Source: a virus
Lineage: Duplodnaviria > Caudoviricetes
Strand: one strand, 5' to 3'
Virus record (IMG/VR): IMGVR_UViG_3300031757_000001
Coordinates: 1 to 56,178 of that record
DNA length: 56,178 nt
Shown here piece by piece: positions 1 to 56,178 of the stretch. The notes under the pieces are model-generated. The model worked only from the letters and a program-made list of their open reading frames with translations, had not been told where the DNA came from and did no database searches. Positions within the stretch are counted from its first letter, which is position 1; each line of letters opens with the position of its first letter. A program made the position numbers and the translations under genes.

Positions 1-2
1 CG

Positions 3-743
3 CATATTCTATCAAGCCTCAAAGGTTTGTTTGCCCAACATCCCGATACGATTCTTGACGGAGAACTTTACAATCACGAATTGAAAGAAAATTTCAATAA
101 GATTACATCTCTTGTTCGCAAACAAAAACCTGTTAAAGGAAAAAATGACACGGATGCAAGTTTTGCCAAAAAGCAAAAAGCCTTTGCCGAAAGACTTGAA
201 GAAGCAAGAACGACAATCCAATATTGGATATACGATACTCCACAAATTAACATTTTAGATAGTAGCACAAAATTTTCCTTGCGATTGGAGGAGTTGAATT
301 CTCTTTTCCCACAAAATGATTCTTTGGTTCTCGTCTCAACATCGCAAATTCATAGCGAGAAAGGTTTGGACGAAATGTACGGAGTGTACCTTGAGGATGG
401 GTATGAAGGTCAAATGATTCGTACTAATTCGCCATATGATGAAAACAAGAGAAGCAAAACCTTGTTAAAGAGAAAAGACTTTCAAGATGCAGAATACAAA
501 GTAATCGACATTGAAGAAGGTAATGGCAATAGAAGGGGTACTTGCAAGCATTTAGTTTGTTTTTGCCCAACTACCCAAAAAACATTTAATTCTAATGTAA
601 AAGGTTCTTGGGAATATCTTAAAGAGATATTGGATAATAAAGATCAATATATTGGCAAGGAAGCTACAATAAAATTCTTTCAACTTACGCCCGATGGTAT
701 ACCGAGATTTCCGTTTGCAATAGCATTCAGAGATTACGAATAA
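3..743 (+). CDS. ATP-dependent DNA ligase, C-terminal part (5' end lies outside the window)
   Basis: Frame is open from the window start. Ligase motifs LDGELY (III), YEGQMIR (IV), LLKRK (V) and IPRFP (VI). Confidence 0.9.
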   Translation, partial: HILSSLKGLFAQHPDTILDGELYNHELKENFNKITSLVRKQKPVKGKNDTDASFAKKQKAFAERLEEARTTIQYWIYDTPQINILDSSTKFSLRLEELNSLFPQNDSLVLVSTSQIHSEKGLDEMYGVYLEDGYEGQMIRTNSPYDENKRSKTLLKRKDFQDAEYKVIDIEEGNGNRRGTCKHLVCFCPTTQKTFNSNVKGSWEYLKEILDNKDQYIGKEATIKFFQLTPDGIPRFPFAIAFRDYE

Positions 744-887
744 GGCTTGACTTTACTGACAAAACAAAGTATAATGTCTTATAACAAGAGAGGAAAAAGA
801 ATGAATGGAATTATTGATATACTTAATATCGTTTGGAATAATGTATTGGTACTTAATGAACTTAGATAACTAAACAAAGGAAAAAAC

Positions 888-1472
888 ATGATAGACCCAA
901 AAAAAGTAACTAACTATAATCGAACTCAATGGCAACTACAAGAGTTTTTGCTATACTGCATATGTGTCGCAGGAAAAAAGAGTGAGATTGAAACACGCAA
1001 ACTAGACACATTTCTAGAAGGAGCAAGAGACCAAAGTCTGTACCCATTTGACTATATTAGGCATTTAAGGGCAACGGGCGATTTGGTTGATGAATTGGCA
1101 CGATGCAAGATTGCACCTTATAAGGCAAGACTTAATTCATTTGAAGATTGTGCAGATTTAATGCCCGATGACTTGATTGGAATTACGATTAAAGAATTGC
1201 AAGAGGTTCGTGGAATTAGCACCAAGACTTCGAGGTTCTTTCTTACTCACTCAAGCGAGGACTATGATGAGCCTGTTTTAGATACCCATATTTTGCGGTA
1301 CTTGCGTGATCTTGGGTACAAGAATGTACCAAAGGCAACGCCCCAAAATCCCAATATCTACGAAAAGTTTGCAACCATGTTCAAGCGTTTGGCTAATTTT
1401 GAAGGCATGAGTGTGGCAGATTTCGATCTGAAGATTTGGAAAGAGTATTCATATGGAAAGCAAATATCCTAA
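888..1472 (+). CDS. HhH-superfamily DNA glycosylase-like protein (8-oxoG glycosylase/AP-lyase-like)
   Basis: HhH-like VRGISTKTSRFFL with conserved Lys, followed by VLDTHILR with conserved Asp. Confidence 0.65.
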   Translation: MIDPKKVTNYNRTQWQLQEFLLYCICVAGKKSEIETRKLDTFLEGARDQSLYPFDYIRHLRATGDLVDELARCKIAPYKARLNSFEDCADLMPDDLIGITIKELQEVRGISTKTSRFFLTHSSEDYDEPVLDTHILRYLRDLGYKNVPKATPQNPNIYEKFATMFKRLANFEGMSVADFDLKIWKEYSYGKQIS

Positions 1473-1593
1473 ATATAGGAGGATTAAATATGGCTCAAAG
1501 ATGGAAGCATAAGTTGCGTAAAAAGATTTTGTACGGAAAACCAAAACCCAAGCCCAAGAAATACGACTTTTGAATTCGGTTGTCATCATGTCG

Positions 1594-1626
1594 ATCCCTC
1601 ACTCTACGGAGTGGGGGATTTTTTTT
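1594..1626 (+). terminator. Rho-independent terminator
   Basis: Stem ATCCCTCACTC-TACG-GAGTGGGGGAT followed by a T run. Confidence 0.8.
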
Positions 1627-1744
1627 GCAGGTGATATATTACATAAGTGCTTGACTATCAACGACTTGCGCGAGCGGCCGCCGCCGCTGTAAACCCTTGG
1701 TGGGCAGGAGGTTACGACTATTTTTAATTTTATCAAAAAAAGAC

Positions 1745-1778
1745 TTGACTTTGCGCCGTTTTCTGTCATACTATATAT
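1745..1778 (+). promoter_or_regulatory. sigma70-type early promoter, leaderless (representative of many)
   Basis: TTGACT-N16-CATACT with an upstream TG, then 6 nt to ATG 1779. Near-identical promoters at ~3414, ~5740, 6926 and ~9516, and many TTGAC variants on both strands up to 18.8 kb. Confidence 0.75.
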
Positions 1779-2186
1779 ATGATACGAACAAAAAGGGAAG
1801 AAAGATACGAAATTGATTTTGGTCGAGAGGTTTTTGTCTACAAGAATCTCCATAAGGATTGTTGGAGCATAAAGCAGGATGGTTTAGTAAAAGCCCATAC
1901 GGACGATGTTACCCTTTACAATGTAAACATGAAGGTAAACCAAAAGGGTAGGAAAAGAGTTCTTAGGGAAAAAAGAAAAAATGTCCATGCAGGAATCAAA
2001 GGCTATCTCAGCCATAAATTTTTCTCGGATGTTTGGGATGATATTGCAGAAACTGAGCTTACAGAAATCACTTACAACCCGTACAAGTATGCGTCTTTCG
2101 TGGATAAGGCTACAGAAAAGCCTAGATGGTTTGCTTGTATCGCTAAACTGAATAAAAAATCTGTTTTTGTTGAAAAAAACGCTTGA
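1779..2186 (+). CDS. Phage hypothetical protein (VYKNLHK / RKNVHAG motifs)
   Basis: 135-aa ORF directly after a promoter; motifs recalled from conserved phage hypothetical proteins. Confidence 0.75.
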   Translation: MIRTKREERYEIDFGREVFVYKNLHKDCWSIKQDGLVKAHTDDVTLYNVNMKVNQKGRKRVLREKRKNVHAGIKGYLSHKFFSDVWDDIAETELTEITYNPYKYASFVDKATEKPRWFACIAKLNKKSVFVEKNA

Positions 2187-2244
2187 CAAAACCCCGAAAA
2201 TTTGAGATAATATACTTATAACAATAAAAAAAGGATAATTAAAA

Positions 2245-3021
2245 ATGGTTAATATAATAGACACGACTGAGATTCAATCTCCAAAAGTAAATCTTAACAT
2301 CTGTGGTGGCAATCACACGAGGGTTGATTTGAGCGAAGTTGCTCAAGTTGGAACTCCCGAAGCTACAGAAACTTGGCGTCCAATTGGACATACCTTTCTA
2401 ATCGACAAGGTGCAGTCTCGTTTGGCAGACAGAGGTTTTGAGGTTTTGGGTGAATCCCACAATCTTGCCCGAAATGGTCAAAGGTACTTTGGTTTGTTTC
2501 AAGTATCCCACAAGGATAGAGAGAATAACGAACGAGGCACAATCGTTGGATTGCGGAATGCTCACGATAAGTGTTTTCCTGCAGGATTATGTGCAGGAGA
2601 TGCACCATTCGTTTGCGACAATCTCATTTTTCACAATGAGGTAACACTTGCCCGAAGGCACACCAAGAATATTCTGAATGACCTTGACCAAGTTATTTCT
2701 CGGACGCTTGGAAAGTTGTTCGGAATGTGGAACAAGCAAGACAATCGGATCGAGGCTTATTCTCAATTTGAGCTAGAAGATTCCCAAGTGAACGACCTTG
2801 TTGTTCGTTCTTGTAAGGCAGGAGCATTACCCAAGTCAAAGATTATGGATGTCGTTGAGCAATGGCAAGATTCTGACCACGATGAGTTTTCTCATAGGAA
2901 CATGAATTCGCTTTACAACGGATTCACCGAAATCTACAAGGGAAATCTTATGGCTCTTCCGAAGCGTTCTGAAGCATTGCACTCTGTGCTTGACGCTGAA
3001 GTTGGATTTGCAATAAACTAA
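2245..3021 (+). CDS. DUF932-family protein
   Basis: GLRNAHDK and FVCDNL motifs, C-terminal SLYNGFTE. Confidence 0.75.
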   Translation: MVNIIDTTEIQSPKVNLNICGGNHTRVDLSEVAQVGTPEATETWRPIGHTFLIDKVQSRLADRGFEVLGESHNLARNGQRYFGLFQVSHKDRENNERGTIVGLRNAHDKCFPAGLCAGDAPFVCDNLIFHNEVTLARRHTKNILNDLDQVISRTLGKLFGMWNKQDNRIEAYSQFELEDSQVNDLVVRSCKAGALPKSKIMDVVEQWQDSDHDEFSHRNMNSLYNGFTEIYKGNLMALPKRSEALHSVLDAEVGFAIN

Positions 3022-3032
3022 GGAATAAAATT

Positions 3033-3248
3033 ATGAAGTTAGAAAAAGTACTAGAAAATCACAAAGGTAGATTTGTATCTCTTCTCGTCCAAAGGGGCGA
3101 TGAGCGTAAACGCCATTCCGTTAAAGTCGGAGCAAGCAATAAGCTTATTTGCTTTAGGGATATGAACGCGGGAAACCGCCGCGTCGTTCCTGATCAAATA
3201 CTCAAGGCTAAGTGTGGCGGAGCTGTATTTGTCAGTAAGTCGGTCTAG
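3033..3248 (+). CDS. Hypothetical protein
   Basis: 71-aa ORF between the DUF932 gene and a terminator. Confidence 0.6.
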   Translation: MKLEKVLENHKGRFVSLLVQRGDERKRHSVKVGASNKLICFRDMNAGNRRVVPDQILKAKCGGAVFVSKSV

Positions 3249-3276
3249 GTTGTAACGTCGCACATGCGGCGCAACG

Positions 3277-3311
3277 AAGGGTCCACTGAGTATTCGGTGG
3301 GCCCTTTTTTT
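3277..3311 (+). terminator. Rho-independent terminator
   Basis: AAGGGTCCACTGA-GTAT-TCGGTGGGCCCTT plus T run, abutting repeat copy 2. Confidence 0.8.
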
Positions 3312-3448
3312 GTAAGCTGTTGCCAGTGAAGGGCTTGCGAACGCGGGGGCCGATGCCGCAAGTTGTTGGCTAACAAGGGGTAATGACTATTTTTTTATTT
3401 TACAAAAAAAAGCTTGACTTCGGGGTGGTTTCTGTCATAATTATAGTT

Positions 3449-3652
3449 ATGACAATTACAGAGTTAACCAAAGAAGATTTGCAGGTCATTTTCGATGTCC
3501 TCAATGTTTACGACCCGAACGACATTCAACAGGTTTATCCCGAAATGGGAGAAAAAGAATTCCTAGACGGAGTGACAACTGCGTGGAGGAAGATTCTTTC
3601 CGTTTTGGATGAGACCACAAAAAGCCGACAACAATTCAAACTAGGAGTATAA
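3449..3652 (+). CDS. Hypothetical protein (leaderless start MTITELT)
   Basis: ATG 7 nt after the -10 box CATAAT. The ORF-track start lies upstream of the promoter. Confidence 0.65.
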   Translation: MTITELTKEDLQVIFDVLNVYDPNDIQQVYPEMGEKEFLDGVTTAWRKILSVLDETTKSRQQFKLGV

Positions 3653-3655
3653 AAA

Positions 3656-4066
3656 ATGGGACTAGATCAATACGCATACGCAACGCCTCAAGAAACAGAG
3701 GAACAAGAAGAACTAGCTTACTGGCGTAAGCATAACCGACTACAAGGTTGGATGGAAGAACTTTGGGAGGATAAGGGTAGACCGAATTTTAACGATGTTG
3801 AAAATCCAATGGGAGACTTTAATTGTCAACCCCTTGAACTCACACATACAGATCTTGAGCAACTTGAGGCAGAGATAACGAACAAGACTTTACCCGAAAC
3901 AGGTGGGTTCTTTTTCGGAGACGATAGTTTCGATTGGGAAAGCGAAGATGGTAAACCTTTTGAAGAAGGGGATTACTTCTATAAGTTGACTGATTTGAAG
4001 TTTGTCCAAGATGCTCGCAAGGCAATTGAGGACGGAAAAAAGGTTTATTACAATTGTTGGTGGTAA
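3656..4066 (+). CDS. Conserved phage hypothetical protein (MGLDQY / YWRKHN family)
   Basis: N-terminal MGLDxY, YWRK, GFFFG and a terminal YYxxWW. Confidence 0.8.
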   Translation: MGLDQYAYATPQETEEQEELAYWRKHNRLQGWMEELWEDKGRPNFNDVENPMGDFNCQPLELTHTDLEQLEAEITNKTLPETGGFFFGDDSFDWESEDGKPFEEGDYFYKLTDLKFVQDARKAIEDGKKVYYNCWW

Positions 4067-4113
4067 GCAATAAAAAGCTTGACAATTCACATAAAATTTG
4101 AGAGAATTATATA

Positions 4114-4284
4114 ATGCAAACAATAGACATTACACCAAAATGGGAGGCACTTATACCTGCGATGGTTCAAGTCCTCAGAAACCCAAAAGCCAACTTCGAG
4201 TCCATTAAAGGCATTACCGAGGAACTTACTCGTCTTGCAAAGATTGTGGATACTCAAAATGAGAAAAACAAAAATGAACGATAA
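4114..4284 (+). CDS. Small hypothetical protein (MQTIDITPKW)
   Basis: 56-aa ORF translated by hand directly after a TTGACA promoter; below the ORF-track cutoff. Confidence 0.55.
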   Translation: MQTIDITPKWEALIPAMVQVLRNPKANFESIKGITEELTRLAKIVDTQNEKNKNER

Positions 4285-4603
4285 AGTAGAGCAACCTGTT
4301 AATTCTTATACCGAGTTTGAAAAGCTCGCATGGATTTCTGATAAACAAATTCCGACAGTTGACTCAGAGGTCAATGTCAAGATCAATGGTATCGGTCGCT
4401 CCAAAGTCCTCAAGTACTTTGTTGAGCATGGTTTCATTGGATTGCTTGTTCAACCTTTGAATCCCCCAACTTGGTACATCAAGCAAAATGGTGCGAATGA
4501 ACCTTGCCATGTTTACCCTGCCGAATGTCTTGAGCTTGAGGTTCGTGACGAAGAAGGTAAGGTTGACTCTGAATTTTACGACAAATCTTTAACAACTGCT
4601 TAA
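4274..4603 (+). CDS. Hypothetical protein
   Basis: ORF from MNDKVEQ, overlapping the end of the upstream gene. Confidence 0.65.
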   Translation: MNDKVEQPVNSYTEFEKLAWISDKQIPTVDSEVNVKINGIGRSKVLKYFVEHGFIGLLVQPLNPPTWYIKQNGANEPCHVYPAECLELEVRDEEGKVDSEFYDKSLTTA

Positions 4604-4615
4604 GAGAGTATACTT

Positions 4616-4840
4616 ATGACAAACGAAGAGATAAGAGAACAAATCCAAGAAAACATCATTGCCTACATTGATAGTAAGGCATTCCTTCACGCAGAACAAT
4701 TCAAAGATGACCTTTGCCAAATTGTAGTCGATTGTTTTGCTGAAGATAAAAAGAAGGAGAATAATGCCGACAGATATTACTATCACCCCGAAGAGGTTTT
4801 TAACCGAGAATGGTTTGAGCGAAACAATTCCAAACTTTAG
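4616..4840 (+). CDS. Hypothetical protein
   Basis: 74-aa ORF in operon context. Confidence 0.55.
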   Translation: MTNEEIREQIQENIIAYIDSKAFLHAEQFKDDLCQIVVDCFAEDKKKENNADRYYYHPEEVFNREWFERNNSKL

Positions 4841-4877
4841 GCTTGACAAAACCCCGAAAATTTGGGAGAATATACTT

Positions 4878-5096
4878 ATGAATTATTCAACAGATGAACA
4901 CGAATATACTGAATTAAAAGCTCAGTTTCACCAAGAAAGAATGCTTGAGCCAACTGAGCCACATGATGGGGGCTATCTTTTGGTTGATGACAACCAAGTG
5001 GAAGAACCCGTAGCATTTCGCTCTGTCGATGGAGCAGTTGATTGGAGTGGGTGTTACGAAAATTATACAGTTTACCAACTGAAGAAAGTTTTATGA
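4878..5096 (+). CDS. Hypothetical protein (leaderless, MNYSTDE)
   Basis: ATG directly after a TTGACA promoter nearly identical to the one at ~2183. Confidence 0.6.
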   Translation: MNYSTDEHEYTELKAQFHQERMLEPTEPHDGGYLLVDDNQVEEPVAFRSVDGAVDWSGCYENYTVYQLKKVL

Positions 5097-5293
5097 ACAA
5101 GACACAAGTATTAACAGGCGACCAAATCACGCAATACAGAGCAAGGGTATTGCAGAAGGCGTTATGGCTAGAACTCAAGGGAATGCAAAGGAGAGGACAA
5201 TCGGCTTACTCCATCATAAAGCAGGAGTTTGGGCTAAAGGGTAATAAGCAATCCGTACACGACCAACTAAAGGAGATTCTCGATGGACAGTAA
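5093..5293 (+). CDS. Hypothetical protein
   Basis: ATGA overlap with the upstream stop; MNKTQV start. Confidence 0.6.
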   Translation: MNKTQVLTGDQITQYRARVLQKALWLELKGMQRRGQSAYSIIKQEFGLKGNKQSVHDQLKEILDGQ

Positions 5294-5570
5294 AATGAGT
5301 TTTGAGGCAGGTTATGTAGATGCGGTTTGTGCGAGGGATGAATTGGGCGTTATGCCTCCTTTGGATAGACCAACATACGATGATGACGCAGAAATGTGGG
5401 AATTGTGGTTTGAATACTTTGACCCATATGAAGGCTCTAACGACTTGGTTTGCTTGCCATTTGAGACTATTGAGGAAGCTCAAAAAGTAATTCGGGATAT
5501 TCAAACCGAACGATTCGGCAATCAGAAATTACTTGACGAAAAAAAAGAGAAAGCTAAAAAGGAGAAATAG
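5283..5570 (+). CDS. Hypothetical acidic protein
   Basis: 95-aa ORF overlapping the upstream gene. Confidence 0.6.
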   Translation: MDSKMSFEAGYVDAVCARDELGVMPPLDRPTYDDDAEMWELWFEYFDPYEGSNDLVCLPFETIEEAQKVIRDIQTERFGNQKLLDEKKEKAKKEK

Positions 5571-5773
5571 GGGCGAGCCAAATATGGGGCAAATATACCC
5601 CTTGGTCCGCTCTCTACCTCAGATTCAATTAAGATACCTAACGCTTTCGTAGTCAACGACTTATGGAGGCGGGGGCCGCGCCCGTAACCTATTGACAGTC
5701 AAGGTGTTGCAACTATTTTTAATTAAACAAATTTTTTGCTTGACTTACAGGGGGAATCTGTCATACTATAGGT

Positions 5774-5929
5774 ATGATTAACAGTAAAGACAGAATGAAA
5801 GAATTCAATAAACTTCCTCCAAACACAATTGCTTGGGAAACCTTTAAGCGACTAGTCGGTCAATTCGGGCTTGAAGGTGGAATTGAAAAAGCAAAAAAGA
5901 TTACGAAAAAGCTTGACAAGCAAGGCTAA
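5774..5929 (+). CDS. Small hypothetical protein (MINSKDR)
   Basis: Leaderless ATG after TTGACT-N16-CATACT; translated by hand. Confidence 0.5.
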   Translation: MINSKDRMKEFNKLPPNTIAWETFKRLVGQFGLEGGIEKAKKITKKLDKQG

Positions 5930-5947
5930 TTGTACTATTATAAAGGC

Positions 5948-6670
5948 ATGATTAAAACAACTCTACTCACGGCAGGAAATGCCAAAATTGTTAAAGGCGA
6001 AGCTTTCGGATATATGACCAAAGGCATCCATCTTGCTCCTGCAAATCTTTCGGGCTATGAAGCTTGTCAATGGCGTAGCAAAGGATGCACAATGGCTTGT
6101 TTGAATACTGCGGGTCGTGGTCAGCAAAATTCTGTCCAAGATTCACGCATTGCAAAGACAAAGTTGTTCTTTGAGCAAAAGCTTGCGTTCATGGAAAAGC
6201 TTGCAAAGGAAATTGCTTCGGGCATTAAGTCAGCAATCAAGAAAGAAATGACTGCGGTTTTTCGCCCTAACCTTACAAGTGACTTGACTTGGGAAAACAT
6301 CGAAGATGAAGATGGGCAAACTCTTATGCAAAAGTTTCCCGACACGCAATTTTATGACTACACCAAGTCGTTTATGCGTATGGCTCAATTTATCAATCGC
6401 AATCCCGATTTTCCTAGTAACTACCATTTGACCTTCTCTCGTTCAGAGAATAACCAAAAGCTCGTTGAGATGGTTTTGCAAATGGGTGGTAATGTTGCGG
6501 TCGTCTTTCGTGGTCAACTCCCCAAGACTTGGAAGGGTTACGAAGTCATAAATGGTGACGAAAATGATTTGCGTTTTTTGGACAAGCAAGGTGTGATTGT
6601 CGGTCTTATCGAAAAGGGTCTTGCGAAAAAGGATGAGACAGGATTTGTGCAGGAAGGGATAAATTCATAA
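5948..6670 (+). CDS. Phage gp88-like protein (Cys-containing, radical-SAM-like)
   Basis: C..GC...CL, FYDYTK, YHLTFSRSE and DLRFLD motifs. Confidence 0.75.
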   Translation: MIKTTLLTAGNAKIVKGEAFGYMTKGIHLAPANLSGYEACQWRSKGCTMACLNTAGRGQQNSVQDSRIAKTKLFFEQKLAFMEKLAKEIASGIKSAIKKEMTAVFRPNLTSDLTWENIEDEDGQTLMQKFPDTQFYDYTKSFMRMAQFINRNPDFPSNYHLTFSRSENNQKLVEMVLQMGGNVAVVFRGQLPKTWKGYEVINGDENDLRFLDKQGVIVGLIEKGLAKKDETGFVQEGINS

Positions 6671-6828
6671 TGGATTACTACGAGTCAGCCGAGGGTTTGA
6701 CCATAACAAGAGATAGAGCATTGCAAGAGGTGCGTAGTCACGGAGCGTGCATTTATTGGTTTTTCCATGAAGTGGGTCGCAAAAAAGAATATTCCGCACA
6801 AGAGGTTCTTGATTGGTTAGGCTACTAA
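6670..6828 (+). CDS. Small hypothetical protein (MDYYESAEG...DWLGY)
   Basis: 52-aa ORF with TAATG overlap; its stop is the TAA inside repeat copy 4. Confidence 0.65.
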   Translation: MDYYESAEGLTITRDRALQEVRSHGACIYWFFHEVGRKKEYSAQEVLDWLGY

Positions 6829-6990
6829 GTTATTGATAGTCAGGCACTTGCGTGCGCGGGGGCCGCGTGGCTAAACCCTTGTCGCCCAACGCTTTACAAC
6901 TATCTTTAGTTTCATGAAAAAAAGCTTGACTTTGGGGTCGATTCTGTCATACTATAGGTATAGTTCTTTTGATAGTTTAAGTATTTTTGT

Positions 6991-7115
6991 GGGGTTGTAG
7001 CTCAGTTGGTTAGAGCCTTGTCCTCCTTCATCGTGAAATTCTAGATAAATTAGCGAACGGCTTAATTATCCGTGGAGCAAACAAGAGGTCGGTGGTTCGA
7101 ATCCACCCAACCCCT
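6991..7115 (+). tRNA. tRNA-like RNA with a ~50-nt structured insertion in the anticodon arm; isotype unassignable; no encoded CCA
   Basis: Acceptor GGGGTTG/CAACCCC, D arm GCTC-AGTTGGTTA-GAGC, stem CTTGT/ACAAG, variable AGGTC, T arm GGTGG-TTCGAAT-CCACC. 59 nt replace the 7-nt anticodon loop. Confidence 0.75.
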
Positions 7116-7116
7116 G

Positions 7117-7191
7117 CTCTTTCTGTAGATGCGAAAGCATTGAACAACGAGGCGTCAGCACACGCCTACAACCTTCGGGAGAGAGAAAGAG
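7117..7191 (+). ncRNA. Putative structured RNA (multi-branch junction)
   Basis: Closing stem CTCTTTCT/AGAAAGAG; hairpins ATGC-GAAA-GCAT, AGGCGT-N6-ACGCCT and CC-TTCG-GG. Confidence 0.5.
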
Positions 7192-7201
7192 GTTCACAAT
7201 T

Positions 7202-7297
7202 TTGAGAGTCCAGTACGAAGCCTAGTAGGACAGGAGAATGTGTCACATCGTCAGTAAGATGGCGTAGGATTTATTGCGGTGGCTACGCAACTCTCAA
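7202..7297 (+). ncRNA. Putative structured RNA
   Basis: Closing stem TTGAGAG/CTCTCAA; internal hairpins CGTCA/TGGCG and TTGCG/CGCAA; no ORF. Confidence 0.4.
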
Positions 7298-7379
7298 TTC
7301 ACTTTATATTTCAAAGAAAAAGCTTGACAACTGCCCCATAATTTCATAGAATATATACATAATTAAAAAAAGGAAAACT

Positions 7380-7634
7380 ATGTACAGAATTGATGACGAA
7401 AACGAACACTTGAACATTGACGATAATATAGGAGCGGAAGTTGCAATGGACGCTTGTATGGGGGCAATACATGAGTTACTGCTCGATCCAATGATAGCAA
7501 AGGACGAGCTTTCCGCAGAGGATGGAGTTCTGTTTGCTGTAATAGGACAGACCTTAAAGACTATTGCCTTGAAGGCTCAAGCCTACGAAGATGTTTACGA
7601 GAAGGGTATTTTACCCAAAAATTCTCAAAATTAA
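7380..7634 (+). CDS. Hypothetical protein
   Basis: 84 aa, own promoter and AAGGA upstream. Confidence 0.65.
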   Translation: MYRIDDENEHLNIDDNIGAEVAMDACMGAIHELLLDPMIAKDELSAEDGVLFAVIGQTLKTIALKAQAYEDVYEKGILPKNSQN

Positions 7635-7673
7635 CCCTTGACAAACTCTCTTAAATTTGCTATTATATATACA

Positions 7674-7916
7674 ATGAAAAGAATAAAACTAACCGAATAC
7701 GCAAAGTCGCTAATCTCAAAACTTGGTCAATCCATCTTGTTTATTACAGATGAACCAAGGAAGCTAAACCTTCTAAAGAAGTTCAGCTTTCGCTATAAGA
7801 AAAATGGCTTTACCATTAATCGAGTCGTGAAGGCAGTTGATTATGTCAACGCAGTTTCGACAATTCGCACAGAATACCCAAAGGTGGTTGTGCAAGAGAT
7901 TAAGGAGGTTGCTTAG
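7674..7916 (+). CDS. Hypothetical protein (MKRIKL)
   Basis: ATG just after a TTGACA promoter. Confidence 0.6.
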   Translation: MKRIKLTEYAKSLISKLGQSILFITDEPRKLNLLKKFSFRYKKNGFTINRVVKAVDYVNAVSTIRTEYPKVVVQEIKEVA

Positions 7917-8128
7917 TGGAGAATGAGTTCGACTCCCCTTTCGTCCTCACCTGCATTGATGACCTTGCGGTAATTATGCGAAAAAATCATCCTGCCTATA
8001 AAGAGAAAAAGGGAGACAGATATTTGAGTTTGGATTGCGTCCTAGCTAATGAAGGAAAATTAGCAGATATAGCAGATCAATTTCACTACGGAAACAATGA
8101 CCCGATATGGGTTTTAGAAGAAAAATAA
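7916..8128 (+). CDS. Hypothetical protein
   Basis: GTG start overlapping the upstream stop, preceded by AAGGAGG. Confidence 0.6.
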   Translation: MENEFDSPFVLTCIDDLAVIMRKNHPAYKEKKGDRYLSLDCVLANEGKLADIADQFHYGNNDPIWVLEEK

Positions 8129-8130
8129 TT

Positions 8131-8340
8131 ATGTCAGTATCAAAAAACAGTCGATGCTCTGAAATCATGCAAAACATGACTCAAGGCAAGTATGTAAAAC
8201 AAGGAAAATTTGCAGATTACGGGTCTATTCCCGAAGATAGCATTTATTACCACACAAAGCTCGCAGAAAAAGCGGATGCGGAAAGGGCAGAGAGAATTGC
8301 ACAAAGCAAGATAAGGCTTAGGGCAAAAGGTTTGGCATGA
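8131..8340 (+). CDS. Hypothetical protein (MSVSKNSR)
   Basis: Operon context. Confidence 0.6.
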   Translation: MSVSKNSRCSEIMQNMTQGKYVKQGKFADYGSIPEDSIYYHTKLAEKADAERAERIAQSKIRLRAKGLA

Positions 8341-8531
8341 TTGATACGGAACATCATTACCTTGTCATGCAAATACGAGATTTGCTAGAGAAGAAGCTAG
8401 ACCTTACAGTCCGAAATCATGGACTTTGGAGAATTCAAGCCTTAATCCATGACGAACTAGAGGAGAGAGACCTGTTAGAGTCGAGTGGAGAGGTGAAGCT
8501 CCCCGACATGGGTGATCACGCAAATCCCTGA
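8337..8531 (+). CDS. Hypothetical protein
   Basis: ATGA overlap; stop lies inside repeat copy 5. Confidence 0.6.
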   Translation: MIDTEHHYLVMQIRDLLEKKLDLTVRNHGLWRIQALIHDELEERDLLESSGEVKLPDMGDHANP

Positions 8532-8642
8532 TAGCCAGGCACTTACGTGCGCGGGGGGCGCGAGCCCAACTCGTTGATAGCCAACGCCTTGGGACGAAAG
8601 AAAAAGCTTGACATATCTTCGGTAGTGGTGTATGATGTATGT

Positions 8643-8762
8643 ATGATGAAAATTAAGATAAGGAAAACAATGATCTTCACTAAGGCTCGACCTCACAAGC
8701 TGAAGAATAAACTTCTTGAGCGTAAGCAAAAGCACAAGAAAAAGCTTGACAAGGACTCTTAA
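8643..8762 (+). CDS. Small basic protein (RKQKHKK tail); paralog of 14613-14729
   Basis: Leaderless ATG after a promoter; similar to the minus-strand peptide MKVKVRKTII...RKAKHKK. Confidence 0.55.
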   Translation: MMKIKIRKTMIFTKARPHKLKNKLLERKQKHKKKLDKDS

Positions 8763-8948
8763 TTTTGCTATATTATAGGTATGATTAAAAACACAGAACC
8801 TCTCTTTAATTTTAATGTCGTGGCGATTCATCGCAAAACTGGCAAGGTTCAGTTTGTGACCATGCCCGCACCAAGCCAAAAGGACGCAGATGATTTTGTT
8901 GCTGATGTACAGCCCGATTGGATTGTGGTTCGCTCGGGGGAATAATTT

Positions 8949-9287
8949 ATGGAAAAAAAATACGAAGTATTAGAAAACGGAACTTGCTACCCTCACAACT
9001 CTTTCAAGAAGTGTCGTGAGGGCTTAGGGAAAGCTTACGAGAACGCAGAGCAAGCTTTTGAGGAAAAAGGTTGGGAGCTTTGGCAACTTGAAATCGTTTG
9101 CTCTACTTACGATGCTACGGGCAAGGTTGTTTCTTGTGAAGTGATTGAGGAGTTTGATGTACCAAATGAAGGGTATATTGACGAGAGCATGGACGGAGAT
9201 TTCGATTCTGCCATGACTTCTGCAGGCTTAGGAACTGACGAAGATTATGGTAGCTTCGGAGACGAAACCTATGGAGCGGACTTTTGA
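8949..9287 (+). CDS. Acidic hypothetical protein (SAGLGTDEDYG tail)
   Basis: 112-aa ORF with a very acidic C-terminus. Confidence 0.7.
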   Translation: MEKKYEVLENGTCYPHNSFKKCREGLGKAYENAEQAFEEKGWELWQLEIVCSTYDATGKVVSCEVIEEFDVPNEGYIDESMDGDFDSAMTSAGLGTDEDYGSFGDETYGADF

Positions 9288-9550
9288 TGTATAAGTTTAT
9301 TCACGAACACCATGCGAGGCAATTTGTCTACATGAAACAGCAAAATGGAGTTGACACCATTCTCACCAAAGGTGAAGGATGTTGGTGGGTAGAGGAATTA
9401 TAGTTTTCCTATCCCGTTGACAGTCAGTCATTTGCGGCCGCGGGGGGCGGCCTCCTAAAGTGTTGCGACACAAGGCTTTATGGGTGAAAAAAAGTTACTT
9501 TTATGAAAAAAAAGCTTGACTTTCGGTCAGATTCTGTCATACTTGTATAC

Positions 9551-9931
9551 ATGATTAAGAATAAAAAGGATATAACTCTCCCAAGTTTTGATGACTTGGT
9601 TTTTCAAGACCACCCGAATACTCCCGATGGAGTTCAAGCTCGCTTGAGCTTTGGGCATGATGACAGATTCAGTATTTCTGTTGTCTCAATGAAGGGTAAG
9701 GAGCAACAATTCGGTGGGCTTTATGGCTCTGTTGCAGACAATACTTACGAGGTCGCATTGTTTCATTACGACAGGATGCTTCCTTTGTCTGTTAGCGATG
9801 ATGTTCTCGGTTGGCAAACTCCTACTGACATCACTAGGTTAATGCACCAAGCAATCCTAAACGATTTCGCTTGGGTTACCTTACTTCAAGAGACGAGAGA
9901 TGAATTTAGGAAAGAATTAGACCTTGACTAA
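9551..9931 (+). CDS. Phage hypothetical protein (GLYG...YEVA...DDVLGW)
   Basis: Leaderless MIKNKK start after a promoter. Confidence 0.7.
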   Translation: MIKNKKDITLPSFDDLVFQDHPNTPDGVQARLSFGHDDRFSISVVSMKGKEQQFGGLYGSVADNTYEVALFHYDRMLPLSVSDDVLGWQTPTDITRLMHQAILNDFAWVTLLQETRDEFRKELDLD

Positions 9932-10119
9932 TTAGCTAAAATTTGCTATTATACTATAATGGATACTCAATTAAACAACTACCGAGTTCTCAAAAACGGA
10001 AAATCAATGGGGAGTTTCATTGGAACTCTCGACCAATGCGTTAAGGCGATTCGGATACTAGAAGCCTCGCTTGATCGCTATACTCAACACTCACCTTATA
10101 CCATAGGGAGAATATAATT

Positions 10120-10356
10120 ATGGAAGATACAACTTACAACGGATGGAAAAATCACGCAACTTGGAATGTCGCCTTATGGATTGGTGGAGACGAAGGTCTT
10201 TATGAATTCGCCAAAGGTTGTGAAAATTATCACGACTTTGCTTCTCAGATGAGAGAATGCTTTGATTCTACCGAAACGCCCGACAGAGTAGCTTGGAATG
10301 ATTCGGGGCTAAATTACGAAGAGCTTGATGAGATGATTCAAGACTTGGGTAAATAG
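10120..10356 (+). CDS. Conserved phage hypothetical protein (YNGWxNxATWNVALW)
   Basis: Characteristic N-terminal motif; GGAG upstream. Confidence 0.75.
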   Translation: MEDTTYNGWKNHATWNVALWIGGDEGLYEFAKGCENYHDFASQMRECFDSTETPDRVAWNDSGLNYEELDEMIQDLGK

Positions 10357-10661
10357 TTGAAATAGGCTAAGCACAAATAGTCGAAATAGGCAACTGGCGA
10401 ATAGAAAAGTTTATCTTAGCTTAATCATAACCAATTCCGTAAGCTCCTGATTAGCAGGGGCTTGCGGATGCGGGGGGCGCGCCCGTAAGCCGTTGAGGGG
10501 TAGCGATTTACGACTTGGATAATTTTATGTTTTTTTTCATTTATTTTCGCCCGTTTCCCTAAGATGCTGATAGACAGCGACATGGGGGGCAAGAAAAATG
10601 ATGATTTAATTTGACAAACCGCTTTTTCTGTGGTATATTATAGTATAAGTTAAAGAAAATT

Positions 10662-10889
10662 ATGATTACAATACTAATACACGAATTCCACTCTTTCATC
10701 TCTGTGAAGATTTTAGAGGGTGGAGAATTTCCACGAGTCCGAACAACGGGACGCCTTGACGGATTGCACAGAATCCTCAAAAATGAGCTTGCTCACTTCA
10801 AGCGAATGGGCATTGAAGTTTCCTTTGCCCGAAAGAACTCTGGCAAGTTCGGGGGAATAAAATGGAAAGACATCGCAAGCCTAAGATAA
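10662..10889 (+). CDS. Hypothetical protein
   Basis: 75 aa behind its own promoter. Confidence 0.6.
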   Translation: MITILIHEFHSFISVKILEGGEFPRVRTTGRLDGLHRILKNELAHFKRMGIEVSFARKNSGKFGGIKWKDIASLR

Positions 10890-10927
10890 GGCTTGACTTT
10901 TTCCTAAAACTCTGTCAGTATACATAT

Positions 10928-11425
10928 ATGATTAAGAATAAAACAAAAGCTTTCGTTTTCGATTTCGATGATACGCTTGCCTTTACTGATGCAAAGGTTC
11001 ATGTACTGAGTCCTTCAAGGCTAGTCCGTAAGAGCTTAACCCCTCAAGAGTTTAACACTCACAAGTTGCGTGAAGGTGAATGCTTCGACTTCTCCGATTT
11101 CGACAGAGCAAGCCTCATTCTTGACGGGAAACCTTCCGAGCTAATTGACTTGGCAAAGGATGTTTTCTCTGAAGGGCATTCTGTGTTTATCTTAACTGCT
11201 CGCATGGATTGCGTTTCTTCCGCTATCGCTCAATGGCTTACTGACTTCGGAATTGTTGCAAGGGAAGTTCATTGCGTAGGAGAAAAAGGCATGGACATTG
11301 CAAAGGCGAAAAGAATGGTCTTGCTTTCAATTATTGAAAACTTCGACAAGGTTTGGTTTTTTGATGATGATGCTCGCAACATTAAGCTTGCAAGCGATTT
11401 ACCACTAAAGGCAAAGAAAGTTTGA
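10928..11425 (+). CDS. HAD-superfamily phosphatase (PNKP-phosphatase-like, cap-less type)
   Basis: Motif I FDFDDTL, motif II LTAR, conserved Lys, motif IV FFDDD. Leaderless MIKNK start. Confidence 0.8.
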   Translation: MIKNKTKAFVFDFDDTLAFTDAKVHVLSPSRLVRKSLTPQEFNTHKLREGECFDFSDFDRASLILDGKPSELIDLAKDVFSEGHSVFILTARMDCVSSAIAQWLTDFGIVAREVHCVGEKGMDIAKAKRMVLLSIIENFDKVWFFDDDARNIKLASDLPLKAKKV

Positions 11426-11468
11426 TTTTTCGCTTGACATTTAAGAAAAAATTTGCTATATTATAGGT

Positions 11469-11651
11469 ATGATTAAGATAGAAAAGAATGGAAACTTCAG
11501 AGGTTTTTTTAATGTTTTTGCTTTCGGCAAGCTTGTCAAGCAAGTGCAGGGTCGGGCTAGAGCGGTCTCTTTAGCGGGTGACCTTGCAAAGCTAAACAAG
11601 CAAACCCACTTCGTGAACCACTCCAACAAAATGATAGAGGTGACCAAATGA
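11469..11651 (+). CDS. Hypothetical protein
   Basis: Leaderless MIKIEK start after a TTGACA promoter. Confidence 0.6.
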   Translation: MIKIEKNGNFRGFFNVFAFGKLVKQVQGRARAVSLAGDLAKLNKQTHFVNHSNKMIEVTK

Positions 11652-11788
11652 ATTGGGAGATACTTTTATTCTTGCCTTGGCTTGTTGTTTTTTGGGTCAT
11701 GTTTCGTGACCTATTTGCGACGCAAAAACCTTGGTAGCCTAAGTCTTTGCCTAGCAACCGCTTAGGAGAGCGGGGCGCGCGCCCCCAA

Positions 11789-12124
11789 CTAGCTGACAGT
11801 CAAGAACTTAGGTGGTGGAGGCAGGGCGGTCGCTGTACCCGTATGGGTTTGCACAAACCAATCATCTTCGCAAACTGGTTCGCTATCAAGACAAGCGACA
11901 AAGCCCACTTGATGAAAATTCATGCCCGTAATTCCGTTGACGCGTTCGCGTGTCGTTGGAGTGTTCCAACCTGCAAGGGTTGCAAAAACTACTCCGCTTA
12001 CATCTCTGCGGATAATTTCATTACCATGCAAGAAAACGCTCGTGCCATCTGTGCGAGTGTTTCCGACTTTTAAGGATTCGCCTTGTTCAAAGGCTTTCTT
12101 GATTTGTTCTGTTACTTTTCTCAT
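11789..12124 (-). CDS. Phage hypothetical protein (LHGNEI / AGWNTPTTRERVN)
   Basis: 111 aa; last gene of the leftward-transcribed block, ending within repeat copy 8. Confidence 0.75.
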   Translation of the reverse strand: MRKVTEQIKKAFEQGESLKVGNTRTDGTSVFLHGNEIIRRDVSGVVFATLAGWNTPTTRERVNGITGMNFHQVGFVACLDSEPVCEDDWFVQTHTGTATALPPPPKFLTVS

Positions 12125-12128
12125 AAAT

Positions 12129-12392
12129 TTAAACTGTGTCCATTTTGGGGACTCTTCGATCTTTTTTCATTTGTAAGTCAAGAGCTTCTTGGGCTATCTC
12201 AACAATCTGACCCATCCAATCCTCAATGTTGGAGGCGTGGAATTTAGCAAATTCTCCGTCCTCATCTTGCTTTTTTCTTGCTTGCTCGGCAATGCGTTCA
12301 GCCTTTTCGCCCATGCTTAGGACTTTCGAGGCGAGAGTGAAACCGCCTTCTTGTAGCGGAGTGTCGAGAATTTCTTTAAATGTAGTTTTCAT
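12129..12392 (-). CDS. Hypothetical protein (MKTTFKE)
   Basis: ATG just downstream of a minus-strand TTGACA promoter. Confidence 0.6.
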   Translation of the reverse strand: MKTTFKEILDTPLQEGGFTLASKVLSMGEKAERIAEQARKKQDEDGEFAKFHASNIEDWMGQIVEIAQEALDLQMKKDRRVPKMDTV

Positions 12393-12844
12393 TATGTATA
12401 TAATATTAGCAGAGAATTGGCGATTTGTCAAGGCTTTTTTTCAATTTTCTCCTTAACCATTTGAGAAATCTTTTTAAGGATATTAGTTTTTCCCTTGGCT
12501 TTCATTATCAAGGCGAGCTTCTGAAGGTTTCTTTTTCTCTTAATCATACTAATACAATACCACAAAAAAATGGATTTGTCAAGATTTATTTTCGTTTTTT
12601 TTAATTTAGTCGTAAACTACTGGCAGTAAGGTAGTTACGAAAGCGGGGGCGGGACCCGTAAGTCCTTGTTGCTTAGCTAGTTGCGAAACTAATCAGGCAA
12701 CCAAGATAGAAGCACCCGACCATAACCCCTGCGAATAGGGTGTATAAGACGGCACATATAATTAGGTTTCTGTATTCTCTCATGTGTTTTAGGATGTGGC
12801 GTAAACGAAAATTGTGGTGCAAGCCACAAGGGTAATCAGAAGCA

Positions 12845-13090
12845 TTATAAAACGGCAGGGTTTACTTCACCGAAAGCTCCACATTTCGGGCAAGGCGATT
12901 CGTCATGCCACTCGATGAAAGCTCGCTTGCCGTTTGCATTTACATCCTCAAGGATATATTTTGCTGAGTCAAGGCAAAGGAATTTGTGAGCGTAAGACCT
13001 TGAACCCCAAGAATTTCCTGTCATGGTAATCATGAGGTAAGGGTTTTCAGGGACTTTAGTTTCGCCAATTAGTTTGATATTGTAGTACAT
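12845..13090 (-). CDS. Hypothetical protein with C-terminal CPKC
   Basis: 81-aa ORF in operon with 13097-13369. Confidence 0.6.
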   Translation of the reverse strand: MYYNIKLIGETKVPENPYLMITMTGNSWGSRSYAHKFLCLDSAKYILEDVNANGKRAFIEWHDESPCPKCGAFGEVNPAVL

Positions 13091-13096
13091 AATTTT

Positions 13097-13369
13097 TTAT
13101 TCTCCGAAGATTTCACGAAGCGAACCGCTGACATTTTCCATATCAACGAGATTTTCGTCATTGTCAAAATCGTCTTTGTCTTCCTTTTCGACTGCATCGA
13201 GGGAAAGAAATTCCTCTTTCACTTCGTCATCTGAAGCGTTTTGCACTCCATGCTCAAGGACAAATTCTTCCGCCTTGAGTTCTTCAAGCAAGCCTTGAAA
13301 CTGCGGAGCAACTTCGGAAGCGTTCGCAACTGCGTTTTTAATTAGTTCTAGTCTTTTTGATTCTGTCAT
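13097..13369 (-). CDS. Acidic hypothetical protein; paralog of 15881-16177
   Basis: Shares NAVANA..VAPQFQGLLEELK, VLEHG, EF.SLDAVE and VSGS with the paralog. Confidence 0.8.
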   Translation of the reverse strand: MTESKRLELIKNAVANASEVAPQFQGLLEELKAEEFVLEHGVQNASDDEVKEEFLSLDAVEKEDKDDFDNDENLVDMENVSGSLREIFGE

Positions 13370-13423
13370 AAGTATAATCTAAAGGATTTTCGGTTAAAAG
13401 TCAAGCTTTTTTTTCAACTATTT

Positions 13424-13627
13424 TTAGCGTTCGTCCCAAACGCCTGCGTTTTGTTCCATGGACTTGAAGCCAACACGCTCCTCGAATTCGATCATTTCGA
13501 CTTCCCAAATGGCATCTTCGAGGTGCTTAATTGAAAGGTTGATCGCATCGATTGCGTCTTGATTGGTAGTCTTGGCGAGCAAGGCGTGAGCATCTTTAAG
13601 GCGGAGTTTTAGTAGGAATGAATTCAT
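13424..13627 (-). CDS. Hypothetical protein
   Basis: 67 aa, own promoter. Confidence 0.6.
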   Translation of the reverse strand: MNSFLLKLRLKDAHALLAKTTNQDAIDAINLSIKHLEDAIWEVEMIEFEERVGFKSMEQNAGVWDER

Positions 13628-13883
13628 ATTTTTTATTTTTAGTAGTTAATCTTTCTTAATCTTATATATACAATATACCATAAGAATACCCATTTGTCAA
13701 GCGAATTGGCGTTTTTTCTTGTCGCGCAAAGTATTGCCATTCAGGGGGTTATGAATTTGATGAAAAAAAAATGAAAAAAAACGAAGAAAAAAACGAAAAG
13801 TTAAAAATGTTTTCGTAAGGTGCTGACTGTCAAGCACTTCTGTGCGCGGGGGCCGCCCTCGTAAGGCGTTGCCTATTAAGGCT

Positions 13884-14033
13884 TTACGCGGGAAACAAAC
13901 CGTAACGGCGTTTACCGTTAGAGTTCGCAAGGCGAGAGCGGAGAAGCCTTTCGGCATCACGCTTACGCATAGCGATGGATTCGACTTGCCAAACAGAGCC
14001 TGCTTGGTTGAGGATGGATTTTAGTATATACAT
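13884..14033 (-). CDS. Small basic protein MYILKSILNQAGS...; paralog of 15561-15710
   Basis: 49 aa translated by hand; near-identical to the paralog. Stop is inside repeat copy 10. Confidence 0.75.
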   Translation of the reverse strand: MYILKSILNQAGSVWQVESIAMRKRDAERLLRSRLANSNGKRRYGLFPA

Positions 14034-14056
14034 AATTTTTTAAGTTTTATTAAGGA

Positions 14057-14227
14057 TTAAGCGAAGAAGCCATGCTTCTTGATCTCGCTAGGCTTGAACG
14101 CAAAACGCTTTTGAGAGCGGTAGAGACGGCAAAGGACGACTTTACCTAAAGAGTCGCTAGAGCCAAAGCCCATGACTTGGAAGATCCGCCCTTGGCGGTT
14201 GGTGACGATATCATTTTTCTTGAACAT
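14057..14227 (-). CDS. Small hypothetical protein (MFKKNDIV)
   Basis: 56 aa translated by hand, behind a promoter and A-rich leader. Confidence 0.55.
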   Translation of the reverse strand: MFKKNDIVTNRQGRIFQVMGFGSSDSLGKVVLCRLYRSQKRFAFKPSEIKKHGFFA

Positions 14228-14361
14228 AATTTTTTCTTTCTTAATTTAACTTATACTATAATGTAACACAGTTTTGGTTGAATGTCAAATTTTATTTTGA
14301 CTTTTTTTCATCTTTGGAGCGATGACGAATTTGAGGAGGATTTTTTCTCTTTGTGTTAATT

Positions 14362-14550
14362 TCATTGGTTGAACCTGTGGGGGTTTTCGAGTTTAGCAAG
14401 CTCGGCTTGCATTTCGGCAAGGTCTTCGCCAAAAACCTCATTGGCAACCTTAACGGACAAAGCCGTTTCGGGAGTTGCCTCATCGTTCATCTTTTCAAGA
14501 GCGGAGGCGAATGCTCCGATCTTGGCTCTTAATTCTTTTATTTTATTCAT
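14362..14550 (-). CDS. Hypothetical coiled-coil protein (MNKIKEL)
   Basis: ORF-track frame with adjusted start. Confidence 0.55.
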   Translation of the reverse strand: MNKIKELRAKIGAFASALEKMNDEATPETALSVKVANEVFGEDLAEMQAELAKLENPHRFNQ

Positions 14551-14612
14551 AATCTTTTTTAACTTTCTATATACAACATAACACACAAACAGGCAAAACG
14601 CAAATTATTTCT

Positions 14613-14729
14613 TCAACTATTTTCTTGCACAATCTTCTTGTGCTTCGCCTTGCGAGGCAAGACCTTATTACGCCTTTTCATCGGGCGGGACTTGGGCATG
14701 ATTATTGTCTTTCTTACCTTAACTTTCAT
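14613..14729 (-). CDS. Small basic protein (RKAKHKK tail); paralog of 8643-8762
   Basis: 38 aa translated by hand; leaderless start. Confidence 0.55.
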   Translation of the reverse strand: MKVKVRKTIIMPKSRPMKRRNKVLPRKAKHKKIVQENS

Positions 14730-14858
14730 ATGTATAACATAACACATAGGAGGGCGAAAGTCAAGCTTTTTTTTCACTTATTTCATGTCGTAAAGCCTTG
14801 ACTATCAAGGGCTTCGGCGCGCACACCCCGCCCTCGTAAGGCGTTGGCTATTAGGTGG

Positions 14859-15113
14859 TTAGGCTTTTCCTACTAGATTCCAAGCAGTATGCCCTTTTGG
14901 AGCTTGGCAAGACTGAACGCCAAAGTCACGAAAGGTAATGTCTGCGACATCCCAAACATCGGAAACTTGAGCCATCCATTGCCCTTTAGTTGGTGCGTTT
15001 TTTTGGTACGGCAAAGTCTGATAAGTGCCGAGCTTGTCGCCATTGGCGAGCGTCATCTCTATGCGAGCTTGACGAAAGAGAATAAATGGAATATTGTTTT
15101 TAATCTTAATCAT
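14859..15113 (-). CDS. Hypothetical protein
   Basis: MIKIK start; stop inside repeat copy 11. Confidence 0.65.
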   Translation of the reverse strand: MIKIKNNIPFILFRQARIEMTLANGDKLGTYQTLPYQKNAPTKGQWMAQVSDVWDVADITFRDFGVQSCQAPKGHTAWNLVGKA

Positions 15114-15560
15114 AATTGTTGAAATGGTAAATTGTTTAGCTTTTTAGCAATTCGGTTTGCCGATTGACGAAAGCAACGAATTGCTCTTGCGAGTCACGAT
15201 TAGGCTTTTTTGATAAGCCACCGAAGGTGTTTTGCTCGAAGCCACCTAAGAGCATGACCCAAAATCTTTGGGTGTAGTTGAAACGGATTGTGAGATCTTT
15301 TTTTGTGAACATAATTTTTCTTTCTTTCTTAATTTAACTTATACTATACTATAAACCATAAAACGGCAAAAGTCAAATTATTTGGGCACTTTTCTTGTTT
15401 CGCTTTTAGTTGTTGCTCAACCACTTAGGAAAACCGTTAAAAAAAAGTGAAAAAAAACGAAGAAAAAAAACAGAAAACTAAAGGGTCTTTTATAAGGTGT
15501 TGACTACCAAGGACTTACGTGGACAGGGGCCGCCTGCCTAAGTGCTTATGGCTTAGGGGT

Positions 15561-15710
15561 TTACGCCTTAAAGAGGCCGTAGCGATATTTGCCCTTGCTA
15601 TTCGCAAGGCGAGAGCGGAGAAGCCTTTCGGCGTCACGCTTACGCATGGCTATGGATTCAACTTGCCAAGCTGAGCCAGCTTGATTAAGGATTGCTTTTA
15701 GTATATACAT
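15561..15710 (-). CDS. Small basic protein MYILKAILNQAGS...; paralog of 13884-14033
   Basis: 49 aa; stop inside repeat copy 12. Confidence 0.75.
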   Translation of the reverse strand: MYILKAILNQAGSAWQVESIAMRKRDAERLLRSRLANSKGKYRYGLFKA

Positions 15711-15717
15711 AAATTTC

Positions 15718-15876
15718 TTATTCTCCATTGAGTTCGGTTGATACATCGAGCCACCATGTTTCGGGTTCGTCCTCTTGCGTAAAGTAACCCATTGCTTGCA
15801 GTTGGTCGAAGGCTTCGCCCTTTTCGGTGTCTGTGCCAAAGTTGAGAAGGTTGAGCCAGTAGTCTATAATGTCCAT
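15718..15876 (-). CDS. Small acidic hypothetical protein (MDIIDYW)
   Basis: Fills the gap between two paralog genes. Confidence 0.55.
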   Translation of the reverse strand: MDIIDYWLNLLNFGTDTEKGEAFDQLQAMGYFTQEDEPETWWLDVSTELNGE

Positions 15877-15880
15877 TTTC

Positions 15881-16177
15881 TTAGCTTTCGATTGTGTCGA
15901 AAAGGTCAGCGAATGAACCACTTACGCAATCCATATCGGTTTGTTCCTCATCGTTTTCGTCAATGTCATCCTTGTCGGATTCGACTGCGTCAAGGGAAAC
16001 GAACTCTTGTTCAATGTCCTCTTTCGAGGCGTGTTGAGTTCCATGCTCAAGGACTAAATCCTCAGCGAGCTTTTCGGACTTGAGTTCCTCAAGCAATCCT
16101 TGAAACTGAGGAGCGACTTTTGTTGCGTTGGCAACGGCATTGGCGATAAGGGCGAATCTTTCTTTCTCATTTAACAT
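15881..16177 (-). CDS. Acidic hypothetical protein; paralog of 13097-13369
   Basis: See the paralog. Confidence 0.8.
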   Translation of the reverse strand: MLNEKERFALIANAVANATKVAPQFQGLLEELKSEKLAEDLVLEHGTQHASKEDIEQEFVSLDAVESDKDDIDENDEEQTDMDCVSGSFADLFDTIES

Positions 16178-16459
16178 AACTACATAATGACAGAATCTGA
16201 GAAAACCGCAAGCTAATTCGTATTCAGCTAACTTTCACTTGCGTAAAGCCTTGACAGTCAATGGATAGAAGAAGAATTTATTTTTAGGTATGTGCGGAGG
16301 AAAAACGCCCGAAAACTCAATCTCGACTTTTTTTATTGCACAAGCTATTGGTGCTCATGGGTTTATGGCAGAATTTTTCGTGATATTTTCGCAAGCTGTT
16401 GATACACAGGGGCTTGCGAGAGCGGGGGCCGCCCTCGTAAGGCGTTGCCTATTAAGGGC

Positions 16460-16654
16460 TTACCAGACGAAAGCTCCTGTTCCCTCTGGTCTGGCAGAGC
16501 CAGACGCTAGAGGGTGAAGCTCTAAGTCGGTGACTGGCACCGACCAAACCCTAGAGGAGAAGCCCCTAGCACGGACGACTGCGGTGTCGCCAGTTACGGA
16601 CTCAACCACGCAGGAGAATCCACCGAAGAGAACTATATCGTTAATCTTAATCAT
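16460..16654 (-). CDS. Hypothetical protein (MIKINDIV; SH3/KOW-like beta protein possible)
   Basis: Leaderless start; stop inside repeat copy 13. Confidence 0.6.
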   Translation of the reverse strand: MIKINDIVLFGGFSCVVESVTGDTAVVRARGFSSRVWSVPVTDLELHPLASGSARPEGTGAFVW

Positions 16655-16783
16655 ACATACAATGTACCACAGAAACGGGCATTTGTCAAGAACTTTTTTC
16701 ACTTATTTCGCTCCGTAAAGCCTTGGCTATCAAGGGCTTCGGCGCGCGGAGGGCGCCCTCGTAAGGCGTTGGTTATTAGGTGG

Positions 16784-16993
16784 TTAGGCTAGTCCCAAAT
16801 CCCGCATTTCATCGTAGGTTGCCTCGTCGCAAGCGTCACGAACACCTTCGCGGTAGTTGTCGAGCCAAACATACTCGAAGCCTGTTTCGAGCTGATCGCT
16901 GAGGCGTTTAGGAAGCTCTTCGGAATCGCGACCTTCGTAGCCTGCTTCATAGGCTTCTTGTGCGATGTAGTCAATGTCTTGTGATTTGTACAT
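16784..16993 (-). CDS. Hypothetical acidic protein (AYEAGYEG)
   Basis: Stop inside repeat copy 14. Confidence 0.6.
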   Translation of the reverse strand: MYKSQDIDYIAQEAYEAGYEGRDSEELPKRLSDQLETGFEYVWLDNYREGVRDACDEATYDEMRDLGLA

Positions 16994-17114
16994 ACTACAG
17001 TATAACATATGAAAGGGACATATAGTGTCCACATGAAAGAAAGTTGTAAGTCACTGAGTATCAACGACTTACCGCCCCCGTCCCCGCCCTCGTAAGGCGT
17101 TGCCTATCAAGGGG

Positions 17115-17303
17115 TTAGCGTTGTGCTCGCTCAACTGCGTGCGTGATCTGTTGCTCTAGCTCGTGAATCTTTGAGTCTATGTCAATCTGTACGGATTGAA
17201 TTTGTTGAGCTTCGGATGTCTTACCCGAACGCAATGCGTTCATGCGTTGAAGCGTGAGAGCTTGAAGGGTTGAGACTAGTCTGTCAATTTGTTCTTTTAT
17301 CAT
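17115..17303 (-). CDS. Hypothetical coiled-coil protein
   Basis: MIKEQ start; stop inside repeat copy 15. Confidence 0.65.
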   Translation of the reverse strand: MIKEQIDRLVSTLQALTLQRMNALRSGKTSEAQQIQSVQIDIDSKIHELEQQITHAVERAQR

Positions 17304-17341
17304 AGCTTGTATTATAGGGGATTAAATGAATTTTGTCAAGA

Positions 17342-17536
17342 TTATTTTTGCTTTTGTTGAGCCTCTAATTTAAGAAGCTCCACGGCATGAGCGTTGCGAG
17401 TCAGTACCCTTTGAAGGGCGAGGGCATTGTTTTTGGCTTTATCCGCAAAGTTAGCCCAGAAGCTAACACGCTCCCCATGCCAATTGATTAACTCTTTAAC
17501 CCTATGGGATTCGTTTATTGTTTGATTTATTGTCAT
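17342..17536 (-). CDS. Hypothetical protein
   Basis: 64-aa ORF in operon context. Confidence 0.55.
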   Translation of the reverse strand: MTINQTINESHRVKELINWHGERVSFWANFADKAKNNALALQRVLTRNAHAVELLKLEAQQKQK

Positions 17537-17562
17537 AATGTGTTGATTGTAAAGGGTTTATC

Positions 17563-17847
17563 TCAGTCGAAAAGACCATTGTCCCAATCCTTACGGACTG
17601 AGGCGAGACTGGCAACAAAGGCGACTGCCTCTTGATGCTTTGCTTCCTCAATGGCGATTGCAAGAGCATTGCGTAACTCGACAATCTGAGCTTGAGTCGC
17701 ATTGACTTGCAACTGGCGAGAGTTACGCAAGGAAGGCTTGCGACTCTTGGCGAGCAATGTTTGCCACTCGGCAAGAATGGTAATTCTGCGAGCGATGGCG
17801 TTTTTAATTTCCTTGACGGAGGACGGAATTTCTACTGTATTTATCAT
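17563..17847 (-). CDS. Hypothetical protein
   Basis: 94 aa, own promoter. Confidence 0.65.
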   Translation of the reverse strand: MINTVEIPSSVKEIKNAIARRITILAEWQTLLAKSRKPSLRNSRQLQVNATQAQIVELRNALAIAIEEAKHQEAVAFVASLASVRKDWDNGLFD

Positions 17848-18089
17848 AATTTTTTCTTTCTTTCTTAACTTACTATACTATACAATAGACCAGTTTTGCC
17901 CTAAAGTCAAGCGATTTGCGAAGTTTTTTTATGTTGTAAAGCATTGGCTGTTAGAGAGTTGCAAGAACAGGCAAAAAAAAGTTTGTTTATTTTTGCGAAG
18001 TTTTACCCTTATGTCGTAAGACGTTGCCTACCAAGGGCTTACGGGCGCAGGGGCCGCTCGCCTAACCGATTGACTGTTAGCTACTTAGG

Positions 18090-18263
18090 TCAAGTCCAAC
18101 CATTTTGCTCAGCAATCAAGTTGGTGACTTGTAGAGAGTGCCAATTAGCTTGACGCAAGGCTCTCAAGTGCCATGAGGCGTTTATGCCTTCGGTGCGTTG
18201 AGCGGTAGCAGTCCACTTGGACGCTTGGCGTTTATGGTGAGCGATTTTATTTGCTATTTCCAT
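18090..18263 (-). CDS. Hypothetical protein (MEIANK)
   Basis: Stop abuts repeat copy 16. Confidence 0.55.
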   Translation of the reverse strand: MEIANKIAHHKRQASKWTATAQRTEGINASWHLRALRQANWHSLQVTNLIAEQNGWT

Positions 18264-18457
18264 TTTGGATTGCTCCTTTCTAGGATTGAGAGAAAGGCAC
18301 ACGCTACAGCGAGGAACGGAACGCAGAAAAGGCTAGCCCAAAGTGGGTCAGCAGTAAAGAATGGCATTACGAGAACGCACAAGCCGAAGGAAAGAAACGA
18401 GACGAGCATTATGCAACAGAACGAATCAAGGAGGGTGTTTAGTATTGTTTTAATCAT
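18254..18457 (-). CDS. Small membrane protein (two hydrophobic segments)
   Basis: MIKTIL start; two hydrophobic stretches. Confidence 0.6.
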   Translation of the reverse strand: MIKTILNTLLDSFCCIMLVSFLSFGLCVLVMPFFTADPLWASLFCVPFLAVACAFLSILERSNPKWK

Positions 18458-18511
18458 GTTATTATATTAGTTTATTAAAGGGAAAAAGTCAAGCGTTAAA
18501 TGCAGAATTTT

Positions 18512-18697
18512 CTAGCAATCCCAAGAGTTGAGTTCAACGCCTTGATTCATTAGAAGCTCGTTGAGCTTGTTCTCAAGCTTTTCTTGCAAGCTCCAAAGGT
18601 CTTGCTTCTCGGCAGGAGACAGAACGCAATCCTTGAAGGTTTCCTTGATTACGGAAATTTCAATTTCAAGGCGGTCGATTTGTGATTCTTGGTTCAT
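18512..18697 (-). CDS. Hypothetical protein
   Basis: First gene of the leftward early block, own promoter. Confidence 0.6.
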   Translation of the reverse strand: MNQESQIDRLEIEISVIKETFKDCVLSPAEKQDLWSLQEKLENKLNELLMNQGVELNSWDC

Positions 18698-19000
18698 ATT
18701 TTTTTCTTTCTTTGTATTCTTTGTTTCTTAACTTATACATACAATATACCACAGAAAAACCCGTTTGTCAAGCGATTTGGAAAGTTTTTTACATTCGTAA
18801 GACGCTCATTGTTAACTGGTTGCGGAAATGGGCGAAAAAAAGTGAAGTTTTTTCTCTAAAGACCCCCCCCTTTTTTCAAATTCATTCAAAAAAGCGATCC
18901 TGAGATTTGGGTGGGGGGTGGTGTTTTTCAGTATCCCGAATTATCTTAAACATAATAAAATGGCGTTTCGGGGCTCTGGAGTGTAATTAACAATAGCAAA

Positions 19001-19165
19001 ATGAAAGAAGTCCAAGTAAAACACATTATCACACCAGAACTTATTAAATCATTATACGAAAAATCAAGGACGCTACCACCAGCAGAAGCAAAGCGATTAA
19101 TAGATCAATGCAAGTTCTTTTCTAGTCATATGGGAGAGTATCTTGTAAAAAAAAATGACGAATAG
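19001..19165 (+). CDS. Small hypothetical protein
   Basis: 54 aa translated by hand, following the GTGTAA motif at 18981. Confidence 0.45.
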   Translation: MKEVQVKHIITPELIKSLYEKSRTLPPAEAKRLIDQCKFFSSHMGEYLVKKNDE

Positions 19166-19200
19166 AACGTTTAAGGCACAATGCCCCGACACCTTGAAGC

Positions 19201-19779
19201 TCAAGTGTGCAAATGCTTATAATGCTCGTATCTTTCGTTGAGGAGGGTTGTTTTAATCTCCGCCCTCGGTTTAAGTAGCGCAATTCCTGCACGATGGCGG
19301 GCTTTAGTTTCTCCAATTTTTTCACAGAAATCGCTAACCTCCCTGTAGTGTGGGCGGCGTGAGTCGTGAAGTAGGATTTTTGAATCAACTCCCAGCTTTC
19401 TGGATAAGAGTATTGTTTGTATTATACTTGCCATCCTGAACCTTCCGTCAACCAGTATTAAGTCTGGGCAGATATTGAATTCGTGAATTGACATGGGGTA
19501 CTTCTCCCATATTTCCAGATCCTTAACCATAGGAGTTCCTTTCAGCGAACATTCCCCCATGGGGATATACCTTAAGTCTACTTTGTCTTTTTTTTGTATC
19601 CGACCTAATACTACATCCCTCCATTCTTTTTTTGAATCTATTCCCGCGACCTTCTCTATATTGTCCATTTCTGCAGCGAGGACAGTGCTTCCTCCGAGGC
19701 CATACTCAAAGTAAACTTTGGCGTCTCGTAGGTTTTCCACAAAAAAACGGATTTCCGCTCTCGTCATGTTCGGCCTCAT
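19201..19779 (-). CDS. Class I SAM-dependent methyltransferase-like protein
   Basis: YFEYGLGGST motif I, DLILVDGRFR and ILLHD. Confidence 0.7.
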   Translation of the reverse strand: MRPNMTRAEIRFFVENLRDAKVYFEYGLGGSTVLAAEMDNIEKVAGIDSKKEWRDVVLGRIQKKDKVDLRYIPMGECSLKGTPMVKDLEIWEKYPMSIHEFNICPDLILVDGRFRMASIIQTILLSRKLGVDSKILLHDSRRPHYREVSDFCEKIGETKARHRAGIALLKPRAEIKTTLLNERYEHYKHLHT

Positions 19780-20495
19780 TTGTTTTCTATTTTTTTTATG
19801 ATAAATTTAAGAATCTCACTTCTAAAGATGTCATCTGTGGTAAAGTCAAATGTGTGTATTCCGTTTTTCCTGCAGTCTTCCCCCGAGAAGACCTTCACCA
19901 TGTCTTCGAATCCGCTTTTTCCGTTAATATCGCTTTGCATATAGTCCCCGCATATAAATAGCTTTGTGCCCTCCCCTATTCTTGTAACCAATGTAGTGAG
20001 CTCTTTGAATGTAAAGTTTTGCGCCTCATCCGCGATTACAACTTTATTTCTCCAGGAGGCTCCTCTTAGGTAATTTATCGGTACGGCGGAAATTCTTTGT
20101 GCTTTCATGAGCTCGTGGATTTCTGAGTGCGGGAGCATCTCCTCTAGTTTATCTAAGAGCGGGCTCATGTAGGGATTAAACTTCTCCTCTATGTCTCCTG
20201 GGAGCGCCCCCAGTCCCTTGTCGGCACTCTCAATCACTGTTCGCACATACAAGAGATCGAGGTCTTTGTTTTTGGACAGAAGGGACATCGCCGAATAAAC
20301 GGACAAGTAAGTTTTTGCGCTTCCCGCGGGCCCGCCTATGAATGTAATAGTGTTTTTTGCGGCCGTAGTCAGCTTAAACAGCTCCCTCTGCCTTGGGGAA
20401 AAGCGTTTGCCCCTTAGGCTGATTTTAGTCGACGCCGCCCAGGCTTCCTCTATTTCGTTGGCGGAGATTTCCGTGGTTTTCTTTTTTCTTGGCAT
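19776..20495 (-). CDS. phoH: PhoH-family ATPase
   Basis: GPAGSAKT (Walker A), LPGDIEEK, YLRG, IADEAQN and GDYMQSD. Confidence 0.93.
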   Translation of the reverse strand: MPRKKKTTEISANEIEEAWAASTKISLRGKRFSPRQRELFKLTTAAKNTITFIGGPAGSAKTYLSVYSAMSLLSKNKDLDLLYVRTVIESADKGLGALPGDIEEKFNPYMSPLLDKLEEMLPHSEIHELMKAQRISAVPINYLRGASWRNKVVIADEAQNFTFKELTTLVTRIGEGTKLFICGDYMQSDINGKSGFEDMVKVFSGEDCRKNGIHTFDFTTDDIFRSEILKFIIKKIENK

Positions 20496-20545
20496 TGTAC
20501 AATATAATTTACACTATAGAATTTAAAAGTGTAATGTAATTGCGT

Positions 20546-20923
20546 ATGACTTTGGAAAATTTAATTTACGCAGGCATCGCCGCAATTGTCGGCGTCGCTG
20601 CCACGGTGATTACTACCCTCATCAAGCGAGGGAGGGGCGGGGGAAAGGTAGACGAAGAAAAAATTAAATTAAACATAGAAAAAATTATTAACGAGTTGAA
20701 TATTGGTGATGTGCATTTCTATATACTAAATGAAAACAAGAATTTCTCAACAGAAAAGGAAATGAAATTTAAATTTAAATCCAAGGGGGCGAGGGTGGTT
20801 TCTAGTAATTTAAATTCAATTTATCAAATTAGCGGAAGTTCTGGGAGGATTGGAATCTTGGTCGCAAGTGAGCCTGTTTGCAATATCCGTAAGCACGCCG
20901 AAAGGATTGCTTTGTATTTTTGA
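20546..20923 (+). CDS. Hypothetical protein with N-terminal membrane anchor
   Basis: Hydrophobic LIYAGIAAIVGVAATVITTLI followed by KR. Confidence 0.6.
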   Translation: MTLENLIYAGIAAIVGVAATVITTLIKRGRGGGKVDEEKIKLNIEKIINELNIGDVHFYILNENKNFSTEKEMKFKFKSKGARVVSSNLNSIYQISGSSGRIGILVASEPVCNIRKHAERIALYF

Positions 20924-20954
20924 TTTTTTTAACATTTTAAGTAGAATAGTTATT

Positions 20955-21296
20955 ATGGCAGTAATGTATTGTAGCGATTGCGGGGCCAAACTTCATTATG
21001 AAGTTTCTAAGCCGAAGTTTTGCTCCGAGTGCGGGGCAACTATATCTGGGAAGGAAAAGGCTTCGGAGGAGGACGCTGCCGAAGTTAATGGGGAGTCTTT
21101 CGGAAAAATCAAAGGCCTGCAATATGAAATTTCAGCGCCCCAAGAGGGGAAGACGTCTCTGGGCTCTATTATAGGAACAAACGAAGGGGCTGAAGTGGAG
21201 CGAAGAGACGCTCCGCCCAAGAATGGCGGCGACCCTCTAGCTGACGCAATTAAGGCCTGCGCCTCAAGCAAGGAAAAGGGAAAAATAAATAAATGA
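20955..21296 (+). CDS. Zinc-ribbon protein
   Basis: YCSDCG...KFCSECG. Confidence 0.7.
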   Translation: MAVMYCSDCGAKLHYEVSKPKFCSECGATISGKEKASEEDAAEVNGESFGKIKGLQYEISAPQEGKTSLGSIIGTNEGAEVERRDAPPKNGGDPLADAIKACASSKEKGKINK

Positions 21297-21985
21297 GCAA
21301 AAAGCTAACCTATGAAGACAAGCAAGACATAATTGATGCCCTAATAAGAAAAAGAAAACACAGATGGAATCTTGGGGCTTTAAGCTGGTTTGACTTCGAG
21401 GATGTGGAGCAAATAATCCGCGCCCACATATTTAAAAAATGGGAACAGTGGGATCAGGACAGGGCTATTGAGCCGTGGGTGAATAGGATAATTACCAATC
21501 AAATAAAAAATATTCTACGTAATAATTATTCAAACTTCCTTAAGCCGTGCTATGGCTGCCCTTTCAACCAAGACGAGCTTGGCGTGGAGAATGGGTGCTC
21601 GTTTACTAAGAGTGGCGCTCAGTCAACGGAGTGTCCGCTATATAAGAAGTGGACAAAAACAAAAAAAAATGCGTATAATATAAAAATGGCATCAAGCCTG
21701 GAGGGGTATGAGTACGCGCAAGCTTCGTCTGAGTCGGCGTTTATTAACTGGGAAAGAGCGCAGGATAATTTAAACAAGGAGCTTAAGAAGGTTTTAAACA
21801 AAAAACAGTACAAGATATACCATATGCTTTTTATCGAAAATAAAAGCGAGGAAGAAGTGGCTCGGACCATGGGATACAAAACTTCAGAGAAAGGGCGGAC
21901 TGCGGGATATAGGCAGATAAAGAATTTGAAAAAAATATATAAGAAAAAGGCGGAGGAGATATTAAAAAGCAAAGACATATTCTAA
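21293..21985 (+). CDS. Phage-encoded sigma-factor-like protein (candidate late sigma)
   Basis: Region-2-like FDFEDVEQ...WVNRIITNQIKNILR and region-4-like HTH LNKKQYKIY...SEEEVARTMGY. A Cys-rich insert (CYGC, C, C) lies between them. Confidence 0.65.
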   Translation: MSKKLTYEDKQDIIDALIRKRKHRWNLGALSWFDFEDVEQIIRAHIFKKWEQWDQDRAIEPWVNRIITNQIKNILRNNYSNFLKPCYGCPFNQDELGVENGCSFTKSGAQSTECPLYKKWTKTKKNAYNIKMASSLEGYEYAQASSESAFINWERAQDNLNKELKKVLNKKQYKIYHMLFIENKSEEEVARTMGYKTSEKGRTAGYRQIKNLKKIYKKKAEEILKSKDIF

Positions 21986-22004
21986 TAACCCTTAGGGAGG
22001 TAAA

Positions 22005-23057
22005 GTGAATCTATCTGAAGAGCAGGAGCAACTTATAAGGTCAAATCACTCCACTACTCCAGATTTGATAGAGCTGACTCGAATTGTGTTCGGGAATGAG
22101 TCCTTAGATGGAAGAAGCAAAGAGGGTCGAGCGGTTAAGGACTTCCTCGTGGAGAATAATCTAGAATACAATACCACAAAAAGGGAAAAGGTTCCAGACC
22201 TGGAGCTTTCGCGCGAGCAGCAAGATTTCATAAGGCAATACTCCGCAGAGGGAATGAATTCTTTAGAAATTGCAAAGCTCATATTTCCTCCAGATGTGGA
22301 AATTAAGAAATTAGGAAAGGAGCAAAGGACAGTTATAGAGTTCCTTGAGGAGAACGCTCCAGAATTGGTGAGTGATTCGGAGGACGCACTAACCTCGTTA
22401 TGGTCTGCTCCTGTGGGGATAAATGGAATCCTGGCTAAGGTTAATAAATATTGCGTGGAGAAAATAGACCTAAAGAAGGCGGCGAAATACGAAATTGAAT
22501 GCCTAGAGAAGGTCGTAATATACCTAGCCTCTCCTAGGTTTATTTGGACGATCAATAACTACAATAGCCAGGCAGACAGAGAGCTTCTTGAGGCGGAATT
22601 CATCAGAGCGACTTGGGACAAGCCCGATCTTACGACGGATGAAATAAATTTATACCTAAACGTCTGTATTGACTATATAAATTTAAAAAACATAAGCAAG
22701 CACATCGAGAAACTAAATCAAATGTTTGACGACCTTGAAGAGGAGAACGAAATGACGGTAAGATTAGCAGAGGTTCTTAAGGCTAAGAGTACTGAATACG
22801 ATCAGTGCGAAAAAAGACAACAGCAATTGATATCAAGCCTAAACGGAGATAGAGTTAAGAGAATTGCCACCAAGATAGACAAAAACGCATCAATACTTGC
22901 GCTAGTCCAGGCCTTTCAAAATGAGGAGGAGCGGCGGTTCATGGTTCAAATGGCGGAAAAGCAAAAGCTTGATATTGAAGCAGAGGCAAACAGGATAGAG
23001 GGCATGGACTCATGGAAGGCGAGAGTATTGGGTATAGATAAGAGCGACATTATATAA
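22005..23057 (+). CDS. Hypothetical protein with two HTH-like N-terminal repeats and a coiled-coil C-terminus (possible terminase small subunit)
   Basis: 350-aa ORF; LSEEQEQLIR/LSREQQDFIR repeats. Function inferred only from position. Confidence 0.55.
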   Translation: MNLSEEQEQLIRSNHSTTPDLIELTRIVFGNESLDGRSKEGRAVKDFLVENNLEYNTTKREKVPDLELSREQQDFIRQYSAEGMNSLEIAKLIFPPDVEIKKLGKEQRTVIEFLEENAPELVSDSEDALTSLWSAPVGINGILAKVNKYCVEKIDLKKAAKYEIECLEKVVIYLASPRFIWTINNYNSQADRELLEAEFIRATWDKPDLTTDEINLYLNVCIDYINLKNISKHIEKLNQMFDDLEEENEMTVRLAEVLKAKSTEYDQCEKRQQQLISSLNGDRVKRIATKIDKNASILALVQAFQNEEERRFMVQMAEKQKLDIEAEANRIEGMDSWKARVLGIDKSDII

Positions 23058-23857
23058 TGATATCTCACGCGGAAAAGTTCCTGTTTGTGCGCATTCCCAA
23101 GACCGCAGGCACAACCCTTCAGACTGCGCTGTCAAGGGGCGAGTTTATCGATACGTCTTCCGCTGGTCTCCCCATGAGCTTCTCGAGAAAGGCGGATTCT
23201 GCCCCCACAGAAGAAAGGGCGAGGGAGATTGCTTTAACAAATAAAAGCAAATACGTGAGCCTTTTTAATTTTGCTCCTGCGAATAATTCACTCATGCATG
23301 CCCCCTATTTGAGCTGGATCAATGCTCATGCGCAGGCGAAAGATTATTTCGCGTTCTCTTTTGTTCGGAATCCCTGGGACTGGGTGGTCTCTCAATATTT
23401 TTTTTTAAAAAAAATATACGAAAGAAGGCTAAAGCGGGAGCGGGGTGGGCGACCGTCAAGGAAAATGTATTTTATTGAGAATAGGGAAGTTTTTTCAAAA
23501 AAACTTAATCTCTTCGGGGTCTCTTACGAAGAATTCAAACTCGATCAGGAGTCTTTTACTTTTGAGAAGTATGTTTCTCATTATTTCGAGGCGGATGGGC
23601 TCGACAAAACTCAATCTTCCTTCCTCAAGGACGAAAGCGGGGAAATTGCCGTAGATTTTATTGGAAAATTCGAAAACCTGCAGGGGGATTGGGAGGAATT
23701 GGCGAAAAAGATCAATCGGCCACAGATAGCGCTCGAGGAGACTAACGCCTCCAGAGGCAAGGGGGCGTATAGAAGTTACTACGAATCGAGCGAAATGAAA
23801 GAAATTGTAGAAAACGGATTAAGCGAGGATATCGAGCGTTTTGGGTATGAGTTTTGA
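23057..23857 (+). CDS. Sulfotransferase (family 2-like)
   Basis: PAPS-binding IPKTAGTT, FVRNPWDWVVSQY and FIGKFENL. Confidence 0.85.
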   Translation: MISHAEKFLFVRIPKTAGTTLQTALSRGEFIDTSSAGLPMSFSRKADSAPTEERAREIALTNKSKYVSLFNFAPANNSLMHAPYLSWINAHAQAKDYFAFSFVRNPWDWVVSQYFFLKKIYERRLKRERGGRPSRKMYFIENREVFSKKLNLFGVSYEEFKLDQESFTFEKYVSHYFEADGLDKTQSSFLKDESGEIAVDFIGKFENLQGDWEELAKKINRPQIALEETNASRGKGAYRSYYESSEMKEIVENGLSEDIERFGYEF

Positions 23858-24782
23858 GTGTAAAAAATGCAAGGTTTGTAATGCTGAATTTGAATCCCAG
23901 CGAGCACTCCACGCCCACATAAAGAGCCACTCTTTATTTTTGGCGGAGTATTATTGTAAATACTACCCTAGGTATAATTTACTTTCGGGCGAGCAGCTGC
24001 CATACAAGGATAGGGAGGAATATTTTGTTAAGGGGTTTTCCACCAGAAGGGAGCTGGATAAGTGGTCAAGGGTCGCGGACAAAGGGGAGGTATCGGAATA
24101 TATTGTGAAGCAGCTCAAGAACAGAGTTGACTCCAAGGGCCTTTCTCGTGGGCCTGGGCACCTTGAGCTAGAACTGTATGGCTTGCCCTCTATAGACTTA
24201 TATAAAAGGTTTTTGGGTACGTACTCTAAGGCGTGCGCGGAAGTTGAGGTGAAGCCTTTATTTTACAAAAATATTCCTAGCGATTTTTTTACTGATGACC
24301 CCAGCCTGTCCGAGATAGAAGTTGTGGTGGATACGAGAGAACAGAAACCCCTGGATTTTGTTAACCCCAAGGTTATGAAGTTAGATTTTGGGGATTATAC
24401 TACCACGGGGGAGAATTATACAAAAACCTTTGTGGACAGGAAGAGCGAGTCCGACTTTAAGTCTACAATGTCTACTGGATTTGAGAGGTTCAGGAAGGAG
24501 CTAGAGAGGGCTAGAGCTTTTAATTCTTATTTATATATCGCCACAGAGAGTAGCATTGATAAGATAAAAAGAAATAATAATTATGGGGCGCATAGGTCTA
24601 AGCTGGATTACATTTGGCACAACATGAGAGTGCTAACTCATGAATTCGCGGATACTTGTCAGTTTATTTTTACGAACGACAGGACTGCTTCTAAAAAAAT
24701 TATTTTAAAACTTTTAATAAATGGAGATAATCTATGGAATACGGACATCCAATATTTCATAGATAAGCAAAATGAACTCTAA
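23841..24782 (+). CDS. C2H2 zinc finger + ERCC4/XPF-like nuclease
   Basis: CKVC...HAHIKSH; VVDTREQ, GDY and VDRKS. Confidence 0.75.
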   Translation: MGMSFECKKCKVCNAEFESQRALHAHIKSHSLFLAEYYCKYYPRYNLLSGEQLPYKDREEYFVKGFSTRRELDKWSRVADKGEVSEYIVKQLKNRVDSKGLSRGPGHLELELYGLPSIDLYKRFLGTYSKACAEVEVKPLFYKNIPSDFFTDDPSLSEIEVVVDTREQKPLDFVNPKVMKLDFGDYTTTGENYTKTFVDRKSESDFKSTMSTGFERFRKELERARAFNSYLYIATESSIDKIKRNNNYGAHRSKLDYIWHNMRVLTHEFADTCQFIFTNDRTASKKIILKLLINGDNLWNTDIQYFIDKQNEL

Positions 24783-25263
24783 TAAAAAAGGCAAGTCCTG
24801 GGAGCTTGCCGCCGCGCGTTTATTGCAGGAGCATTTTGGGGGGAACTTCAATAGAGTGCCTCGATCTGGAGCCATGTTTGGAGGCAAAAACATTAAATAT
24901 GCAGAGGGGCAGCGAGATGACGTAAAGGAGATAATGTCTGGGGATATAATCGCTCCTGCGGATTTCCCTTTTTCCGTGGAGACTAAAAGTTATAGTTCTT
25001 TTGATTTCTCAAAATTATATAAAGGAGAGTCCAGGGTTCTGGATGAGTGGATAAGTCAGGCAGATTCCGACTCGCAACTTTCGAACAAAGAGCTTCTTAT
25101 ATTAATGAAATTCAACCGTAAGGGCGCGTACGCAGTCTTCGGGAGATACGGGCGCCTGAAGGATGCGGATAGAATAAGTCTATTTGATAATTTTACCTTA
25201 TACAAGGAGCATTACATTATTACCTCGATAGAGGAATTCCTTAAACAAATAAAAGATTTATGA
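24772..25263 (+). CDS. Holliday junction resolvase-like PD-(D/E)xK nuclease
   Basis: KGKSWE, RVPRSGA, GDI and VETK. Confidence 0.8.
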   Translation: MNSNKKGKSWELAAARLLQEHFGGNFNRVPRSGAMFGGKNIKYAEGQRDDVKEIMSGDIIAPADFPFSVETKSYSSFDFSKLYKGESRVLDEWISQADSDSQLSNKELLILMKFNRKGAYAVFGRYGRLKDADRISLFDNFTLYKEHYIITSIEEFLKQIKDL

Positions 25264-26201
25264 AAAAATATGTAGTTACAGGTGGAGCGGGGTTCATAGG
25301 GAGCAATTTAGTGGATCATTTAATAGCTCGAGGGGACGAGGTTGTGGTTGTCGATTCCCTGGTTTGCGGAAATGAAAAAAATGTCAATCCGAAGGCCCAG
25401 TTTATTTTAGCGGATTTAAATAGCTGCAGGACCGAAGGTGGAGCTTCCTCTCTACAAGCTTTTACGGACAAGGTGTTGGGCGCAGCAGAGGGCAGTGATG
25501 GCATATTCCACATGGCTGCTCTGGCCAGAGTTCAGCCGTCCATAGAGAGCCCTACGAAATTTAACGATGCGAACGTATGTGCGACTTTGAATCTATTAAA
25601 CATCGCAAGGGAGCTAGATATAAAAAGAGTAGTTTATAGCGCCTCTTCTTCTGCATACGGCAATGTTTCAATGTACCCCACTCCAGAAGACGCTCCGCTT
25701 GATCCGCTGAGCCCATATGGATTGCAGAAGCAAATCGGCGAGCAGTACTGTAGGGTTTTTTATCATTGTTATGGATTGGAGTCTGTATCACTTAGGTATT
25801 TTAATGTCTTCGGAGAGAGGCAGTCACTGGAGGGCGCATATAGATTAGTCATGGGAATTTTCGCAAAACAGCTATTAGAGGGAAAGCCAATGACAATAAC
25901 TGGAGATGGGGAGCAGCGGAGGGATTTCACTTATGTCGGCGATGTAGCGAGGGCTAATATTTTAGCAATGGAATCGAAAAACGTAGGAAAGGGAGAAGTT
26001 ATTAATATAGGTAATGGGGAAAATCGATCAGTTAATCAGTTAGCAGATCTTATGGGTGGCCCTAGGGTTTATGTAGATCCAGTGATTGAACCAAGGGAAA
26101 CGCTTGCAGACAATACGAAGGCAAAAAAGCTTTTGGGCTGGGAGCCGAGGATGACATTGGAGGAATGGATACCAAAATATAAAAAAGATTTAGATTTATG
26201 A
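25260..26201 (+). CDS. NAD-dependent nucleotide-sugar epimerase/dehydratase
   Basis: TGGAGFIGS, SSS, YGLQK (YxxxK), RYFNVFG and RDFTYV. Confidence 0.92.
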   Translation: MKKYVVTGGAGFIGSNLVDHLIARGDEVVVVDSLVCGNEKNVNPKAQFILADLNSCRTEGGASSLQAFTDKVLGAAEGSDGIFHMAALARVQPSIESPTKFNDANVCATLNLLNIARELDIKRVVYSASSSAYGNVSMYPTPEDAPLDPLSPYGLQKQIGEQYCRVFYHCYGLESVSLRYFNVFGERQSLEGAYRLVMGIFAKQLLEGKPMTITGDGEQRRDFTYVGDVARANILAMESKNVGKGEVINIGNGENRSVNQLADLMGGPRVYVDPVIEPRETLADNTKAKKLLGWEPRMTLEEWIPKYKKDLDL

Positions 26202-26878
26202 GTGAAAAAAAGATATTTAAAAGCTTACCCCAACACAGGATGAACTTGGTTGGGGATGCGGAAAGTAGTGAGCTCACTTTAAGAAAACGAAATATTCAAA
26301 TTCAATTCCTCCAGGAAAAGGGTCTCACCGCAAGCGATTACTTGCTTGATTTTGGGTGTGGGGTCTTGCGTGGAGGAATTCCCTTGATAGATTTCCTTGA
26401 AAATAGTCATTATGTAGGCGTGGATATATCTGAGGAACGACTCAAGGAGGGGGAGGCGGAGCTTAGGGCGCAGGGTTTAGAGCATAAGTCCCCTATTCTT
26501 TTAGTTGATACCCCTCCTTATGTAAAAATAGTTGATCTTGAAATGAAATTTGATTTTATTTGGTCATATCAGACGCTTATCCACATGAATGATGAGATTT
26601 TAGACAGTTTGTTTAAAATAATTCCGCAATTACTTAAGCCTAGTGGTGAATTTTATGCTACAGCCAGTATTGGGAGTAAGCAACGGGACGGGACCTGGGT
26701 AGCTAGTCGCTCCCGAAGTGGTAGAAAGTGGGGGCACTGGCAAGAGTTTCCTATGTGCCATCGAACGCTGCCTTGCTACGAACAATTGGCGGAAAAATAC
26801 AAAATGAAAACTGTGCATCTAGAGGATTATCATGAGGACGGCCAGAACGTTGACTGCTTAAATTTCACAACAATCTAA
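26198..26878 (+). CDS. Class I SAM-dependent methyltransferase
   Basis: LLDFGCG, YVGVDIS, FDFIW and LLKPSG. Confidence 0.85.
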   Translation: MSEKKIFKSLPQHRMNLVGDAESSELTLRKRNIQIQFLQEKGLTASDYLLDFGCGVLRGGIPLIDFLENSHYVGVDISEERLKEGEAELRAQGLEHKSPILLVDTPPYVKIVDLEMKFDFIWSYQTLIHMNDEILDSLFKIIPQLLKPSGEFYATASIGSKQRDGTWVASRSRSGRKWGHWQEFPMCHRTLPCYEQLAEKYKMKTVHLEDYHEDGQNVDCLNFTTI

Positions 26879-26889
26879 ATACTATTATT

Positions 26890-28761
26890 ATGACTTGGGA
26901 ACAAGGCAATCAACCATCATTCAAAAAAGATAGAGACATAAACCAACAAATCCTCAATCTTGAGGGTAATTTAGAGGAGGAAGATGCAAAATACTATCTT
27001 TATAAGTTTTTAAAAGAGAATACTACATTTGGCACTCAATTATTAACTGGGGTTGAATTATTTCCTTTTCAACATTTAGCCATCAAGGCTATGTTTGAAA
27101 CAGATTACTTCTTAGGAGTATGGGGAAGAGGAATGAGTAAATCTTTCACTACTGGCTTGTTTGCCCTAATGGATGCTATATATAATCAGGGAGTCGAGAT
27201 AGGGATTTTATCTAAATCTTTTAGGCAGGCAAAAATGATTTTTAGAAAAATGGAAGACATTGCCTCTAAACCTGATGCTAGATACCTCAATCAATGCATT
27301 ACAAAAATTACCAAAAGTAATGATGAGTGGTTGATGCAAATCGGAAGTAGCAATATTCGGGCCTTGCCATTGGGGGACGGAAGCAAGCTGAGAGGATTCA
27401 GATTTCACAGGATCATCATCGACGAATTTCTCTTGATGCCAGAAAGAATCTATAACGAGGTTATAGTCCCGTTTCTCTCTGTGGTGGAGAATCCGCAACA
27501 AAGGCAAAAAATATTTGACCTAGAAAACAGGCTAATTGAGCAGGGAAAAATGAGGGAGGCGGATAGATATATCTGGCCGAATAATAAGTTAATAATGCTA
27601 AGTTCTGCCTCGTACAAGTTCGAGTATCTCTATAAGCTATACGAAACGTTTGAAAACCTAATACTAGATGAAAGAGTTGGGCGCAGTGCTTTCGACGCGA
27701 AGAGGGCGATTATGCATTTTAGTTACGACCAGGCTCCAGAGAAGCTATATGACCAGAACCTAGTGGCCCAGGCCAAGCAGACCATGAGTCATAGTCAGTT
27801 CGCTAGAGAGTTCGAGAGTGTATTTACGGACGACAGTAGCGGTTATTTTAAGACATCAAAAATGGCGCAGTGTACAGTTCCAGATGGAGAGGCCCCTTCC
27901 GTTGAGCTTGCAGGGGAGAAGGGCGCAAAATATATTCTTTCCTTTGATCCAAGTTGGTCAGAAAGCGAAGGGAGCGACGACTTCGCAATGTTGGTGTTAA
28001 AATTAAATGAAGAGACTGGCAAGCACATTCTCGTGCATAGCTACGCAATGGCGGGGACGAGACTAAAGGATCACATAAATTATTTTCATTATTTAATTTC
28101 ATATTTCAATATAGTAATGATCGTTGGAGATTATAATGGTGGAGTTCAGTTTATTAACGCCGTAAACGAAAGTAAGATATTCAAGGATAAGAAAATAAAA
28201 ATTAAATTGCTTGATCAGTCTTTTGACAAGGCCGAGGACTATAAGAAGGACTTAACTCGAGCAAAAAGAGTTTATGACCCAGGGGATTATAGTTATTGTA
28301 TTTTAAGGAAACCTACGTCCGACTGGATAAGGAAGGCGAATGAGCTACTGCAGTCCAGCATTGACCACAAGAGGATATGGTTTGCCTCCAGGGCCGTGGA
28401 CGATTGCTATTTAGATCAAAAATCAAAAAAAATACCAATTAAGAAATTAAAATTCATTGGGGGACTGGAGCAGGAAGAGCATAATTCTGGGGCAAAGATG
28501 ATCGATCTTGTGGAGCATTTGTCGGATAACATAAACTCCACCAAGGGGCAGTGTGCGTTAATTCAGGTATATACGTCTCCGCAGGGCCACCAAACGTTTG
28601 ATCTTCCTCCAGAACTGAGGAGATCAAGTGGGCCGAATAAGGCGAGGAAGGATAGTTATTCTGCACTAGTTTTGGGCAATTGGGGCCGCAAGATATATGG
28701 GGATATGATTTCTGTAGAAAGCGAAAGGCAGAGTTCCTTCACTCCAATGTTCATAAGATAA
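26890..28761 (+). CDS. terL: Terminase large subunit
   Basis: Walker A GRGMSKS, LRGFR, Walker B IIIDE, LSSA coupling motif; RNase H-like SFDP...DDFA and RKDSYSA; upstream of portal. Confidence 0.85.
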   Translation: MTWEQGNQPSFKKDRDINQQILNLEGNLEEEDAKYYLYKFLKENTTFGTQLLTGVELFPFQHLAIKAMFETDYFLGVWGRGMSKSFTTGLFALMDAIYNQGVEIGILSKSFRQAKMIFRKMEDIASKPDARYLNQCITKITKSNDEWLMQIGSSNIRALPLGDGSKLRGFRFHRIIIDEFLLMPERIYNEVIVPFLSVVENPQQRQKIFDLENRLIEQGKMREADRYIWPNNKLIMLSSASYKFEYLYKLYETFENLILDERVGRSAFDAKRAIMHFSYDQAPEKLYDQNLVAQAKQTMSHSQFAREFESVFTDDSSGYFKTSKMAQCTVPDGEAPSVELAGEKGAKYILSFDPSWSESEGSDDFAMLVLKLNEETGKHILVHSYAMAGTRLKDHINYFHYLISYFNIVMIVGDYNGGVQFINAVNESKIFKDKKIKIKLLDQSFDKAEDYKKDLTRAKRVYDPGDYSYCILRKPTSDWIRKANELLQSSIDHKRIWFASRAVDDCYLDQKSKKIPIKKLKFIGGLEQEEHNSGAKMIDLVEHLSDNINSTKGQCALIQVYTSPQGHQTFDLPPELRRSSGPNKARKDSYSALVLGNWGRKIYGDMISVESERQSSFTPMFIR

Positions 28762-28796
28762 CTTGAATTTATCTCTCAACAACATAATATTAAAAA

Positions 28797-29852
28797 ATGA
28801 CTGAGGGGAAAATGAACATACTTGTTTGTGGAGCGGGGGGTTTTATTGCTGGGTATTTAGTTAAAGACCTTTTGAGCAAGGGGCATCACGTAATCGCCGC
28901 AGATATTAAACCGCGAGGTGGCTGGTACCAGGTCCATCGGGGTGCTGTAAATAAATATAGTTGCGACCTGCGCTCTAAGGAAAATTGTGAGATTTTGACC
29001 GAAGGTATGGACAGGGTCTATAATCTTGCATGCAACATGGGGGGAATGGGATTTATTCAAAACAATCACGCCTTATGTATGGAGAGCGTTCTCATACAGA
29101 CCCATATATTGATCGCTTGCAGGAGGAATAACGTTAGGGACATCCTGTACAGTTCTTCCGCTTGCATATATCCAGAAGAAATACAAAAGGAAATTAAGGA
29201 CTCTGCGGCTCAGGGGCTAAAGGAATCCGACGCATATCCAGCGAACCCAGAAGACGGGTACGGCTGGGAAAAGTTATTCAGCGAAATAATAACTGATTAT
29301 TTTCGAAAAGATTTTGGGGTAAATCCAAGAGTATGCAGGTACCATAACGTTTATGGACCACATGGAACCTGGGACGGGGGAAGAGAAAAGGCTCCTGCGG
29401 CCATATGCAGGAAAGTTATAAATGCCAAACTGTCTGGAGAGAAGGAAATAGAGATATGGGGCGACGGAGAACAAACCAGATCCTTTATGTATGTAGATGA
29501 CTGTATAACGGGAATGGATTTATTGTGGAAGAGCGACTTTACTCAACCAATAAATTTAGGGAGCGACGAAATGGTAAGCATCAACCAATTGGTGGACATT
29601 GTGGAAGAAATCGCGGGCATAAAGTTAAAAAGAAAATATTTACTAGATAAGCCTCAGGGGGTTAGGGGGAGAAATAGCGATAATGCACTAATACGTAAAG
29701 TACTGGGTTGGGCCCCCTCGGTAAAGCTTAAGGATGGAATGGAGAAAACTTACAAATGGATATTCCAGCAAATAAAAAATGGACAGGACGGCGACAAGGG
29801 GATGGACGCACACGAGGAGGAGGGCTGGACAATAAACTCCCGCAAGAGGTAA
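28797..29852 (+). CDS. GDP-mannose 3',5'-epimerase-like NAD-dependent epimerase
   Basis: GAGGFIAG, NMGGMGFI, SSSACIYP, YGWEK, GGREKAPAAICRK and GVRGRNSDN. Confidence 0.88.
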   Translation: MTEGKMNILVCGAGGFIAGYLVKDLLSKGHHVIAADIKPRGGWYQVHRGAVNKYSCDLRSKENCEILTEGMDRVYNLACNMGGMGFIQNNHALCMESVLIQTHILIACRRNNVRDILYSSSACIYPEEIQKEIKDSAAQGLKESDAYPANPEDGYGWEKLFSEIITDYFRKDFGVNPRVCRYHNVYGPHGTWDGGREKAPAAICRKVINAKLSGEKEIEIWGDGEQTRSFMYVDDCITGMDLLWKSDFTQPINLGSDEMVSINQLVDIVEEIAGIKLKRKYLLDKPQGVRGRNSDNALIRKVLGWAPSVKLKDGMEKTYKWIFQQIKNGQDGDKGMDAHEEEGWTINSRKR

Positions 29853-29853
29853 T

Positions 29854-30639
29854 ATGAGCGACATCAAAGACGACATAACCATTGTGCTTTCCACGAGCCC
29901 TATGCCCAGTCACCCTTCTACGGTATTCTTGGACGAAGTGATAGACTCTATTTATAAGTTTTTGTTCAGGAATGAAAAAACCAAGATAATCATTACTTGC
30001 GATGGAGTTAGGGGCAGGAATGAAAATTATGAAATGTTTCTTAAAGATTTAGAGGAAAAATATAAATCTCATAAAGAGATCGAAATAATCAAGAAGCCAG
30101 AGTTCGGGCACCTGACTGGAAATCTTAGATTTGCAATAGAGCACGTAGAAACTGAATTTGTTTTCTTCGTCCAGCACGATATTTCTTTTTTGAGGTTTGT
30201 CGATATCGGTAAGGTTGTCGAGGACATGCGCAACAACCCGCAATTAAAGCATGTTAGGTTTAATAAAAGAAGAAATGTTAAAAAGCGGGGGGACCGCAAC
30301 TTGGGGAAGCGGAGAGTTGACGCGAACTATAAATACATCTCCACCCCCCAGTGGTCCGACCAGAATCATATCTGTACGGTTAATTACTTCAAGAATGAAG
30401 TTTTAACTAGAGTAAGCCGAGGATTCATGGAACACACAATGAACAGGCGGGCGAGAGGGAAGCACAATGTTTTTGGAACTTATATATTCGGCGACCATAA
30501 CGACCCTACTGCAACGTGCCACCTTCAAGGCAGGGTTGAGGCGGAGTTTGTCATACCTAGCTTCTGTTGCGTGGATTCGCCAAACTTAAAGGGCATTGAA
30601 AATTTCGACGATTATTACAAAGACAAAGTCAACTTTTAA
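29854..30639 (+). CDS. Putative glycosyltransferase (GT-A fold)
   Basis: IIITCDG, GHL..NL and FVFFVQHD metal-binding-like motif. Confidence 0.6.
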   Translation: MSDIKDDITIVLSTSPMPSHPSTVFLDEVIDSIYKFLFRNEKTKIIITCDGVRGRNENYEMFLKDLEEKYKSHKEIEIIKKPEFGHLTGNLRFAIEHVETEFVFFVQHDISFLRFVDIGKVVEDMRNNPQLKHVRFNKRRNVKKRGDRNLGKRRVDANYKYISTPQWSDQNHICTVNYFKNEVLTRVSRGFMEHTMNRRARGKHNVFGTYIFGDHNDPTATCHLQGRVEAEFVIPSFCCVDSPNLKGIENFDDYYKDKVNF

Positions 30640-30692
30640 CTTTTTTAACTTTTGAATAGACTTTTGTCAAGCTTTTGTGTATAATGTAACAA

Positions 30693-32717
30693 ATGGCAAA
30701 AAGAAAATACGTAAAGAAGTCTAAATATTGGGATAAATTTAAGGAAGCAGAGAGGCCGCTTGGGGAGATGGCGGACCATTTCTCTAAAAGCTCCGAATGG
30801 CAGCCAATGGGTTGCGGGGAGAGCTACTATGTGTCTACCAGCGATGCGGCGAGCTGTAGATATAGCTCCTCTACTACGAATCCGTCAAGCGAAAAGAGGG
30901 ATCGTTATGTAAGTAGCAGCACTAAGCCAGAAAGGTTTGCGAACATAAAGCAGGGGCTGCTTCCATTTGAGCATTCCGCGGACGGAATAAGCGTGAAGAA
31001 CTCGATAGAGCTTTGCCAGAAGGCATATGCAAATGTTGCAATATTCAGGAACTCTATAGACATTATGTCAGAGTTTGCGAATTCAGAACTGTACCTAGAG
31101 GGGGGTACAGAATCCGCAAGGAATTTTGTGAAGAAGTGGTTTGAGAAGATAAGCATGTGGAACCTTAAGGATCAGTATTTCAGGGAGTACTATAGGTCTG
31201 GAAATATATTCCTTTATAGAGTCGATGGAAAATTCAATTCAAACGACTTCAGGCAGCTTAAAACTGTTTATGGGAACGAGTCGTTGAATCCTGGGGATGT
31301 TCCTGTGAAATATATTTTACTTAACCCGTATGACATAGTGCATGAGAATAGCGCTAGTTTTGATCAAGGAAAGTACAGGAAGGTTCTTTCTGACTATGAT
31401 TTAGAGCGACTGAAAAACCCAAAGACTGAAAGAGATAGCGAGATATTCAAGGCGCTAGACCCAGAAATAAAAAATAATATAAAAGAGGGAAGGTTTTTGC
31501 CTGACGGGGTATCCGTGAAGCTTGATTCCTCTAAGCTCTGTTATTCTTTTTATAAAAAACAGGATTATGAGGCTTTTGCCGTCCCGTTTGGGTATTCTGT
31601 TTTAGAGGATATAAATTGGAAGCTGGAGCTTAAGAAGATTGATCAGGCGATAAGTAGGACCATAGAAAACGTAATCCTTCTAATTACTATGGGCGCGAAG
31701 GAAGAGGATGGAGGGGTTAATCCGCAGAACATAAACGCCATGCAACAACTTTTTGCCAACGAGAGCGTTGGTCGGGTGCTTGTCGCAGATTATACAACTA
31801 AGGCAGATTTCGTCATTCCAGATCTGAAGAAGGTAATTGGGCCCGAAAAATATGAAGTTGTAAATAGGGATATAAAGGAAGGCCTGCAAAATATTATCGT
31901 CGGAGATGAGAGGTATAGCAACACTGCAGTAAAGACAGAAATGTTCCTGGAAAGACTCAAGGAGGCGAGAAACGCATTTCTGAACGATTTCCTTCAGCCT
32001 CAGATAAAGATGGTCTGCAAGAATCTGGGGTTCAGAAAATTCCCCGTGGCAAAATTTCAAGAAATTGATATTAAGGATGAGGTCCAACTCCAAAGGGTTG
32101 CGACGAGATTGCTTGAGCTCGGCATACTCACTCCAGAGCAGGGAATTAACGCAATTAAAACTGGAGTTTATCCAAACCCAAAAGATTTGGCCCCCACGCA
32201 AGAGAACTATTCCGAAGAGAGGGAGAAGGGGTACTGGAACCCCTTGGTGGGAGGAGTGCCCTCCATTGAGGCTCCTGGGGCAGAAGAGGAGAGGGAGATG
32301 CAGGAAAAGCAACAGGTGCAGCAGAAAAATAATACGGCCCCTCAGCCTGGCAGGCCAGGCGGGACTAGCGACATTCCTCAGGAAAATAAAAGGCAGGCCG
32401 CGTCATATAGTAAGGCTGACATTAAGGAAACTGTTTATGGCTCAGAGAAGCTAAGAGCTTTTGTTACGAAAGAGCTGAAGGGAAAACAAAAGATTAAAAG
32501 ATTAAGCAAAAAACACAATGAGCTGATTGATGGCCTTTGTGAAAATGTAATTTTGTCCTGCGACAAGAAGGACTGGGAAGCTTGCGCTGCATTATGCGTC
32601 GATGATTTCGATAAAATCTCGGAGCTTTCTGTTATGCCTGCGGTTCACGACATTTCTGTTTCGCATGATTTGGGGTTGTATCCCTCTGCGATATTATACC
32701 ATAGCGAGAAAAAATAA
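30693..32717 (+). CDS. Portal protein
   Basis: 674 aa between terminase and protease/capsid genes; portal-like FREYYRSGNIFLY segment. Confidence 0.7.
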   Translation: MAKRKYVKKSKYWDKFKEAERPLGEMADHFSKSSEWQPMGCGESYYVSTSDAASCRYSSSTTNPSSEKRDRYVSSSTKPERFANIKQGLLPFEHSADGISVKNSIELCQKAYANVAIFRNSIDIMSEFANSELYLEGGTESARNFVKKWFEKISMWNLKDQYFREYYRSGNIFLYRVDGKFNSNDFRQLKTVYGNESLNPGDVPVKYILLNPYDIVHENSASFDQGKYRKVLSDYDLERLKNPKTERDSEIFKALDPEIKNNIKEGRFLPDGVSVKLDSSKLCYSFYKKQDYEAFAVPFGYSVLEDINWKLELKKIDQAISRTIENVILLITMGAKEEDGGVNPQNINAMQQLFANESVGRVLVADYTTKADFVIPDLKKVIGPEKYEVVNRDIKEGLQNIIVGDERYSNTAVKTEMFLERLKEARNAFLNDFLQPQIKMVCKNLGFRKFPVAKFQEIDIKDEVQLQRVATRLLELGILTPEQGINAIKTGVYPNPKDLAPTQENYSEEREKGYWNPLVGGVPSIEAPGAEEEREMQEKQQVQQKNNTAPQPGRPGGTSDIPQENKRQAASYSKADIKETVYGSEKLRAFVTKELKGKQKIKRLSKKHNELIDGLCENVILSCDKKDWEACAALCVDDFDKISELSVMPAVHDISVSHDLGLYPSAILYHSEKK

Positions 32718-32784
32718 TTTTATTTATTCCTCCTTGCGCAGAAATGCGTGTAACTATAAGCGAACCTCCTTAAAAGTATTTATC

Positions 32785-32958
32785 ATGAACTTAAACGAAG
32801 AAATTAAAAAAGAATTTGAACAATATGAGGAAGATATTTCCTTATTTAACGAAAAGGGAAATAAGTCAGCGGGCACTAGGGCAAGAAAGGCGCTGATGAA
32901 CATCTCCAGGTTATGTAAGGAAATAAGGAAAGAGATTCAGTCCAGAAAGAACGCGTAA
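32785..32958 (+). CDS. Histone H1-like (Hc1-type) small DNA-binding protein
   Basis: KGNKSAGTRARKAL...KEIRK motif; 57 aa. Confidence 0.7.
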   Translation: MNLNEEIKKEFEQYEEDISLFNEKGNKSAGTRARKALMNISRLCKEIRKEIQSRKNA

Positions 32959-34592
32959 TGGATTTTAGGTACACTACGGGGTTCAGCTCCAAGATTACTG
33001 CGTCTTCGGTCGATTCGGGCGGGGACGTTTCAAGGGCCAGCCTAAGGCAGCTATCCGATTTGATCCCCACGGAAGTCGACCTCGACAGGAATGTTGATCT
33101 ATTGGGCGTTGCGTTCAATGCCGCAGTAGCTAATACCTTTAATAGGAATGGCGATGGTATAGATTCGATTACTGCCGTCGCTATAAAAGACAACTTTATT
33201 CATAAGCCCACTAATATAGAACACAATAAGGCGCGAGTTGTCGGGCACATACTTAAGGCGGCGCTCACATCAAGGGAGGACAATTCCCCAATAAGCGAAG
33301 GCGAGGCAATTGAAACCATCAATCCTATTAATATATCACTAGGCGCAGTAGTCTATAGAACCGTCGATTCTAATTTTGCAAATATGATCGAAGAGAGCGT
33401 GAACCCAGAAAGTGATTTATATAATGTAGTCTCCGCAAGCTGGGAAATTGGATTTAATGATTATTACATTGCACTTGGGAGTAAAAATTTAAAAGAGGCG
33501 GAAATCGTTTCGGACGCAAAACAAATAGAAGAATTAAGTAAATATTTAAAAGCTAATGACGGGGAAGGAGAGATGGAGGATGGCACCTTGGTCAATAGGC
33601 TTGTCGTAGGAAACATATTCCCCTTGGGGATAGGCTTTACTGCAAATCCAGCAGCAGATGTAAAAGGGATATATATAAGAGAAGATAAAAAAAAAGAAGG
33701 GGACGCTAAAGTAGCCCAGCCCCTAATCTGCGATGACCCCATAGAAGTGGATAGCACAAGGTTTTTGCAAAAAAACAAGAAAATACAAAAAAACATTTCA
33801 CAAAAGGAGGAAACCGCTGTAACTTTCAACAACGAACAAAATATCATTATGGAACAAAACCAAAATTTATTCGAAGAAATCAAGGAGCTGCTTTCGAGCA
33901 AGCTTCCAGAGAAGAGTTACTCCGAGGAGTCCGTAGCAAATATCGCCAAAGTTGTGGGTGACGCTATTAAGGAAAAAAGTGAGCAATTCGAAAAAGACAG
34001 GCTGGCTATTCTTGAAGATCAAGCAGAGGCCGCTGAAAACGAAAAAGCCAGAGAAGTGGAAGTGGAAGAGCTTAAGAGTAAGCTAAACGAAACCACGGAA
34101 AAACTTGAAGAGCTTGAGCTCGCGCAAAAGACGCAAGCCGATGAGGCCAGATTTAATTTAAGAATGGAAAACATTGATAATGAGTATGAGCTTGCCGATG
34201 AAGATCGTAAGGCTTTGGCCTCTGAGGTTTCTGATCTTGACGAGACTGACGAAACATTTCAGTCTTATAAAGAAAAGCTTTCTGTAATGTGGTCACATAA
34301 AAACAAGGAAACGATTAAGGAAACGGAAGCGGCTTTCCAGGTTAGGCTTGAAGAGGAGCTAGAAAAGAAGCTTCAAGGCCTCGAGACCGCACAAGCTTCG
34401 GATTCAGCAGAAAAAACGGAAGAGGTTCAGACGACCGAAGAGGTTAAGACCGAAGAAGAAATTCTGGAAACCGTTGAGGCTGAACAGGTCGACATTGCAA
34501 ACAATAACGGCGAAACGGCTTCTACGGAAGAAAGCCTTCGCGACCAATTCAAAAAAACTTTCTCTAAAGAAAACGTAACAATTAACTACTAA
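32958..34592 (+). CDS. Prohead protease / scaffold fusion
   Basis: N-terminal NRNGD, NIEHN..VVGHI, SASWE and GFTANPAA; acidic coiled-coil C-terminal half; upstream of the capsid genes. Confidence 0.7.
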   Translation: MDFRYTTGFSSKITASSVDSGGDVSRASLRQLSDLIPTEVDLDRNVDLLGVAFNAAVANTFNRNGDGIDSITAVAIKDNFIHKPTNIEHNKARVVGHILKAALTSREDNSPISEGEAIETINPINISLGAVVYRTVDSNFANMIEESVNPESDLYNVVSASWEIGFNDYYIALGSKNLKEAEIVSDAKQIEELSKYLKANDGEGEMEDGTLVNRLVVGNIFPLGIGFTANPAADVKGIYIREDKKKEGDAKVAQPLICDDPIEVDSTRFLQKNKKIQKNISQKEETAVTFNNEQNIIMEQNQNLFEEIKELLSSKLPEKSYSEESVANIAKVVGDAIKEKSEQFEKDRLAILEDQAEAAENEKAREVEVEELKSKLNETTEKLEELELAQKTQADEARFNLRMENIDNEYELADEDRKALASEVSDLDETDETFQSYKEKLSVMWSHKNKETIKETEAAFQVRLEEELEKKLQGLETAQASDSAEKTEEVQTTEEVKTEEEILETVEAEQVDIANNNGETASTEESLRDQFKKTFSKENVTINY

Positions 34593-34597
34593 TTACC

Positions 34598-35329
34598 ATG
34601 GCTTCTACATTAAAACCTTTTAGACAATACAACGAACACGAGGTACTTAACCTTTTTTCCTTCCAGCCGACATCGGACGATGCTCATGGCTCGAACTGTG
34701 TCAACATGATCGCTGACGGCGGAGAGCATACCTGGGATGCAGGACGACTTCTCGTTTCCAACGAAGTTGCGATGAAGACAACGTTGACCGATAAGTGGGA
34801 CCCCGTTACGCAGAACGACGGCGGAATGCAGGGCGACACAGCTGAGACCGCTTGGGCCACAGCCATAAAGGGCTACCTTGGCGCCAACTACAATGCGGGA
34901 AGGTCTGGCTACGAAAACGTTAGCCCCGATGGTTCTCACGTTGGTCTCTTTGGCAATTCGAACGCTACGTTTACTGCGAAGGCAGACAGCTTGGTTGCCG
35001 CTACTGAAGCTGCAGTTGGAATCTCACTCCGCTCGACATTGGCTTACGACGAGAACAACGAGAAGCTTATGTATTACACGAACAAGCAGGACGAGCTTCA
35101 GGCCGTTCTTCCTGGCGACGCCGTTCCTTGCTTGAGGCGCGGGTTGATTGCGATGGTGGTTGATGGCATAACTGCAAACACGGACGCTGGCTCGCCAGTT
35201 CACGGTTTAGATGCCTCCACAACAAAAGGAGGGCTAGTTTCGCTTACAACCGATGAATCGGCAATCGGTGAGATCGTCGCAGTTATGGACGTTAAGGCAA
35301 AGATTGCCCTTGTCCAGATTGACGTTTAA
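34598..35329 (+). CDS. Putative head decoration/structural protein
   Basis: Position between scaffold and major capsid; beta-rich C-terminus. Confidence 0.5.
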   Translation: MASTLKPFRQYNEHEVLNLFSFQPTSDDAHGSNCVNMIADGGEHTWDAGRLLVSNEVAMKTTLTDKWDPVTQNDGGMQGDTAETAWATAIKGYLGANYNAGRSGYENVSPDGSHVGLFGNSNATFTAKADSLVAATEAAVGISLRSTLAYDENNEKLMYYTNKQDELQAVLPGDAVPCLRRGLIAMVVDGITANTDAGSPVHGLDASTTKGGLVSLTTDESAIGEIVAVMDVKAKIALVQIDV

Positions 35330-35366
35330 TTTAAACAACATTTAACATAGTAAACAAAAACGAACC

Positions 35367-36539
35367 ATGAATATTACTCTAAAAAGAACTGATGAGCAAG
35401 TAGCCTTAGTTAAGGCAATGGCTTCCAAGAATCGAGACACTGCTTACGAGGCTCAGGCCGCCGTAGCCGAATTCATGGGGCCAATCTTAGCCGAAGTCGT
35501 TAACAACGCTCCGTCTTTGTCTAGCCTGTTCACTACATTAAGCTTTGATCACGAAGACAATCCGTCGATTCCTCTGGATCTCTATTATGATGTAACCGAT
35601 GAGGATTACATTACAATCTGGAGCCAGAATGTTCCTGGCGGTCTTCCGACTAACACGGTACAGCCCACGCAAAGCGAACTTAAGTTCACGACTTACAGGC
35701 TTGATAGTGCTGTTGAGTTCGATAAGAAGTACGCTCAGCGTTCGAGGCTCGACGTAGTGTCGAAGAGTATGACTCGCTTGGCGCAAGAGATTCTCCTTAA
35801 ACAGGAGCGCACTTCGGCCAACTTGATCTTGGGCTCTCTTGCCAAGGCAAAAACCAACGGCAAGACCCACATTTTGTCGAGTTCGAGTACTGGCAAGCTT
35901 GGTCTTGCTGATTTCAATAACCTTCTCGCTCACGCTAAGCGTATTCACGCTTCGTGGTCTGGCGGAACCCCCGCTAGTCGCAGCAGGGGCATAACGGACG
36001 TTGTTTGTTCTCCCGAGGTTGTTGCTGGTCTTCGCTCTCTTGCGTTCAATCCTGTTTATGAGGGCAACACGGGCTCGCATTACCCTGCCACAGACGAAAT
36101 GCGCAAGGAGTTCTATAACTCTGCAGGCGTTCCTGACATTTACGGAATCTCCATCATGGAGCTTAATGAAATGGGTGTTGGCCAGCGTTATAACGATGTG
36201 TTCGACGCGATCCAAGGTCGGGATTCTCGATTTGACACAAGCGAGGACGAAATTGTTCTCGGCATTGACCGCACTAGGGAATCGTTGATTCGCGGGGTCG
36301 CAGTGGATGCTGATTTCGGTTCTGAGTTCCAGCTTAATGTGGATGATCAGTACAGCGTTCGCCAGTCTCGGATCGGATACTACGGCGCCGTTGAAGAGGG
36401 CCGCATGGTTCTTGATGACCGCGCTCTTACAGGATTCGTTCTCTGTGGCGGAGCAACAGGCGTCACCGAATGGGACGGAGCTTGCGCAAGTACAAAGGGC
36501 GAAGCTGGCAATGCGGTACCCACTCCGACGTATACCTGA
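35367..36539 (+). CDS. Major capsid protein (putative)
   Basis: 390 aa, last gene of the head operon before a strong terminator; size and position typical of HK97-fold capsid proteins. Confidence 0.7.
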   Translation: MNITLKRTDEQVALVKAMASKNRDTAYEAQAAVAEFMGPILAEVVNNAPSLSSLFTTLSFDHEDNPSIPLDLYYDVTDEDYITIWSQNVPGGLPTNTVQPTQSELKFTTYRLDSAVEFDKKYAQRSRLDVVSKSMTRLAQEILLKQERTSANLILGSLAKAKTNGKTHILSSSSTGKLGLADFNNLLAHAKRIHASWSGGTPASRSRGITDVVCSPEVVAGLRSLAFNPVYEGNTGSHYPATDEMRKEFYNSAGVPDIYGISIMELNEMGVGQRYNDVFDAIQGRDSRFDTSEDEIVLGIDRTRESLIRGVAVDADFGSEFQLNVDDQYSVRQSRIGYYGAVEEGRMVLDDRALTGFVLCGGATGVTEWDGACASTKGEAGNAVPTPTYT

Positions 36540-36561
36540 TTTTAATTTTCAACCTTCAACC

Positions 36562-36594
36562 AAAAAAATCCACTCTTTCGAGTGGATTTTTTTT
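36562..36594 (+). terminator. Rho-independent (bidirectional-type) terminator
   Basis: AAAAAAATCCACTC-TTTC-GAGTGGATTTTTTT. Confidence 0.85.
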
Positions 36595-36645
36595 GTCACA
36601 TTACTACTATATGGTGTATAAAATACTAACTTAACCCATATAATT

Positions 36646-37029
36646 ATGAGCAAACAAGACACTTCATTCAAACATGTTATAGATGGAAAGGCGGATTACG
36701 CCGACGGACTGGACAAGGACAAGCAAACTGCGAGAGACCTTGAGCAGATCCTGGGCGTTAAGGAGCTGAATCCATTCAAGACCTCAAACGCGGAGGAATT
36801 TGATAGAGACCTTTCAGACATGAGCCTTAACGATTTAAGGACTTTAGCTGTCAAGAGCGGGGTCTTCCCTTCTGGAAACAAGGCGAACCTTAAGAACAAG
36901 CTTCGGAAGGAGTTTAAAATTAGAGCTGTAGGCGGAGCGAACAGGGCTCCGTATCAGAGAGCAAGCGCTTTTGATGAAGAGACCGAAAAGAGGGTTAGGG
37001 ATTTGTCAGGGCAGAATAAGGAGAAATAA
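36646..37029 (+). CDS. Hypothetical protein (small helix-extension-helix-like segment)
   Basis: LSDMSLNDLRTLAVKSGV...KANLKNKL. Confidence 0.55.
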   Translation: MSKQDTSFKHVIDGKADYADGLDKDKQTARDLEQILGVKELNPFKTSNAEEFDRDLSDMSLNDLRTLAVKSGVFPSGNKANLKNKLRKEFKIRAVGGANRAPYQRASAFDEETEKRVRDLSGQNKEK

Positions 37030-37592
37030 TGTACCTCGGCCAAATCGCCGAATATATTTGGAACAATGAGGTGGGCGACGGGGTCGTTGCCATACCATCG
37101 GTTATTGCTGCAGAAAAACAGAAAATAGCTGATTACCTTGAGGTTAATATGGGAGTGTTGAACGCCCTACTGAATACTGAGTTTTGCGTGTCAGACAACG
37201 AATCAACGGTTGTCCCAGGTAGCGATGGGTGGAAAAATGGGGGACAAACCAAAACGGTGTCTCCAGCTTTAAATAGGGAGGAGAGCGCAATACTGATACA
37301 GATTTACCTAAGGGACTTCTACAAGAAGAAGGCGAGGACAGTTCTTAATTCCGCAACTACAGCAGACATTGATGCGAGCGTTGGGTCGGTTTCTGACTGG
37401 ACGGAACTAAGGGAGGGGGATTCCGTAATCAAGAGAGTGGCTACTGTTGCTACCCCCGCGCAAAAGACTACCGCCTCTAAATCATTCGAGAATCTTTCTT
37501 CGAGCGCAGGAAACGAAATAAATAATCTGGTCCAAAAATATAATTTATATTTGTCTAAACCTAGGCAGGTGGTCTCGAAAGACGGAGGTTAG
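37029..37592 (+). CDS. Putative head-tail adaptor
   Basis: Position after the capsid gene; ELREGDSVIKR. Confidence 0.45.
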   Translation: MYLGQIAEYIWNNEVGDGVVAIPSVIAAEKQKIADYLEVNMGVLNALLNTEFCVSDNESTVVPGSDGWKNGGQTKTVSPALNREESAILIQIYLRDFYKKKARTVLNSATTADIDASVGSVSDWTELREGDSVIKRVATVATPAQKTTASKSFENLSSSAGNEINNLVQKYNLYLSKPRQVVSKDGG

Positions 37593-37595
37593 TAG

Positions 37596-38066
37596 ATGGC
37601 CAATTTAATTCCAGCCGCCGACAAAACAAAATATGATGCGGTTTTCGATGATATTCACGAAACCTTCGCAAGGACCATTTTTATTTACAAGATATTCAAC
37701 TCTAGGTTCATAGGGATCAATATGAATCAGGACTATAACGGACTTTATGATCAAGCGCTCAACAAGAACGAACTAGGCACGGCCAGCGGCATTAACGAGC
37801 AGGTGAGGAAGATTGAAACGAAGGCTCGCGTATTGTACATGTCCAAGCAGGGAGACTTTGAGGACACCTCTACTGGGCAGCAAACTGCATTAAAATTTCC
37901 AATAGGATCCGTACGGCTAAAGTTGGAATCTGATGCATTTGAATTGATTAAGGATGCAAAAGAGATAGAGGTTGACGGCGAGCTTTTTAATCTAGATACG
38001 GATTCGTCAAAATCTGGGATGTTTTCCGTTAAGCATCACGTAGTTTATCTGAGGAAAATACAGTGA
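37596..38066 (+). CDS. Putative head-closure/neck protein
   Basis: Position; beta-rich, 156 aa. Confidence 0.45.
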   Translation: MANLIPAADKTKYDAVFDDIHETFARTIFIYKIFNSRFIGINMNQDYNGLYDQALNKNELGTASGINEQVRKIETKARVLYMSKQGDFEDTSTGQQTALKFPIGSVRLKLESDAFELIKDAKEIEVDGELFNLDTDSSKSGMFSVKHHVVYLRKIQ

Positions 38067-38659
38067 AAATAAATAAAAAAGGTTTAAATGTGGAGCTCGG
38101 CAGGCAACTTGCTCCTATCCTAAAAAGAAAAGTCCAGACTAAATTGATTCGCGTCGCAAGGGAAGTTGAGGCGATGTTAATCAAGGAATTTGACTCTCAT
38201 CCCGTAACTAAGGAAATTAAAGGCGGGGAAGGCTCGGGCAATATAAGTGGTACGCTTGGGGGTTATGGCAACTTGTTTTCATATATAGGCTTTAGTGACT
38301 CAGATAATCCAATAGAAATTGTTAGATCCTTGTTGGTTAATTCCGTGAAGGTGCAGATGTTGCCCCCGAATAGCAAGGAGATGATTCAGAGCGCAATAAT
38401 ATCCTTACCCACAAAAGCCCAGATTGAGGCTGCAACTCCGCTACCCTGGGCGGGAGGCAGAAGCTGGGTAAAGGGCATAGAGGAAGGTATTTCTGGGCTA
38501 GGGCAGTATTTAAGAAAGGAGTCTGGGAGGCACGGAAGATCTGGTGGCGGCGTGCAGGCAGAGGAAAACGTACGAGGGGGTGGATTTAGGAGAGTGGATT
38601 ATTTATCTGGGATACTTCATAGCTTAACTCAAAACATAACCGCAGCGATAAAAAGGTGA
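38063..38659 (+). CDS. Putative neck/tail-completion protein
   Basis: Position; basic, Gly-rich, 198 aa. Confidence 0.45.
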   Translation: MKINKKGLNVELGRQLAPILKRKVQTKLIRVAREVEAMLIKEFDSHPVTKEIKGGEGSGNISGTLGGYGNLFSYIGFSDSDNPIEIVRSLLVNSVKVQMLPPNSKEMIQSAIISLPTKAQIEAATPLPWAGGRSWVKGIEEGISGLGQYLRKESGRHGRSGGGVQAEENVRGGGFRRVDYLSGILHSLTQNITAAIKR

Positions 38660-39972
38660 ACCAAGAACAAGAAAAGGAAATTTTACGTAGGGCGAGAGTA
38701 AGCGATAGTTTATTCGATCTTAATAACGTCCAAAGCTTTTACCCAGGAACTAAAATAAAAAATGGAGTGGACACTGGAGAGCCTTGCTTGGTTGTGGGGG
38801 TTACAAAAAAAGTAAGGAGCGAAGATTTAAGGAATGAGGATTTAATTCCTGAGTTGATTGGGGACAATCTACAGACAGACGTAGTTGAGGAAAGCGAGCT
38901 TTCCAGGTTCGGCAATTGCGGACTGAGCGAATCTTTAGGGCAGGGCGTACCGCCCTATGGGCCTTGTGATGGGCACGATTACAACTCATCGGGGGATCCT
39001 TTTGCAAATGCACTCGGGGGAATATCAATTGGCCCAAACGATCCCTTAAGGAGGTGGAGCGGAACTTTAGGATTCATAGCGAAAGACGTAACGGATTCAA
39101 AACTCGTAGGAGTTTCAAACAATCATGTTCTCGGAGATTATGTCGATACTGATTATTCTCCGCTTGGATGTTATTTGGAAAATGGGGAACTTCTTGATGA
39201 GTTTAAGTTAAATGAGGACATGAGCCCTTTGGTTCAAAATATGATACAGACCCCTAGCGTGCCCGACTCAAGCAGAAACTCCGTAATCCTGGGGGAGGTA
39301 AAAAGAGCAATTGCGACAAAATGGGGAAGCTCCGTTCTCCCAGCAAATACTGTTGATGCGGCAATAGTGGAACTCACTGAAGATATTCATCCGATGACTG
39401 ATTTGGCGCACCTGTCTGAAAGCGCGCTAAAAGTTGCCGTGGCAAAAATAGGAGAAAGAGTCAGTAAGAGTGGGAGGACAACTGGAGTAACTGGAGTTTC
39501 GAGTTCTACTAGGATAGTTAGCACGAACTACACTGTAGCCATCGGTTCTGGTTGTGAGGACGGGCTTAAAACTAAATTTACCGATTGTATTAAATTTAAC
39601 TGGAACGCCGAAAGAAGTAATAATTGGGAGTTTTTCTCTTACGCGGGAGACTCTGGATCTGCGATAATGATGGACGAGGCTACGGGGAGTAGCTTGGTTG
39701 GGCTTCTTTTCGCTGGAACATATTTTCAAAATTCCACTAGTATGCCTAATCCTCCATATGGCACTGGGGTCGCATGTAAGATACAAAACGTATTTAGCGC
39801 TCTAAACATAGAGGCGTGGAACGGCAATGTGATTTGTGGCGCAAATTCTAGATTTGTAAAAGTAAATGGAAGGTGCTACAGAAACTCGAATACTTCTAAG
39901 CCCCTGGAGCTGATCAGTCATCAAAATCATGAAAAATATGGGACCCTAGGTGAGTGCGTGGGGGATTTGTAA
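38656..39972 (+). CDS. Trypsin/chymotrypsin-fold serine protease with N-terminal pro-like domain
   Basis: GTLG, SNNHV (His), VDAAI (Asp), KSGRTTG, GDSGS (Ser) and VGLLFAG. Confidence 0.85.
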   Translation: MNQEQEKEILRRARVSDSLFDLNNVQSFYPGTKIKNGVDTGEPCLVVGVTKKVRSEDLRNEDLIPELIGDNLQTDVVEESELSRFGNCGLSESLGQGVPPYGPCDGHDYNSSGDPFANALGGISIGPNDPLRRWSGTLGFIAKDVTDSKLVGVSNNHVLGDYVDTDYSPLGCYLENGELLDEFKLNEDMSPLVQNMIQTPSVPDSSRNSVILGEVKRAIATKWGSSVLPANTVDAAIVELTEDIHPMTDLAHLSESALKVAVAKIGERVSKSGRTTGVTGVSSSTRIVSTNYTVAIGSGCEDGLKTKFTDCIKFNWNAERSNNWEFFSYAGDSGSAIMMDEATGSSLVGLLFAGTYFQNSTSMPNPPYGTGVACKIQNVFSALNIEAWNGNVICGANSRFVKVNGRCYRNSNTSKPLELISHQNHEKYGTLGECVGDL

Positions 39973-40044
39973 AAAACATTTCACATTTGGGGGTTTATGC
40001 TGTAATAACTAATAACCTCGACTATAAACTAAAATTTAAAAACC

Positions 40045-41373
40045 ATGAGTAGAAATAGAATTATATACCAATCTCAGGCCCTGTACGTAGGGACAAGTCT
40101 CACCGCGCCACAAACAGTAGGCAACAACAAGGAGCTGCATCGCGTACAGGACATCAGCTTTAACGTGGATGTCCCCCGAGTGGATATCAATGAATTCGGG
40201 CAACTCGCCGCACTTGGCAGGGAGATTACTGAGCCGCCCACGGTTTCGATGGACTTTAGCTATTACTTGCACAACGGCTTGAATGAGTCGGTGTTGGGGT
40301 TTGAGGTAAATCGGGCGAAGAAGACCGCGAGACAGGCCGCTGCTGCTCAGGACCTTAAGTCTGCGATTGTCGATATTATCGACACGTCGAAGAGTAAGGA
40401 CGAGTATAATTATTACATTTTAACCAAGAAAGAGGGGCAGGACGCGCATGGTGATAGTAATACAGACACTGATGGCCTAGTTGCTATTGGCAACGGCTTT
40501 ATTACTTCCTTAAGCATTGAGGGGGCTGTCGGGGATTACCCCACGGCGTCAGTTTCCACGGAGGCTTCGAATATTACTTTTGGTGATTATAATGCTAGCG
40601 GGAGCACTGGCTCAAGGGTGACGAATCCCGCTATTAATTCCAGCACTGGAGTAAAGGTAAATGATAACAATATCGTTCTTCCTACGTCGGACAACCGTCT
40701 TGGTGCCACCGAGGACCTGGCGGGCATTACTGCTCTTCGCGCTGGAGACGTTTCAATTCAGTTCTTCTCTCCTGATGAGCTTGTGTCAGTGGAAGGTGGA
40801 ATCGCACATGACGCAGATAAAAAGCTCAAGATGGGCGGCGCGGCACTCCCCTCGAACATAACCGATGGTGATGCCGCCGAGGATAACCCCACCTCGATGC
40901 ACATTCAGAACTTCAGCGTTGAACTTCCGATGTCAAGAACCCCTCTCAATAGGATCGGAAGCTTCTTCCCGTTTTCTCGCGAAGTCGACTTTCCGATTAC
41001 TGGGTCGTTCTCAATTAGCGCAAATGTTGCAGATTTCCAGGAAGGGGATCTTTACGACACCGTTTGCGGCGACGACAAAAAGTACGCAGTAATTACGATG
41101 AAAAACAAATGTAGTTCCTCGCTTGGTGACGGTGAAGTTGAATACCAAATCGTAATTAAGGGAGCGACTCTCGACAGTCAAAACTTTAGTCATGGAATTG
41201 GCGATCAACAAAGCGTTGATCTGACTTTCTCCGTTCCCCTGGGATCTAACGTCTCGACTGGAGACGGAATATTCCTGCTTGGAAGCACTTCAAAGACTGG
41301 CTCGGATGCCGATCAGGACGCTGTATCTTCACCAGTGGCAACGGCAACGGGAACGCGAACCATGGAATGGTAA
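40045..41373 (+). CDS. Major tail (tube) protein, putative
   Basis: 442 aa, beta-rich with two similar halves; own promoter and terminator; upstream of chaperones and tape measure. Confidence 0.65.
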   Translation: MSRNRIIYQSQALYVGTSLTAPQTVGNNKELHRVQDISFNVDVPRVDINEFGQLAALGREITEPPTVSMDFSYYLHNGLNESVLGFEVNRAKKTARQAAAAQDLKSAIVDIIDTSKSKDEYNYYILTKKEGQDAHGDSNTDTDGLVAIGNGFITSLSIEGAVGDYPTASVSTEASNITFGDYNASGSTGSRVTNPAINSSTGVKVNDNNIVLPTSDNRLGATEDLAGITALRAGDVSIQFFSPDELVSVEGGIAHDADKKLKMGGAALPSNITDGDAAEDNPTSMHIQNFSVELPMSRTPLNRIGSFFPFSREVDFPITGSFSISANVADFQEGDLYDTVCGDDKKYAVITMKNKCSSSLGDGEVEYQIVIKGATLDSQNFSHGIGDQQSVDLTFSVPLGSNVSTGDGIFLLGSTSKTGSDADQDAVSSPVATATGTRTMEW

Positions 41374-41398
41374 ATTTTCAACCCCAAACATATCCTTT

Positions 41399-41431
41399 AA
41401 AACCCTCGATGTTTCACATCGGGGGTTTTTT
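41399..41431 (+). terminator. Rho-independent terminator overlapping the next promoter
   Basis: AAAACCCTCGATG-TTTCA-CATCGGGGGTTTT. Confidence 0.75.
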
Positions 41432-41465
41432 GTGTATTAATATTCAAGGTACAAGGTAAAAGTTT

Positions 41466-41771
41466 ATGTCTAAAGATTTAAATCCAAATGATTTTCTGCG
41501 CTTTCAGATGCGTAGAAATGTTACTAATTTATACAAGTCGTTTCTTGTATTAATAGAAGATCTAGAGAGAGATCAGGAGCTTCAGTTCTCCAAGCTTAAG
41601 GCGGCAATGCCAGAACACGAGAAGCTATTAAGCCAGGCGGAATTTCTTGATTCTGGGAAAAGCAACTACATTAGGAAGAAAATTCTTGATTCTGGGAATA
41701 GCGCGATAAGGGAGCTTATGACTGAATTGGAAAATTATGATGTAAATTTTTCTCAAAATGGATATAATTAA
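41466..41771 (+). CDS. Hypothetical protein (tail region)
   Basis: 101-aa helical ORF. Confidence 0.65.
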   Translation: MSKDLNPNDFLRFQMRRNVTNLYKSFLVLIEDLERDQELQFSKLKAAMPEHEKLLSQAEFLDSGKSNYIRKKILDSGNSAIRELMTELENYDVNFSQNGYN

Positions 41772-41789
41772 AAAATAAGGTATAAGGTT

Positions 41790-42776
41790 ATGAGCGAAAA
41801 AACAAAAAACAAAGAAACAGAAACTAAAGCGGATCCGCCGAAAAAGAATGAAGGGGAGAAGGAGAAGTTGGAGAAGAAGATGCTCTATTGCTTTGACACC
41901 TCCCTGGAAGAGACTTCCGAAAAGGAGGTCGAGGTAGAGAAAGAGGTCGAGGTAGAGAAGGATGTTGAGGTTAAGCGCAGAAGGAAAAACAAAGAGACTG
42001 GCAAGATGGAAAATGTTGCGGTAATAGAAAAGCGCAAGACAAAAGAGAAGAAGCTGGTCAAGGAAACCAGGGAGGTTAGCGAGGAAAAGCCATATAGGAT
42101 TTTAATCAAAAAACCAAATAGAACGCAACTGGAAGACGGGGATATGTTTTACAGCCTCCAGCTCAATAAGTTTATTAAGCAGGGCTTAATGACCAAGGCG
42201 ATGCTATCTAAGCAGTATAGCGACCTGGGCGGAACGTTCACAAAGGAGCAGCAAGAATATTATGGAGAGATATATTCAAAATATTACCAGAAGCTCACGC
42301 AGGTGCAAAGGTTTTCGGTAAAAACAGAAGACGAGCTGTCTGAGTCCCAGAAGTCAAGGTTGGAATCTGCCATGGGAGAACTCGCCATTTTAAGGAAACA
42401 AATTACCGAATATGAGTCTTCGCAGAGCATGCTCTTCGAGCATACCGCAGACGTAAAGTCCAGAAATAAGGCCATTATGTGGTACATAGTTAATCTCTCG
42501 CACTTCATAGAGGGAGACGAAGACGAGTTCGAGGTTGTACCTTTGTTTGACGGGGCAACTTACGAACAGAAGTACGACTCCTATAGGGCAATGGAAGAGG
42601 ACGAGGATCCTTTATACATTAAGGTCATCGATAAAATAAGTTCTATAATAACTATATGGTATATGAGCGGCGTGCAGAACGCGAAGGATATTGATGAGTA
42701 TTTAGACGAAATCGACGGAGACTCAGAGGAAGAAGAGGCCCTAGAAGACGAAGAGGAATTGCTTGAGGAGGTTTAA
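41790..42776 (+). CDS. Putative tail assembly chaperone
   Basis: Position between tail tube and tape measure; charged and helical. Confidence 0.5.
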   Translation: MSEKTKNKETETKADPPKKNEGEKEKLEKKMLYCFDTSLEETSEKEVEVEKEVEVEKDVEVKRRRKNKETGKMENVAVIEKRKTKEKKLVKETREVSEEKPYRILIKKPNRTQLEDGDMFYSLQLNKFIKQGLMTKAMLSKQYSDLGGTFTKEQQEYYGEIYSKYYQKLTQVQRFSVKTEDELSESQKSRLESAMGELAILRKQITEYESSQSMLFEHTADVKSRNKAIMWYIVNLSHFIEGDEDEFEVVPLFDGATYEQKYDSYRAMEEDEDPLYIKVIDKISSIITIWYMSGVQNAKDIDEYLDEIDGDSEEEEALEDEEELLEEV

Positions 42777-42784
42777 TTGATGCC

Positions 42785-43771
42785 ATGTCTGACGAGGATA
42801 GGCAAAGATCCGAAGCTTATCTGGATATAATAAAAGGGTACTCAAAGTGCTCTTATATAAATAGGGAGATATATGTTAAGCATTTTGGTATATTTGACCA
42901 ATCCTTGGTTGATGTAAATTACCAAGAGGTTTTCCAGTACGCCAAAAGCCAAGGTTTACCTACTGAGGCGGACAGGCTTGAGGTTTTAGAGAGGGAGGGG
43001 TTTTGGACCAAAGCGGACGAAAGGAAAATAGAGTTCAAGCGGGTGGAGATGAAAGAGCTAGAAACGAGACTCTCTAAGACAATAATCAAAAAACAAAAGG
43101 AGAAGATCCTTGCGAGTCTTGCCGAGCTAAGGGATGGCGTCCGCGAAGAAGAATCTAAAAGGGCGAAACTGCTACACGATACCTGCGAAAGCTTTGCTAG
43201 CGCAAAATCGGTTGACTATATGATTTGGCTGAGTTTTTACGAAGACGCTGAGTTTAATAAAAAGGCGTGGAGCAAAAGGGAGTTTGATGAATTATCAAGG
43301 GGAGACCTAAATGATTTGGTCTTAATGTATAATTCTTGCATGGACCGACTCTCCAATGAGGAGATGAAAAAAATCGCCATATCTTCTAATTTTACGAATT
43401 ATTTCTATTTGTGCGCGGATAATGTTTCTGAATTTTTTGGAAAAAAGATTTTGGATTTGACGTTTTTCCAAACAATGCTAGCCTCCTATGGCCGCCTTTT
43501 TAAGAATATACAAGAAAATAATTCAGATATTCCTGAGTCTGCGCTTAGTGACCCTGATGCTATGATGGATTTCGCCAAATCAAAAAACTCAGAGGGTGAA
43601 AGCGCCGCGTCTAAGGTTAGGGATTCTGAGGGGAGTTACAGTAGGGTTGGCGCAACCACGGAAGACATGATTGACGCTGGGGTAAGCGCCAAAGGGGCAA
43701 AAGATTTGCATGATATTGCTAAGGAGAAGGGTGGGGCGCTAGGTTGGGAAGATTTTGCGACAATGCGTTAA
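42785..43771 (+). CDS. Putative tail assembly chaperone
   Basis: Immediately upstream of the tape measure gene; helical. Confidence 0.5.
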   Translation: MSDEDRQRSEAYLDIIKGYSKCSYINREIYVKHFGIFDQSLVDVNYQEVFQYAKSQGLPTEADRLEVLEREGFWTKADERKIEFKRVEMKELETRLSKTIIKKQKEKILASLAELRDGVREEESKRAKLLHDTCESFASAKSVDYMIWLSFYEDAEFNKKAWSKREFDELSRGDLNDLVLMYNSCMDRLSNEEMKKIAISSNFTNYFYLCADNVSEFFGKKILDLTFFQTMLASYGRLFKNIQENNSDIPESALSDPDAMMDFAKSKNSEGESAASKVRDSEGSYSRVGATTEDMIDAGVSAKGAKDLHDIAKEKGGALGWEDFATMR

Positions 43772-43803
43772 TTTTGCGTGTATATACTTTTAAGGTATAA
43801 GGT

Positions 43804-46800
43804 ATGTCAACAGAAAACGTACAGGTTAGAGTAGGCGCTACTGGACTTGCTGAGAGCATCAGGAGGGAGGCTAATCGCGCCCAGGCGCAATTAGCAAGCA
43901 AGCCAATTAGGCTGAATTTGGACACCAAGGGCTTTAGGCAGCCATTGGGCAGGATAACTCACGATGTAAGTGAGTTCAATAAATCCATGGACGCTTCGGT
44001 TGCTCGCGTTTTGGCATTCGGGGCAGCGATGGGGGTTATAAATGCCATCACTAATTCATTAAAGGCTATGGTTAACGGCACCGTTAAGGTCGAAAAGGCC
44101 CTCAAGGATGTTAATGTCATTTTGAATTTGAACAACAATGCTCTCGCTAAATTCGGAGACCAGTTGTTTGACGTCGCGAGAAAGACTTCTCAGTCATTTG
44201 ATACTGTGTCTGAGGCTGCGGTAGAATTTGCAAGGCAAGGCCTTGGGGCTGCGGAAACCCTTAAGAGAATTAACGACGCAATGATTCTCTCTAGGCTTTC
44301 TGGGTTAAAGGCCGCGGAGTCTGTGTCGTCCCTAACTGCCGCAGTAAACAGTTATGCGAAGGCAGGAATTTCTACAACGCAGGTAATTAATCGCATGGCG
44401 AATGTCGACGCTGCATTTGCCGTTTCGTCTGCAGATCTGGCCAATGCTATACAGAGGGCGGGGGCTTCAGCTCAGGGAGCTAAAGTTGAATTCAATGAGC
44501 TTCTAGCCGCAGTGACTTCCGTACAACAACAAACAGCAAGAGGTGGAGCGGTTATAGGTAATGCGTTCAAAAGTATATTTACAAGAATGCAAAGATCTGG
44601 AGTAAGGGAAACTCTGGAAAACTTAGGGGTTGCAACAGAAAATACAAATGGGAGTCTTAGGTCAGGTATCACGGTACTAAGGGATTATGCAAAAATATAC
44701 AAAAATTTAACTGACCAACAAAAAGCCTATACCGATCAACAAATCGCTGGACTGTTCCAGATAAACAATTTAAAGGCTTTGCTCTCTGACCTTACCTCTG
44801 AGTATTCGGTTTACGATAAAGCCTTAAGGACTGCTGACTCGAGCACAAATCAAGCCATACAAAGAAATGAAGAGCTCAATAAAACCCTCAGCTCTCTTCT
44901 ATTGAGGACTGGGGCAAGTATAGACGAACTTGCAGCGAAGCTTGGTGAGCTTGGCGCAACGGAAGGTATTTCTAAATTAGTGAATATGGTAAAGGGCGTG
45001 GCGGACTTTCTCAATGACATACTGGGTACTGGAGAGGGAGAGGGTAATACTTTTGCTAAAAATTTAGTTAAGGGAATTGGGGGTTTCCTTACGGGCCCTG
45101 GGCTTGTTATTATTGGCGCGGCGCTAGCGAAGATATTTGGCCAAGTCGCGAAATTTGGGACTAGCGCATTTAAGGAAATTTTAGGCTTAAATGTCGAAGC
45201 AAAAAGACAGGAGTCCTTACAGAAAGCCATAGGGGCCACGCTTTCACAGAATGAAAAACTATACGCACAAATAATGGGACTAGCTGGGAACACCGCGCAA
45301 CAAGAGCAGGTCTTACTAAATTATATAAGACAAGAAACAAAGGAGCGCCTAGCTCAAGAGGCGATCATGAAGAGAATCGCTTCAAGTAGTGCGTTCATTG
45401 GTGTGGGCGCTGGGGAGGCGGGGTTTGTCCCCGCGGGAAAAGGGAGGGCAAGGAAAGTAGGCAAAAAGACATTAGGAATGGCCTCTGGCTTTGTTCCAAA
45501 TTTTAGAAGAAATCCCGCTCAATCTGCAGAGTATATGGGCATGGTCTCTGGCGGCTATTCTAAAAAAGCTTTAAGAAATCCCAAAATAAAGAAAACTAAA
45601 ATTCATGATGGCAAAGGGCAGTCTTTTTGGGCGCAAACAAATGGCGCAGAAAACATTAAGACCTTTTCCAATTTATCAGGAAAGAAGGCGACCATGGTGG
45701 TTCCCGAGAAACAAAGCGATGCGTACAAGGCATTTTCAAAGAAATTAAAGAAGAAAATGGCGGCAAGTGGTTTTGTTCCTAATTTTGCAAAGATGCCTAG
45801 GAACTTCCTGGGAACAAAAGCTAGCGATATCAGGAAAGACGGGGCGAACAGGATTTCAACAAAAGAGTTTGACGCAACGAACCTTGTTTCCATGCTTGTT
45901 CCCGACAAGGGGGGCTCGCATATGGTGAAAGGCGGTGTGACTATGCCAGAGGGGCATATACAAAGGGTGAGGTTTATGAAGGTTGGTCCAAATAAAGACC
46001 CAAAGGGAAGGATTAAAAGAGGGCTAGATAAAATCACTCGAATGCAATTAAACCAAGGCTCGAAGATTTTTGCAAATCTTCTGGACAGGAATATACCAAA
46101 GGGCCCAATGACTCGATTCGGTGCCTCAGAGGTGGGAACGACTGCTGGAAGGATATTTGAAAAGGCTGCAGGATCTGTTATGAAATCTCCGTCGTTCGGC
46201 CTTGATACCGCAACGTTTGATTTCATTGGTGGAGACAGGGGCAAGGGTGGAATTTTTGATTGGAAAACCCAGCTTGCAGACGCAAAAAGTTCGAACACTC
46301 CCAGTAATCGAACCTCAATGGCAAAGAAAACAATTGAGTTTGTAATGAAGGGGGCAAAGGGGTGGAGGCAGCAATACAAAGGAGATAAAGACCAGGCGGC
46401 TGTTGAAAAAATTAAAAGAGATGTCGAGAAAGAAGTGGCCAAGACGCGGGTCGGCGGGGAGGGAGCAAAAGGAAGGAAGGTAGGGGCAATCGGCGCAAGG
46501 AGGTTTGGTTGGCGTGCGTCAGGAGGTTACGTCCCTAGCTTCTTTGATATTTTCGGCGGAACATCCAATATGGGGGTGGATCATCTTGGCCCAGCTCATG
46601 GGGTGCAAAAATTTCAGGCGCCGCCATCCCGAATGGCGGCTTCAACGGGAAATAAAATGGGTAAAAATTTCTGGATGGCCATGGATGCTCTTGGGGTTAC
46701 CAACGTATCAAGAAGCTTTAATCTCACGTCTCATAGTCGGGCCGATCTAGACACTTTTAAAAACAAAACGCTTCCAAAAAATCTTCGTAGTGGTAATATA

Positions 46801-49800
46801 GGGGATATATTTGAAGCAAAGACTGCTTACGAAAGATACGGAGATAGGGATGAAAGGGGAAAGCTAAAGTCGTTAAAATTAGAAACCTTAAAAGCTCACC
46901 TCTCTCAGGCCAGTCTGCCATTTGACTCAAGAGGTCCAGGTGGGGTTGGAGAGGCAAAGGCGTTAGATATAATGAAGGGCAAGTCTGCTGCGGGAACACA
47001 GGCTGATGTCATAACTAAAAGTTTATTCTCTGACTCTGACCGAGGCTTATTTAAGGGCATTTCTGAAAAATTAACGGTTGGGAATGGAAAGTTTGGAAAG
47101 GACTGGGCAGTCGGTGCGGATGGGGCGAAAATAAATATCCCTGGCAAGCTGGCAACAGAAATGAAGGCGGCTGGATATCACGTCTCGGGCGATCAGGCAA
47201 GCAAGGCGGAGGTAAAAAGATTTGCAAAAGCCTCTTTGTTGGGGTATAGAAAAGCTTACAACCAAAGAAAGGTTCAAAATGCAGTTCAGAAGAACTCTCC
47301 AATGTTCCAGGATAAATTAAAGCTTCCTTCGGCCGTCCCTTTCCCTGCAGGAGGAAGGAGTAGCGGAAGGTTCCAGCTCGCCGCCAGAAGAGGATTAAGG
47401 GGAATGGGAGCAAGCGGCGGTTACGTTCCTAATTTTGCATTAAGGACGTCCCCCATGAAGCCTCCTTCGTATCTCGTAAAAATGGCGGAAAAAATTCACG
47501 CCGCTGGAGGGAAGGCTCAGATTATAGGAGGTGCGCCCAGGGACCACTTGCTAGGCATGGGCAAAGGGAAGCCGAAGGATTGGGATGTAGAGGTATTTGG
47601 GTTACAGGAAAAAGCCCTTCGCTCCATGTTGGGAAAAAACGTTAGCGAAGTTGGAAAAGACTTTGGGGTATTTAAAGTAAATAATAGAGGAGCCGATTAC
47701 GACTTCTCCATGCCTCGCGCCGAAACCAGCACGGGAAGGGGCCATAGGGATTTTAAAGTCAAAAAGGATCCGTTCATGTCGGAACTAGAAGCTGCCAAGC
47801 GAAGAGACCTTACTGTAAACGCTATAAGCTATAACCCTCTAACGAAGAAATTTAGCGACGCTGGTTTAGGCGGGATGAAGGACCTTGAGGCGAAGGTAAT
47901 GAGGCCGACATCCGCAAAGTTCATGGAAGATCCCTTGAGGGTGATGAGGGCCATGCAATTTGCTGGGCGTTTCGGGTTTTCGGCAGATGCAAAGCTTATA
48001 GAATACTCAAAGGCAATATCTGGTAAATTTAACGCCCTGCCCAAGGAGAGGGTACGGGACGAATGGTATAAGTGGGCCACTAAATCCAAGGATCCGTCAA
48101 AGGGGCTGGATTTCTTGGAGAAGTCTGGCTGGATGAAGCACTTCCCTGAATTGGGTAGGCTATCTGGCATTAAGCAATCCCCAAAATGGCATCCAGAGGG
48201 GAATGTTTTTGAGCATACAAAAATGGTTGTCGACCAAATGACAAAAAGGAAAGTCTGGAAAGGTTGGTCTCCCGACGAAAGGTGGAAGGCCATGCAAACC
48301 GCATTAACTCATGATTTTGGAAAATTTGGTACCACCATTAGAACCCCGAAGGGGCTGACCTCCGCTGGCCACGCCGAAAAATCAGTAGGGGACGCAGAGG
48401 CATTTTTCCAAAGAATAATGTCCAAGGGAGAAGCCAAAAGCTTAATAAAGGAAATCGGCCCTGATATTGGGGGTCATATGTACCATACAAATTTGCCCGT
48501 AGGGAATAAGGCCATTGGGAGAATGAAGCGAAAAGGCATGAATCTAGAGAGGTCCATCGCAATGGCAAAATCGGATGTCCTTGGGCGAGGGCCACAACCT
48601 AAGGGTGCTAGAGGAATCAAAGAGGTAAGACAATTTGAAGGCCAAGTCAATAAGATGGGAGTAACAAAGGCGGCAGTAAAGCGTTTGGTTACGGGAAATG
48701 ATTTAAAAAAGGCAGGGTTAATGGAGCAGGGCCCAGGGATGAAGCCAGTACTCAACGCGCTAGAAGACGCTCAGTTAAGCGGGCAATTCTCAACCACTGC
48801 AGGAGGATTAAAATACGCAAAGAGGCATCTCGGTTTGTCTGGCGGATACGTTCCAAATTTCGGATATATGGGCAAGGGCATAAGACAAGCGATCAATAGA
48901 GAGCAATCTATGTCTGGGCAAAAAGCCGTAGTCGAAAGATCCAGGTTCCTTGATGGAGGAGTGGGGGTATACAATAAAGCTCAACAAAGAAAATATGGCA
49001 GTCTTGACAGGACGATACAAAGAGATCACCTTGGCCAAGGCCAGAGAAGGTCCACCTTAGGCGAGACTGGCTCTGGAAAAGAAAGGTATGCCGCTGGAGG
49101 TTTTGTTCCTAATTTTAGGCTGAGAAATATTTTTTCAAGAAATGACCCAGCTTTTCAAAAAAGTAGAGCCACATGGAACGAAAAAACAGACTCTTATTTA
49201 GAATACATTAATCCAAGAAAGACTCAAAAGTGGGGCACTGGACCAGTAGATAAGAAAACCAGGGAAATTGCAATGGCTGTCTCTCGTCAAAAGGGAGATA
49301 TGTTTGAAATATTCAAGTCCGCAAAAAACTCCAAGTTCATGAAAGAAGGCGGGAGGTATACGACGCAACAGCTTGGCCAGCAAATGGGGAGAAAAATAAA
49401 CCCTAAATCAACTAATTTTGAAAATTTGGTAAGCAGTTTTCCTCAATTGAAATATAGGATGCAGCGTGGACTTCATACCTCTGGTACATATAGGAACGAG
49501 TCGACGGGAGGCCTTGGCCGTAGATTTAGTGGTTTAAGTGATCTACGGTCCTACGTTAACTCCTTAAGCAAGAAAGACTTTCAGGGCTCGCTTGGCAAGG
49601 GGGCGCAAATTCGAATAAATGATTTAGAGACAAAACTAATTAAGTCTACGGCTGATGGTGGAGTTTATAGTCAAATTGGGAAGAAGTCTGGCGGGTACAT
49701 TCCAAATTTTGCGGGAGCTCGGGGAGGTTCGATGCCAAGGTCCTTTGGGTTGCAGTCGGGCAAAGCGGATCGTGGGCTCGCGGCTGATGCCCATAATGCG

Positions 49801-52800
49801 GAAGTATTTAAAGCGCTAAGGAGGCGGGGTCGCGGCACAGGGATGGGAAAGCAGGAAATTGCGGAGCAGGCGGTTGGGGCATACTTAAAAGGCGGCGTTC
49901 CCGCAAGGGTGGCGGCCGATGCCGCGACGTCCCTGATTTCGGGCCAAGCCGCTGGACTTCCCATGCCAGCGTTCCTGTTGGATATGGCCTTTATGCACAC
50001 AAAGGGCCTTGCGATGATGGGCAAGAATATTTTGACGGGGAAAAAGCTAACTACGGGGCTGGCTGCACATTATGAGCGTCAATTGACCGCCAGGAGCCCG
50101 CTTGTTGGCGGAGCCTCCACCTTCGCAGGGGGGTATGTTCCTAATTTCGCCCGCGCAGACAGGTGGACTAGCAGCTGGACAAAGTCAAGGAAATCCGCCA
50201 AGAAAAAGCGCTATGGCAGTGGTTCGGCTAAACAAAACAGACAAACTGAAGCCAATGCGTTTGTGGGTCTGGGGGACAAGGTGCAAAAATTGCAAAAAAT
50301 AGGCCAGAATCTTCATTTAGACAAAATAGACGATATATTTCAAGGGTTTTTTGCTGGAGGATATGTTCCTAATTTTGCAGGCAAGTCCGTGGGTCAGCAA
50401 ATTAAGGACGCAAGAAAAGCGTTAAAAAATTTACACCCGAACGATGTGGCAGGAAGGGAGAACCTTAACGCGAAAATTCAAGAGCTTGAAGGACGAAAGA
50501 GAGGTCATAGCAATAGAAATAAGGGGACGAAGGGGAATCCGACAGGCGCTGGAAGCGGCGATAGAAACAAAGCGCCGACGGCTAGTGCTGTAGACAAACA
50601 GTCCGTCGATCCAGACGTCAAGGCAGACAGGAAAGGCAACAGGGAGATAAAAAGAAAAAGAAGGACAGCAAGAAAAAGAAAAATAAAGATGCTGAGAATG
50701 TGGCGTGGAGCCACTAAAACCGCAGGGGGAGCGCTTGAATGGGTAAAGGGGCTGGGCCCTTTCGGAACAAAGAAGGCTACAGACTTCATTGGGGATACTC
50801 GTAAGGACAGGGGAGCCTTAAGCGGGAAGTGGCTACAGAAAGGGAAGGATTTTATTGGAAGAATTAATGCGGCGTCTGCTGGAGGCAAGGAGGGGCTGCA
50901 GAAGCATGACGATCAGCGAGGGGAAGAAAGGCGCGCCAAGAAAGCAGCTCGAGAGGCAAAACGGGCGGCGGATAGAATTGAAAAAGCTGCCGCAAAGACG
51001 GCCAGAGTGCAGGCGGCGCGAGAGCTAAAACACCAGAAAAAGCTGGATAAGGGAACCAAGTCGGAAGAAAGGAAAAAAAGAAAGGGGAGGGTATCGAGGG
51101 TGCGCTCGTACAAGCGGAAGAAATTTGTAGAAAGAATGACCAAGCCGTACAAGGATTGGAAGAGAGAAAGTGCCGAAAACAAGAAAACTAAGGCAGATAG
51201 AAACGCCGCAAGAAAGGCGCAAATTGTAGAGCAAAAGAATCGGGATTTAGAGCAAAAGAGAGCGGATGACCGTGCCAGGTTAGACAAGAAGGAGAGGAAT
51301 AAAGCGGAAAGAGCTGCTGGAAAAACAAGGAGAAAACAAAGGAAAGAAAGAGTATCGAGGGTGCGCTCGTACAAGCGGAAGAAATTTATGAAAGCCTCCC
51401 TCCGTACGGGGCTTGGAGCAGGCGGAAGGATCCTCGCGGGGGCGGCCGCGGGGCTCGCGCTACCATTAGTGGGCGGGGTTGGGGTTGGCGAAAGGGCAGT
51501 GGGTGGCGCCGCGAAGGCCGTAGGCGGACTCTCGGGTGGAATAGGGAAGGCGGCAGGGAAGGCGTACGGATGGAGCGTTCAGAAGGCCAAGAAAATAGCC
51601 TATGAGGCTAAAATTGCAAAAATCGAGAAAGACATTTTAAAGGCGAAGAAAAAAGAGTTGAAGGCCGCTGCAAAAACAGTCGTGGTTACGGATCAGAAAG
51701 TTAAAACTGTAGTCCAGCAAAATAAGGCTGCGGATAAAGTTACTAAGGCTACGGTTAAAAAAGCAGCAAGGAAAACTCCTAGCGCAGAGAAGAAAGCTTT
51801 GAATAGGGAAAACATTACCGCTAAGGCGATAAATGAAGCCAATGCGAAAGCAAAGGGTTCAAAGGGCGGTCCCCCCAAGGGCCCAAAGGGGCCATCCACC
51901 CCCACGACACCTGGAATAGATCCCGAGAAGAAGATTCGTGGAGGAATGGATAAAATGGGATCGCTCTTCATGGTTCAGATGGCTGCATCTATGGCCCTTC
52001 CTTACGCGGAGCAATGGAACGAAAAGAAAAGAGATGGGTCTGAGGGGTTTGGCAAATCTACATCTCAAGCTTCAGTCAATGCCCTGGCGACCGCGCAATA
52101 CGCGATGTTTTTAGCGTTCATACCTGGAATTGGAATTGCCGCCGCAACCGCGGCGGTTGGCATAGCTGCTCTCGTGGGCTGGATAGACGGCTTGACCGAA
52201 AGTTCCGAAGAGGCTGGCAAGAGACTGCAAGAGGAAAATGCGGAAAAGGCCAAGCGGGCAGGTCGACAGTCTGAGGCAAGAACTGGATTAATGTCGGGAA
52301 TTTCCGAACTAAGAAATAGAGAGCGCGGGGGGAACGCTGAAAAAATAAGGACCGCAAGGGATAATGTATTAAGTAGGCTCGGAGGGATTGAGGATAACAA
52401 GGAGAGGCAAAAGCTTCAGAGCATGATAAATAGCGGCGCAAGCACTTCGGATATCGCAACGGAGCTCGAGAGGAGAGAAAATATTGCAAATAGAGAAGCG
52501 CAAAAGAGAAATGCATATACCCACATAGGGGAGTCCGCCTTTGCGGATAAGGATTTTGGAACGAAGATGGGCGATGGAGATAAAATTTGGATAGACAGCG
52601 CAGGCTCTTTCTCTAGCGCAATATCAAACTTAAACAAGGATGAGCTTAAGAAGTTTAGAGATGGACTAAAAGAAACTACGGGGAAAAATGCGCTGCTAAG
52701 TGATGCTTTTGAGCAAATGCGGGCTGACCAATTGGGGAACGCATCCAGCGATCAGAGGAATCTGTCGGAAAAGAATTACAAGAACCTGTCCTTGACCTCG

Positions 52801-55800
52801 GCAGATATTGATCGCACGGAGAAAGACTTAAGTAATTTAAATATGCTCACTCCTGCGGCGCAAAATGCAATAAAGGCGGCGCGGGAAGAGCGAAACGATG
52901 CCGCGCTAAAGGCCATAATGGTCTCGATGGAGCAAGGAAACGAAAGATCTCTGGACTTTAAAGCGGGGGGAGATGCGGCCACTGCGCAAGTTGGGGTCAA
53001 CAGGGCTTTCGAGGAATTTACTAACGAGCTTAAATTTAGCGAACAAATGTTTAAACAATATAACTCTATATTGAATAAACGGGCTAAACATGAGGTGGAA
53101 ATGATGAATTTAGTTGGTAACGCAGCGATAATGTTGAGTTCTAATTTTGCCAAATCGTCAATAGATATAGCCAGGAATGCTCAGGAGTTTAATATTGACT
53201 TCGATCAAAGGATGGGCTCCTTGGGGGCATTTGAGGCGAACTCCAAAAAGTTCGAAGCAAAACGCCAGGCAATGAATGCTAATTTTGCGGTAGACCAAGC
53301 TGCTGTTTCTGCGAATAGGGGGCTATCCATAGAGTCCCTGAAACAGGGGACAAATAATCAATTAAAAAGCATGGCTAGAGAATACAATCAAGGGTCGAGG
53401 AGGACTGTGTTTGATGCCATAAGCCGAGACCCAAAGAATCTCACTAAGGCAGATAAGAAAATTCAAGACGAATTTAAGCGCCAGGTACAGAGCGGAGATG
53501 TAAATATCGATAATATTCATAAAACCGTGGGTCGAGCGGTCTCTTCCGCCAAGGTAAGAGAGGTTGAAAAGGCGGTGCAGCCCAAGGATAGCCTGTCGCT
53601 CAAGGATGCGGAAGCCAGAGTGGAGAGGGCGGAATTCGAATTGAAGAAGGCGGGCAGGGGCGAAGCGATCAAGAGACTTCAGCAGTCCATCTTCAACCAG
53701 ACAGACGAGGGGATGGGCCTGATGGGCGGTGATCCGTTTTGGATGGTGCAGGATCCAGGCTTAGGGCGTCCAGAAAGGTACTTTAGCAGCTTCCAGGGAG
53801 AGAGAGGGCAACTACCATTATCAGACCAAGAGGCCCAGGCTCGTCTCGACGAGGAGCCAAGCGCCCAGGGGGCAATCGCGGAGAAAACTAGGAAGATCGT
53901 TGATGATCGAATAGCGGCGACCAAACGCGCAGAAGAGAAATATTTTCAGGACTATGGGGAACGCGTAGACCTCATGGGGCTTGATCCGACAGCGGCATAT
54001 AAAGGACCTGACATGGGCTGGAATACTTCTGATATTAAGTGGAAGAAGCGTTCGCCGTACACCGATGATTGGGTAGATCAGGCGGCAAGGGATGGTGGTA
54101 GACCCGAGCAAGTCATATTTGATCCCGTCAGTTGGCAATCTAGTATTGAGGTGCAGCGTAATACCGCGCGTGACCTTGCGAAGACTAAGTATGAGGAGCT
54201 TGAAGCAGCCAAAAAGAACCTCAAGGATCGGAAGCGAGAGAAAAAAGCCGAAGAAGCCAGAGGCCGCAAAGATGGCGTGGAGAATTTAGGCAAATATAAA
54301 GATGACTTGGCGGGTCGGAGAGAAGTTCTTGATACGGACAAAACTGGACTAGCTCCCCGCATGGCGACCCAACTAGAAAGAGGGCAGACATCTACCGCCG
54401 CAGCAATGAAGGAAGTCGGGGAAGATTTTGCGCGAGAACAGCAGAAGATAAACGTAAACGCCGCGAAACAATCCCTACAGCTGGAGCTGCAGAGAAGGAT
54501 AATGGAGCAGCAGCTTAGGCTTGAAGAGGAACAGGCGCAAAAGAACGAGGCATTTAATAGGCTCCAGTCAAGAACCTCTGGGGGAGTAACAAAGACCACC
54601 GTACTTAATAATATTGTTGCGGATGCAAATATAGCTTCCGTCTCCGATCAGGTGGAGTTGGGTGGCGGCGCGAGCCTCGGAAATCGGGCGATTGGAGCGG
54701 AAGCGAGGCAAAGCATTGCCGCCGTAACTGGGGTGTCGGAAATTTTCACGCCAGCGGATAAGCTTGCGTTATTTGATTTTAATACCAAAGCCATGGTTGA
54801 CGCCTTGAAGGCGGGAGGAGATACCAAGTCGGCGAAGTTGGTAGAGGAAGATGCAAAAAAAGTAAGAGAGCGGATCAAGGCGGGCGAGGCCAGTCCATAC
54901 GATTCGGATGCTGAAAAATTAAATTCAGTAATAAGAGAATTAAAGGCTGTAATAGAAGGAAAATTGATCGCAGCCCTGGAAAAACCCATGGAGCCGATGT
55001 TGTTCGAGTTTCCTGCCGAGATGGATGCTGCAATGAATAGGGTTTCGGAAGAGCTGAATAAGCTTAGTTCCGAGGGATTTAAATGGTACGAAAATCTTTA
55101 CAATATTGCAACTATATTAGACCAAATAGAAAAAAACTTGAGAGAGAAGGAGGCAATAGACGCTTTCAACGAGGGGAGTGATTTAACTGGATATAACACA
55201 ACTACCGATAGGCATGGCCGAAAGCGCACTAGCGCAAGAGTAGATGGAGGGGAAATCATTTGGGGAGAAAAGGGTGAAAAAGTTGCCACGACCAAGAACG
55301 ATGACTGGCTGAATACTGTCGAGGTCACAAGGGAGGCGGATGGAGGGGTTTACTATAAGAAGCGTACAGGAAGTCACAACGCTGCCACGAATCATACCAC
55401 TTGGGAGGAGGGAGAGGAAAAGTTTATCGCTAACCCAAATAAAAAGGATCTATCTCTTCCGTCCAGAGCGGATTTAACTACCGCCGAGGGTCCGAAGTGG
55501 GACTTTTGGAGAGATAGGGTTGGGGCCTTTGAGGACAGGCGGCAGGGTATTGCGGGGAGTAGAAAACCTGCACAAGCCCCGCCCGATATAGACGCCGCCA
55601 GGAAAGCCGCTCAGGCTCGCATTGATCAATTAGACGCCATAAGTGATCAAGGCAGAGGGAGTAGCCTGTTTGATATCGTGCCGCCTAAGGACTCCAGCGA
55701 GTATAAAGACCTGAAAGGCGGCGGTAATCTTTTAAACCCGATGAGGGCTGTGGGCGATCCCTATAATGGCGGGAGGGCAATGCCTGGGCTTCGTGCCTTT

Positions 55801-56178
55801 CATGATAATTTAAACGAACGGAATTCTATCCAGAATCGCATGGCAAGCAGCCAGGGCATAAGTACGGTCGAGCATTCCCTGCCAGGCAAGCTTGACTGGA
55901 GGGGCATGCCGTCAAGTGGGAAACTCGGCCCGTCGGGAAAGAATCGAAACTGGTCGATGCCTCGGGCCAGTTCTTCTGCTAATGCAAGGTGGGAGGCTAA
56001 GCAGATGGAGGATATGGGGCCACCTCCTGCTGATGTAAGGGTTGGTACAAGCGGGCCAATGGTCCCTTTTGGTGCTCCTACCGAGCTTGCCTCACGAAGG
56101 CGATGGAAAGATACAAAGCCCGAAGAGGATAAGAAGTGGCCTCTGGCCAAGTGGATGGGCCTTGATCAAGAAAGTATC
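43804..56178 (+). CDS. Giant tail tape-measure protein (TP901-type N-terminus) with embedded cargo domains; 3' end outside the window
   Basis: ATG 43804 (MSTENVQVRVG). No in-frame stop found, consistent with its absence from the stop-terminated ORF track; at least 4125 codons. TMP core AAVEFARQG, ANVDAAFAVSSADLANAI and GGAVIGNAFKSIFTR; hydrophobic segments near 51950-52190. Confidence 0.9.
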   Translation, partial: MSTENVQVRVGATGLAESIRREANRAQAQLASKPIRLNLDTKGFRQPLGRITHDVSEFNKSMDASVARVLAFGAAMGVINAITNSLKAMVNGTVKVEKALKDVNVILNLNNNALAKFGDQLFDVARKTSQSFDTVSEAAVEFARQGLGAAETLKRINDAMILSRLSGLKAAESVSSLTAAVNSYAKAGISTTQVINRMANVDAAFAVSSADLANAIQRAGASAQGAKVEFNELLAAVTSVQQQTARGGAVIGNAFKSIFTRMQRSGVRETLENLGVATENTNGSLRSGITVLRDYAKIYKNLTDQQKAYTDQQIAGLFQINNLKALLSDLTSEYSVYDKALRTADSSTNQAIQRNEELNKTLSSLLLRTGASIDELAAKLGELGATEGISKLVNMVKGVADFLNDILGTGEGEGNTFAKNLVKGIGGFLTGPGLVIIGAALAKIFGQVAKFGTSAFKEILGLNVEAKRQESLQKAIGATLSQNEKLYAQIMGLAGNTAQQEQVLLNYIRQETKERLAQEAIMKRIASSSAFIGVGAGEAGFVPAGKGRARKVGKKTLGMASGFVPNFRRNPAQSAEYMGMVSGGYSKKALRNPKIKKTKIHDGKGQSFWAQTNGAENIKTFSNLSGKKATMVVPEKQSDAYKAFSKKLKKKMAASGFVPNFAKMPRNFLGTKASDIRKDGANRISTKEFDATNLVSMLVPDKGGSHMVKGGVTMPEGHIQRVRFMKVGPNKDPKGRIKRGLDKITRMQLNQGSKIFANLLDRNIPKGPMTRFGASEVGTTAGRIFEKAAGSVMKSPSFGLDTATFDFIGGDRGKGGIFDWKTQLADAKSSNTPSNRTSMAKKTIEFVMKGAKGWRQQYKGDKDQAAVEKIKRDVEKEVAKTRVGGEGAKGRKVGAIGARRFGWRASGGYVPSFFDIFGGTSNMGVDHLGPAHGVQKFQAPPSRMAASTGNKMGKNFWMAMDALGVTNVSRSFNLTSHSRADLDTFKNKTLPKNLRSGNIGDIFEAKTAYERYGDRDERGKLKSLKLETLKAHLSQASLPFDSRGPGGVGEAKALDIMKGKSAAGTQADVITKSLFSDSDRGLFKGISEKLTVGNGKFGKDWAVGADGAKINIPGKLATEMKAAGYHVSGDQASKAEVKRFAKASLLGYRKAYNQRKVQNAVQKNSPMFQDKLKLPSAVPFPAGGRSSGRFQLAARRGLRGMGASGGYVPNFALRTSPMKPPSYLVKMAEKIHAAGGKAQIIGGAPRDHLLGMGKGKPKDWDVEVFGLQEKALRSMLGKNVSEVGKDFGVFKVNNRGADYDFSMPRAETSTGRGHRDFKVKKDPFMSELEAAKRRDLTVNAISYNPLTKKFSDAGLGGMKDLEAKVMRPTSAKFMEDPLRVMRAMQFAGRFGFSADAKLIEYSKAISGKFNALPKERVRDEWYKWATKSKDPSKGLDFLEKSGWMKHFPELGRLSGIKQSPKWHPEGNVFEHTKMVVDQMTKRKVWKGWSPDERWKAMQTALTHDFGKFGTTIRTPKGLTSAGHAEKSVGDAEAFFQRIMSKGEAKSLIKEIGPDIGGHMYHTNLPVGNKAIGRMKRKGMNLERSIAMAKSDVLGRGPQPKGARGIKEVRQFEGQVNKMGVTKAAVKRLVTGNDLKKAGLMEQGPGMKPVLNALEDAQLSGQFSTTAGGLKYAKRHLGLSGGYVPNFGYMGKGIRQAINREQSMSGQKAVVERSRFLDGGVGVYNKAQQRKYGSLDRTIQRDHLGQGQRRSTLGETGSGKERYAAGGFVPNFRLRNIFSRNDPAFQKSRATWNEKTDSYLEYINPRKTQKWGTGPVDKKTREIAMAVSRQKGDMFEIFKSAKNSKFMKEGGRYTTQQLGQQMGRKINPKSTNFENLVSSFPQLKYRMQRGLHTSGTYRNESTGGLGRRFSGLSDLRSYVNSLSKKDFQGSLGKGAQIRINDLETKLIKSTADGGVYSQIGKKSGGYIPNFAGARGGSMPRSFGLQSGKADRGLAADAHNAEVFKALRRRGRGTGMGKQEIAEQAVGAYLKGGVPARVAADAATSLISGQAAGLPMPAFLLDMAFMHTKGLAMMGKNILTGKKLTTGLAAHYERQLTARSPLVGGASTFAGGYVPNFARADRWTSSWTKSRKSAKKKRYGSGSAKQNRQTEANAFVGLGDKVQKLQKIGQNLHLDKIDDIFQGFFAGGYVPNFAGKSVGQQIKDARKALKNLHPNDVAGRENLNAKIQELEGRKRGHSNRNKGTKGNPTGAGSGDRNKAPTASAVDKQSVDPDVKADRKGNREIKRKRRTARKRKIKMLRMWRGATKTAGGALEWVKGLGPFGTKKATDFIGDTRKDRGALSGKWLQKGKDFIGRINAASAGGKEGLQKHDDQRGEERRAKKAAREAKRAADRIEKAAAKTARVQAARELKHQKKLDKGTKSEERKKRKGRVSRVRSYKRKKFVERMTKPYKDWKRESAENKKTKADRNAARKAQIVEQKNRDLEQKRADDRARLDKKERNKAERAAGKTRRKQRKERVSRVRSYKRKKFMKASLRTGLGAGGRILAGAAAGLALPLVGGVGVGERAVGGAAKAVGGLSGGIGKAAGKAYGWSVQKAKKIAYEAKIAKIEKDILKAKKKELKAAAKTVVVTDQKVKTVVQQNKAADKVTKATVKKAARKTPSAEKKALNRENITAKAINEANAKAKGSKGGPPKGPKGPSTPTTPGIDPEKKIRGGMDKMGSLFMVQMAASMALPYAEQWNEKKRDGSEGFGKSTSQASVNALATAQYAMFLAFIPGIGIAAATAAVGIAALVGWIDGLTESSEEAGKRLQEENAEKAKRAGRQSEARTGLMSGISELRNRERGGNAEKIRTARDNVLSRLGGIEDNKERQKLQSMINSGASTSDIATELERRENIANREAQKRNAYTHIGESAFADKDFGTKMGDGDKIWIDSAGSFSSAISNLNKDELKKFRDGLKETTGKNALLSDAFEQMRADQLGNASSDQRNLSEKNYKNLSLTSADIDRTEKDLSNLNMLTPAAQNAIKAAREERNDAALKAIMVSMEQGNERSLDFKAGGDAATAQVGVNRAFEEFTNELKFSEQMFKQYNSILNKRAKHEVEMMNLVGNAAIMLSSNFAKSSIDIARNAQEFNIDFDQRMGSLGAFEANSKKFEAKRQAMNANFAVDQAAVSANRGLSIESLKQGTNNQLKSMAREYNQGSRRTVFDAISRDPKNLTKADKKIQDEFKRQVQSGDVNIDNIHKTVGRAVSSAKVREVEKAVQPKDSLSLKDAEARVERAEFELKKAGRGEAIKRLQQSIFNQTDEGMGLMGGDPFWMVQDPGLGRPERYFSSFQGERGQLPLSDQEAQARLDEEPSAQGAIAEKTRKIVDDRIAATKRAEEKYFQDYGERVDLMGLDPTAAYKGPDMGWNTSDIKWKKRSPYTDDWVDQAARDGGRPEQVIFDPVSWQSSIEVQRNTARDLAKTKYEELEAAKKNLKDRKREKKAEEARGRKDGVENLGKYKDDLAGRREVLDTDKTGLAPRMATQLERGQTSTAAAMKEVGEDFAREQQKINVNAAKQSLQLELQRRIMEQQLRLEEEQAQKNEAFNRLQSRTSGGVTKTTVLNNIVADANIASVSDQVELGGGASLGNRAIGAEARQSIAAVTGVSEIFTPADKLALFDFNTKAMVDALKAGGDTKSAKLVEEDAKKVRERIKAGEASPYDSDAEKLNSVIRELKAVIEGKLIAALEKPMEPMLFEFPAEMDAAMNRVSEELNKLSSEGFKWYENLYNIATILDQIEKNLREKEAIDAFNEGSDLTGYNTTTDRHGRKRTSARVDGGEIIWGEKGEKVATTKNDDWLNTVEVTREADGGVYYKKRTGSHNAATNHTTWEEGEEKFIANPNKKDLSLPSRADLTTAEGPKWDFWRDRVGAFEDRRQGIAGSRKPAQAPPDIDAARKAAQARIDQLDAISDQGRGSSLFDIVPPKDSSEYKDLKGGGNLLNPMRAVGDPYNGGRAMPGLRAFHDNLNERNSIQNRMASSQGISTVEHSLPGKLDWRGMPSSGKLGPSGKNRNWSMPRASSSANARWEAKQMEDMGPPPADVRVGTSGPMVPFGAPTELASRRRWKDTKPEEDKKWPLAKWMGLDQESI
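45481..50376 (+). repeat. Nine in-frame peptide linkers [AS]-[SG]-G-[YF]-[VI]-P-[NS]-F within the tape-measure ORF
   Basis: At 45481, 45763, 46519, 47413, 48838, 49093, 49687, 50125 and 50353. Conserved at protein level with synonymous codon variation. Confidence 0.92.
47437..48837 (+). other. Class II tRNA nucleotidyltransferase (CCA-adding type) + HD domain embedded in the tape-measure ORF
   Basis: IGGAPRD, DWD, RRDLTVNA, EDPLRVMRAMQFAGRF, PKERVRDEW, WHPEGNVFEH, HDFGK, GHAE, SDVLGR and VTGNDL...GPGMK; 467 aa between two linkers. Confidence 0.92.
51091..51387 (+). repeat. Perfect 36-bp direct repeat (51091-51126 and 51352-51387) encoding VSRVRSYKRKKF
   Basis: GTATCGAGGGTGCGCTCGTACAAGCGGAAGAAATTT occurs twice, in frame. 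Confidence 0.9.

Follow-up and report, generated by a model that had tools for sequence, protein, structure and literature searches.

A single tape-measure gene at the 3' end of the contig

The window (the entire stretch of 56,178 nucleotides that was analysed) ends within a single open reading frame (ORF) that contains zero stops in 4125 codons and runs off the contig at its 3' end; the contig is without terminal overlap. A protein encoded on a 9-kb contig (P0006), which agrees with the window protein from residue 1977 on with 1 mismatch in 2149 residues, adds 368 residues and brings the tape measure to a full length of approximately 4493 residues. The single gene of at least 4125 codons claimed in a preliminary description of this DNA was thereby confirmed and extended. 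The gene, its parts and the adjoining tail genes are listed in Table 1.

Table 1. Features of the tape-measure locus (positions in the window; aa, residues of the tape-measure protein)
Feature	Position	Strand	Remarks
Putative trypsin-like serine protease P0008, tail cluster	38656..39972	+	phrog_20754 'protease' 2.2e-25; candidate processing enzyme
Second conserved upstream gene	41790..42776	+	homologue in 35 loci
All-helical 328-aa protein directly upstream of tape measure, putative tail assembly chaperone	42785..43771	+	conserved in 46 loci
Tape measure protein gene	43804..56178	+	4125 codons; 3' end missing (~368 codons more, from P0006)
TP901-type tape-measure core (aa 1-559)	43804..45480	+	PF10145 4.9e-24, PHROG tape-measure families
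Half-joint AGFVPAG (aa 540-546), end of core	45421..45441	+	degenerate tenth copy
Joint 1 ASGFVPNF	45481..45504	+	
Module s1, 86 aa, pI 10.4, cluster F7	45505..45762	+	no known family
Joint 2 ASGFVPNF	45763..45786	+	
Module s2 (F0), 244 aa	45787..46518	+	near-universal module
Joint 3 SGGYVPSF	46519..46542	+	
Module s3, 290 aa, pI 10.2	46543..47412	+	no known family
Joint 4 SGGYVPNF	47413..47436	+	
Module s4, 467 aa, class II nucleotidyltransferase	47437..48837	+	PF01743, phrog_2244, PDB 3aqm/6ibp
Joint 5 SGGYVPNF	48838..48861	+	
Module s5, 77 aa	48862..49092	+	in all five close relatives, 48-81% identity
Joint 6 AGGFVPNF	49093..49116	+	
Module s6, 190 aa	49117..49686	+	position differs in P0004, P0005
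Joint 7 SGGYIPNF	49687..49710	+	
Module s7, 138 aa	49711..50124	+	common only to P0005, 58% identity
Joint 8 AGGYVPNF	50125..50148	+	
Module s8, 68 aa	50149..50352	+	
Joint 9 AGGYVPNF	50353..50376	+	
Basic tract (aa 2192-2560)	50377..51483	+	pI 11.3, net +71
Hydrophobic segment 1 (aa 2541-2562)	51424..51489	+	
Hydrophobic segment 2 (aa 2760-2798)	52081..52197	+	
C-terminal neutral-to-acidic part (aa 2831-4125, on to ~4493)	52294..56178	+	

The N-terminal part of the protein matches PF10145 (PhageMin_Tail) at residues 125-313 (85.7 bits against a cut-off of 33.2, E = 4.9e-24) as well as 15 PHROG tape-measure families (best 2.4e-42), which bears out its earlier assignment as a TP901-type core; two hydrophobic stretches lie inside it (residues 64-83 and 421-452). 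The upstream gene order is kept in 25-46 related loci, and none of these genes matches a named family; the 328-residue protein directly upstream gave weak fold matches to 'tail assembly chaperone' (E = 0.036). Because of the PF10145 and PHROG matches, with which the conserved gene order agrees, we conclude from sequence that the ORF encodes the tape measure in the tail of an uncultured marine phage. A nucleotide search of the phage collection gave no match to the window, and no cultured phage was found with a close tape measure (tblastn identity ≤25%).

The joints described below are followed, as previously noted, by a basic tract and two hydrophobic segments. The tract contains a 57-nt direct repeat with copies 261 nt apart, and one run carries it in a shorter form (261 nt less, in frame). 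The remaining C-terminal part, which is 29-48% identical to the C-terminal parts of the related proteins P0002-P0005, is presumed to be the length-setting helical region.

Such an ORF could represent an assembly chimera or fused gene calls rather than one gene, and a repeated motif might in principle mislead an assembler. However, contigs from four other marine runs (X2-X5, at least 99% alike) jointly span all nine joints with zero indels, so that the ORF is not an assembly chimera; moreover, relatives are colinear with the window protein across residues 1-1212, the frame is free of stops throughout, and the DNA common to the joints amounts to at most ~12-21 nt, with synonymous differences. 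The stop, frameshift or chimera named in the preliminary description as grounds for rejecting a single gene is absent. As far as contigs can show, the chimera is refuted, and we give it practically no chance of being correct.

Nine copies of a short joint peptide

The pattern [AS][SGA]G[YF][VI]P[NS]F occurs nine times in the protein (residues 560-567, 654-661, 906-913, 1204-1211, 1679-1686, 1764-1771, 1962-1969, 2108-2115 and 2184-2191), and the eight intervening lengths (86, 244, 290, 467, 77, 190, 138 and 68 residues) are exactly those reported before. The consensus of this 'joint' extends over ten residues, A-[AS]-G-G-[YF]-[VI]-P-N-F-A; elements related to the degenerate half-joint at the end of the core are present in the family consensus. 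G[YF][VI]P[NS]F arose in 0 of 2000 shuffles of the protein, and a six-frame search of the window found no joint motif outside the tape-measure ORF. Over 217 unique joint instances the conservation is 100% for G and for P, 93% for N and 88% for F, with unconserved flanks; in an AF2 model the joints are disordered (pLDDT <50).

The motif also occurs in a family of ~600-residue proteins that is unrelated to the tape measure and is found in an ejection-module setting. There, GIPMMAAAGGYVPNFADGGIIGYKE is kept in 25 of 31 members, and in one locus (L082) the gene is flanked by those for a 'DNA ejection protein' and a DarB-like giant protein.

A family of tape measures and the exchange of modules

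A scan of viral contigs with back-translated GGYVPNF gave 98 stretches, 76 of them in ORFs with at least two joints, and the core of the window protein was present in 65 of 87 ORFs of at least 300 residues (31-56% identity). A profile of F0, the commonest module, matched 686 clusters at E ≤1e-3; among the F0 matches listed, 142 of 149 new proteins carry at least two joints and as many as 12, and members of the family overall have 2 to 12. Judged by these searches, the joint is the mark of a large uncultured tape-measure family. Related-locus searches with the N-terminal 932 residues found one locus, which ends 200 residues into the gene, and with the s5-s8 region (metagenome contigs) two. The tape measure of another locus, L223, has only PF10145, and the ORFs on either side of it, in L223 as well as in L222, gave no PHROG match. 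In a motif scan of genome contigs, which gave at least 120 stretches, the only tape measure with several joints among the matches listed is on an 8-kb contig (L199) binned with a Flavobacteriaceae MAG; the remaining matches look like chance, so that no host can be named.

The segments of these proteins are diverse (52 module families among 191 segments), and close relatives of the window protein differ from it in both the set and the order of their modules. P0002 and P0003 are without s4, s6 and s7; in P0004, s6 precedes s5; and in P0005 the order is s4..s7, s6, s5, with s6 after the s7 homologue. The breakpoints of homology lie within 10 residues of a joint in 22 of 24 cases, a count reached in 0 of 20000 random placements, and in three other runs a contig diverges from the window at nt 49712, directly after joint 7. 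The module differences, the location of the breakpoints and the lower synonymous divergence of joint codons (given below) support the view, put forward in the preliminary description, that gain, loss and rearrangement of modules take place at the joints; the identical segment content in all relatives that it had set against this view was not observed.

Breakpoints at the joints are also compatible with a joint that is mainly a DNA-level recombination site, acting through microhomology with no role for the peptide, as are the presence of GTTCCTAATTT in 5 of the 9 window copies and the lower synonymous divergence of joint codons, which in one pair of close relatives (the window and L222) is 9/32 against 444/829 elsewhere (Fisher p = 0.006). 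Amino-acid identity in this one pair was not significantly higher in the joints (32/39) than in the rest (829/1143; p = 0.27). However, synonymous codons vary among the nine copies in the window (four Gly codons, CCA/CCT, TTT/TTC, TAC/TAT), and the motif is near-invariant although the cores are only ~40% identical, besides recurring in the unrelated ~600-residue family. This synonymous variation and constancy of the motif disfavour a recombination site only, which we consider very unlikely; in the explanation that we favour below, it is selection for the peptide that maintains the joint.

Modules between the joints

The modules of the window protein are strongly basic (pI 10.0-10.7), as are those of the family (median pI 9.6, with 78% above 9), and they resemble little that is known. 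Among 49 representatives of module families a real Pfam match was found in 2 only (PolyA_pol and DUF7178), and among the 16 most expanded tape measures an extra domain was found in one only (SLT, muralytic). A search of the ORF in ten pieces against Pfam and PHROG found no peptidase family and one recognisable enzymatic domain only, in module s4. A resemblance of s3 to the E/D/ExK pattern of F0, noticed by eye, was rejected (the F0 profile does not detect s3, and the ESM Atlas holds only matches below 0.8), as was a relation of s5 to the widespread 55-residue F1 module, also suggested by eye (the F1 profile has no match in the window protein).

Module s4 matches PF01743 (55.5 bits against a cut-off of 23, E = 9.3e-15), phrog_2244 'tRNA nucleotidyltransferase' (8e-58) and, in the PDB, 3aqm and 6ibp at ~2e-15, the best match being a poly(A) polymerase. 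Alignment to 3aqm shows the catalytic motifs to be intact: GGxxRD..KDWDV (as GGAPRD), RRDLTVN and EDPLRVMRA. Stand-alone phage homologues have 449 and 442 residues, and in tblastn the 449-residue ORF covers positions ~39-463 of the 467, so that a whole enzyme fits between two joints, as had been proposed. By these matches s4 is a complete class II nucleotidyltransferase of the CCA-adding/poly(A)-polymerase type. An HD domain (PF01966) was not matched in s4, where HPEG..H and HD strings were seen by eye only. The window holds no tRNA genes, and the substrate of s4 would therefore be host tRNA; phage CCA-adding enzymes have been read as RNA repair against host RNases, in the account given in PMC7824862. 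Apart from this enzyme, one DUF7178 and one SLT, the modules are unmatched. The modular swapping in the preliminary description is upheld, and the segment-by-segment profile search that it advised succeeded for s4, but the 'cytoplasmic effectors' that it named come down to this single case, nearly all other modules being without a known family.

F0, at ~250 residues, was found in almost every member of the family, and for this reason probably belongs to the tape measure proper rather than being optional cargo. It has invariant G, E, D and K residues in the pattern IFE..FD..[DE]xK; E137, D157 and K179 are invariant in 33 F0 sequences, and the order of secondary structures is compatible with a PD-(D/E)xK nuclease, a signature recognised by eye. 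No fold or profile similarity to known members of that fold was found: Pfam gave no match on the 33 members, a PDB profile search gave none, the ESM Atlas gave no usable match, and Foldseek of an AF2 model against PDB and BFVD gave none at E ≤0.001 (best 0.18 and 0.091, respectively). The structure prediction recommended earlier for each segment thus yielded for s2 a fold of its own (mean pLDDT 69) and no PDB or BFVD counterpart. A predicted complex of the conserved upstream protein with a joint-flanked piece of F0 scored 0.01, which is evidence neither way.

A putative protease gene in the tail cluster

The tail cluster of the window includes a gene for a putative trypsin-like serine protease (P0008) in which SNNH, VDAA and GDSGS motifs are recognisable by eye. 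Some homologues carry PF13365/PF00089; P0008 itself has no Pfam match above cut-off and no PDB sequence match. A homologue is present in locus L003; the other loci are without one, and the neighbouring 442-residue gene occurs in 28 of them. A related-locus search with P0008 found no locus. Since P0008 is confined to the sub-lineage of the window, it cannot explain the joint family-wide, and we rejected it as the family-wide partner of the joint.

A proposed working of the tape measure

We tentatively propose a modular tape measure whose modules ride in the tail and are freed or positioned at the joints during ejection, a reading to which we give somewhat less than an even chance. A cassette of independently folding basic modules would sit between the PF10145 core and a membrane-inserting and length-setting C-terminal part, with each module bounded by a flexible ten-residue joint that could serve as an in-frame boundary for duplication, loss, reordering and acquisition. 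In this lineage the cassette would have come to number eight modules, among them an acquired, complete tRNA nucleotidyltransferase of the CCA-adding type. By estimate, a folded 52-kDa enzyme in three copies is too big for a tail lumen of ~4 nm, so that unfolded storage must be assumed: the modules would travel in the lumen with the tape measure, largely unfolded, exit the tail ahead of the DNA, and be freed or positioned at the joints. A protease (here possibly P0008) or a joint-recognising host factor might free them, and ready-made proteins, for instance a tRNA 3'-end repair enzyme, might then be at work ahead of phage gene expression. That the joint is cut, and that effectors arrive in the cytoplasm, is inferred.

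A bolder version, which we regard as possible and rather doubtful, is that the joint is a general release signal of ejected proteins in one group of marine phages, and the tape measure a programmable cassette array that injects pre-made proteins. The joint would then be cut by a conserved protease or host factor, or by self-cleavage at the invariant Asn on assembly; several pre-made proteins (tRNA repair, a nuclease-like module, counter-defence parts) would reach the cytoplasm ahead of the genome, and new cargo could be captured simply through recombination at a joint.

Another explanation is that the joint is never cut and instead serves as a structural or docking motif by which the non-helical part of the tape measure is anchored or kept in register. 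The joint might bind the assembly chaperone, the lumen of the tail tube, or a host factor in the envelope or cytoplasm by which the chain is drawn in, and the modules would remain tethered as DNA-end-binding or channel-forming parts. Ten contiguous conserved positions between unconserved, flexible flanks fit a binding motif, and no family-wide phage protease was found in the related loci. The tape-measure loci and L082-type loci have no accessory gene in common bar one small ORF, which would point to a host or intrinsic partner. The universality of F0, the related half-motifs at the end of the core and the basic character of all modules (which would suit binding to DNA or to an acidic lumen) also agree with docking. 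However, no partner was found, and a CCA-type enzyme tethered to a membrane-inserted chain would have limited reach; furthermore, the T5 tape measure is cut between functional parts (pb2 after R1127, between a hydrophobic stretch and the enzymatic domain, as described in PMC10038345). On balance an uncut joint seems to us unlikely, though a serious candidate.

The modules might also be removed from the tape measure while tails are being assembled in the producing cell, and never be packaged, the enzyme acting late and the fusion being a device for expression or assembly (with chaperone-like or scaffold-like regions). The candidate protease P0008 encoded among the tail genes in this sub-lineage is in keeping with such a course, as is the estimate that folded cargo exceeds the lumen, and lambda gpH (to H*) and T5 pb2 are likewise tape measures processed during tail morphogenesis, according to the account in PMC10038345. 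That same account, however, has the cut piece of pb2 staying in the tail lumen and being expelled at infection. Because the modules are internal, between core and putative membrane segments, their removal would split the tape measure into two chains, and a late tRNA repair enzyme would gain nothing from fusion to a tail protein; removal in the producing cell therefore strikes us as improbable.

If modules do ride in the tail and are released or positioned at the joints, an exchangeable array that includes a tRNA 3'-end repair enzyme would widen what non-contractile tails deliver, and a simple rule would apply to metagenomes: segments enclosed by two joints would be virion-borne early proteins. 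The rule would cover at least 52 module families, nearly all without known function. A joint-bounded array could provide a naturally occurring scheme by which to load phage tails with foreign proteins, and one could test if the tape measure of a siphophage enters the cytoplasm and which form it takes there.

Comparison with known systems

Tape measures set tail length, open the envelope and sometimes carry a wall-degrading domain. In the open-access literature searched, we found no description of a tape measure as a cargo polyprotein, or of this motif by name. The internal proteins of T4 are small, basic and virion-borne, carry a capsid-targeting sequence and enter the cell together with the DNA; a phage protease releases them by cutting at a short consensus site, and at least one is an anti-restriction factor. 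Each, however, has its own gene, is directed to the head and is cleaved by the prohead protease, whereas the units in the window are strung on one tail protein. In polymorphic toxins, the motifs VENN (CdiA) and PxxxxDPxGL (Rhs) separate a constant delivery part from variable cargo; they lie at or close to the site of release, and cargo is exchanged by recombination there. Those proteins have one motif each, are parts of bacterial secretion systems and carry toxic cargo, whereas a phage structural protein may hold as many as 12 copies of the joint. The cargo of extracellular contractile injection systems is made up of individual proteins that bear packing signals at the N-terminus. It is described as lying in the tube lumen beside the tape measure and being delivered to the target cell (from the account in bioRxiv 10.64898/2026.05.27.728243).

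Polyvalent proteins, in the account of Iyer et al. 2017 (PMC5512222), are giant, multi-domain proteins predicted to be delivered with the DNA, with shuffled effectors that are separated on deployment. They combine several effector domains with embedded zincin-like peptidases, which are the argument for processing, and are thought to be head-borne. The window ORF has one recognisable enzymatic domain and no embedded peptidase (MPTase) was found in it; its chassis is a tape measure (a term with 0 occurrences in PMC5512222), and a repeated linear motif stands at every boundary.

T5 pb2, in the description given in PMC10038345, has an enzymatic domain and hydrophobic membrane segments, and resembles the window protein in combining an enzymatic domain with hydrophobic segments. 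It has one cut and one C-terminal, muralytic domain that acts in the periplasm, whereas the window protein has nine joints and eight internal modules, one of which has a substrate, tRNA, that is cytoplasmic.

A continuous gene that runs beyond the contig

The tape measure gene of the window has no stop in 4125 codons and continues past the contig end; this contig makes up the entire assembly, and no terminal overlap was found in it. As described beforehand from the sequence alone, the protein begins with a TP901-type tape-measure core, here recognized by both Pfam and PHROGs, and contains nine copies of a joint peptide, which a script placed at residues 560, 654, 906, 1204, 1679, 1764, 1962, 2108 and 2184. 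The gaps between them (86, 244, 290, 467, 77, 190, 138 and 68 residues), a basic tract (pI 11.3, net charge +71) and two subsequent hydrophobic stretches also agree with that description. The joint pattern had no match in any of 2000 shuffled versions of the protein, and it does not occur in any other reading frame or gene of the window. A degenerate copy (residues 540–546) precedes the first full joint, and related half-motifs (A.GYIP and E..VPN.GG.GGSAVFN) lie at the core end in the family consensus.

The preliminary description had also read this region as one continuous gene, and contigs from other runs, searched for an assembly chimera or a frameshift, revealed neither. Marine metagenome runs of separate studies, at least nine in all, contain the window stretch, with at least half of the sampled words found in each. 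Since contigs from four other runs (at least 99% alike, with no insertion or deletion) jointly span 9/9 joints, chimera and frameshift both fail as explanations. The protein P0006, encoded on a separate 9-kb contig, has 1 mismatch over 2149 residues relative to the window protein from residue 1977 on. It extends the latter by 368 residues to a terminus resembling those of relatives, and the full protein is therefore ∼4493 residues long.

Coordinates of features in the window and in one related locus
Feature	Sequence	Position (nt)	Strand	Remark
Large ORFs, expected terminase, portal and capsid positions	window	30693-37592		
ORF with sub-threshold Pfam matches	window	34598-35329		
P0008, 438 aa	window	38656-39972	+	candidate protease, tail cluster
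Second adjacent gene, 328 aa	window	41790-42776	+	conserved in 35 related loci
Gene directly upstream of tape measure, 328 aa	window	42785-43771	+	conserved in 46 loci
Tape measure ORF	window	43804-56178	+	off contig end
Bridging contig X2 record 2	window	44843-46571		
Bridging contig X3 record 12	window	46958-47907		
Bridging contig X3 record 13	window	47932-50041		
Bridging contig X2 record 5	window	49714-51120		
57-nt direct repeats	window	51070-51387		basic tract
Motif gene	L082	9511-11310	+	∼600-aa family

Contigs in three independent runs match the window up to nt 49712, directly after joint 7, and then diverge, consistent with a co-circulating variant that carries another module. In these runs other contigs match up to nt 46269, inside the second module (s2), and continue with other sequence. 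The basic tract holds 57-nt direct repeats spaced 261 nt apart, and is length-polymorphic, since one marine run lacks the 261-nt in-frame piece (87 residues) between them.

The joint defines a family of tape measures

A scan of 2.9 million viral contigs for back-translated GGYVPNF returned 98 stretches, 76 in an ORF with at least two joints and 22 in a one-joint ORF; about half of the latter ORFs are tiny and probably chance matches. The window core was matched by BLAST in 65 of the 87 ORFs of at least 300 residues, at 31–56% identity. The common build consists of a core of 550–650 residues, one short module, a module of ∼250 residues (family F0, found in 42 tape measures of the scanned set), a 55-residue module (F1) and a final 1100–1400 residues; the window tape measure is an expanded form of this build. 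The consensus of 217 unique joint instances is A-[AS]-G-G-[YF]-[VI]-P-N-F-A, in which G and P are invariant and N and F are kept in 93% and 88%, with unconserved flanks rich in glycine and basic residues.

A profile of F0 plus its two joints, run on 1.84 billion representative proteins, matched 686 clusters at E ≤1e-3 and 477 at 1e-10, nearly all of 1–4.8 kaa with the module near position 620–930. At least two joints (usually two to four, at most 12) are present in 142 of the 149 new proteins listed. Among cultured phages in the GenBank collection there was no close tape-measure relative (best identity ≤25%), and the phage group is very poorly represented in reference families. One 8-kb contig from a Flavobacteriaceae MAG bin (L199, RFXU01000089.1) encodes the sole multi-joint tape measure among at least 120 genome-contig matches, a weak hint of a Flavobacteriaceae host.

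The F1 module (..REAAAGVP..IR...NNPAGLAVTNTRDEPRG..) is highly conserved, for example in loci L009, L029, L049 and L096, and in many family members is the final module ahead of the C-terminal part; it was not detected by HMM in the window protein.

Modules differ between relatives and change at the joints

If the joints are boundaries for swapping, as had been proposed, close relatives should carry different sets of modules between them, and the four long relatives (P0002–P0005; 51–61% identity to the window in the module zone) do so. P0002 and P0003 possess the core, s1, s2, s3 and s5 and are missing s4 (the 467-residue enzyme), s6 and s7. In P0004 an s6 homologue lies ahead of s5. P0005 has the enzyme and two other modules and then s7, s6 and s5, which inverts the order seen in the window. 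Within the module zone 22 of 24 alignment end points fall within 10 residues of a joint (∼15% expected), a count that none of 20000 random placements matched. Decayed joints are visible at some relatives' junctions, such as GASGGY immediately before the start of s5. Across all loci, 191 inter-joint segments form 52 single-linkage families. These alignments show that exchange occurs at the joints.

The nine window copies vary at synonymous sites, and tape measures retain the joint even where their cores are ∼40% identical and their modules non-homologous; selection therefore acts on the joint peptide. A signal in the DNA is present as well: between the window and its relative L222, synonymous differences are rarer at joint codons (9/32) than elsewhere (444/829; p = 0.006), and amino-acid identity is not significantly different (32/39 versus 829/1143; p = 0.27), a pattern that fits recombination or conversion at the joints.

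One intact enzyme among basic modules

The 467-residue segment had been called a whole enzyme, and Pfam and PHROGs locate a tRNA nucleotidyltransferase/poly(A) polymerase head domain within it; neither matched the seven other segments or the 1934-residue remainder. It aligns with E. coli poly(A) polymerase and CCA-adding enzymes, keeps the catalytic GGxxRD..DxD, RRD and EDPxR motifs, and has phage homologues that are stand-alone genes of 442–449 residues; by these alignments s4 is one captured enzyme, intact. As no tRNA gene was found in the window, host tRNA is its likely substrate. Phage CCA-adding enzymes have been read as repairing tRNA ends that host RNases have damaged (PMC7824862). A giant metagenomic protein (P0007, 4989 aa), in which PF10145 and the joint motif are both absent, carries at residues 3267–3902 a CCA-type nucleotidyltransferase with an inserted AAA_33 kinase, plus an HD domain, and is possibly an RNA-repair polyprotein of a different type that is likewise virion-borne.

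In the F0 module (s2 in the window), G, E, D and K residues are invariant across 33 sequences, a pattern that by eye resembles the PD-(D/E)xK signature. AF2 models F0 as a confidently predicted core flanked by two disordered joints, and searches with Foldseek (PDB and BFVD), a PDB profile, Pfam on 33 members and the ESM Atlas returned no fold or profile match. Profile comparison relates F0 to families F15, F9 and F43, with weaker relations to F5, F26 and F31; all of these come from tape measures without F0 proper, so some form of F0 is nearly universal. Genuine Pfam matches were limited to two of 49 module-family representatives (PolyA_pol and DUF7178), and one further hit, to Ribosomal_L34e at 5e-4, appears spurious. 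In the 16 tape measures with the largest expansions, Pfam found PF10145 in all cases, an SLT domain in one, and no further domain.

Every window module has a pI of 10.0–10.7, and family-wide the median is 9.6, with 78% above 9. The protein is a modular tape measure with a conserved, flexible joint peptide and basic modules.

The motif in a second protein family

Three contigs (L082, L089 and L064) encode a ∼600-residue protein with a single motif copy behind a proline-rich stretch. In L082 its gene is flanked on one side by that of a 'DNA ejection protein' and on the other by that of a giant protein showing DarB-like matches, in a cluster that also includes an endolysin and a virion protein and appears podovirus-like, with ejection proteins. 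A 24-residue block, GIPMMAAAGGYVPNFADGGIIGYKE, is unchanged or nearly so in 25 of 31 family members (P0009–P0039), down to 30% identity. Apart from one small ORF, no accessory gene is common to the L082-type and tape-measure loci. The motif thus marks two unrelated protein families, both expected to exit the virion at infection.

Neighbouring genes and candidate partners of the joint

P0008 matches PHROG protease family phrog_20754 and by eye has His, Asp and GDSGS motifs, making it a candidate trypsin-like serine protease; some of its 897 metagenomic homologues have trypsin Pfam domains. Its close homologues (eight clusters, 50–68% identity) occur only in the giant-tape-measure sub-lineage, one of them from a contig that equals the P0002 contig in length (42762), a hint, short of proof, that the two share a contig. 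In this sub-lineage P0008 may be the enzyme that processes the expanded tape measures. L003 has the gene and the other loci do not, although 28 of them carry the neighbouring 442-aa gene, and P0008 therefore cannot account for the joint family-wide.

The protein encoded directly upstream of the tape measure has a confident all-helical predicted fold with weak fold matches to tail assembly chaperones and no match to a named family; it is a probable but unproven chaperone. The large ORFs at the expected terminase, portal and capsid positions had no PHROG match at E ≤1e-3, and one ORF there has sub-threshold Pfam matches to minor capsid/cement proteins.

Possible delivery of the modules and comparison with known systems

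We tentatively favor, at slightly less than an even chance, a reading of the modules as packaged and released cargo. They would enter the particle together with the tape measure, exit the tail along with it and be freed or positioned at the joints. T5 is the precedent: a cut after R1127 separates the hydrophobic stretch of its tape measure from the enzymatic domain, and the cut piece remains in the lumen and is later expelled (PMC10038345). We estimate that three copies of a folded 52-kDa enzyme exceed the ∼4-nm lumen, so release as cargo must assume unfolded storage. That the joint is left uncut and serves as a docking peptide is less likely than cargo release but deserves some weight; removal of the modules before assembly is the other arrangement we considered, and we think it quite improbable.

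The paper that defines polyvalent proteins leaves tape measures unmentioned (PMC5512222). In the open-access literature searched we found no report of a tape measure containing as many as 12 copies of a joint, or of one that includes a tRNA nucleotidyltransferase. The closest known cases are T4 internal proteins, polymorphic-toxin demarcation motifs, polyvalent proteins and processed tape measures, the last of which carry one muralytic domain each.

Follow-up and report, generated by a model that had tools for sequence, protein, structure and literature searches.

A predicted CCA-adding-type tRNA nucleotidyltransferase is embedded as a bracketed cassette in a phage tape-measure protein

The window, the whole stretch of 56,178 nucleotides that was analysed, is a metagenome-derived record of an uncultured marine Caudoviricetes virus, estimated to be 40% complete. 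It ends in a giant open reading frame (positions 43804–56178, on the plus strand like the other features located in the window), for which 4125 residues are visible and the 3′ end lies past the window edge. Residues 125–313 (44176–44742) match the tape-measure core family PF10145 (PhageMin_Tail), with an E value of 8.9e-23 and 81.6 bits versus 33.2. The ORF is located after the capsid, connector and tail genes, and this gene order is syntenic with that of two related loci, L003 and L008. By its PF10145 score and its position after the tail genes, the product is most likely a phage tape-measure protein; related tape-measure proteins have sizes of up to 7702 residues. The initial annotation had placed an enzyme within a virion tail protein, and this is upheld by the single open frame with the tape-measure/minor tail match at its N-terminus.

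The enzyme cassette is located at positions 47437–48843 (residues 1212–1680 of the ORF) and consists of a head, a neck, an HD body and a tail. In the translation of 47437–48837, the nucleotidyltransferase motifs follow each other in the order GGAPRD, DWDVEV, the flexible loop RAETSTGRGHRDF, RRDLTVNA, EDPLRV and PKERV. The HD residues are found downstream of these motifs, in WHPEG..H, THD, GH, GGHMYH and KSD. The motifs named in the initial annotation were all read in order, and the coordinates given there for the module, 47437–48837, are exact, with delimiter motifs flanking it on the two sides (47419–47436 and 48844–48861; see below).

The class II nucleotidyltransferase head (47521–47904) contains motifs A and B as well as the flexible loop. 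It matches the Pfam PolyA_pol family (PF01743, cut-off 23 bits) with 55.5 bits for the module, and with 51.8 bits when the whole ORF is scored. The module also matches the tRNA nucleotidyltransferase family phrog_2244 (E value of 8e-58), and its best NCBIfam match is the multifunctional CCA addition/repair protein (NF008137, E value of 1e-41). The HD phosphohydrolase residues, as located by alignment, are His252, His260, His292-Asp293, His312, His347 and Asp380 (48190–48576). The HD family PF01966 scores above its cut-off in the relatives P0043, P0064, P0068, P0079 and P0129, and under the cut-off in P0004 and L003. The C-terminal tail (48685–48798) resembles domain 2 of tRNA nucleotidyltransferases; the match is weak (15.8 bits), and the equivalent region of L003 exceeds the cut-off of 27 with 30.3 bits. 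The AF2 model of the module has a pLDDT of 92.8 and a pTM of 0.89. A search of the PDB with Foldseek finds 46 matches with E values of 1e-3 or below, all of them class II nucleotidyltransferases, and the top match is the CCA-adding enzyme of A. thaliana (E value of 2e-15, TMq of 0.71). Judged from the sequence and the model, the segment encodes a class II nucleotidyltransferase of the CCA-adding type that is intact, including its HD domain and tRNA-enzyme tail, and catalysis by it is predicted.

The module was aligned with 35 free-standing relatives, hand-chosen from the 150 matches listed. Gly31, Gly32, Arg35, Asp36, Asp48, Asp50, Arg122, Arg123, Asp124, Asp165, Arg168 and Arg205 are invariant in the 36 aligned sequences, as are all the HD metal ligands named above (36 of 36). 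This conservation bears on the proposal that the domain no longer works as an enzyme and now only fills space or has a structural function in the tape measure. Embedded domains are said, from work on mycobacteriophage TM4, to lengthen tape measures, which would fit such a role. However, the catalytic carboxylates, the EDxxR template, the RRD motif and the HD ligands are invariant across relatives at ~35–50% identity. Since none of the catalytic and HD-ligand residues has changed over this distance, selection on catalysis is indicated, and the loss of all enzymatic function is highly unlikely.

The accessible text of PMC2532741 defines motifs A (GGxxRD and DxD), B (RRD), D (the EDxxR template) and E of these enzymes, and states that a flexible loop of ~10–12 residues between motifs A and B is deleted in CC-adding enzymes. 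The loop is present in the module (Arg94–Phe106), with Pro93, Arg94 and His103 invariant in the 36 sequences. By this feature, needed for A addition, the module is probably of the CCA- or A-adding rather than the CC-adding type. Among the NCBIfam models, it has 143 bits for the CCA family versus 81 and 47 bits for PcnB. The equivalog cut-offs are all missed, the best being 143 bits versus 451 for NF008137, and as a result the module is regarded as a distant relative of NF008137 and not an equivalog, and its exact activity is not assured. The E. coli-type Cca of that family shares with the module the head motifs A–E, the flexible loop, and the HD body with its H..HD..H..H..D ligands, and the match spans positions 5–300 of the 409 in the profile. 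In comparison, the module is ~55 residues longer, with a tRNA_NucTran2_2-like tail, and instead of having a gene to itself it is fused in frame into a tail protein as a cassette.

The scores were also considered for a different identity, a poly(A) polymerase-like enzyme or another RNA 3′-end nucleotidyltransferase that would mark the RNAs of the host, for instance for degradation. Class II poly(A) polymerases and CCA-adding enzymes are hard to separate by sequence, according to the accessible text of PMC2532741, and the phmmer scores of the E. coli poly(A) polymerase (59.9 bits) and of a CCA enzyme (59.1 bits) are level. On the other hand, the signature of PAP I, given as [LIV][LIV]G[RK][RK]Fx[LIV]h[HQL][LIV] in the accessible text of PMC8208693, is matched neither by the module (P0001) nor by any other of the 276 proteins searched. 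The stretch of the module aligned to this signature, EVGKDFGVFKV, has mismatches at three positions. Together with the NCBIfam preference for the CCA family and the presence of the HD body and the tRNA_NucTran2_2 tail, this makes a poly(A) polymerase-like enzyme a quite unlikely identity.

The initial annotation had named a misassembled host gene as one of the findings that would refute its reading, and this was not borne out. No evidence was found in support of an assembly chimera, or of a host gene joined to the phage contig, in this metagenome-derived and ~40% complete record. The upstream junction, at the delimiter 5′ of the cassette, is bridged by contigs of runs X2, X4 and X5, and the downstream junction, at the delimiter 3′ of it, by contigs of runs X2, X3 and X5. 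Each junction is bridged, without joints, in three of four independent marine metagenome runs, from four different studies. Moreover, the same cassette is present in six other giant tape-measure proteins (P0004, P0005, P0010, P0011, L003 and L008), from separate assemblies, and the G+C content is steady at 0.45–0.48 across 44 to 50 kb. These observations leave a chimera with hardly any probability; the fusion is real and recurrent. No report of a tape-measure/CCA fusion, of a polyvalent protein with a CCA enzyme or of the delimiter peptide described below was found in the text of open-access papers and preprints.

The delimiter is a short peptide with the consensus [AS]-x-G-[FYL]-[VI]-P-N-F. 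It has nine copies in the giant ORF versus 0.0005 expected. A separate regular-expression count, over 15 hand-chosen proteins, is partly circular as the expressions were written after reading the same proteins. The copies in the giant ORF are GFVPNF (45487–45504 and 45769–45786), GYVPSF (46525–46542), the two GYVPNF peptides immediately 5′ and 3′ of the cassette (the fourth and fifth), GFVPNF (49099–49116), GYIPNF (49693–49710), and GYVPNF (50131–50148 and 50359–50376). The ninth copy is followed by the motif-free C-terminal part of the tape measure. Delimiters flank the cassette on both sides in all seven fusion proteins, and the order of the modules is shuffled between P0002 and P0004. The motif survey of the tape-measure family covered 35 hand-chosen proteins of 59 complete ORFs, and the N- and C-terminal parts are motif-free in every family member inspected. 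Newly recognized here, the peptide brackets the cassette exactly and delimits shuffled modules throughout the tape-measure family. Neither the peptide nor the cassette architecture had been noticed in the initial annotation, and both alter the interpretation of the fusion. Delimiters are also found without cargo, with three to four copies in family members of 1700–2250 residues. The peptide may have a structural role, as it is a core feature of the family even in these forms.

A Met codon (47455–47457; Met1218 of the ORF) is conserved in all seven cassettes, 4–12 residues past the delimiter. In the window, the sequence AAGGA (47442–47446) is located 8 nucleotides 5′ of this codon, which could be a relic or an internal start; by sequence, it resembles a start codon that came with a captured gene. 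The enzyme had been described in the initial annotation as having no start or stop of its own. It has no stop, but the conserved Met codon in seven of seven relatives speaks against the absence of a start. The cassette appears to be a whole, once free-standing phage tRNA nucleotidyltransferase, which starts at the ancestral Met, extends as far as the native C-terminus and is placed in the variable middle of a modular tape measure. Among related tape-measure loci, 105 were found and 80 kept, 8 of which gave no information; L038 and L008 are one and the same contig. The cassette is present in 1 of the 72 informative loci. This identifies it, also for the first time here, as a rare and sporadic accessory cargo.

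No PHROG family is matched by the other modules of the giant ORF (M2–M4 and M6–M9) or by the C-terminal part, M3 and M4 have no usable match in the protein atlas, and no separate protein of about the size of M7 was found to be homologous to it. A likeness of M3 and M4 to PD-(D/E)xK nucleases was noticed by eye only, and hence is not claimed. In L003, L008 and P0004, a HAD-like module is located 5′ of the CCA cassette, with the motifs DFDETL, LTAR, K and IDD read by eye; a profile of the three sequences found no meaningful relative in the PDB. A GNAT module is also found among relatives.

The structural module of the window also has a gene for a NAL1-like/alpha-lytic-type serine protease (P0009; 38656–39972), a candidate processing enzyme. 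His157, Asp234 and the GDSG sequence at residues 331–334 are conserved, and the fold matches those of NAL1 and S. griseus protease B; phmmer gave no informative match for P0009 among PDB sequences. No homologue of the protease was found in the records G001–G004. Two of these, G001 and G002 (57–60% complete), bear the fusion and have the delimiter motif in the absence of a protease homologue. The gene in the position of the protease in L003 is unrelated to P0009, and the contigs of L017 and L018, relatives in which the protease is present, stop short of the tape-measure genes. Searches for related loci with P0001 alone and with P0009 alone gave nothing useful.

The module has homologues in 420 matching phage records. 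Free-standing phage enzymes of phrog_2244, from Vibrio phage D181, Sinorhizobium phage phiN3 and an uncultured gut phage (MT835871), belong to the same family. The free-standing phage tRNA nucleotidyltransferases have 33–36% identity to the cassette over 68–91% of the length, and resemble it in length and termini. They differ in being separate genes, of 415–450 residues in the two loci where the ORFs were read (L001 and L023), and in having no delimiter motif. The label "tail length tape measure protein" at the CCA match in Klebsiella phage OY978796.1 was set aside: the annotated CDS is on the opposite strand and has no long ORF, and the actual CCA-type gene is a free-standing ORF of 415 residues.

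Fusions of this enzyme are not confined to tape measures. Among the best 150 relatives of the module, 31 have at least 850 residues, and 7 of these 31, hand-chosen, were searched for domains. Phage_Mu_F was found in five of the five long relatives tested, together with ART-PolyVal, PBECR or InPase domains. By sequence, the enzyme clade recurs in other injected-type polyvalent phage proteins including MuF carriers, which is a further new finding. Polyvalent proteins have been argued to be injected (Iyer et al. 2017, accessible text of PMC5512222). They combine many unrelated enzyme modules in a single virion-associated chain, and the giant ORF resembles them in that its architecture is shuffled and its cargo sporadic, whereas the carrier of polyvalent/MuF proteins is a head protein instead of a tape measure. 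The giant ORF has eight motif-bounded modules, with a recognizable enzyme family for the CCA module only. In the main text of PMC5512222, the terms "tape measure", "CCA", "linker" and "processing site" were not found.

Tape measures with a catalytic domain inside them are also a feature of other phages. Those of mycobacteriophage TM4 and others reportedly have embedded peptidoglycan-hydrolase motifs or domains that are delivered at infection, a likeness to what is proposed for the window ORF. In contrast, the target of these domains is said to be the cell wall and so to lie outside the cytoplasm, whereas the cassette is a predicted cytoplasmic RNA enzyme of 469 residues and one of eight modules.

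The initial annotation offered two roles for the enzyme, and one of them, the maturation of the phage's own CCA-less RNAs, is thinly supported. The window has one tRNA-like gene (6991–7115), a possible substrate, which does not encode a CCA and has 58 nucleotides inserted in its anticodon loop; it was not called by ARAGORN. The module could act mainly on own RNA, adding CCA to the intron-like 6991–7115 transcript or to other phage tRNAs encoded in the 60% of the genome that the record lacks, and the records with free-standing homologues (G003 and G004) carry 9 and 15 tRNA genes, in keeping with this role. However, the two related records with the fusion (G001 and G002) have no tRNA matches, the host enzyme would normally do the job, and the placement in a virion protein is left unexplained by late maturation of own transcripts. 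It is unlikely that own RNA is the main substrate.

The other role, a pre-formed repair or counter-defence enzyme delivered at injection, is favored in part: the enzyme is complete, conserved and embedded in a tape measure, and the clade is found in MuF proteins (five of five). Delivery is a reasonable reading because the same clade is located in other virion-packaged polyvalent proteins, and the location of the cassette suggests an enzyme that is injected ready-made with the DNA. The tape measure would take the enzyme into the virion, from which it would exit via the tail with the DNA, either unfolded or freed by cleavage at the delimiters (with Phe at P1), possibly by the NAL1-like serine protease or a host protease. 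In the new host, tRNA 3′ ends would be rebuilt or cleaned before any phage gene is expressed, with CCA being added and the HD domain taking off 3′ or cyclic phosphates. Acceptor-end damage would be countered in this way, and the phage's own CCA-less tRNA-like RNA might also be matured. A folded domain of 52 kDa cannot fit in the lumen of the tail tube, and therefore this model needs unfolded storage or cleavage before assembly. Cells already own a CCA-adding enzyme, so that the benefit of the phage enzyme is unproven. The chance that the cassette is an accessory enzyme for tRNA 3′-end repair or counter-defence, active, present in virions and delivered along with the tape measure, is put at about even.

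The delimiters may instead mark a polyprotein that has no part in delivery. The giant product, made late, would be cut at them in the producing cell, where the CCA enzyme and the other modules would act, for example in keeping tRNAs functional late, and just the N- and C-terminal tape-measure pieces would enter the tail. The tight flanking of a native-length enzyme by delimiters, the serine protease gene within the structural module, the motif-free terminal parts of every family member inspected, and the established knowledge that folded globular modules would block tube assembly are all consistent with such cleavage. However, the clade is also fused to MuF head proteins with polyvalent domains, which are argued to be injected (accessible text of PMC5512222), a late-acting enzyme has no evident need for a location in the tape measure, and other phages as a rule have the enzyme as a free-standing copy (420 records, with ORFs inspected in L001 and L023). 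Processing for use in the producing cell only is rather improbable on this evidence.

Starting from delivery with the tape measure, a broader proposal can be made, and it is a tentative one that we consider somewhat doubtful. Marine-phage tape measures would be a modular injection platform with swappable cytoplasmic effectors, the CCA/HD enzyme would pre-empt acceptor-end damage, and CCA enzymes would be a recurrent, previously undescribed polyvalent cargo. A "cargo bay" would lie between the N- and C-terminal tape-measure parts, with G-[FYL]-[VI]-P-N-F as a processing or docking peptide. The injected enzyme would reverse trimming, 3′-phosphates, pyrophosphorylation and extra nucleotides from defence toxins. 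Tape measures, MuF proteins and others would all serve as carriers, with a delimiter repeat particular to each lineage.

The usual explanation for the CCA-adding enzymes of phages is that they assist phage tRNAs. As a cargo of tape-measure and MuF proteins, such an enzyme points to action at the first moment of infection, and raises the testable question of whether phages inject RNA-repair enzymes to pre-empt tRNA-targeting immunity. A tape measure able to carry a large cytoplasmic enzyme bears on how proteins are stored in and threaded through tails, and the delimiter peptide offers a short sequence mark by which tape-measure cargo can easily be found and dissected.

The enzyme module lies within a giant tape-measure-type ORF on the plus strand, which starts at 43804 and continues as a single open frame (4125 residues visible) to the end of the window, an IMG/VR record of 56,178 bases with a completeness estimate of 40%. 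Residues 125–313 of the ORF match a tape-measure/minor-tail domain (PF10145, E 9e-23), and the segment 47437–48837 corresponds to residues 1212–1678. Upstream are a terminase gene and then capsid, connector and tail genes, and the capsid-connector-tail-ORF order is shared by L003 and L008, two related viral contigs of 80 kb. Between a 544-residue ORF and the capsid gene, an ORF on the plus strand (34598–35329) weakly matches minor capsid/cement protein families (PF23982, E 5e-5, below the cut-off). From the portal region to the capsid gene of the window, no gene was recognisable as a prohead protease.

The class II nucleotidyltransferase motifs and HD-domain residues listed in the initial annotation are all present in the translation of 47437–48837. 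The module matches the Pfam PolyA_pol head (55.5 bits, cut-off 23) and phrog_2244, 'tRNA nucleotidyltransferase' (E 8e-58). Among the NCBIfam models, the multifunctional CCA addition/repair protein scores highest (143 bits), followed by the remaining CCA models (85–97 bits) and PcnB (81 and 47 bits); none of these CCA or PcnB models reaches its equivalog cut-off. Among relatives of the cassette, there are further Pfam matches to the neck (PolyA_pol_RNAbd), HD and C-terminal tRNA_NucTran2_2 domains. In an alignment of the module with 35 free-standing relatives (34–39% identity, hand-picked from 150 listed), the invariant residues are GG..RD, Asp48/Asp50, RRD, Asp165/Arg168 of EDxxR and Arg205, and, in the HD part, HPEG, His260, His292-Asp293, His312, His347 and Asp380. 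The AlphaFold2 model from this alignment is confident over the whole module (pLDDT 92.8, pTM 0.89), and all 46 of its Foldseek matches in the PDB at E≤1e-3 are class II enzymes, with CCA-adding enzymes on top. The module has the flexible loop; according to PMC2532741, enzymes that add only CC are marked by its deletion. The PAP I signature, as defined in PMC8208693, was looked for in the module and is absent. Based on these family matches, invariant residues, model comparisons, the loop and the missing PAP I signature, the module is filed as a putative CCA-adding-type enzyme with an HD domain, and not as a member of any curated equivalog family.

The fusion is genuine. Twenty listed public runs, belonging to 17 studies and all from marine or vent metagenomes, contain the stretch 46900–49400; in 10 of them, half or more of the sampled words are present. 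Among contigs of four runs from four studies (a possible source run being left out), the upstream cassette junction is bridged in X2, X4 and X5 and the downstream one in X2, X3 and X5, with no joints or indels in the bridging contigs. The G+C content is flat (0.45–0.48) from 44 to 50 kb. Misassembly, which the initial annotation had raised as a possible source of the arrangement, is not borne out, each junction being bridged in three runs. Moreover, six further proteins carry the same fusion, with cassettes 48–54% identical to that of the window: P0004 (3779 residues), P0005 (3784 residues, complete), P0010 (7702 residues), P0011 (a fragment), and the ORFs of L003 and L008 (>5400 residues each). 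In three of the seven fusion proteins, the module directly upstream of the cassette has HAD-phosphatase-like motifs (DFDETL, LTAR, K, IDD; L003 14045–14575, L008 14075–14605, P0004 residues 23–221). This module is missing from the window's protein and has no supporting Pfam or PDB sequence match.

The modules are bounded by a short peptide, G-[FY]-[VI]-P-[NS]-F, with nine copies in the ORF versus 0.0005 expected from shuffles, and none elsewhere in any of the window's six frames. The consensus from 41 instances in five proteins is [AS]-x-G-[FYL]-[VI]-P-N-F-[A/S]. The codons for Gly, Tyr/Phe, Pro and Phe vary synonymously between copies, and therefore the conserved object is the peptide rather than a DNA repeat. 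These delimiters divide the central part of the protein into eight modules, each 70–469 residues long. The CCA module is flanked by a delimiter at both ends in 7/7 fusion proteins, and the downstream one starts only a few residues past the end of homology to free-standing enzymes. A Met residue 4–12 residues after the start of the module is conserved in all seven, with AAGGA 8 nucleotides upstream of it in the window. The module order is not constant, as the run following the CCA module in the window's protein is reversed in P0004.

Scanning with the N-terminal domain yielded 105 related loci; 80 were retained, and 72 of these were informative (ORF end inside the locus, or at least 2200 residues visible). 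Complete family ORFs have 978 to 3823 residues, mostly with 3–4 delimiters and up to 10 in the longest. In the 35 complete ORFs inspected, out of 59, the motifs are clustered after the N-terminal domain, followed in most of the 35 by a motif-free stretch of about 900–2900 residues; in L040 and L100, only 65 and 640 residues separate the last motif from the ORF end. The cassette is found in one of the 72 loci (L038, the same contig as L008). Thus, the delimiter is a core feature of the tape-measure family, the region marked by it is variable, and the CCA enzyme is a rare, accessory cargo. A Pfam scan of six long members gave PF10145 only in five. The sixth, L051 (3523 residues, nine delimiters), has a GNAT acetyltransferase module in place of the cassette (residues 1555–1616 of the ORF starting at 10001; 24.9 bits, cut-off 20.7).

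An exhaustive search with the cassette finds 27,051 relatives at E≤1e-3, and 31 of the best 150 representatives have at least 850 residues. Five long relatives, chosen by their MuF-like N-termini, all contain Phage_Mu_F, PolyA_pol and HD domains, together with ART-PolyVal, PBECR2/3 or inorganic pyrophosphatase. Such accompanying domains are hallmarks of the 'polyvalent proteins' of Iyer et al. 2017 (PMC5512222), the main text of which has no occurrence of 'tape measure', 'CCA', 'linker' or 'processing site'. Literature searches of open-access papers and preprints found no report of a tape-measure/CCA fusion or of the delimiter motif.

Among 15 long proteins examined, eight have a lineage-specific repeat in at least three copies, of four different kinds, with patterns written after reading the same 15 proteins. 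Four proteins have this repeat on either side of the CCA module and three have it on one side, in each case at a distance of no more than 45 residues. The repeated inter-module peptides that flank the module in the giant proteins P0079, P0043, P0042, P0102, P0127 and P0008 are basic (R-T-R-R-G-x-x-E-x-V), Gly-rich (GSGN-GH-GRPG), WYK or GLVPQ[TS]G. Other arrangements were also observed. P0093 (905 residues) has two CCA-enzyme-like units in tandem. In L007 (9959–12265), the homologue is broken just after WHPEG by an unrelated open frame of about 225 residues, lacking intein-like ends; the HD domain continues beyond it, and the locus has no match to any Rfam intron family. In L023 (OY978796.1, 130510–134418), the record annotation is out of register with the sequence, and its 'tail length tape measure protein' CDS was rejected, as it is drawn opposite a free-standing 415-residue CCA-enzyme ORF on a strand without a long ORF.

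For possible substrates, the window has one tRNA-like gene, located in an intergenic gap at 6991–7115 (plus strand; Rfam tRNA, 49.6 bits). The acceptor, D and T arms are present, a 58-nucleotide insert occupies the anticodon-loop position, and the acceptor stem is followed by TGCT, not CCA. ARAGORN makes no call there. No tRNA was found in the related fusion-bearing records G001 and G002; phages with free-standing homologues (G003 and G004) have 9 and 15.

The analysis establishes an intact enzyme cassette, under selection, within a tape measure. The tape measure would carry it into the particle and then out through the tail. The lumen of the tail tube cannot accommodate a folded domain of 52 kDa. 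The enzyme would therefore have to travel unfolded, as is assumed for other ejected phage proteins, or be cut free. Cleavage could occur at the delimiter, where a chymotrypsin-like enzyme would accept the terminal Phe. A NAL1-like/alpha-lytic-type serine protease gene (38656–39972, plus strand, 438 residues) is located between the head-completion/connector and tail genes. Its His157, Asp234 and GDSG331–334 are conserved, and the structural model is similar to rice NAL1 and to the S. griseus/alpha-lytic proteases. Most of its 570 homologues come from metagenomic contigs. This protease is a weak candidate for delimiter cleavage, as it is absent from G001 and G002 and the delimiter is also found in cargo-free family members.

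In our judgement, the finding brings together phage CCA-adding enzymes with polyvalent virion proteins, both of them known kinds. The observation in the initial annotation stands, and its reading of a tRNA-repair or counter-defence enzyme delivered at injection, or of one that matures the phage's own RNAs, is upheld in part. That the enzyme may have a role in counter-defence is inferred from where the cassette sits in injected proteins and from its sporadic distribution.
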